The notes beneath the pieces were generated by a model. The model had not been told where the DNA came from. It ran no database searches and saw only the letters and a program-made list of their open reading frames with translations. Shown here in pieces: positions 1-64,000 of a stretch of 64,000 nucleotides of DNA. The position numbers were made by a program, and so were the translations under genes. Source of the DNA: Salpingoeca rosetta (lineage: Eukaryota > Protista > Choanoflagellata); assembly GCA_033442325.1 (NCBI GenBank), contig JAWQFM010000006.1, forward strand, positions 1,193,124 to 1,257,123, given 5' to 3'. How positions within the stretch are numbered: the stretch's first letter is position 1; each line of letters begins with the position of its first letter.

Positions 1-43
<43 letters not shown>

Positions 44-224
44 ACACGCACACACACACACATACACACACGCACGCACACACGCACGCACTCCCCCACA
101 CACACGCGTGCGCGCACGCACTCCCTCACACATACACACACACACGCACTCCCCCACACATACACACACACACGCACTCCCCCACACACGTACACACACG
201 CACTCCCTCACTCACTCTCAACAG

Positions 225-5795
<5,571 letters not shown>

Positions 5796-5813
5796 GGTTG
5801 GTCACTACGCCTC

Positions 5814-5857
<44 letters not shown>

Positions 5858-6660
5858 ACAGATTGCGAGATTGTCGCTTTGGTTGAGTGGTCAGTTGTGT
5901 TGCTGGTCATGTGGTGCTGTTGCTGTGCATGCCTTTGCTGGGCACAAGTGCGTGCACGCGTGTTACCGTGCTCGCCTGTGCTTGTGTAACGAGCCTAGAG
6001 CTCACAATCACTCCTATGTTGGCATTGACAGGTGTAGCTGTGTACACGACGGAGGTCTAGCAGGTGATGTGACATGACGTTACACGCATGTGTTGCTGCG
6101 TGCCGTCATCGCTGTTGTTGTTGATGTCGCTAGCGCTGCTGTGATTGCCGCTGTGCCTACCCTGCCCTTGTGCACTGCATGGCCTCTGTTTATACTTTGG
6201 GTGTCGCGGGTTCCTCCACTTCCGTGCGTTACTCTTGTGCGCGAATGTCTTTGCTCAGGGCTCCTTTTCTTATTTTGGAGGCGTGTGTGTGTGAATCACG
6301 CCGTCACAATCGCTTGTGTTACATTACCTGGTCTTCTTGGTGTTGCTTGCTTGCTCCGCATCTGTAGGCGCTCCTCTGTGCGGTATTGCTTCCCGTCTCT
6401 TTTGCTTGTTTTAGAAGCCCCTTTGCGTCGCTTCAATGTGCGTTCCTACATGGTCTGCACTTCACGTTGACACTTTCTCACTGATGTCGGTTGACTGCTC
6501 AATGGTTTGATTTGCTGAGGGGCCCCTCGGCTACTTGGGTTGCTGTTTTATCATTTCTCAACTACACGAGTGATCATGGTTGAACTGCAACCTCCATGGA
6601 TGTGTGTGGGGGGGAGGGGATGGTGATGCGGCGACAGGTTGGTGAGGTGCGCCGTGGATG

Positions 6661-8405
6661 TCAGAGGACAGCAGCATGTGCGTTGTGGCGGAATTGCGGG
6701 GTTGCAGCCTGTTCGGCACCGCTGTTGTCGTCCAGTTCCTCGCCACCATCTTGGTCATGACGCCGTTCTTGCGGCAGGGCGTCTGAGCCCGGTGCGGGTT
6801 GGTGGTGCTCTTCCTCGTCGCCGGAACTGGCCCGCACGGGCTCTGTTCCTTCCACCTGTTCCTCGACCTCTAGGACCTCGCCTGCTGCATCGCTGCGGCT
6901 GCTGCCTGAGGGCTGGTCGGCGCCATCACGGCTCATCCTGTTGCCGCTTCCACCGCTGTCGCCGTTGTCCGCGCTATTGCGCTCCTCGAGTTGCTGTGCG
7001 AGCATTGCCCAGCTGTGCTCCCTCTTGCACAGAGGGCATCTGCTCCGCGGAAGGTCCGTGTTTAGCCAGAGCTCCACGCAATGTGCGTGGAAGACGTGCT
7101 CGCAGGACAACACCTGTGGGTATGTATGTTGCGAGGGTATGGTGTGTGTGGGTGAGTGAGTGTGTGTGTGTGGGTGAGTGTGGGTGGGAGTGGGTTGCGT
7201 TGGGCGTGGGTGCATGTTGTGAGCTTCGTTTACAACGGGATGCGAAGACACATGATTTGTGGTGCAGTTGCGACATTGCTGGCTCTAACCCGGACTGTAT
7301 CGCCGATGAAGTACGTCATGAGGCAGATGGAGCACTGCCCTGTTGCATGCAAGCATCGCGCGTCGCAGACATCAGAGGTGAGAAGGGCGCCACGTGCTCA
7401 TACTGAACTGAACATGCCTTCTTCTTGCTTGCATGCATGCAAGCGAATACAGTATGACATGTTTGTGGCGGCATGAGTGTCAAAGGCTCGCGTGACGCTT
7501 TCACAAGCCCATTGCAGTGAAGCGCTCATCGCTTCCACTTCCCTCCCTCCATTGCTTCCTTCCTTCCTTTCTTTCTACTCAACCTCACCTTGATCCAGCA
7601 TGAAGATGTTTCTGGTCGTTGACATGCGGCGCCAGGCTTGCAGGGCGCCGCTGTTTTCAAAGTCGTAGTCGTGGTGCTCAATGGGCTGCAGTTCTTCGTC
7701 TCCACGGCGATTGCGGCGGCGGTGGCGGCGGTGGCGGCGGTGGCGGCGGTGTGCATACCACACTCGCCTGCAAAATGAGAACATGGCAGTCCGCAAGGAT
7801 CGATGCAAGTGCAAACTTGCAAAGGTGAGTACAAAAACTGCAGACTTTCGCACTGCTTTTGTGTCTGTGTCTGTGTCTGTGTCTGTGTCTGTGTCTGTGT
7901 GTGTGCATAACTTCGTGTGTCTTCGTGTATGTGAATCTCTCTTGTGTGTGTCTTGTGGGAGTCTTCGTGCGTGTGTGTATGTGTGTGTTCTGTGTGAACA
8001 ATGAGCGTGTTTTCAGGGTCACAGTGATGTTGTGAGGGATGGAAACGATCAGCAGAAGGGATAGTTGAAGAACAATGGGGGCTTGTGTTGCATGTAATGT
8101 GGCATGTGATGTGTGTGAGCATATGGAAGGAGACCCGTGCAACCCCTCTCATTGGAAAAGCAGAAGCCGCAGGTGAGAAGGAGATACACTCGTGCATGTC
8201 AACAAACCGCACGTTTTCAAGAGCCATCCCATGATAGTGCAGCTGCACAGCGTGAGCAAGCTCAGCAGTGCGAGCACGATGATGTACGTTGTCTGTGAGA
8301 ACATTGATGGTTCTTTGAGTTTGGAGTGGAACAGGCATGAGAGAAACTGAGAAGTGCAGCAACGGTCTGATGGCAACAAGCAGCAAGCACAAGATGCCCA
8401 CGCAC
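6661..8405 (-). CDS. RING-H2 finger protein (probable E3 ubiquitin ligase) with upstream hydrophobic segment
   Basis: Splicing exon ~7291-7340 (QCSICLMTYFIGDTVR) to exon ~6661-7112 (VLSCEHVFHAHCVELWLNTDLPRSRCPLC) gives a full C3H2C3 RING-H2. Upstream exons encode an Arg/His-rich stretch (~7589-7790) and GILCLLLVAIRPLLHF (~8400). 5' end is uncertain and may extend to ~8820. Confidence 0.8.
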
Positions 8406-8531
8406 TGTGTGAGGCGAGGTGCTTGCTTGAGTTGGTTGTGTGCTCACGTCGCTTGGCAGAGGCAGGTTGGGGTTGGGTACCTATATGCACCCAACATATC
8501 ACAGGATGACTGGATGAAGCAACTGTGGCAC

Positions 8532-8601
<70 letters not shown>

Positions 8602-8967
8602 CTGACGGCCGATAGCAAAGCCATGGCATGCACACAACTGTGATGCATGACAAACCCGATCGCATCCAAATGTACCCAACTATCCCCTCAGTCACAGCAC
8701 TCTCGCGCGTGCATGCGTGCATTCACGCTTAGCTTGCACGCCTTCATATGCTGCTGCACGCAAGCAAGCGTGACCGGCCGTCGCCTGCTTCGGTCGTGTT
8801 TACAAGTGCAGCGATGGCGCATCGTCTATTGAAGCCAGAGGAACGAACAAGCTCAAGCAACAGCACAGCCAACGCGCCGTCTCAAGCACCAACTCATGTC
8901 AACACCACACACAAAGTGCACACACACACATACATACACACGCACACAAAGAGCACACAGGGAGACT

Positions 8968-12113
<3,146 letters not shown>

Positions 12114-12387
12114 GCACAGTCACACGGACACACCAAAAACCCATCCAGCCAGGCAGCCACACAGCCACGCACACAGGCAGGCACAGCGCAAGCGAACCCA
12201 CAGTCATATCGCACTCACCACAGCTTCCACAGAGATGGGATCCATCATGTCGGCGGTGGTGTTGGTTGAGGATTTCATGAAGATGTTCGTTACTTTTCCG
12301 CACTCCGATTCCAACCCAACACCAACACCAACACCAACCAGAGACAAGAAAGCCAGGCAACGCGCGGAACAAGACAGAGAAGAGGCG

Positions 12388-12850
12388 ATGGAACCGCAAC
12401 CGTACGAACCGTACGCCCAGCCTGCTGATGGCCAGCAAGCGTACTACCAAGACCAGCACTACCAACAGCAGCAATACGATCAGCAACAGCAATACGCAGC
12501 AGAGCAGCAGGGCGTGCCCCAACAACAGCCACCACCACCACCATCGCAGGAGCAGCAGCAGCCAGCCGCCAGCGGAGATGATCTTGTGTACCGCGGGCCC
12601 GAGTTTGATCCAACCCAATTCTTTGGTGCCTTCTGGGTTCATGACGACAAGAACCCGCAGAACCACGGCTTTGAGGAGCTCAAGAACTTCCTGGCAGCTG
12701 GAAACGACTATTGTAAGGACATTGCCGGCGTGTTCAAAGAGAGGTACGCCTGCCTGTGTGTATGTATGTATGTATGTATGTATGTTTGTTTGTTTGTTTG
12801 TTCGTTTGCACACGCTTTTGTAGTGTTGCGTGTGCACGCTGTTGTGATGC

Positions 12851-12896
<46 letters not shown>

Positions 12897-13918
12897 TTAT
12901 GAGTGCGCGTGTGTTGGGTTGTGTGCGTACGTTCGTACGCTTGTATGCATGCGTGTGTACGCGTGCGGTGGTGTCTGTTCGCCCTTATGTCGGTGGTTGG
13001 CAGCACATCAGCGCTCATGTGGGCGGCTCGGGGTGGGGGGGGGGCAACAGCCATACCCATGACAGCACGGGAATACATGTTGCCAGCATTGAGGAGGGGG
13101 CGGGCAAACCTTTGAGAACTCATGATGGTTTCCTTCTGATTGTTTGACCATTTGACCTCCTGTCACACAGGGCGGCCATTGAGGATGCGTACGCCAAGAG
13201 CCTGCAGAAGCTCAAAGCCAAGGCGTCAAAGCTCGAATACTTTCCTCATGGGTGCGTGTGTGTGGAATGTATGTGTGTGTGCTTGTGTGTGTGGAATGTA
13301 TGTGTGTGTGTGCTTGTGTGTGTGTGTGTTTGTGGAGATGCGTGTGTGTGTGTGGATGTGTGTGTGCTTTTGTGTGCGTGTGCGTGTGCGTCATGGGGGT
13401 AAACATGAAGCTGTTGCTTCCTATCTTCAAGTGTGTCACTCATCTTCACTCCCCGGCACACACATGGTCCCGTTGTTTGCTGTGTCTTGGCCGCTGCTGT
13501 GTTTTTCCATGGCAGGTCTCTGCGGGATGCATGGTCGCGCATTCTGAAAGAGTTTGAGGAGCAGGCCAGCTGGCACAACCGCATCTCGGACATGTTCAAG
13601 AGCCGCATCTGCGAGTCGCTGCTCGGCTTTGAGAAGACTCTTCGCAAGGACCACAAGGTCAAGCAGCAGCCGGTCGAGAAGGCCTACGCAAAGTACATGG
13701 ACGTCGTCAATGCAACCGCCAAGGTCCCGAGCGCAAACACGAGATTGTCATGTCGGGATGTGTCATGTGTGCACGTGTGTAATCTCGTGTGTGTGTGGGT
13801 GTGTGTGGGTGTGTGTGGGTGTGTGTGGGATGATGTGTGGGTGTGTGTGGGTGTGGGTGTGGGTGTGTGTGTGGTGTGTAATCTTCTGTGTGTGTGTGGT
13901 GTGTGTGTGTGTGTGTGT

Positions 13919-13954
<36 letters not shown>

Positions 13955-13961
13955 GTTGTTG

Positions 13962-14029
<68 letters not shown>

Positions 14030-14050
14030 GCGTGAGTGTACGTGTCGTGT

Positions 14051-14122
<72 letters not shown>

Positions 14123-14443
14123 TTTATCATTGATTTGCTCGTTGAGAGGCCGTATGTGTGAATGTGTCGTTGTCCACGCTTGAAATTTCTCCACGGTGGG
14201 CGTCATCACTCATGCCATGTGCCGCTATCTCCGTTGCTGATGACACTGCCTGCTCTTCGCTTGAGCAGAGCCAGAAGACGGCGTTTTCGAAGAGCAGAGA
14301 CGTGGAGAGCGCCGAGTGCTCGCTGGAGGAGGCCAACCAGAACACAAGCGGGAAGTTTGGACCCAAGGACATTGCCAGGGTATGCATGTGTGCGTGCTTG
14401 TATGCTTGTATGTGGACGCGCCCATGTGTGTATGCGTCTGTGC

Positions 14444-14490
<47 letters not shown>

Positions 14491-14512
14491 CGTGTGTGTG
14501 TTTGTTTGTGTG

Positions 14513-14547
<35 letters not shown>

Positions 14548-15086
14548 CAACTCACGACTGTTGCTGCCCCGTGACATATCATGTGACACATTTGTACAGG
14601 CTGAGAAAGCAGTGAAGAAGGCAACGGAAGTCAGTAAGAACGCAGGTGAGCCGCTTAACTCTGCGTGTGTTGCACCGCATGTGCTTTCTACACGCGTGTC
14701 GCTGGCATACACACGGGTGCACCCTGCAAGCGTACACCGTTGTGGTCGAGTACAGCCCTGCACCGCGCTAACCACAATGCCAATGCGCGCTCCCCCGTGT
14801 GCTTCGGGGCCATGCCTTTAGACGAGGCGTACAAGAAGGCGCTGGTTGCCCTGCAGGAGGCGCGAGAGGACTGGGAAACGGCGATGATCCTCGGATGCAA
14901 GGTGACGCCACGCCCAAACACCACCTCTTCCTGTTGCTGTATCTGCTCTTGCCGTCGTAGCTTCTGGGTTTGGAACGTGTCTCTGCTGGAATTGTGCTCT
15001 GCGTGGCTTCCGTTTCACCGCCACGTTTACTAAATCTTGCTGTTTGACGCTCTTTGTCTTGTGCGTGTGTGCTTGTGTGTGTGTGC

Positions 15087-15134
<48 letters not shown>

Positions 15135-15404
15135 GAGCTGCAAGAGTTGGAGTGCAAGCGCGTGAATCAGCTGAAGCAGGTCTTCTACGATATTTCACAC
15201 ACGTACTCCTCGCTGCTCCCCGAGATCACCAAAGTATGGTTCACGATTCGATATCCCTGCTGGCATATCCACCTGCTCGCGGCGGCATCACCACTACAAC
15301 GGCAGAGGCTGCGTCCTTCACTGACGCCAGCAGCTGGTGACACAGTTTTTGTGTGCGAGGCCTCACGTGAATATGTACTGCTTTGCTGGTGTGTGCGTGC
15401 GTGC

Positions 15405-15454
<50 letters not shown>

Positions 15455-15630
15455 ATCGACTCGCTCAGACGTGCGAAGAGTGCACGACGTGCTCCGAGAA
15501 CATTGACGCCATGGAGGTTGTCAAGGCCGTCTCAACCAACAGGTGAGGTGCTGTCGCAGCACTACATGCGCGCCCACACAATAGACACATGAACACACAC
15601 ACACACAATTACACACGTACACACACACGC

Positions 15631-15686
<56 letters not shown>

Positions 15687-16270
15687 CTCCCCCCCCCACG
15701 TCCCACAACACAAGCATGCATGCGTCGGAGTACTTGCGCAGCGTGGTGTCGGGTGGACCTTGCGGGCACCACAGCTCCACATGCAGTCCATCGCATTGCC
15801 GCTGACCCGTGTCTGTGTGTTGACGTGTGGACAGGGGCACCGGTGCGTACGTGGCACAGCACGACCTTTACAGCGTGTATGAGGAGAATCTGAACCTTCC
15901 AATCAACTCCACCCGGCGTGAGCTCATCCTCAAGTCGAAGCTCAGCTACTGGAAATCCGTACGCCTCATTTGCTTTTGTTGCCGTGGCTGCACCATTGCT
16001 GCAACTCGAGAGGGGGGGGGGAAGCTGTTTGAAGAGGGCTTGTTTGTGTTCTGTCGCTGGTGTTGCTGGCTGTGCATTGGACATGTACACACTCACGCAA
16101 ACTGTGGGTGCTTCCAACCACGATCATGCTTGTCCTTGTGTGCATTTGGGCGCTGGCTGTTTGCAGATGGTTGCAAAGCAGCATGCAGACCGCGAGGGCC
16201 TCATGCGCCTGTGGGACGGTGAGAACACGAGCCACGTCATTCCTGACCCCGCACCTTTCTCTTGCATCAC

Positions 16271-16303
<33 letters not shown>

Positions 16304-16504
16304 ACGTACGCAATGTTGTGCTGTGGATGCACACCTCACGCTCTGCTCACCATCCCCATGACCTGCGCTGCAGCGTCAAAGGGCATACAGGCTGAGCGAC
16401 ACTCCAACATGAGCAATGTCATGGCTGTGAAGGTGCGTTCAGTCCCAGCTGCAATTGCGCGCTTGGCGTTCCTGAATTGTGGACACGCATACACACACAC
16501 ACAC

Positions 16505-16539
<35 letters not shown>

Positions 16540-17511
16540 CACACAACACACACACACACACACACAGTGCAATGTTGTTTCATCACGGCAACCACAATTG
16601 CTTCACGCATTGATTGTGTCTTGTGCGTTCTGTCGATGCGTAGCGCAAGTTGGTTGCGTCCGACTTCCAGCTCGTGGCTGTTCACGCGACCGTGTTCAAG
16701 ATTCGTTCCGCCCTCTACAGTACGTCTCTCTTGTGTGCGCGTGTGTGTGCATGGAGCAGAGGAGACAGGGGGAGATACTGCGCCATGCCTCCCCCACCCC
16801 CTTAGCTTGTATTGATTCCACGCCTTTTCATGATGCCATGAACAGATTGCAAAGGCCAAAAGGCGCCACAGCACAGCCTGCAGCCCTATCTTCGTGCTGT
16901 TGAGGACAAGGTAATAGTGACACTGCTTGTGCGTGTGTTCATGTATGCGCATGTGTGTGCATGTATGTGCATGCGTGTGCATGTATGTGCATGCGTGTGC
17001 ATGTATGTGCATGCGTGTACATGTATGTGCATGCGTGTGCATGTGCGTGCATGTTTGCACATGTATGTGTGTACGTATGTGTGTGCGTGTGTATTTGCGT
17101 GTTTGGTGGCCTCACTGCATGTGTTTTGATGCATGTATGCGTATGATTGCGCACGCGGTCTTGTCCAGGGATGCATGCGGTACCGGCTTGTGCTGCCGCC
17201 CGAGTACAACATCGATCCCCAGGCGCTGCTGGAGGAGGAGAACCGGCTTTCCCAGAACGACAGTCAGTTTGGGATTGCGCCCGGTATTGAGGTCGTGTCG
17301 TCTGCTGCGCAGGCATACGGCAACATGCCGCCCACCTCCCCGCAACCAGACACGAACGAGGGCTATGGCGTCATCACCAACGGCCAAGGTGCGCGCGCGT
17401 ATGTGTGTGTGTGTTTCTTTGTTTGTGGGTTGGGGTGGGATATGCTTTCTGCTTCTTGCTATGGCACTGCGTCCCATGTTATGAAATTGCCGCCAGTACG
17501 ACGACGACGAC

Positions 17512-17556
<45 letters not shown>

Positions 17557-17561
17557 TCATC

Positions 17562-17595
<34 letters not shown>

Positions 17596-18617
17596 TCATC
17601 AACAACAACAACAACAACAACAGCAACAACAACAACAGCAACAGCAACAAGCTGCACGCAACAAGCAACGAGACGTACTAACTGGAGTTGTTGTTGCGTG
17701 CTCGCCGATAGGCTATGCCCAGGCGCAGGACAGCGACGACGACTTTTCGGACGATGATGACGACTTTAGCGACACGGACGTGCCTGCACACGCGCCACCA
17801 GCACAACCTCAGTTCCAACAGCCGCCACCCCAGCAACAAGGTGCACCGGCCCCACCGCCGCCTCCTCCGCCGCCGTCTTCGCAACCCCAGCAGCATGGGG
17901 CACCAGCGCCAGCACCGCCGCCGCCGCCACCGCCCATGCCGAGCGGGCAGGATGCGTACTATGGAGACGTCGCGTCGCAGCCGCAGCCGCAGCAAGAGGA
18001 GATGTATGGTGATGTGCCGACATACCAGCAGCAACAACAGCCGCCATCACAACAAGGAGGTGCGTGCGCGTGGGTGATGCGCTGCTGGTGGTGGTTTGTG
18101 TGTCGACATGTCTTCTTCTTTTTCTTTTTCCTCTTCTTCTTCCGCCTTTGTGCCCTTTTGGTGTGCCATTCAACGCTTCACAATTCTCCTTTCTCACAGC
18201 GCACCCGCGTCTGCGCCTGCTTCCTTCTCGTTTCTGGCTGCTTGTGTTTCCGTGCTTGGCCACAAACACAGCTGGACAATGCCGCGTGCTGTATGACTAC
18301 GACGCCCAGGAAAGCGATGAGCTGTCCATTCGGTAAGATGTTCAGTGCGGCCTACAATACGATGCGGTGTGGTACACACACACACACGCACGCACGCACA
18401 CACACACACGTACGCACGCACGCACGCACGCACGCACACGCGCACACACACACACACACACCAACAAGCTCACGTTTTTCTCTCTTGTTTTGTCGTGGCA
18501 GCGCTGGTGATGTGATCACCCTGACAGACACGTCCGATGACGTGTGGTGGCAAGGTGTGTTGGCAACCACAAACCAAACTGGCATGTTTTCCGCGCGAAT
18601 ACGTGCAGATGATGTGA
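12388..18617 (+). CDS. F-BAR + HR1-like coiled coil + Pro-rich + SH3 protein (NOSTRIN/CIP4-like)
   Basis: FCH motif FFGAFW...[37 protein letters not shown]; central REGLMRLW helix; acidic and poly-Pro region ~17712-18059; SH3 [33 protein letters not shown]...TGMF. The canonical SH3 end FPREYVQ needs removal of one T at 18587-18590 (stop 18615-18617). Confidence 0.88.
15630..15685. repeat. (CAT)n microsatellite, intronic
   Basis: Direct reading. Confidence 0.95.
17511..17650. repeat. (CAA)n microsatellite, intronic in F-BAR gene
   Basis: Direct reading; lies between donor ~17389 and acceptor ~17711. Confidence 0.9.
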
Positions 18618-19777
18618 TGTGCAGGCAGTGTGGCATCCCGTGTCACATCACTCCTGTACGATTTGACTTTCTTTTTTCTTTCTTCACTCATTTTATGATC
18701 AGCTTTCTGTGTGTGTGTGCGTGTGTGTGTGTGTGTGTGTGTTGTTTGTGTACGTGTGTGTGTGTGTGTGTGTGTTGTTGTGTTGTTGTGCGTGTTCGTC
18801 CTTGATACATGAAGGTTCAGCCTACGATAGCGCGTTTAGTGACAGAGCTGGATATCCCGGAGGGGGATCCCCCACAATGGGCACGGTTATTGTACTAGCT
18901 TATATCCCACCAGGGTCTTCTGAATGCAGATGACGCAATTGTGGAGTTAAAGGGGTTCATTCTGAGCACACTGTTACGGCCGATGAGTCGTAAGTGTGTG
19001 TGTGTGTGTGTGTGTGTTTGTGTACGTGTGTGTGTGTGTGTGTGTGTGTTTGTGTGTTTGTGCGTGTTGCCTTGCATGACGACGACGGCTTGTGTGAAAA
19101 ACTCAAACGTTCCCATCCATCCATCTTCAAAAATAAAATGCCAGAAGGACGTGCGACGTTTTGTGGAAAGCTTTCACAAACAATCGCTTGTTTATGTTGT
19201 TGGTCATGTGCTTGCAAGCAAGCCCCGCAGCAGTAACAAGCAGGAAGCCAGCGAAGAGTAAGCGACATCGCCATTCCTTGCGTGTTGTCCCCCCCCCCTC
19301 CTCTCGTTCCCCGCCATTACCAACACGCTCTTCTCCACCACCACACACGAAGCAACGAGTGTCAAGACCAAAGGCGACTAACGCCACACCACTCCCAGCT
19401 CTCGTCTTCCCACGAGCGACCCCAATGTATGCCGTCGTGTTGCTGAGTGTGGGAGTTTGGATGTGTTTGCACTGCTTTGCTTGTCGAGTTTGGTGCGGTG
19501 CGCTGCGGCACTCTCTGCTCAATAGGCACGCCTGTGTGTTGTGTTGTTGTGTTGTTGGGTTTCTCACACACACCCATACACACACCCATACACACACCCA
19601 TACACACACACTCTCTCTCTCTCTCTCTCACCTCTCTCTCTCTCTATCTCTCTCAATCTCCTCATCTCTCTCTCAATCTCTCTCTCTCAAACTCTCTCTC
19701 TCTCACACACTCACACACACATTTACAATCCCTTGAGGGTATTCAGGCGTGGCCAGACAAGTGCCCGCATCAGCGTC

Positions 19778-20438
19778 ATGTTTGGCGTTCTGGTGGCAGG
19801 TGCCCTGCTGCTGCTGCTGTCAACAACGTCTGTGGCCGGCCAGAATGCGACCACGTCAACCCAAACAGGGTTTACCACCACCGCCGCCACCTCAACGACG
19901 ACGACGACGAGCACAACCACAACCACAACAACCACAACCACAACCACAACCACAACAACCACCACGACCACTACTACCACTCTTGCTCGTGCAGGTTTGT
20001 TGTTCGGATACGCGATACCTTGATACTATTTGCTGGACAATGCAAACACATGTCTTCACAAGTACGTACATCGGGCACACACCCGCGCTGACAGACACCC
20101 ACGCTCATATGCGCTTACGAACACACACTGTCCTCCGTTGCAGTGAGCCCCAAGGTGCAAACTGTAGATGGCAACTTGGAGTTGATTGTCCCGTCCGGTA
20201 TCGTTGTCTTCCGCGAGGGCGAAGCCGAAACCACTCTCTCTTCGTAAGTACGCTCACCACACCCCAACTCGCTCGCTCAGTACACCAATACCAATGTACT
20301 CAAGTTCCACTGTTGTCTTGTATTGCTGGATTTGTGCTGACCTGCGTTCCATCGCGCGTCTGGTCACCTGCTTGCATTGTGCACTCTGGTTCGCATCAGC
20401 CCTCTCCGAAAGTTGTCTTACGCCCTCCCTGCCCCAAA

Positions 20439-20493
<55 letters not shown>

Positions 20494-20910
20494 CACACAC
20501 ACGCACACACACGTGCTTGCCTAGTCTTCGCAACGACATTGATGTTCGTGTGGATGCAGTGGATGTCAAGCACACCATGAGCACACAAGTCTTGCGGTCT
20601 GATCTCGACACTGAGGCGGTATGCACCTACCTATGCACGATGAGCGCGCGGCTTGGGATGACTTGGTTCTTGTTGTTGCTGCTAGTCTGGGTCCCATCAC
20701 TAGTTTGTGAAGGATTACTGACCATGCCCGTGGCATCGGGTTTCTGCCCACTCGCACGCACGCACGCGCACGCATGCAGGCAACGCGGGAAAGATCAATT
20801 GGCTCCCTTGAGGCAGCCATTGAATCGACGTCCCAGTTTGTCAATGGCAACCTGGCTGGCAAAGCCCAAAGCCTGTGCGTTCCCCCACATGCTGCTGCTT
20901 CCCGTGTGTG

Positions 20911-20984
<74 letters not shown>

Positions 20985-22982
20985 CGCTCTATACCTCTGC
21001 TAGAATCCCTTTACCTAGGCTCGTATCGGTTGCTTCCTGCCGTTGTGCAATGATGTTTACCATCGTGTCGCACGCTCATATCCAGCCGTCCTCTCTCTTC
21101 TCTCCTCTCCTCTGTCTCACTCTTCCTCCACCTCTCCCACTCACTGACACACTCTCGCACTGCCAACCAAAGGGAGACTGCTCTCACGTCCACAGCAAGC
21201 GACATCACAATGCAGCTGACAGACATCACATCGAGTACAACTAGCCTGCACGAGCGCGTACGTTTTCCAGCAAGAGTGTTGTGTCCTTCGTGTCACGAAT
21301 GTTATGCTTTTGTGTGCATGTGGGGATGCAGTGCATGCTCTGCTACTTTGTGTCTGTTGCCAAATGTTCAATCAACTTCGATGTATCCATGTGTCGCCTT
21401 CTCACACTCACTTCGGTCGTCTCAATCCACCGACATACACACACACACACACACGCATACGCGCACACATACGCACACACATACGCGCACACACCGCGCA
21501 CTGGTGACTTGGGTTTAACGGTGCGCAACAGACCAATGCCGTGTCAAGTGCAATGGCCACAGCACAAACGTCATTGGAGAATGCGGTGGTGTCTGCCATC
21601 GAAACGGCACACAACGGAGACGAAAGCGTTGCCGAGCAGGTATTACTTATGAATCGGGGAAGGGAGCCTGCCTCGTGAGCCCACCACTAGCCACAACAAC
21701 ACATACGCCTGCACACACCACACACTCACACACACCACACACACACACACACTCTCTCTCACACCACTCACTCACACACGCACACACGCACACACTCACT
21801 CACACACGCACACACGCACACACGCACACACGCACACACGCACACACGCACACACACTCACATTCGCACACTCACACACACACACGCACACACTGACAAA
21901 CTCCTGTGCATGAATGATATGGTGACCCCGTGCTCCGCTTGTGTGATTAGGCTGCCATGTCCATCGCGCACGTCCTGGGCAACCAAGCCTCCTTACAGCA
22001 GGCATTCATTGCTGCAGATGGCTCCTTGGAAGCCAAGGTAGCACATGTCCAGTAGTTATGCACCTGTCGCTGTGTCACAATTACATGCATACAACATGCA
22101 TTGGCCTCCTGCTGTAACCTCCACCCCGCATCTACATGGCTGACAGACATTCTCTCACCATACACACTCACCAACACACACGCGTGCACACGCACACACC
22201 CTTTTCTCACTATGTTTGGGCTATGACAGCTTGAAGCTGCCGAGAGCGGCCTAACCGAAGCCATCTCCGAGGCGATGTCCTCATTGAAAGGCGCAGATAC
22301 GCAACTCGGGCAACGCATTGATGGCGTGCATTCCGCCACTGTCTCCTTGCACACACGTACAAATGGCTTGCAGGGAGCCATTGGACAGCAATCGCAAGAG
22401 CTGCAGGTTCGTGTGCCGACGCTTCATTGTGCACTCTACACGCGTAGACTGACACACCCGCACGCTTTCTTGCTCGGTGTGTGTGTGTGTGTGCGTATCG
22501 TTCGCATCGGCTCATCCATATGCTGCCGTCCTTTGCTGGTGCTTGGTTTCCTTTCCTCGCGTGCCGGTCTACCACAGGCTTTGATCACGACGACCGCCAA
22601 TGATGTTAGGAACGATCTGAATGCTGCCATCCAAAACTCGGCCAGCACCCTCAATAGTGTCATCAACTCGAAGACGGCGCAAGTGTCGGGCGATGTGAAT
22701 GCACTGAATGCAAAGCTGACACAAACAGAAGCCGCGCTGGCTGCCGCCCGCGATCTTGCCTGCGGCTCGCTTGCCTACGCCACAAACGACAATCCAAACG
22801 GCAGGTGCCAGCCTGAAGCCCCAATCGACATGCGGTATCACGGCATGAGAGACACCCGAGATGGGCCCACATCCTGGGCCAATATCATTGACAGGTGAGC
22901 CAACAGCATTAGTATGAGAGCATGTACTCCCACCACGCCTGTTTTTTTTTTTTCCAGCTATGTAGCTTGTGTTCTCCTTGTT

Positions 22983-23058
<76 letters not shown>

Positions 23059-24541
23059 GCGCGCACACACAACACGTCCTCGCCTCATCACCAAGCTGTT
23101 TGACATCCTTCTTCACCCACGCTTTCCTGCATGCTTGCGTGTGTGTGTGTGTGTATTCCAGGGCCCTCACCTTTGATAAGCAAGGGTCTCAGGGCGAAAC
23201 TGTCCTCAAAATCTCGTACACAGACACGCATGGCTTTTATGCAACCTCATCCTCGTCCACGGCTGGCGCCTACCGCTTGTTGGTATGTTGTCTGCGTCGT
23301 CAACCTCCACCTCCTTGAGGCATTTTTCTTCACGCGCGTGCACATGTTATTGAATTTGTAAGCGTTGGCTCACATGTGTTGTTGTCCACCATTTCATGTA
23401 CTTGTGACGTTCAAAGGTCAACGGCGAATGTCATCAGAACCGATGCTACAAGTACTTGCACAGGTGAGCGTGCAGAAATGGATGAAACAAGGGGGGTGGC
23501 CGTTGTGCTCTTCTTCCCTTCCTTGAGTGAGCGTCTGAGATCCATGCCCACATTGCGCATTGCATTTGTTTCTATTGCGTACTTCATCTGGAGATGACTC
23601 GTGAATTCCTCACGAATTATTTGTGACTGCTCATGTGTACATGATGACAGCGACGGTTACGTTGGTTGGAACATCTTTTCAAACACGTGGACGTGGTGGC
23701 TCCACGACATCAGCGCTGGCAGACATAACCTCGTCATGCAGGTGCCAAAAAAAAAAAACACACATCCGGCCGAGCAGCCATTCGAAGCGCAATGCGGCAA
23801 TTTGCTCCATCCCACCCACATGTCATGCATGATGCATGCTCCAATTCAACAACAGCTACAGGCACGCACACACACACACACAACGTACCGGATCTCGCAC
23901 ACACACACACACACACTCTCTCTCTCTCTCACACACACTCTTTTCCCACACACTCACTCACTCATACCCGCGCCTGATAGCACTACCGTGATGCTGCGCG
24001 GTCGTCTTACTTCCTTGCGGGGTGGTCAAACAACGCACAAGAGAACCACTTGGTCGTTGAGGAAATCCCTGTTCGTGATGTCACGGTGTCCAAGAATTTT
24101 CCTGGTGCGTTCAGCACTTGTTGGGCATTTGACTTGTTCCTTGACTCTCGTACCTGGGTTTCTTGTCATGTGCACAACACGTTCGTGGATTGCGTTTTGT
24201 AGCAATGTATTGTTTTGTTTTGAACCCTTCAGCCCTTCGCCTCCTTTCTGAGCTCACCCATGAACGGTTCGCTTGATCTCTGGGCTGGCTCTGCTTCTCC
24301 CTGTCATGCACAGATGTGCGCACACGAACAACTTCCTGGACAGACGTGCCGGAACGCGTTGTCACACACTTCAAGCACGACGATTCCACGGATCTGCAAA
24401 TCATTTTCGTGCGTGCGTGCGTGTGTGTGTGCACATGTGTGTTGGTGTGTGCGTGCGTGTGTGTGTGTGTGTGCACATGTGTGTTGGTGTGTGCGTGCGT
24501 GTGTTATGGTGTTGTGTGCGTGCGTGTGTGTGCCTGCGTGC

Positions 24542-24607
<66 letters not shown>

Positions 24608-26031
24608 GTGTGTGTGTGTGTGTGTGCGTGTGGGGGGGGGCCTAGCCAGCGGCCTTAACCACTCTGTTTTTTCACCTTGTACTGTGATGTTGCTATCATT
24701 TGTAGTCGGAGACGATTGGTTTGAACCAGTACCAGCACACGACAGCGTGCGGATTCCAAGCAATCATGTACGGGCCTGCATACCCAGGCGGTATTAACAT
24801 TGGCTACCACTACTCCCACAGCCATGGCGGGCGCAACTGGCGCATCTGGCCAGCCGATGTCCAATACTACGCCCAGCGCTCCACGCTCAACCTCCCTCGC
24901 GGCAAATACACCGTCAAGCTTCAGTGGAGGCGAGAGGCCGGTGCATATGAGGTGCGTGTAATGAACACGGCTTTGAGTGAGACCGCATCACGTTTTCGTC
25001 AACCCATCACCTCTGACATTGCTCTGTCCCTGAACCCGCTGTCACGCCAAGCATTGCCATCCTCACTTATCGTGCCACACGCGTGGTTCGCCTCTGCTTC
25101 TTCGGGTGCATTGCAACACAGTGTCTTGCTGGCTGGCCTGGCTCCGAGGCCAACAGTATCGCCATCATTGAGAAACACCCGCAACGGTTGGCCATCGCAC
25201 CTCCAAACCTCTACTCCGGCTCAACCCGCGTGCGCCTCCCCGACATCCGCAACCGCGGCAGCGCCAGATGGGAGAATGTTGCAAACAGGTGCGCACTGGT
25301 TGCGTATTTCCGTCCTCGTCACCCACCATGCATGGAGCGATGAGGGCAAATACAACCATGTGTATGTGCCGTTCATTTCTCACACGCGTTGGGGTTTGCA
25401 CTTCTTGCAGGGCTGTGTCCTTCAACAAGAAATTCTCGACCAGCATCATCCGCGTCACATACACAGACACGCTTGGGTTCTACGCTGTCGGCCACGCTGA
25501 TAGTGCGTCATGCCCCCTCCCCCGCCCTATGTCTATCTTTGCCTGTCGACATGCAAGCGTGTGTGCGTGAGTGTATGTGTACACATCTACCTCAAACCTC
25601 ATGACATCGGTGCTTTTGGATTTCACAGCGTGCCGTTGGCGATTGTTGGTGAACGGAGGATCAACGGCGGGCACCCGCGAGATGTTCAACCACGCAAGTA
25701 CGGCTGGTGGATGGTAAGTCATCCGAAATGCATCTCCTGTTTTCCGTCTTCCCATTGCTCATTGCGCCTGCAACACGCACGCTGCTGACCTCACTCGCTG
25801 AGCATATGTTTGACTTCGAACACTGGGTTTGCAGGCGTATCAACAGTCACACTTACATCTGGTACCCTTCTGTGTCCACCGGAGTGTCTACGTACACGAT
25901 CCAGACCTACCGCAACCCAAGCGGCGCTTCAGAATGCCTGAACGTGAGTGAGCAAAGCAATCGTATCACTTTTTTCAAAAACGAGTTTTCTCTGTGTGTG
26001 TGTGTTTGTGTGTTGCTTCGTGGTTGCCAAA

Positions 26032-26107
<76 letters not shown>

Positions 26108-26195
26108 CTCTCTCTCTCTCTCATTCATGCAGGGATGGTCAACCTCGAACCATTTCCTCCTGGTGGAAGAGATCGTTCAAGGAACAACAGCCTAA
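19778..26195 (+). CDS. Secreted protein: signal peptide, Thr-rich tract, short beta motif, long coiled coil, three tandem beta-rich (CTHRC1-C-like) domains
   Basis: About 20 phase-consistent GT-AG exons from ATG 19778 (MFGVLVAGALLLLLSTTSVAG) to TAA 26193-26195. Three internally homologous C-terminal repeats. No C-terminal TM or GPI signal seen. Confidence 0.8.
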
Positions 26196-26389
26196 TCCAG
26201 TGGCTTCTCGTTTGCCCAAAATTCATTTCATGCATGATGTGTTTGCCTGCCCTCTTCACTCATGTTTTCAAAGAGCCCCGCGTGCGTTACGGGCTCACTT
26301 CTTCTTTGTGTTGCACGCGACCGTTTCTGTTGATGCCCCCATGCATGAAGGATGAAGCACGCACACAACACCCAAAGTGTCAATGGAAC

Positions 26390-27122
26390 AAGCAAGAACA
26401 CAAGGAGAATGAGCAAACTCAACACGGGCAACACGATCAAATCACAAGACAAGTGCACACACAGTCAACAACGCTGCCAAGGCAACATGGGCAGAGTGTG
26501 CACGAACACAAACAATCTAAACAGCGAACAGCATGCATACATGCGCGCAGAGCAATGCTAAGCATGGCATGAATGCTTGCAGGCAAGCATACACAACAGA
26601 CAACACTTTACAACACTGCATGGCACGCACACATGGCATTTGCCAAGCATGGCGAGCATGCACACACACACCTGGCACACAACTCACGTGTGTAGGGGAA
26701 GGAGGAGAGGAGAGGCAGTTGGCACACATGCATGCCAGCAGAGAGGAAGGAATGTTTGCCAACGGAAAACCCACAAAGCAGGTGTTGTTGGCAAACAATG
26801 TAGAAACACGACAGGTGGTGTGTGTGTTTACTGTAGGCAAACGCAACAAACAAGAACACAAGGAGAATGAACAAACACAGCAAGCTGCTGCCAAATCAAC
26901 TCGGGCAGCACGCTCAAACAAACACTAGACAAGTGCACACACAGTCAATGACGCTGCCAAGGCGACATGGGCAGAGTGTGCACGAACACAAACAATCTAA
27001 ACAATGAGCAGCATGCATACATGCGCACAGAGCAATGCTAAGCATGGCATGAATGCTTGCAGGCAAGCATACACAACAGACAACACTTCACAACACTGGC
27101 ATGGCACGCAGGCATGGCATTT
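26390..27122. repeat. ~480-bp period tandem repeat (about 1.5 copies visible, runs into gap)
   Basis: 26451 aagtgcacacacagtca...gcagagtgtgcacgaacacaaacaatctaa...atggcatt recurs at 26931 with scattered substitutions. Confidence 0.9.
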
Positions 27123-27826
27123 NNNNNNNNNNNNNNNNNNNNNNNNNNNNNNNNNNNNNNNNNNNNNNNNNNNNNNNNNNNNNNNNNNNNNNNNNNNNNN
27201 NNNNNNNNNNNNNNNNNNNNNNNNNNNNNNNNNNNNNNNNNNNNNNNNNNNNNNNNNNNNNNNNNNNNNNNNNNNNNNNNNNNNNNNNNNNNNNNNNNNN
27301 NNNNNNNNNNNNNNNNNNNNNNNNNNNNNNNNNNNNNNNNNNNNNNNNNNNNNNNNNNNNNNNNNNNNNNNNNNNNNNNNNNNNNNNNNNNNNNNNNNNN
27401 NNNNNNNNNNNNNNNNNNNNNNNNNNNNNNNNNNNNNNNNNNNNNNNNNNNNNNNNNNNNNNNNNNNNNNNNNNNNNNNNNNNNNNNNNNNNNNNNNNNN
27501 NNNNNNNNNNNNNNNNNNNNNNNNNNNNNNNNNNNNNNNNNNNNNNNNNNNNNNNNNNNNNNNNNNNNNNNNNNNNNNNNNNNNNNNNNNNNNNNNNNNN
27601 NNNNNNNNNNNNNNNNNNNNNNNNNNNNNNNNNNNNNNNNNNNNNNNNNNNNNNNNNNNNNNNNNNNNNNNNNNNNNNNNNNNNNNNNNNNNNNNNNNNN
27701 NNNNNNNNNNNNNNNNNNNNNNNNNNNNNNNNNNNNNNNNNNNNNNNNNNNNNNNNNNNNNNNNNNNNNNNNNNNNNNNNNNNNNNNNNNNNNNNNNNNN
27801 NNNNNNNNNNNNNNNNNNNNNNNNNN
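27123..27826. other. Assembly gap (N run)
   Basis: N bases; hides the copia RNase H and 3' end. Confidence 1.
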
Positions 27827-30800
27827 TGTGCCGAAGCTGGCGTCGCTGTAGCACACAGGTCCAGCGGTTGGTCCTTGCGCGTGCCGCTGCGTCGCTTGAA
27901 GAGGAGGCCCGTGCTCGCTCGTCGCCTTCAGGTACCGCACGACGTGCTTGGCTGCCTGCCAGTGGACCGTCGTGTAACGGTCCATGTAACGGCAGAGCAG
28001 CCCGCACGCGAAGCTGACGTCTGGTCTCGTGCGGTTGGCCAGGTACAGGAGCGAGCCGACGAGGTTGCGGAAAGGCAAGCGTCGGTCGGGCTGCTCGCTG
28101 GTGCTGGAGGCGTCGATGCCAACACGCATGGGCGTGGACACGCTGGCTGCCGCTGCCAGGTTGTAGTCGTTGATGATGTCGTTGATGGCCTGTGTCTGCG
28201 CAATGTGCAACACCCCGTCAGCTGGTGACGTCAGGTGAAGGCCCAGGTACCAGGTGAGCGGGCCCAGGTCCTCTGCCTCGAAGCTCTCCTTGATCTGCTG
28301 CTTGCAGGCATGGATGTGGCGGCCGCTGCTGCCGCTGATGATGAGGTCGTCGACGTACGTGATGATCCATGTGCGCTGTCCGTCGTCGTGGAGCTTGGTG
28401 AAGAGGCAAGCGTCGACATTGCTTTGCGCCCATCCGTTGGTCTTGAGGAAGGTGTGCAGCTTCTTGGCCCATGCACGGCCAGCTTGCTTGAGGCCGTAGA
28501 GCGGCTTGAGCAGCCGGCACACCTTGCCCGCGTAGCGTTGAGCGCCGTCGCCGATGTCGGTGAAGTGCGGCGGCAGCTCCATGTACAGCTCCTCCTTGAG
28601 ATCAGCCTGCAGGTAAGCCGACTTGAAGTCGAGCTGGTGCAGCTGGTGCTGTCGTTGCAGGGAGACGGCGAGTACAGTGAGGATGGTCTTGGCTGCTGGT
28701 GTTGGAGCGTAGGTCTGGTCGAAGTCGATGCCCGGTCGCTGGCTGAAGCCCTTGGCGACCCAGCGTGCCTTGAAGCGCGTCGGCGTGCCTTCCGCATCAC
28801 GCTTTACCTTGAAGACGAAGCGCGACTTGAGCAGCGTGTGCTGCCGTGGCACGGCGCTGCGTGGGATGAGCTTGATGACGCCGTTGCGCTCCATCGCCCC
28901 GATCTCCTCCAAGCACGCCTGAGTCCACTGCTTGCGTTGCTGGCTCTTGAGTGCCTGCTTGATGCTTGCAGGCTCCGTGAGGCTGGTGTCGCCACTGCTG
29001 CTTGCTGTGAACGCGCCTGCCTCGGTGTCGCTTGCATCTGTTGTGTCTGGATCGTAGTTGGCGTCGTTGGTGTCGCTGCTGCTGTCGGCGTCAAAGTCCG
29101 TGAGCAGGAAGTCTGTCTCGACATCCTCGTCCTGCTCCTCGTCGATGTGAACCGTTGGTGGCTCACCGTCAGTGGTGCTGTTGCTGCTGTCACGTGCACT
29201 GGGAAGCTGGAGCATGGACGATGTCGTGGATGTCTGCACTTGCTCCTCCCCCTCATCCACGACATCATCGGCCTTGGAGAAGGGAAGGAAGCGGACGTGG
29301 ATGGAGGACACAACGGTGTTTGTGTCTGCGAAGTAGACGAGGTGGCTGTTGCTGCTGCTGTTGTAGCCGACGTAGATGCCTCGACGACCCTTGGGCTGCA
29401 GGCGTCCGCGCTGTGTGCTGATGTGGACGACGGCCGGCTGCCCGAAGACGCGCAGCTGCGGCACGTGCTTGGGCAGCGAGCCCGTGACAATCTGCAGCGG
29501 TGTCTTGCCGTGGAGGGAAGGGCGAGGCATGTTGTTGAGGATGTGCAGGGCGTGGTTGCAGGCGAGGCTCCAGCACGATGCGTCAAGGCCTGCACCCGTG
29601 ATCATGGCTCGCACCATGTCGGAGAGGGTGCGCACCTGTCGCTCGACGATGCCGTTCTGCGCCTGGGTGTACGGCGGGGCTGCTGGTGCTGCTTCAGGTG
29701 CTTCTTGACGATGGCNNNNNNNNNNNNNNNNNNNNNNNNNNNNNNNNNNNNNNNNNNNNNNNNNNNNNNNNNNNNNNNNNNNNNNNNNNNNNNNNNNNNN
29801 NNNNNNNNNNNNNNNCTGTTGTTGTGGGCGAGATGGGGAGCTTGGTCTCGCGCAGGAAAGACTGGAACGCGGCAACTGCGTCCTTCTTGGCATTGAGATG
29901 GACTGCATGTAAGAGCTTGCTGCCCTCATCGACGATGACGAGGCTGTAGCGCTTGCCCGTGGGTGAGTCCGCGGTCCAGTCGACGATGTCGGCGTGGATG
30001 CGCTCGCCGGGCACCTGTGTGCGCTCCGCGTGCTTGCTGACGCTGTGACGAGTGCTCTTGGTGACTGCACACGTTGTACACTGCTTGCTGCTGATGGCGT
30101 TGCGATCGTCGATGCCCATCAGCTTGCAGTACTGCTGCACGTCGTTGTCGTTGCGGTGGCCAAGCACCTCATGCATCGATGGTGTGTGCGCCTTGCTCTG
30201 GGCTGCAGGAGCTGCTGCAGGTTGCTGTGGTTGCTTGCAGGCATCGGTGGTGAGTCCGTGTGCCGTGGATGGACCAACAGCAACAATGGGCCAGCACCGG
30301 AGGCTGTTGCGCTCCTTCAGCTTGACCTCGGCTCCGTGGCTGAAGCGCACGTAGTGCCCATCAGCGCCATCACGTTGCGAGTGGCCCGTTGGCCTGCCGC
30401 TGCTGTCCCGGGTCAGACGACCGAGGGCGATGAGGTTGGCCTGGCCCTCGGGCACGTAGAGGCACTCCTGTAGCACAATCTGCATCGCAGCTCCGCTCGT
30501 CGTGCGTGCATGCAACAGCACAGAGCCAACACCGCGCACGGGCACACGTGTGCCGCCAAACGCAGTGATGTGGCGTGGATGGTGCTGTTGCAGGTGCGGT
30601 GTCAGCTCCACGAAGGCGTCCTTGACGAAGGTGAGGTGGTGTGAAGCACCCGTGTCTGCAAGCCACGTGAGTGGGTCATGCAGCTGCGTGGGTGTAGTAG
30701 CTGTGGCAGCGACGAAGGTTGCTGCGTCTTGACCATGTTGATGCTGTGCCTGTGCAGTGAAGCCTGTTGCTCCGTTGTCGCGTTGCTTCTTGCGACACTC

Positions 30801-31230
30801 TGCTGCACGGTGTCCATACTTGCCACAGTAGTGACAGTTGCCACGGAAGCGGCGCCCCTTGCTGTTGCTGTTGCCGTTACCGCCGCCGTTGTTGCGTCCC
30901 TGGCGTCCGTGGTTGTTGCTGTTGTTGGAGAAGCCGCGTCTTCCACCTCTGCGTGGCGGTGCGCTTGCCATGAAGCCGCCTGCCTGCGGCTGTGTGCGTG
31001 AACCACGCATCTGCTGCTCCAGCTGCTGCAGCCTGATGCTGAGCTCGAGGAGGGAGGGGAAGCGGCCACTGGCAAAGTAGGGAAGCGTGAGCGGGGCTGT
31101 CCAGCGTGGCAGCTGCTTCCAGACGATGGTGAAGAGGTCCTCGTTGTCCTGGCGCACGCCTGCGTCCTGCAACTGCTGTTGCAGCTCCATGTGTCGCTCG
31201 AAGAAGCGGGCGAGGTTGCCTGCCGCAGGG
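27827..31230 (-). mobile_element. Ty1/copia LTR retrotransposon internal region (gag-PR-IN-RT-RH), 5'-truncated, 100-N gap at 29716-29815
   Basis: Zn knuckle CHYCGKYGHRAAEC; protease WLADTGASHH; integrase HEVLGH..CTTC, HADI, PPYTQAQNGIVER; RT RFKARWVAKGFSQRPGIDF, LDFKSAYLQ, LYGLKQAGR.W, YVDD; RNase H start YSDASF. Order PR-IN-RT-RH defines copia. Confidence 0.97.
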
Positions 31231-31527
31231 GACGTGGAACTTTGATTGCGCTGTTGTCATCGTTTGCGTGAACAGGAGGTGTAAAGGTCACGGGCACTCT
31301 CACTATTTTTTTATTGTTTTTTCCAAAGACTGCCTTGCTCATTGAACAGCATCGTCGTTATGATGCGTCGAGCAAGCGCACTAGCGGGCAAAAACAACAC
31401 TCGCGCCGTTCCTCAATCATATTGGCCCTTGTTCAACATGAAGGAAGGTTGGTGTTAACCATTCATGTTTAATTACATGCACATGTTGGCGCAAAGACAT
31501 CACAGACAGTCGTCGTACGCAGCAGCA

Positions 31528-32207
31528 TTACACATTGATAATGGTAACTTTGGTTTCTGTCGTGCTGGCCTCGATCTCATTCGTTTCTGGATTTGTGTTG
31601 ACTCCGGCAAGCTTCAACTTTTGCTGTTTTCCGGTGAGCACACGCCACAAACGCGTAAAGTCGTTGACATACTCCTTGTTGCCTGTGCGTGCGTGTGCGT
31701 GCGTGCGTGTGAGTGTACGTGCGTGTCCTTGTGCATGCGATGACAGCAAAACGCGATAAATGACAACCCCAAACGTTGAAGGTGGCAGCAACTTGCGTGG
31801 GCTTATTGAGCTCGTCGTACCTGCGATGGCTGCGAGGCTCATGAAGAACCCAAACGCCCAAATTGCCGCGAAGAAGATGGTGAGGGCGATGAACACGCCA
31901 AACTTGAAGAAGAAAATGATGTACCCGAAGAAGAGGACAAATCCAGACAAGAACGTCGTGATGCTGGCTGAGAGGACAGAGATACCCATCACCACCAGCG
32001 CGTCCCGCACGCGGCTGAACCGTGTCACTTCGTGGCTCTCGCGATACGCGTTGGCCAGATGGATGACGTAGTCCACACTGCAAACAGGAAATGCCACAGC
32101 AAAATAGGAAGAGATGTTTTCATAAGTGCAAAAAACAAAAAACAAAAAAAAAAACAAGTATGAACCATAATACGCGCGCGCGCGCGCGCGTGTGTGTGTG
32201 TTGGTTT

Positions 32208-32253
<46 letters not shown>

Positions 32254-32857
32254 TGCGTGTGTGTGTGCACGTATGTGTGTGTGTCTTTGTGCTTTTGTGC
32301 ATGCGCAAAACCTGCCAGGAAAGAATCCCTGACCTGAGACCGACGAGGATGGTCAAGCAAATGCTCTCAATCAAGCCGAGCGTCCATCCCAGCATCACCA
32401 TAAGTGCAATCAACGACACTGCATGTTGACGGCGTGTGAAGCAAAAATCCCATGTTGTGAGTACGCGTCGTGGGTGCAGTTGAGCGTCCGTCAGCCATGC
32501 AATGCAAGCTGGGACATGCAAACAAGCACACAGACAACCAGCATAGCAGCTTCGCTTTGTCTCACCGACGACGCCCCCGATGGAGATGATAGACATGACG
32601 GAGAGGGTGATGTCACGTGTCATGACGATGATGATCACAAACGCAAGTGAGAGGCTGGCGGCGATGCCAACAATTGCCGCGCGTAACAAAGTGTCCTCCA
32701 GTTGAAGATCGACGTACAAGTCGGCTGTTTGCAGCGCACCGTCGAGCGTTGCCTCTGTTTTAACGCATGTGCGTGCATGGGTGCATGTGACCTCCACTTG
32801 CGAGCAACAGCAGCAACAACAACGACAACAACGACAACAACAACAACAGCAGCAGCT

Positions 32858-32922
<65 letters not shown>

Positions 32923-33801
32923 AACAGCAGCATTTGTACCGATGTTGTCTGCGCGGGCGTTTTCCATATCAAGCATGTGGTCCCAAAATTCATAGGCTGG
33001 GCGAATGTCGTTTCCAGCACTGAATACGCTCAGCGTGGTGTTGACGACGATGAACATGTACGCCAGCTCAGGTTCTTGCGTGTCGAGGTGAAAGCGGATG
33101 GTCTGGTACACCTCAACCTGCTCTCGCGAGCGCTCCTCTCGGGTGACTGCGTCCTGCTCAGATGATGCCACGTCGCCGGACACATCGGGGGCGGGCCCGT
33201 TGTTATCCTCGTAATATCGCGTGAAGTTCGCCAGCAAGGGCACAAAGTCGTCTCTCGGGACTGGGAAGGCCCTGTCGAACACGACCAAAGGGAGTGGCAG
33301 CGCAGAAATATGTGCATGTGCGTGTGTGCGTGCGCGTGCGTCGTGTTGCACATGTGAGTGATGAAGGGAGCACACACAAGTGAATAAGCTGGTGAGAGCT
33401 CGTCACAATTAACGAGAGCATGCATGCATTCGCAGGCGCGGCAACGGCAACTGACATTCCCAGCTCGTTTGTGACATAGTCGCGGAAGAGCTCCATCGGG
33501 CACAGAATCTCCTCCTCAAGCACAAACTCGCCCTCCTCCCTAAATCGCTCGCAGATGGAGATGAACGTCTCCTAGCGTGGCAACAGAGGTGGCGCACATG
33601 GGTGTTTGTAGTTTGTAGTTTGTAGTGTGTAGCTTGGGTCGTGAGGTCAATTGCATGCTTCTTCGCACAAGCGAGTCAAACGCGCACTCCCACACGGACA
33701 CCCGCATGTATCCACTGGCCAGCACAAGTATCAAATCACAACCACACCCACACACTCACTCACCCACTAGCAAACGCACACACTCACTCACCCACTAGCA
33801 A

Positions 33802-33842
<41 letters not shown>

Positions 33843-34314
33843 CACACACCTGAAAGTTGGGAGCAGTTGGGTCGAAGCCGGAATCAAACACGACGCGAGC
33901 AGGGTCGTTTGGATTGTATGGATTCACACCAGACAGGTCGACGACTTCAAGGCCTATATAGGTGTACAAGCATGCGCGCGCGTGTGTGTGTAACCATCAG
34001 CATGCGTGTGTGGTCTCGCGTCAGAGCCAAGCGTGTTGTGAGCACTGTCCTCTGCACACGCATGCCAGCGGTGCACTCACCATACATGACAACAATCTGT
34101 GGAACGAGGTCAGTCCGCGCAAAATCGCTGTTCAGCATGTCAAAGGCCTGTTGTAGCTTGTCGCTGCTTGGCAACCATTGTGTTGGCTCGCTGCCAAGGA
34201 TGGGCGCATATGCAAGCATACGTAGGCGTCGTTGAACACATCCACGCAGCCTCGTTGAGTGCACACGAAAGCAGCAGCAGCACACGTGGACAGAACACTG
34301 CAAATTCATGACCA

Positions 34315-34356
<42 letters not shown>

Positions 34357-35183
34357 AAACACGGAGAGAGCCAAACGGATCAACGCAGCATCGGAGACAT
34401 ACGTTGCGGCCTTGAGTTCGGATGCAAAGTAGATGCTGACGCCAAACCAAATGGCAAACACAGCGACCAAATGCCACCGCTGTACAGGTAAGGAGAGAGA
34501 ATGGTGTGTGAAAATGAGAGTGAGAGTGAGTGAGCGTGAGTGTGCGAGTCATGGTTTGTGTCGTGGTAGCTGGCACGAAGGAACATTGAAGAGCCAATAG
34601 GACACAGCTACAACGGATAAATGCAACCATGGCAAAGACCATGCTTGCGGCATGTCATGATTGCATCATGTCAATACGCACGCGCTTGTGAATGAAGGGG
34701 GCGTAGGACTTGTAGAAGAACCGCTCCAGTGCACGATACTCGTTGATGTTGTGGTGTTGGCCAACAACTTTGTTGCTGGTCACTTCCTGTGCTTGATCTC
34801 CGCCTACAAGTAGCAACCAGCATCGAAGTACAACAACATGAGGAATAGGGTGCTGTGCAGAAGATGTACGTGGAACGATGTGCAGAGGCAAGGGCTTGCG
34901 CAATTACCGAAGGACGACGATGCTTCAAGCTTCTTCTTGTCTTTGTTTGAGCAGCGCCGAAGCCACGGGTAGCGGAAATGACGAATGAAGCAGTGATGTG
35001 TCACCACCACAAACGGGAAGTACGTGATGACCAGAATGAAGTTGAAGAGAATCTGTAACGAAACGTATGTGTATGTATGTGTGTGTGTGTGTGAGTGTGT
35101 GTGTGTGTGTGTGTGTGAGCGACAACGCAGCATTCATGATAGACACTGCTTGCGGGCTTGTGCACCTTGCCGGCACGTCATGC

Positions 35184-35219
<36 letters not shown>

Positions 35220-37074
35220 ATGAGTCCGGTAAAGGCGCCAAAGATCTGGATGGCCGGGACGGATGAGGAGAGATTCATGACAAAGGCGGCGCCCGTGGTG
35301 AGCGACGTAATCAGCATCGCCTCGGATGACCGCGTGTATGTCCACACGAGTCGCTCCTGTCAAGGTGTCACAAAGAGAGAGGGGAAGGTGTGTTGTTGGT
35401 GGGAGAGAGGAAAGAGGTAACGGCATAGCAATGGTGGAGGGAGCGTGTGAGGACCTTGACAGACACAATAAGGAATGGACAAACCTGCCAGTGATCAATC
35501 ACGTACTCATCCACTCGCTCACCCCCGCTACCACTGCTCTCCACTGCAAGTATGCGGCCAGTACCGTGAGCCACTGGAGATTGTCCTCTGTTATCTCCGC
35601 ATCTCGACTGGGGGCGTTGCGACGCAGGCGCCCGTCTTTAACGGTGGTAATGATGCCTTTGGTGTGAGCAAGGGGTGAAACAAAGTGTGGTGATATGTGG
35701 AGAGAATGCATGCGGTAGTTCAAGCAAGCGTTACAACAGCATCGTGCGGGCGATTCTGTGGTGCATGTCAGCGCTCACCTGGGCCGGGCACTTCCAGCTC
35801 ACTCTGCCGCCACGTGTCGACAAAGATGAAGATGTCATCAGCGCCAATACCCTGCAGAGCGCAATGCATCGCAACGCGTTGAGGGACGCATTGGATGGTG
35901 TTGTGAGGCCAACCCAAGACCTCAAGGCAAACGAACGAACGACAGAGCAGCGGCAGCGAACGCGAGTGAAACAAGCACGCATACCAGGCAAGGCGAACAG
36001 CATTTGCTTACGCACCAAGATGATGAAGAGAGACATGAGGTTGAGAAGCCCCATGGCGCCAAAGTCCATGGCCGCTTGCGTGAAGAGATACGCGATGGGA
36101 AAGCTCAGGAGCACGTGCAGCATACCTGTTTTGGGTGGTGGATGCAGATCGGCAGGTAGTATGAGTTGCGTTAGCTTACGAGGAAGATGAGCTTGAAGGC
36201 ACAACAGTGCAACCAGCGCGTACGCTCCCGCGCAGGAACAGGTGCCGGTGTAGAAGGCAGTAGTGTTGCATACACAAGTGTTCACACACACACACACACA
36301 CACACACACATTTAGGCACGCACCCATGCCGGAAATGAAGAATGAGTTGACGTGAAAGGCCATGTAGAGATAGACGACGACAATGCTGATGGAGACGAGT
36401 GCCGTGTCCGTGATGACCAAATTCCAGAAGTACTCTTCAATCTGAACAAGCAGCAGAAGAGAACACGTCAACCAAGTAGGCTTCAGGCCACCAAGTACGA
36501 GCTCAACGTGTGCAAAGATGGTGATAGGCATCACCCAGCAGCACAAGTCAGCGCTACGCTGGACCAATCACAGCAACGTGCAGGGAGACACGCACCAGAA
36601 TATCACTGAGGATGGTGGTGGTGATGCCCTCCGCTTTCTTGAAGGGGCGGAGTGCTGGTGGCACGCGCTTGACAAACGATTCAACGACGGAAATCTGCTC
36701 CTCAAATCTTCCCGTACAGCGCAGGAAAAGAATGTGTGCACAAGTTGGTAACATAGTGTGAGTTGGCTTCCGGGGAGGGCATGTGTGTATGAGCGTGAGC
36801 GTGTCATGGTACCGTGGATGCTTATACCTGTCGTCCGGGCTTTCGAATCCGGCCAATGGAAGGCCGAAGAATGTCAGCGACTGCCATCAAGAAATGGGAA
36901 GGATGAGTCGCGTGAAGGGCGATGACAAGGAAGCATATCCATTCAACATTCAAAGACAAACTTCAATCGAAACACAGACACCCACCCACACCCACCCACA
37001 CCCACCCACCCACACACACACCCACCCACACACACACCACCACACACACACACACACACCCCCACCCACACACA

Positions 37075-37105
<31 letters not shown>

Positions 37106-38165
37106 CCCACACACACCCACACACACACACACAAACGAACAAACAAACAAACACACACGCACACACACCGTCGAGACGTGTGATGTGAGGTCTGGGGTGA
37201 GAGAGGCGTTGTTGTCTGGGAAACCAAACGTGTCAGCGACAGCAAAGTCGATCGCTGACGGTGACGGGTCGAAACAGTTTGCGTAGCAGTCACCCGCTGT
37301 GGGGTAGCAGAAGGCCGGTAAGGATGCGTCTGTGCTCACGTTGCGTGGCGTGATGAGAGCCAGCAACACGTCGTCGACGGACGCAAACGGGCTGAATATT
37401 AGGGCGGGGGGAGGGAGTGGAAGTAGGGAGAGGAGAATACGTGGGAGGTTAGTACGATCAAGAGAGAGAGTGAGTGTGTGTGTGTGTGTGTGTGAGGGGC
37501 GGGAGGAGATGGCTGGCGGATGAAGGACGAGCAACGTCACGCAGGCAAGCAAAAACGTTTTCAAGCACAAGCAGATGCACGCACATGTCTGTGTTGTTTC
37601 CATCTGGGCGGTACACATTTGGACAGCCATCAATTTCCGATGCAAAGAAGAACCGGGTCACAGACTGCGGCTGCGAGCATTCCTGTGCAAAGAAGTGCAT
37701 GCAGACGTGTGCACACATGATGTTTGTGTGAGGTTGCAGCTGAAGTGCTTGAGCTGAACCAAACTGAGGGAATGGAATGAAAAAGTCGCCACACAGCCAC
37801 AGACACACCAACAGACAGACAGACAGACACCCAAGCATACATTGCTGTCCCTGGCACGTGCGCAGACGTCTGTGAAGTCTGGGTTGCCTTGCACGCCTCG
37901 AATGGCCAATTCCATGTTGCGCATGGCGATGATGCGGTCGCGAGTGAAGATGTTGTCGTCATCTGCAACGGAGAACAACAGCTGAATGCTATACTGCACA
38001 TCAGTTTGCTGTGGTACTGTGACAGACGACGTGTTTGAAGGTGCACGGAATCTGCAAGAAAATGTGGTGTGTGATGGTGTGGAGTGAGGCGCAAGCACTG
38101 CCACCGCGCCTGTGTGCCTCTATCTGTGTTACGAGCAAGCAGGCAGCGCCTATTTTCACCAACTA

Positions 38166-38204
<39 letters not shown>

Positions 38205-38706
38205 AACGCACGGGTTGAAGCGGGTGATTTCCTCGGCGAGGACGCGCGTCTCCTCTAGCCTCCCAATGCGGGATGTTCGGGGGATAAATGTCGTTGTGGT
38301 CGTGTCGATGTCAAAGGGGAAGGCAGCAAATGCAACTGGCAAGCCACAACACACGGGCACATTGCATGCAGGGAGATGGAGTGATGAGCGCGGGCTTATT
38401 GTGCATGAGCCATTGAACGCCTTACACGTCACAGGTTGCAGCATTCTCTGTTGGGCCTGCAAGCAAAGAGTGCACCTGTAAGTTCGGTTTACGTATGATC
38501 AAGCGCTTACTTCCAGAGAGAACGAGGGCAACGAGGAGAAGAGCGGCAGTTCCCAAGCGGGGGTGCGCAATCACGCCACGGCAGTACCAATGGATCTTCT
38601 CGCTCACTACGCGCGACCAGGCAGAGTGTGCAGAGATGAGCGACAAGTGCGTGTGGGCGTGCGTGTATGTGTGCGTACGTGTATGTGTGCGTGCGTGTAT
38701 GTGTTA

Positions 38707-38739
<33 letters not shown>

Positions 38740-38803
38740 ACATGCGCATGTGCGTGTGTGTGTGTGTGTGTCGTGTGTGTGTGTGTGTGCGTGTGTGTGC
38801 GTG

Positions 38804-38852
<49 letters not shown>

Positions 38853-39009
38853 AAAAGCAAGCCACCAGCAGCAACAGCTCGTGATCTCACACTCTCCCCG
38901 TCAACAAACAAAACACAAACGTACACCAAAGCTGGAGCTTGGACTGCTTTCTCTTTGGCTGGGTGGTTGGCGTCAACCGCTCTGCGGAGACGTCCATCTG
39001 TATCGCCAT
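31528..39009 (-). CDS. Dispatched-like (DISP/PTCHD2-type) RND-family sterol-sensing-domain membrane protein
   Basis: Start [12 protein letters not shown]... (ATG 39009); TM1 [20 protein letters not shown]; SSD with [21 protein letters not shown] and [22 protein letters not shown]; second half [17 protein letters not shown]...[16 protein letters not shown]...FFFKFG; stop 31528-31530. Confidence 0.92.
32805..32920. repeat. (AAC)n microsatellite, intronic in Dispatched-like gene
   Basis: Direct reading. Confidence 0.9.
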
Positions 39010-39300
39010 TGCTGCTGCTGCTGCTCGTTGTCGTTGTCGTTGGCAGCAGTCCAATCAATCCAAGCGTGGGGATGTGGTGGGGAATGTCTCGCATTTCTCT
39101 TCTTGAGAGCTGCAACCGCTGGCTGTCCGTTTTTCGCGAACAACGACCGCCGAAAATCTTTCTACGTTTTCTACAAATGCTCACAATCGCGTCATATCTC
39201 TCGGAGGTTTGCCCAATTCACGAGTGCTCCTTGTTCCACGTGGTGAGAGTGCGGCAGTGCTGAGTGTGATGCGTGTGTGTGTGTGTAGGATGCGCGTTTA

Positions 39301-44851
<5,551 letters not shown>

Positions 44852-44904
44852 GCAGCAATAGCAATGCACAAGAAACCAAGTGGTACGTGAGTGACGATGG
44901 AGAT

Positions 44905-45064
44905 GTCCAATGAGAGAGACAGAGACAGAGAGACAGAGACAGAGAGAGAGAGACAGAGAGAGAGAGACAGAGAGAGACAGAGAGAGACAGACAGAGACAG
45001 AGACAGAGAGAGACAGAGAGAGACAGAGAGAGACAGAGAGAGAGAGAGACAGAGAGAGAGAGAC

Positions 45065-45119
<55 letters not shown>

Positions 45120-45204
45120 CAGAGAGAGAGAGACAGAGAGAGAGAGACAGAGAGAGACAGAGAGAGACAGACAGAGACAGAGACAGAGAGAGACAGAGAG
45201 AGAC

Positions 45205-45275
<71 letters not shown>

Positions 45276-45288
45276 GACAGAGAGAGAC

Positions 45289-45387
<99 letters not shown>

Positions 45388-45398
45388 GACAGAGAGAG
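44905..45398. repeat. Compound (GA)/(GAGACA) microsatellite with 180-bp higher-order duplication
   Basis: 44941-45000 is identical to 45121-45180; runs into the gap. Confidence 0.9.
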
Positions 45399-46252
45399 NN
45401 NNNNNNNNNNNNNNNNNNNNNNNNNNNNNNNNNNNNNNNNNNNNNNNNNNNNNNNNNNNNNNNNNNNNNNNNNNNNNNNNNNNNNNNNNNNNNNNNNNNN
45501 NNNNNNNNNNNNNNNNNNNNNNNNNNNNNNNNNNNNNNNNNNNNNNNNNNNNNNNNNNNNNNNNNNNNNNNNNNNNNNNNNNNNNNNNNNNNNNNNNNNN
45601 NNNNNNNNNNNNNNNNNNNNNNNNNNNNNNNNNNNNNNNNNNNNNNNNNNNNNNNNNNNNNNNNNNNNNNNNNNNNNNNNNNNNNNNNNNNNNNNNNNNN
45701 NNNNNNNNNNNNNNNNNNNNNNNNNNNNNNNNNNNNNNNNNNNNNNNNNNNNNNNNNNNNNNNNNNNNNNNNNNNNNNNNNNNNNNNNNNNNNNNNNNNN
45801 NNNNNNNNNNNNNNNNNNNNNNNNNNNNNNNNNNNNNNNNNNNNNNNNNNNNNNNNNNNNNNNNNNNNNNNNNNNNNNNNNNNNNNNNNNNNNNNNNNNN
45901 NNNNNNNNNNNNNNNNNNNNNNNNNNNNNNNNNNNNNNNNNNNNNNNNNNNNNNNNNNNNNNNNNNNNNNNNNNNNNNNNNNNNNNNNNNNNNNNNNNNN
46001 NNNNNNNNNNNNNNNNNNNNNNNNNNNNNNNNNNNNNNNNNNNNNNNNNNNNNNNNNNNNNNNNNNNNNNNNNNNNNNNNNNNNNNNNNNNNNNNNNNNN
46101 NNNNNNNNNNNNNNNNNNNNNNNNNNNNNNNNNNNNNNNNNNNNNNNNNNNNNNNNNNNNNNNNNNNNNNNNNNNNNNNNNNNNNNNNNNNNNNNNNNNN
46201 NNNNNNNNNNNNNNNNNNNNNNNNNNNNNNNNNNNNNNNNNNNNNNNNNNNN
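45399..46252. other. Assembly gap (N run)
   Basis: N bases; hides the transposon 5' end and possibly DHX35 exon 1. Confidence 1.
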
Positions 46253-47546
46253 GCCACGCGGGACCAAGACGACGAAGTTCAAGCGCACTGAGGCATTGCG
46301 TGTGAAGCTGCAGAACTGGTTGTACGAGCGCACTGTCAAGGGCAACCGAACTGTGGCAAAGGACGTGCTCGGCTTCTTCTGCTCCTCCGGTGTGCTGCCG
46401 ATGTACTCTGATCCCACTTCGAAAGCGAACGCCCTGAGAGCTGTGCAACGATACCTGGAGTCCCTTGGCTACGAGAGAGGTCAGCGAGGCGGTTGCACCA
46501 CCTACATGGAGAAGGAGGAGGTGCTGATCAAACGAGACGCGTACATCACCCAGATGATCAAGGCCCGACAGCAGCGGCGACGCATTGTCTACCTCGACGA
46601 GAGCTACATACACCACCACTACCGCCGGCATGATGAGTCGCTGTACGACCCCGGTGATAACCGCCTGCTCCCCAAGCAAAAGCACAAAGGCCGGCGCTTC
46701 TGTTTCATCGCGGCAATCATCTCAAGCGACCCTGCAGTACCAGAAGCAGAGCGATCCGAGGAACATCGTGCACAGCTGTTACCCGAGACGCTGGACATCT
46801 TTGAGGGGGGCAAGAAGCAGAGTGGCAAGGCGCAGACCAAAGACTACCATGGCATGTTTGACAGTGCGTACTTTGAGCGCTGGATGCAGACGCTGCTCGC
46901 CACGCTCGACGCCCGTGGCATCAAAAACACCATCATTGTCATGGACAACGCCAAGTACCACAAGTCACTCCCAGCGGACACGCCCAAGCAATCATGGAAG
47001 AAGGCAGCCATGGTCGAGGCCTGCACGGCGCGCGGCCTGCCAGTATCCGACACCGACACTCGGGCCTTGCTGTGGGCCAGGCTGCGCGACCACATTGCAC
47101 AAACAGTCAAGCCCGTCGTCGTGCAAATGGCAGAGGACGCTGGGCACGAGGTGCTGTGGACACCGCCGCATTACTCCGACCTTCAGCCCATCGAGATTGT
47201 TTGGGCAAACGTGAAAGGAGACGTTGGTCGACAGTACAACTACGACACAACGTTCAAGGACGTGCGCCAGCGGTTGGACGAGGCGTTTGCAACCCTGACA
47301 CCGAAGACAGTTGAGGGATGCATTGCAAAAGCAAATGCTCGGCTGGATGAGCTTTACAGGCAGATCACGAGCCTCGATGAGGTGGATGAGGAGGCAATCG
47401 ATGATGGGGTGTTCGATGACGAGCAGTGTGATGATGATGATGAGAATATGGAAGAGGTCGATGTTGTGAACGAGGACAAAGACAAGGACAGTGACGAGGA
47501 CAGTGACGAGGACGACGATGAGGGTGAACATGAAGACGAGGATTAG
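46253..47546 (+). mobile_element. IS630/Tc1/mariner DNA transposase, DD82E (Sailor-type), N-terminus in gap
   Basis: Intronless open frame: IVYLDESY (D1), KGRRFCFIAAI, KDYHGMFD, IIVMDNAKYH (D2), LWTPPHYSDLQPIE.VWA.VK (E). 82 residues counted between D2 and E; acidic C-terminal tail; stop ends at 47546. TIRs not identifiable. Confidence 0.92.
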
Positions 47547-47689
47547 TGTGAGTGGTTTGCCTGTTGTGTGGTTCATTGTGACTTGGTGGGTGGATGTGGG
47601 GTGGGGTGCCGTAGTCAATTGTGCTGAGGGAAAGGGGGTTTTTAGCGTGTTCTCTGTGGTCGAGAACGGCGAAATAAATCGTCAAACAC

Positions 47690-48107
47690 GTTAATGTGAT
47701 TTTCCGCTCACTGATGTCATCCTCTGTGAGTTCAGTTTTCGTGTTGCAGGAGGCATGAGACGATGCCCTGTGTGCGTGGGTGGGGTTGCTTGTGCTTGTG
47801 GCCTTGCAGGACGGGCCAGCACGTGTTCTTTGGAGAGCCGGCGTACCTGAACACAGCTGCAACACAGCCCTAGAGGCGGAAGAATATAGCACAAGGTGTG
47901 AGCTGTGGCCGTTGAGGGAGCATTGCCGCTCGCCGAGCACAGGTGGACGGAGCAGCTCACAGCTCACACACAGACACATGATGATACACACAGACACACA
48001 AACACACACACACACACACACAGACACACAAACACACACACACACACACAGACACACAAACACACATACACACACAGACACACAGACACACAAACACACA
48101 CACATAC

Positions 48108-48155
<48 letters not shown>

Positions 48156-48216
48156 CACAACACACACACAGCCACACACACACACACACACACACACACA
48201 ACACACACACACACAG

Positions 48217-48274
<58 letters not shown>

Positions 48275-48665
48275 GAAGCACGTACATCGTATGCAGCGCA
48301 CATGCCGCAACACTGGGAGCGGGATGTGGTGGGCCAACTCCAGGGCGCGTGATCATAGTCGACCGAGTCCTGGAACGTACAGCTAGCAATCAAGCAGCAC
48401 ACAAGCAAGCACCCACCGCTGTGAGCACATGCACTGCGTGTATGCAGATGCAAACACGACACATGGATCGCGGAGCAACAGAGCAACGAGGAACGTCAGC
48501 TGTTACTTTGCATGCGGCTCGGGTGTGGGTGGTGCCTGCGTTACAATCTGGCCAGCAGCCTTCAGCTCCTTCGATAATGTCTTCACATTAATGTCCTGGG
48601 AGAGAGAGTGTGTGTTTGTGTTTGGGGGGGGGGGAGTGTGTGCGTGTGAGAGAAAGGCACCCAAA

Positions 48666-48712
<47 letters not shown>

Positions 48713-50119
48713 CTGTACTGGGGCTGGGATGGCCACTTGAATGCCAATGGCGGCAGCAGTGCCTGCTGCCTGACCCATAATCATAAACTGGGGCTCCATC
48801 CGCAAGGTCCCGTAACCCTGAACAACGAAGGCCAACGACACAAAGAGAACAAGGAGAGAGATGTGTGTGTGTGTGAGTATTTGTTTGTGTGTGAGTATTT
48901 GTTTGTGTGTGTGTGTGTGTGTTTGCTTGTGTGTGTGTGTGTGTGTGTGTGTTGGTTTTGTGTGTGTTTGTTGTTGTGTGTGTGTGTTTGTTCGTTTGTT
49001 TTTGTATGTGTGTATGTGTGTGCAATGGTGTTGCGAGGAGGATGTCATGCACTGGCAAGAATAATGTTGTCACAGCTTCATGGACATGACTCGAACCGTA
49101 CCACGTGCGAGGCTGAAACGGCCACAGGGACCAGGAGATTGGTGGCCTGTGACTTGCGTGGCAGCAGCGCGCCATACGGTATTTGGTAGTGGTAGCCTGG
49201 GTTCTGCTCCACATCCCCTTCGTTCCAAGCGTACGGCAGCGAAAACGCAGTGCACGCAGTCTTGTTCGTGCATGCGTATCTGATTATGCACGCAGGAGGA
49301 GATTGCAGCACGTGGGATCAGTATGCTGGGAAGCCACAGCCGAGATTCAACGACAGTTGTAACATCCCGCATCCCACATCGCCAACACACACACACACAC
49401 ACACCGCTGGGCATTGTGCATGTCGTAGTTGTAGGATCCCATGCCTATGGAGGCGGCACCAATGTCGTGTTCACGTTGGCGCTCCACAAGTGACTGCGTA
49501 AACACCAAATCGCCTTGAAGCATGCGCGCGGTCATCCTCAAGTAAGATTGATAGCCAGAGCCGTACTCGACGACATACACACACAAACACACACAAACAC
49601 ACACACAGACACACAGACAGACACACACCACTGTTGCCTTGCAATACCTTGCATGCGTCGGCCTTCCCGCACGTATAAGATCGGGGGCCAGTGATCATAC
49701 GCCTCAAATTCGTCCTTGCATAGACCTGTACACCCGCCAACATCAGCAGCAACAAGCGCCTGGTAAACCATGGCACAGGCAGGCAGCGACACGACACTAA
49801 CGCCGCCCTCAAACAACGCAACTGTTGCGGTTGGAAAGCAGTTCGTGGTTGATCGCACCCCAGTTTCTCATTGCATCATGGACGCTCTCGTTGAGGGCGG
49901 GGTCCTGCAGAACAGCAGCACACATCACGTGCAACGAGTTGCATATTGGAACAACAAACCGCACAAAGAATGGTGAAAGTCGCGAGAACAAAAGTGTTCG
50001 TGGTCATTCGCGCAGCTCAAGTGGACAGAGCAGTTTTGCACCATTCATCTCACCTGAGAGAGAAACCACAACAGGCCCTGCGTGTACTCCTTGTGTGCCT
50101 GCCATATGATCTCCCTTCA

Positions 50120-50177
<58 letters not shown>

Positions 50178-51103
50178 GAATGTTGTTGTTGTTGTTGTTG
50201 TTGTTGAATGTTGTTGAATGTTGTTGTTGTTGAATGGTGATGTCGTCGTACAGTGTCCACACACATGCTGGGGCGGACATGAGCATGCGGACAGCAGAGG
50301 GTTCACAAACATGCAAGGAAAAATGCCTACCGCTGCTTCGGCGTTGCTGTTGGCCAGTCCTGCGACCCCCCGATGAAATCGGTGGAGATGGGCCCGTCGT
50401 TGTTCATGTCAAACTTCCCGTTTGGCAGCGGGCCAAGGTTACCTGAGGGAAGGCGCGACGCAGGCGGCACCGCTGCCGTAAACAGTCTGGCATGCCACAC
50501 ACGCGTCGGTCGTGGCAGGCGTCAGGTTAGCGGAGAAGCAAGCTCCCATGACACGCCCTGTTTTGCGGTTTCAGATGCAGAAGACATACACTCAAGGCGG
50601 TGGCACAACACGCCAGCAATGGACATGCGAAAGCACACCTTCGGGCCAGTTCCCATGCGCTTGCGTTGTAGTTGGGTGGTTTGGCGAATGGAACCCTGTT
50701 GGTCTTGTCTTGCGTAACGCACAATCGAAAGTTGTACGACTGCACGCGCCCATCACCATCACCAACCTGCACGAAACCAACCGCACATGTAAATGCACAT
50801 GCCCATGAAGCAATGGAAAATCAGGCCCATTCTACTCAGGCGCATGTGGACTCCAAGAGAAAAGAAAACTCGACAGGAGTACGCCAGAGCAGGGGTTGCA
50901 GCTCACCTTCTCCTTTGGCTGCGGGGATACGAGGGGTAGGAGATTGCCGTGCGCGTCAAAGGGGTCGACCGCAACGCCAAACTCGTGGCCCATAGCACGA
51001 CCTGCGCAAGGCAGGATGCAGTGCACGGCGTGGATGATGTCGATCATCGGCAATGGCGCACACGCAACAAATTTTGCCGTTGCAGGCCACACATCACATC
51101 ACA

Positions 51104-51152
<49 letters not shown>

Positions 51153-52638
51153 AACACACACACACATCACATCACACACACACACACACGCACGCAGACC
51201 TCTGAAGCCAGCAAGGGACTCGTTGTACTGCTGTTGTCCTTCCTAGTTACAGCAATGTCGGGGAGAGGGAACGTGCGCACAAGTGAGAACACGTGCAAAC
51301 ACGTATGCACGCCAAAACACACACACACACACACACCCGTATACATGCACACGCACATGTCATGAGCAGAGGAAGGTGATCTGTTCACTTGCTCGATGCG
51401 GTGCATGGAGGAAAGGCAGCGTGCAGCAACAGAGGTACGCACGCGGCCGATGGTAAAGGAGACGTTTGCCAAGGGAAGCAGATCTCCCTCGTAGGAGGCG
51501 TCGATGAACCGCTTGGCGATCACAGTCAGGTCTTGGTCAAACTGGAGTGCATGAATCACCGTGGGATCGTCGTCCCGCTTGACTAGTCTCGTCACCTGTG
51601 GATGAGTAGGCAACCTTGGTCAATGAGTGGTTACAACACTTGCGATTGTATCCTACTTGAAAAGACAGCTTTGATCGCAGGAACTGACATGATGGTTGCT
51701 CCAAGTTGTCGCACACACAGAGTGCAGGTGCAGGTGCACGTACGTGTTGATTGAGGACCAGAGTGACGTTCGCGTCGGCCAGCATGTCATGGAAGGTGGC
51801 CTCAGCAACGTGGGGCTCAAAATCATACACGGGTTCGGTGGAGTTGTAACGTGCACCGACACGCCCAAAGAACTCATGCGCCAGCCCTCCAATCACAGAT
51901 GGGTCGCCTATCAAGTGGCGGTGTGAGTGAGTGGGTGAGTGAGCGAGAGAGCGTGTGTGAGTGAGAGAGCGAGAGAGTGAGTGATTGAGTGAGTGCGTGA
52001 GAGAGAGAGTGTGTGTGTGTATGTGTGTGTGTGATTGAGTGAGTGAGTGAGTGAGTGAGTGAGTCAGTCAGTCAGTCAGTCAGTGGGTGCGTGAAACATG
52101 TACCTTTGTCGGTTTTTCCCAGGCCGCTGCTGCACATGCCTCCAATCAGTGTTGTTGCCGAGACCAACGTGACATTGGCTCCGCCGCGTGAGGCTGTGGT
52201 GCGTGTTTGTGGGAGCCGTAGTAGTGCTGAGATTAGTAAATGCGAGTGCAAGCAGAACAACCAGACGAGGGCAGATACAACCAAACCAACTTGTGCACAA
52301 GTGTGACAAGTGTGTGCACAAGTGTGACAAGTGTGCACACAAGTGAACAAGCACAAGCACACAAGCACACACACACACACAAACAAACAAACACACACAC
52401 ACACACACAAACAAACAAACAAACACAAACACACACACACACACATGTACGCACCTGCCACCGCTGCCATGATGCCACCTGGTGTCGATCCGTACACGGC
52501 TACATCAGCGTGGACGACTTGGTGCTGCTGAACGGCCACGAGCGTCGCCTGCACACGCACGCTCAGGCTACCAAGAAGACACACCCCAGCCAACACAGCC
52601 ACTGCAGCTGCTGTCAGCAGCACCGACTTGGCTGTCAT
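47690..52638 (-). CDS. Secreted FAD-dependent oxidoreductase (FAD_oxidored/PF12831-like, bacterial type) with C-terminal PAN/Apple domain
   Basis: Signal peptide MTAKSVLLTAAAVAVLAGVCLL; ADVAVYGSTPGGIMAAVAA; IGGMCSSGLG.TD; FEPHVAE; FIDASYEGDL; VQSYNFRLC; KFDMNN; LYVREGRR; SIGMGSYNYDMH; YQIPYGALLP; SASHV..GTLRMEPQFMIMGQAAGTAA. Extra phase-consistent exons 48286-48382, 47847-47869 and from 47767 encode a Cys-rich PAN-like domain. 3' end uncertain. Confidence 0.88.
50119..50235. repeat. (TTG)n microsatellite, intronic
   Basis: Direct reading; a similar tract lies at 40806-40880. Confidence 0.9.

Positions 52639-64000: not shown

What the first reader, a model, noticed from the sequence alone, without database searches (positions are those of the whole stretch)
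19778..26195. Candidate secreted homotrimeric fibre/adhesin: cubilin-N-like cap, coiled-coil stalk and three CTHRC1-like heads
Seen: splicing ~20 exons yields a signal peptide, a ~40-residue Thr tract (mucin-like), a short beta motif, ~300 aa of helical stalk, a Cys pair (ACGS...GRCQP) and three tandem ~150-aa domains, with no membrane anchor. Known: the cubilin N-terminus and the collagen-containing CTHRC1 are both trimer-forming animal extracellular modules. Inference: a trimeric extracellular fibre with nine head domains, combining modules that sit on separate proteins in animals. It could act in ECM/theca/colony adhesion or bacterial prey capture. The ORF track shows only fragments of this architecture.
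Basis: partly seen in the sequence, partly recalled or inferred. Interest (0 to 1): 0.82.

Follow-up and report, generated by a model that had tools for sequence, protein, structure and literature searches.

The report
Secreted coiled-coil protein with three jelly-roll heads
A real, transcribed 20-exon gene encodes a secreted protein with a sugar-carrying threonine tract, a roughly 40-nm helical stalk predicted to self-associate, and three tandem TNF/C1q-type heads that probably belong to the family of the animal protein CTHRC1; it looks like a pre-animal version of stalk-and-head matrix or recognition proteins, but its function is untested.

Summary
Splicing 20 GT..AG exons (19778-26195, + strand) gives an 839-aa protein. 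One 2,524-nt spliced RNA contig carries every junction from exon 1 to exon 19, so the locus is a single gene.

- signal peptide, then a tract with 36 Thr in 51 residues
- a conserved 35-aa beta 'cap'
- a 271-aa proline-free helical stalk, hydrophobic period 3.60, with 11- and 18-residue repeats
- a conserved Cys pair
- three mutually homologous heads (z 15-28)
- no membrane anchor

- **Stalk:** three copies of its last 80 residues model as a parallel, in-register bundle (ipSAE 0.71, best control 0.01). Other oligomer numbers were not tried.
- **Heads:** a partial model is all-beta. Its best match is a bacterial TNF-like lectin (Z 6.4), with many TNF/C1q trimers below it. Heads 1 and 3 carry the published Cthrc1 sequence blocks in order.
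- **Pfam CTHRC1_C:** no exon piece reaches it, and the spliced domain could not be submitted.
- **Cubilin likeness of the cap:** not supported by sequence.

There is a paralogue in the same genome, a relative in environmental metagenomes, and a third gene that shares the cap and stalk. I file it as a new architecture for a known domain kind. The scan had already noted similar genes elsewhere in this genome.

The parts
19778..19994 (+). Exon 1 (aa 1-73): signal peptide (about aa 1-21) and Thr tract (aa 22-72, 36 Thr)
   Evidence: model; hydrophobicity, composition. The exon 1/2 join follows from the loose letters of the X6 contig.
20144..20243 (+). Exon 2 (aa 73-106): conserved beta 'cap' motif (DGNL..VP.G...F.EGE)
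   Evidence: The motif is conserved in the C19 paralogue and in a C13 gene. Present in the X6 contig.
20525..20618 (+). Exon 3 (aa 106-137): end of cap, start of helical stalk
   Evidence: from the record coordinates
20780..20874 (+). Exon 4 (aa 138-169): stalk
   Evidence: joints 20617/20779 and 20874/21173
21173..21257 (+). Exon 5 (aa 169-197): stalk
   Evidence: joints
21532..21639 (+). Exon 6 (aa 198-233): stalk
   Evidence: joints
21951..22037 (+). Exon 7 (aa 234-262): stalk
   Evidence: joints
22230..22406 (+). Exon 8 (aa 263-321): stalk
   Evidence: joints
22578..22894 (+). Exon 9 (aa 322-427): last 60 aa of stalk, Cys pair C383/C398, first 27 aa of head 1
   Evidence: Three-copy model of aa 322-401. 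Environmental relative P0001 at 39% identity.
23162..23282 (+). Exon 10 (aa 427-467): head 1, Cthrc1 block 1 (F.K...t.l.i)
23417..23463 (+). Exon 11 (aa 468-483): head 1, loop with C472/C477
23651..23741 (+). Exon 12 (aa 483-513): head 1
23981..24104 (+). Exon 13 (aa 514-555): head 1 C-terminal block (GW...VVEEI) and linker
24314..24408 (+). Exon 14 (aa 555-586): head 2, first strands
   Evidence: The orthologous piece is modelled.
24706..24951 (+). Exon 15 (aa 587-668): core of head 2 (five predicted beta strands, C601)
25122..25288 (+). Exon 16 (aa 669-724): end of head 2 (C669, GWPGS...IIEK), about 25-aa linker, start of head 3
25411..25502 (+). Exon 17 (aa 724-755): head 3, Cthrc1 block 1 (FNK..STSIIRV)
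25629..25713 (+). Exon 18 (aa 755-783): head 3, block 2 (CRWRLLVNG)
25835..25943 (+). Exon 19 (aa 783-819): head 3 (C817)
   Evidence: joint 25712/25834
26133..26195 (+). Exon 20 (aa 820-839 and TAA): head 3 C-terminal block (GW...LLVEEI)
   Evidence: It is supported by homology with exon 13 and by the contig's length.

Best explanation
The locus is one expressed gene for an 839-aa secreted glycoprotein (mature chain about 89 kDa before glycans). It works as a stalk-and-head extracellular binding or matrix protein.

**Shown**
- The exon structure and a single transcript.
- A cleavable-looking signal peptide and no membrane anchor.
- A Thr tract, a conserved beta cap, and a 271-aa proline-free amphipathic helix region.
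- A conserved Cys pair.
- Three homologous beta-rich heads.

**Supported by models**
- The end of the stalk forms a parallel, in-register three-chain bundle, with C383 and C398 at the chain interface. This suggests inter-chain disulfides that lock the base of the heads.
- The heads have a TNF/C1q-type jelly-roll fold.

**Inferred**
- The Thr tract is O-glycosylated, like a mucin.
- The whole stalk is a near-straight rod of about 40 nm, built on 11- and 18-residue repeats.
- The heads are divergent members of the Cthrc1 C-terminal family. Here a coiled coil does the job that a short collagen helix does in animal CTHRC1.
- The multivalent heads bind a repeated ligand, most likely glycans on matrix, theca or bacteria. 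Collectins, C1q, EMILINs and bacterial TNF-like lectins work this way.
For: **Gene and transcript:**

**Secretion, no anchor:**

**Stalk**
- No Pro. Global hydrophobic period 3.60 with power 114.6, against a shuffle maximum of 43 +/- 10 (0 of 500 shuffles reach it). Autocorrelation peaks at lags 11, 18, 36 and 54.
- Three copies of residues 322-401: ipSAE 0.71 (runs 0.68-0.73), best of 3 controls 0.01, partner pLDDT at least 82, runs agree in at least 98% of contacts. Contacts are in register (14-14, 18-18, 47-47) and include positions 62 and 77, which are C383 and C398. That mark was reached by 21 of 30 proteins solved as pairs of one chain and by 0 of 23 solved as single chains. The calibration used two copies, so the counts hold only roughly here.

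**Heads**
- Pairwise z 14.8-27.6.
- AF2 model of the orthologue's exon 14 plus exon 15 is all-beta, with pLDDT 67-93 in the real parts.
- VIA-align top hit is the TNF-like lectin PLTL, 9ib6_A: Z 6.4, rmsd 3.0, 93 aligned. Pgp3 C-terminal domain, TRAIL, TL1A, RANKL, FasL, CD40L, APRIL/BAFF, C1q and BclA are all in the top 50.
- The Foldseek list is dominated by TNF ligands.
- Language-model neighbours of exon 15 include Bc2l-C_N (0.91) and CTHRC1_C (0.90).
- Heads 1 and 3 hold the three Cthrc1 consensus blocks in order; 0 of 20,000 shuffles do.
- Leclere et al. 2020 report Cthrc1-C-like domains without collagen repeats in choanoflagellates, and up to three in tandem in Symbiodinium.

**Conservation**
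- Paralogue with the same exon order on G000:C19.
- Environmental relative, 39% identical over exon 9 and 60% over exon 15.
- The Cys pair is kept in both.
Against: - No exon piece, and no 163-aa read-through holding 113 aa of head 2, reaches Pfam CTHRC1_C even at E <= 10. The six-frame scan of the genome with PF25815 is blank.
- All fold matches are below Z 8. The tool itself calls that range middling.
- Exon 15 alone gives only generic beta-sandwich hits.
- The shape search of the ESM Atlas did not surface CTHRC1_C clusters.
- The three-copy model cannot tell a trimer from a dimer or tetramer, covers only 80 residues, and structure models readily bundle helices.
- The stalk holds 14 Gly and could be broken into shorter helices.
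- Leclere et al. found no Cthrc1-C domain in the S. rosetta genome. If this genome is that species, the heads are at least too divergent for their BLAST search.
- No ligand, localisation or phenotype is known.
Confidence: 0.6

Rival explanations
1. Same gene and fold, different head geometry. The three diverged heads of one chain close on themselves into a single-chain pseudo-trimer, as the A, B and C chains do in the C1q head or as in engineered single-chain TNF. The particle then carries one knob per chain (three knobs if the stalk is trimeric) rather than three stacked rings of nine domains. The stalk's oligomer number is then not dictated by the heads.
For: - There are exactly three heads in this gene and in the paralogue, in conserved order.
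- Symbiodinium proteins have 'up to three' such domains.
- The heads have diverged from each other, with head 2 the most distinct, as expected for non-equivalent positions in a pseudo-trimer.
- The linkers are about 12 and 25 aa. From general knowledge of single-chain TNF constructs, that is enough to join the C-terminus of one TNF-type protomer to the N-terminus of the next.
Against: - The end of the stalk models as a three-chain bundle right up to the heads. That would place three head-1 domains around one axis, which favours inter-chain rings.
- No model of the whole head region could be made.
Confidence: 0.3
2. The heads are a jelly-roll, lectin-type domain unrelated by descent to animal CTHRC1. 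They could be relatives of bacterial TNF-like lectins (BC2L-C N-terminal domain, PLTL) or of phage fibre tips, possibly acquired from bacteria. On this reading the likeness to CTHRC1 is only a few short motifs.
For: - The best structural hit is a bacterial TNF-like lectin.
- The best named language-model neighbour is Bc2l-C_N, and the top unnamed cluster is bacterial or phage.
- Pfam CTHRC1_C is not reached.
- In Leclere's tree, choanoflagellate sequences group with bacterial and dinoflagellate ones.
Against: - Pfam Bc2l-C_N is not reached either.
- The Cthrc1 blocks F.K...t.l.V, C.RW.f..NG and GW...iiEE occur in the right order in heads 1 and 3.
- The gene has 20 spliceosomal introns and a paralogue, so any transfer would be old.
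- The two readings are not exclusive if CTHRC1_C itself belongs to the same superfamily.
Confidence: 0.25
3. The 'stalk' is not an extended coiled coil. It is a folded helical bundle or an apolipoprotein-like amphipathic region, so the protein is a compact monomer or dimer rather than a fibre.
For: - There are 14 Gly in the stalk, several in clusters at 283-314.
- Many core positions are small (Ala, Ser, Thr).
- Exon 9 has weak Pfam similarity to Apolipoprotein and SF-assemblin (E 0.07-0.09).
- The 3.6-residue period is that of any amphipathic helix.
Against: - The hydrophobic stripe stays largely in phase over 271 residues. Global power is 114.6, against 20-70 in 42-aa windows, and exceeds every shuffle.
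- There are 11- and 18-residue repeats and no Pro.
- The three-copy model is in register along 68 residues.
Confidence: 0.12

Closest known systems
[quoted passage not shown]
   Same: - Secreted.
- An oligomerising stalk followed by a C-terminal beta domain of 130-150 aa.
- Heads 1 and 3 carry the blocks F.K...t.l.V, C.RW.f..NG and GW...iiEE that Leclere et al. print for human and Nematostella Cthrc1.
- The domain is modelled as C1q-like.
- Choanoflagellates are reported to have the domain without collagen repeats.
   Different: - There is no G-X-Y collagen repeat, only one run of three triplets inside the stalk.
- A 271-aa coiled-coil-like stalk takes its place.
- There are three tandem heads instead of one.
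- The Pfam threshold is not reached by any piece that could be tested.
- The Thr tract and the cap have no counterpart in CTHRC1.
Symbiodinium and choanoflagellate 'Cthrc1 C-terminal domain only' proteins (Leclere et al. 2020, PMC7058181)
   Same: - No collagen repeat.
- Up to three tandem domains (A, B, C) in Symbiodinium.
- Two, three or six sequences per choanoflagellate transcriptome, compatible with genes holding three domains each.
   Different: The paper gives no architecture for these proteins, and their sequences were not at hand. It lists 0 for the S. rosetta and M. brevicollis genomes.
EMILIN / multimerin, collectins, C1q and CTRP proteins (my own knowledge, not tested here)
   Same: The design principle: a secreted chain, a trimerising coiled coil or collagen stalk, Cys residues near the junction, and C-terminal trimeric heads that bind ligands multivalently.
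   Different: - No EMI, collagen, C-type lectin or Pfam C1q domain was found.
- Those proteins have one head per chain.
Bacterial TNF-like lectins (BC2L-C N-terminal domain PF21592; PLTL of Photorhabdus, PDB 9ib6)
   Same: - Best structural match of the partial head model: Z 6.4, rmsd 3.0, 93 of 134 residues.
- Second-ranked language-model neighbour.
- These lectins are trimeric jelly rolls.
   Different: - 15% identity.
- No Pfam hit.
- The bacterial proteins have no long stalk of this kind.
- Sugar binding is untested here.
Cubilin N-terminal trimerisation region
   Same: A short beta-rich segment directly before a coiled coil in a secreted protein.
   Different: A profile of three cap sequences finds no cubilin chain in the PDB sequences at E <= 10. 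The only weak single-sequence hit is the T4 gp5 beta-helix (E 0.26), which is not significant.

Membership tests
Pfam PF25815 CTHRC1_C | Profile HMM score at or above the curated 27 bits | tested here: inconclusive
   - Single exons of the window, the paralogue and the orthologue give no match at E <= 1 or 10. Nor do two in-frame read-throughs, one of them holding 113 aa of head 2.
- The six-frame scan of the genome is blank, but the control genomes were blank too.
- The complete spliced domain has no reference and could not be submitted.
Pfam PF25815 CTHRC1_C | Conserved sequence blocks in order (F.K...t.l.V; C.RW.f..NG; tGW.s...ieE) | tested here: met
   The blocks are printed in Leclere suppl. 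Fig. S11. Heads 1 and 3 hold all three in order, against 0 of 20,000 shuffles. Head 2 holds looser versions. The patterns were written after seeing both sets, so this is supportive and not decisive.
Cthrc1 gene family sensu Leclere et al. 2020 | Collagen triple-helix (G-X-Y) repeat N-terminal to the C-terminal domain | tested here: not met
   The only G-X-Y run has three triplets (aa 308-316), without Pro, inside the helical stalk. The protein is therefore not a Cthrc1 in the strict sense.
C1q/TNF-type jelly-roll superfamily | Beta-sandwich of jelly-roll topology, 8-10 strands | tested here: inconclusive
   - The partial model covers about 75% of head 2 of the orthologue, has 7 strands and pLDDT 67-93.
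- TNF-like lectin Z 6.4; TRAIL, TL1A, RANKL, FasL, CD40L, APRIL/BAFF, Pgp3, C1q and BclA at Z 4.0-5.1.
- No Foldseek match at E <= 0.001.
- Z below 8 is middling by the tool's own note.
C1q/TNF-type jelly-roll superfamily | Heads assemble as trimers | not testable with these tools
Only the stalk end was modelled in three copies.
Trimeric coiled-coil stalk proteins | Long proline-free region with a coiled-coil periodicity and self-association in register | tested here: met
   Period 3.60 with 11- and 18-residue repeats, 0 of 500 shuffles reach it. Three-copy model ipSAE 0.71 against best control 0.01, parallel and in register. The number of chains was not discriminated.
Cubilin N-terminal region | Sequence similarity to the cubilin N-terminus | tested here: not met
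   phmmer and a 3-sequence profile against all PDB chain sequences found no cubilin at E <= 10. I did not verify that the cubilin N-terminal chain is in that copy of the PDB.
Pfam PF21592 Bc2l-C_N (TNF-like lectin) | Profile HMM match | tested here: not met
   No Pfam match for any piece. The only likeness is by fold and by language-model features.

The most novel reading that the evidence does not exclude
This gene is one member of a modular family of secreted 'cap + coiled-coil stalk + exchangeable head' proteins in this protist. The family would be a collectin-like recognition or matrix toolkit built from parts that sit on separate proteins in animals.

Heads or extra modules would include triple Cthrc1-C-like domains and TSP1 repeats. 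By the scan's unchecked notes they would also include ILEI, PA14 and beta-propellers.

The triple head would be a natural single-chain TNF/C1q-type pseudo-trimer that predates animal CTHRC1.
Probability: 0.25. Interest if true: 0.75.

Novelty: new variant of a known kind. Interest (0 to 1): 0.5.

Why it matters
CTHRC1 is a much-studied animal signalling and matrix protein whose C-terminal domain has no solved structure, and its receptor is still debated. The domain was already traced to choanoflagellate transcriptomes, but without an architecture. It was reported absent from the two sequenced model genomes (PMC7058181).

If this 55.4-Mb genome is the model species Salpingoeca rosetta, it holds two such genes after all. 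Both genes would sit in an organism where knock-outs and tagging are routine.

The architecture also suggests how the animal protein may have arisen: an older coiled-coil stalk replaced by a short collagen helix in front of the same type of head. The shared cap and stalk in at least three genes hint at a wider family of stalk-and-head proteins that predates animals.

Tried and rejected
**The main limit.** The spliced protein has no reference, and long letters may not be typed. Whole-domain Pfam, HHpred-like searches, and structure prediction of a complete head or of the whole protein were therefore left out.

**Join syntax.** I tried a join of two references once; it is not supported.

**Exhaustive protein search with exon 9.** It found only one relative (P0001, an exon-sized ORF from ENA metagenomes) and a spurious repeat protein (P0002). 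No full-length annotated protein is in that library.

**Word-index searches.**
- Exon 15: no candidates.
- A 9-row head alignment: only two allelic ORFs of the same environmental organism.

**JGI metagenome contig scan with exon 15.** 124 pattern matches, none confirmed.

**PDB sequence searches.** Exons 13 and 15 and a head profile gave nothing.

**Cap profile against the PDB.** The hits are designed propellers that repeat a DG.LY.I.PDG hairpin. This is an artefact of summed repeats, so I rejected them.

**Fragment tiling.** Tiling all head fragments without a template row collapses on an internal pseudo-repeat. Tiling works only with a long first row.

**ESM Atlas feature search.** Exon 13 and the paralogue's merged exon 18-19 gave no usable hit.

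**Fold searches.**
- Exon 15 alone: only generic sandwiches such as fn3 and FlgD.
- Viral fold library: nothing at E <= 0.001.

**Literature.** A search for a solved CTHRC1 structure or for S. rosetta secretome data on this protein found nothing useful.

**Tandem duplication.** Rejected: the model finds no second copy within the window.

Full report
**Observation.**

Reading the three forward frames between 19.6 and 26.4 kb, I joined 20 exons. All have GT..AG borders, and together they give one open frame from the ATG at 19778 to the TAA at 26193-26195. The product is 839 aa.

A run search found six 'RNA?' runs that hold about one third of the locus's words, close to the exon share. Laying two of them, plus two raw RNA-seq runs, on 19900-25899 gave the following:
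- One 2,524-nt contig (X6) and one 2,099-nt contig (X4), from different studies, are spliced exactly as modelled.
- Thirteen junctions are listed as GT..AG joints.
- E2/E3, E9/E10, E12/E13 and E14/E15 follow from the contig coordinates. Their flanking microsatellites made the tool drop the rows.
- The 48 loose letters in front of exon 2 have a printed consensus that matches the end of exon 1.
- Only E19/E20 was outside the stretch. It is supported by the contig's remaining length and by exon 13, where the homologous sequence is uninterrupted.
- Nearly all the raw stranded depth has its first mate on the minus strand, so the RNA is plus-strand. Coverage there is low (8 and 23 reads).

**Anatomy.**

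| Residues | Feature |
|---|---|
| 1-21 | The only strongly hydrophobic window in the protein; ends in ..SVAG |
| 22-72 | 36 Thr |
| 73-110 | 'Cap' (..VDGNLELIVPSGIVVFREGEAETT..) |
| 111-381 | No Pro, 2 aromatic residues, rich in Ala, Ser, Thr, Leu, Gln |
| 383, 398 | Cys pair |
| 401-554, 555-704, 705-839 | Three heads that align with each other |

- Local alignment scores between the heads are 14.8-27.6 SD above shuffles, and none of 300 shuffles reaches them.
- There is one N-X-S/T sequon (N23), no second hydrophobic segment and no hydrophobic C-terminus.
- Heads 2 and 3 have Cys at equivalent positions (C601/C669 and C756/C817), which suggests one disulfide within each domain. Head 1 instead has C472/C477 in a loop.

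**Stalk.**

The hydrophobicity of residues 111-381 has one dominant period of 3.60 residues. Its power is 114.6, against a shuffle maximum of 43 +/- 10, and 0 of 500 shuffles reach it. Autocorrelation peaks fall at lags 11, 18, 36 and 54.

This is the signature of hendecad and 18-residue repeats, meaning a nearly untwisted coiled coil rather than a classical heptad one. The stripe stays largely in phase across the Gly-containing sites. At 0.148 nm per residue the rod would be about 40 nm long.

Three copies of residues 322-401 were folded with controls:
- ipSAE 0.71 (runs 0.68-0.73), best of three controls 0.01.
- Partner pLDDT at least 82, and at least 98% of contacts shared between runs.
- Contacts are parallel and in register (14-14, 18-18, 25-25, 47-47), with 3-4-4 then 3-4 spacing.
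- C383 and C398 (positions 62 and 77) lie in the interface.
- The tool's mark was reached by 21 of 30 proteins solved as pairs of one chain and by 0 of 23 solved as single chains. Its calibration used two copies, so the counts hold only roughly here.

This supports self-association and is compatible with a trimer. Only the three-copy state was run.

**Heads.**

No exon piece matches any Pfam family.

The language-model search with exon 15 (82 aa) listed three leads: a bacterial/phage cluster without a family, Bc2l-C_N (a TNF-like lectin, 0.91), and a CTHRC1_C cluster (PF25815, 0.90). PF25815 scanned over the genome exon by exon gives nothing, but the controls were blank too.

The spliced protein cannot be referenced, so I looked for relatives with fewer introns:
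- The exhaustive search with exon 9 found P0001. It lies on 1-2.4-kb ENA metagenome contigs that carry an orthologue-like gene with the same exons.
- On contig L004, exon 14, its intron and exon 15 are in one frame without a stop. This gave a legitimate reference of 163 aa, of which 113 are real.
- With head fragments from the window, the paralogue and this relative tiled on it, AlphaFold2 gave an all-beta model. pLDDT is 67-93 in the real parts and below 50 in the 45-aa intron-derived loop.

Fold searches with that model:
- **VIA-align, 48,161 PDB representatives.** First is the TNF-like lectin PLTL (9ib6_A: Z 6.4, rmsd 3.0, 93 aligned). Further hits at Z 4.0-5.1 are Pgp3 C-terminal domain, TRAIL, TL1A, RANKL, FasL, CD40L, APRIL/BAFF, C1q and BclA.
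- **Foldseek.** Nothing at E <= 0.001, but the list is dominated by TNF ligands.
- **ESM Atlas shape search and viral library.** Only weak, mixed rows.

The window's own exon 15 folds into five strands (pLDDT 71), but alone it matches only generic sandwiches. Pfam is also blank on the read-through and on eight more pieces.

**Literature link.**

Leclere et al. 2020 (PMC7058181) report the following:
- The Cthrc1 C-terminal domain is modelled as a C1q-like jelly roll that can trimerise.
- It occurs without collagen repeats in several choanoflagellate transcriptomes, at 2, 3, 3, 3 and 6 sequences per species.
- Symbiodinium proteins carry up to three in tandem, and some bacteria have it.
- It was not found in the genomes of M. 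brevicollis and S. rosetta.

Their supplementary HHpred figure prints two consensus blocks, 'f.k...t.l.V...C.r.w.f.fng' and 'tGW.s...ieE'. Heads 1 and 3 carry these blocks in order: FDK..ETVLKI / YRLLVNG / GWSNN..LVVEE, and FNK.STSIIRV / CRWRLLVNG / GWSTS..LLVEE. No shuffle out of 20,000 does. Head 2 has looser versions.

I wrote the patterns after seeing both sides, so this supports homology but does not prove it. I put about 0.6 on true membership of the CTHRC1_C family, and more on the broader TNF/C1q-type fold.

The protein is not a Cthrc1 in the strict sense, because it has no collagen repeat. The only G-X-Y run is three triplets inside the stalk.

**Cap.**

The 33-aa motif recurs in two other genes of this genome:
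- the paralogue, at 50% identity;
- a gene on contig C13, where it follows a TSP1 repeat and precedes coiled-coil exons.

Against PDB sequences the single motif gives only the T4 gp5 beta-helix at E 0.26. The three-sequence profile gives designed propellers through a repeated hairpin, which is an artefact. No cubilin chain appears at E <= 10, so the cubilin comparison is unsupported by sequence. A short beta structure at the start of the coiled coil remains plausible but untested.

**Relatives.**

The paralogue on G000:C19 (about 265.3-270.5 kb) has the same order of modules: Thr tract, cap, helical exons, Cys pair and three heads. Its intron positions are mostly the same, and exons 18 and 19 are merged. 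Heads match head-for-head, so the triplication predates the duplication.

Outside this genome, the 1.84-billion-cluster library and the 5.8-billion word index hold only exon-sized ORFs of one environmental organism. The JGI metagenome scan found none. There is no second copy inside the window.

The scan's own notes list similar 'cap + coiled coil + other head' genes in this genome. I verified the C19 and C13 loci only, and I cannot be sure which notes they correspond to.

**Mechanism, and what remains inferred.**

My best reading (0.6) is a secreted, O-glycosylated, self-associating rod, probably a disulfide-locked trimer, with TNF/C1q-type heads at its C-terminal end that bind a repeated ligand multivalently.

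The main rival concerns geometry only. The three heads of one chain may form a single-chain pseudo-trimer instead of three inter-chain rings. The conserved number three and the 12- and 25-aa linkers fit that reading.

The two other rivals are:
- the heads are lectin-type jelly rolls unrelated by descent to CTHRC1;
- the helical region is a folded bundle rather than a rod.

Function (matrix, theca or colony adhesion, or prey capture) is conjecture.

**Verdict.**

The gene and its architecture are real and well supported. The family assignment of the heads is probable, the trimer is plausible, and the cubilin link is unsupported. It is a new architecture for a known kind of domain, of moderate interest. 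The interest would be higher if the genome is the tractable model S. rosetta, for which the domain was reported absent.

Noticed in passing
G000:C19:265300-270500 (locus L012, about 1500-7000): Paralogue with the same architecture: Thr tract, cap, helical exons, Cys pair and three heads. Intron positions are mostly the same, and exons 18 and 19 are merged. Its 3' end runs into a stretch of N.
   Followed up: partly
G000:C13:1505800-1507400 (locus L014, 940-3000): A third gene in which a TSP1 repeat (WSEWSPCSVSCG..) is followed by the same cap motif (ENGDLYLTVPDGNAVYFKEGD) and by coiled-coil-like exons. This hints at a modular family that shares the cap and stalk.
   Followed up: partly
L004-L006 (ENA metagenome contigs, 1.1-2.4 kb): An environmental relative of the gene, 39% identical over exon 9 and 60% over exon 15, with introns full of CA/GT repeats. 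Exons 11 and 12 are merged there, and the intron between exons 14 and 15 is in frame and free of stops.
   Followed up: partly
window 21274-21561: Run X4 holds a 288-nt unspliced contig that crosses the intron 5 / exon 6 border, at depth 35. The spliced contig over exons 3-6 has depth 11 and the 2,099-nt spliced contig from exon 6 onward has depth 106. It could be retained intron, pre-mRNA or DNA carry-over.
   Followed up: no
window 22699-22725 (aa 308-316, exon 8): Three consecutive G-X-Y triplets (GLQGAIGQQ) inside the helical stalk, in a cluster of Gly. The environmental relative has NGLIGTN at the matching place. It is too short and Pro-free to be collagen. It could be a conserved kink, or chance.
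   Followed up: partly
heads, aa 401-839: The first hairpin of each head (..SW.dv..R....K....l.i.y) resembles its central hairpin (GW.i.......G....l.iQ) closely enough that MAFFT stacks the fragments on each other. This suggests an internal duplication within the domain.
   Followed up: no
window introns of the gene (e.g. 20440-20510, 20910-20985, 22985-23070, 24400-24635, 26035-26125): Nearly every intron carries a long (CA)n/(GT)n or (CT)n microsatellite. These break short-read assemblies, and they made the reads tool drop several junction rows.
   Followed up: no
window about 27090-27900: A run of N (assembly gap or withheld stretch) about 0.9 kb downstream of the gene's stop codon.
   Followed up: no
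window 29697-31190 (-) and 44910-47543 (+): Mobile-element ORFs: a 498-aa ORF with a Pol polyprotein beta-barrel domain (E 4e-14) and an 878-aa ORF with a DDE_3 transposase domain (E 4e-14).
   Followed up: no
window 17405-18802 (+): A 466-aa open frame just upstream with a near-threshold SH3_1 match (22.7 bits, cut-off 22.9). It is probably part of the neighbouring gene. It was not modelled.
   Followed up: no
G000:C12:1011809, C12:1743841, C35:117892: Three identical short matches to the second half of the cap profile (..AVFREGEGVTSLA..) with the same score. They are most likely copies of a repeat element, not genes of the family.
   Followed up: no
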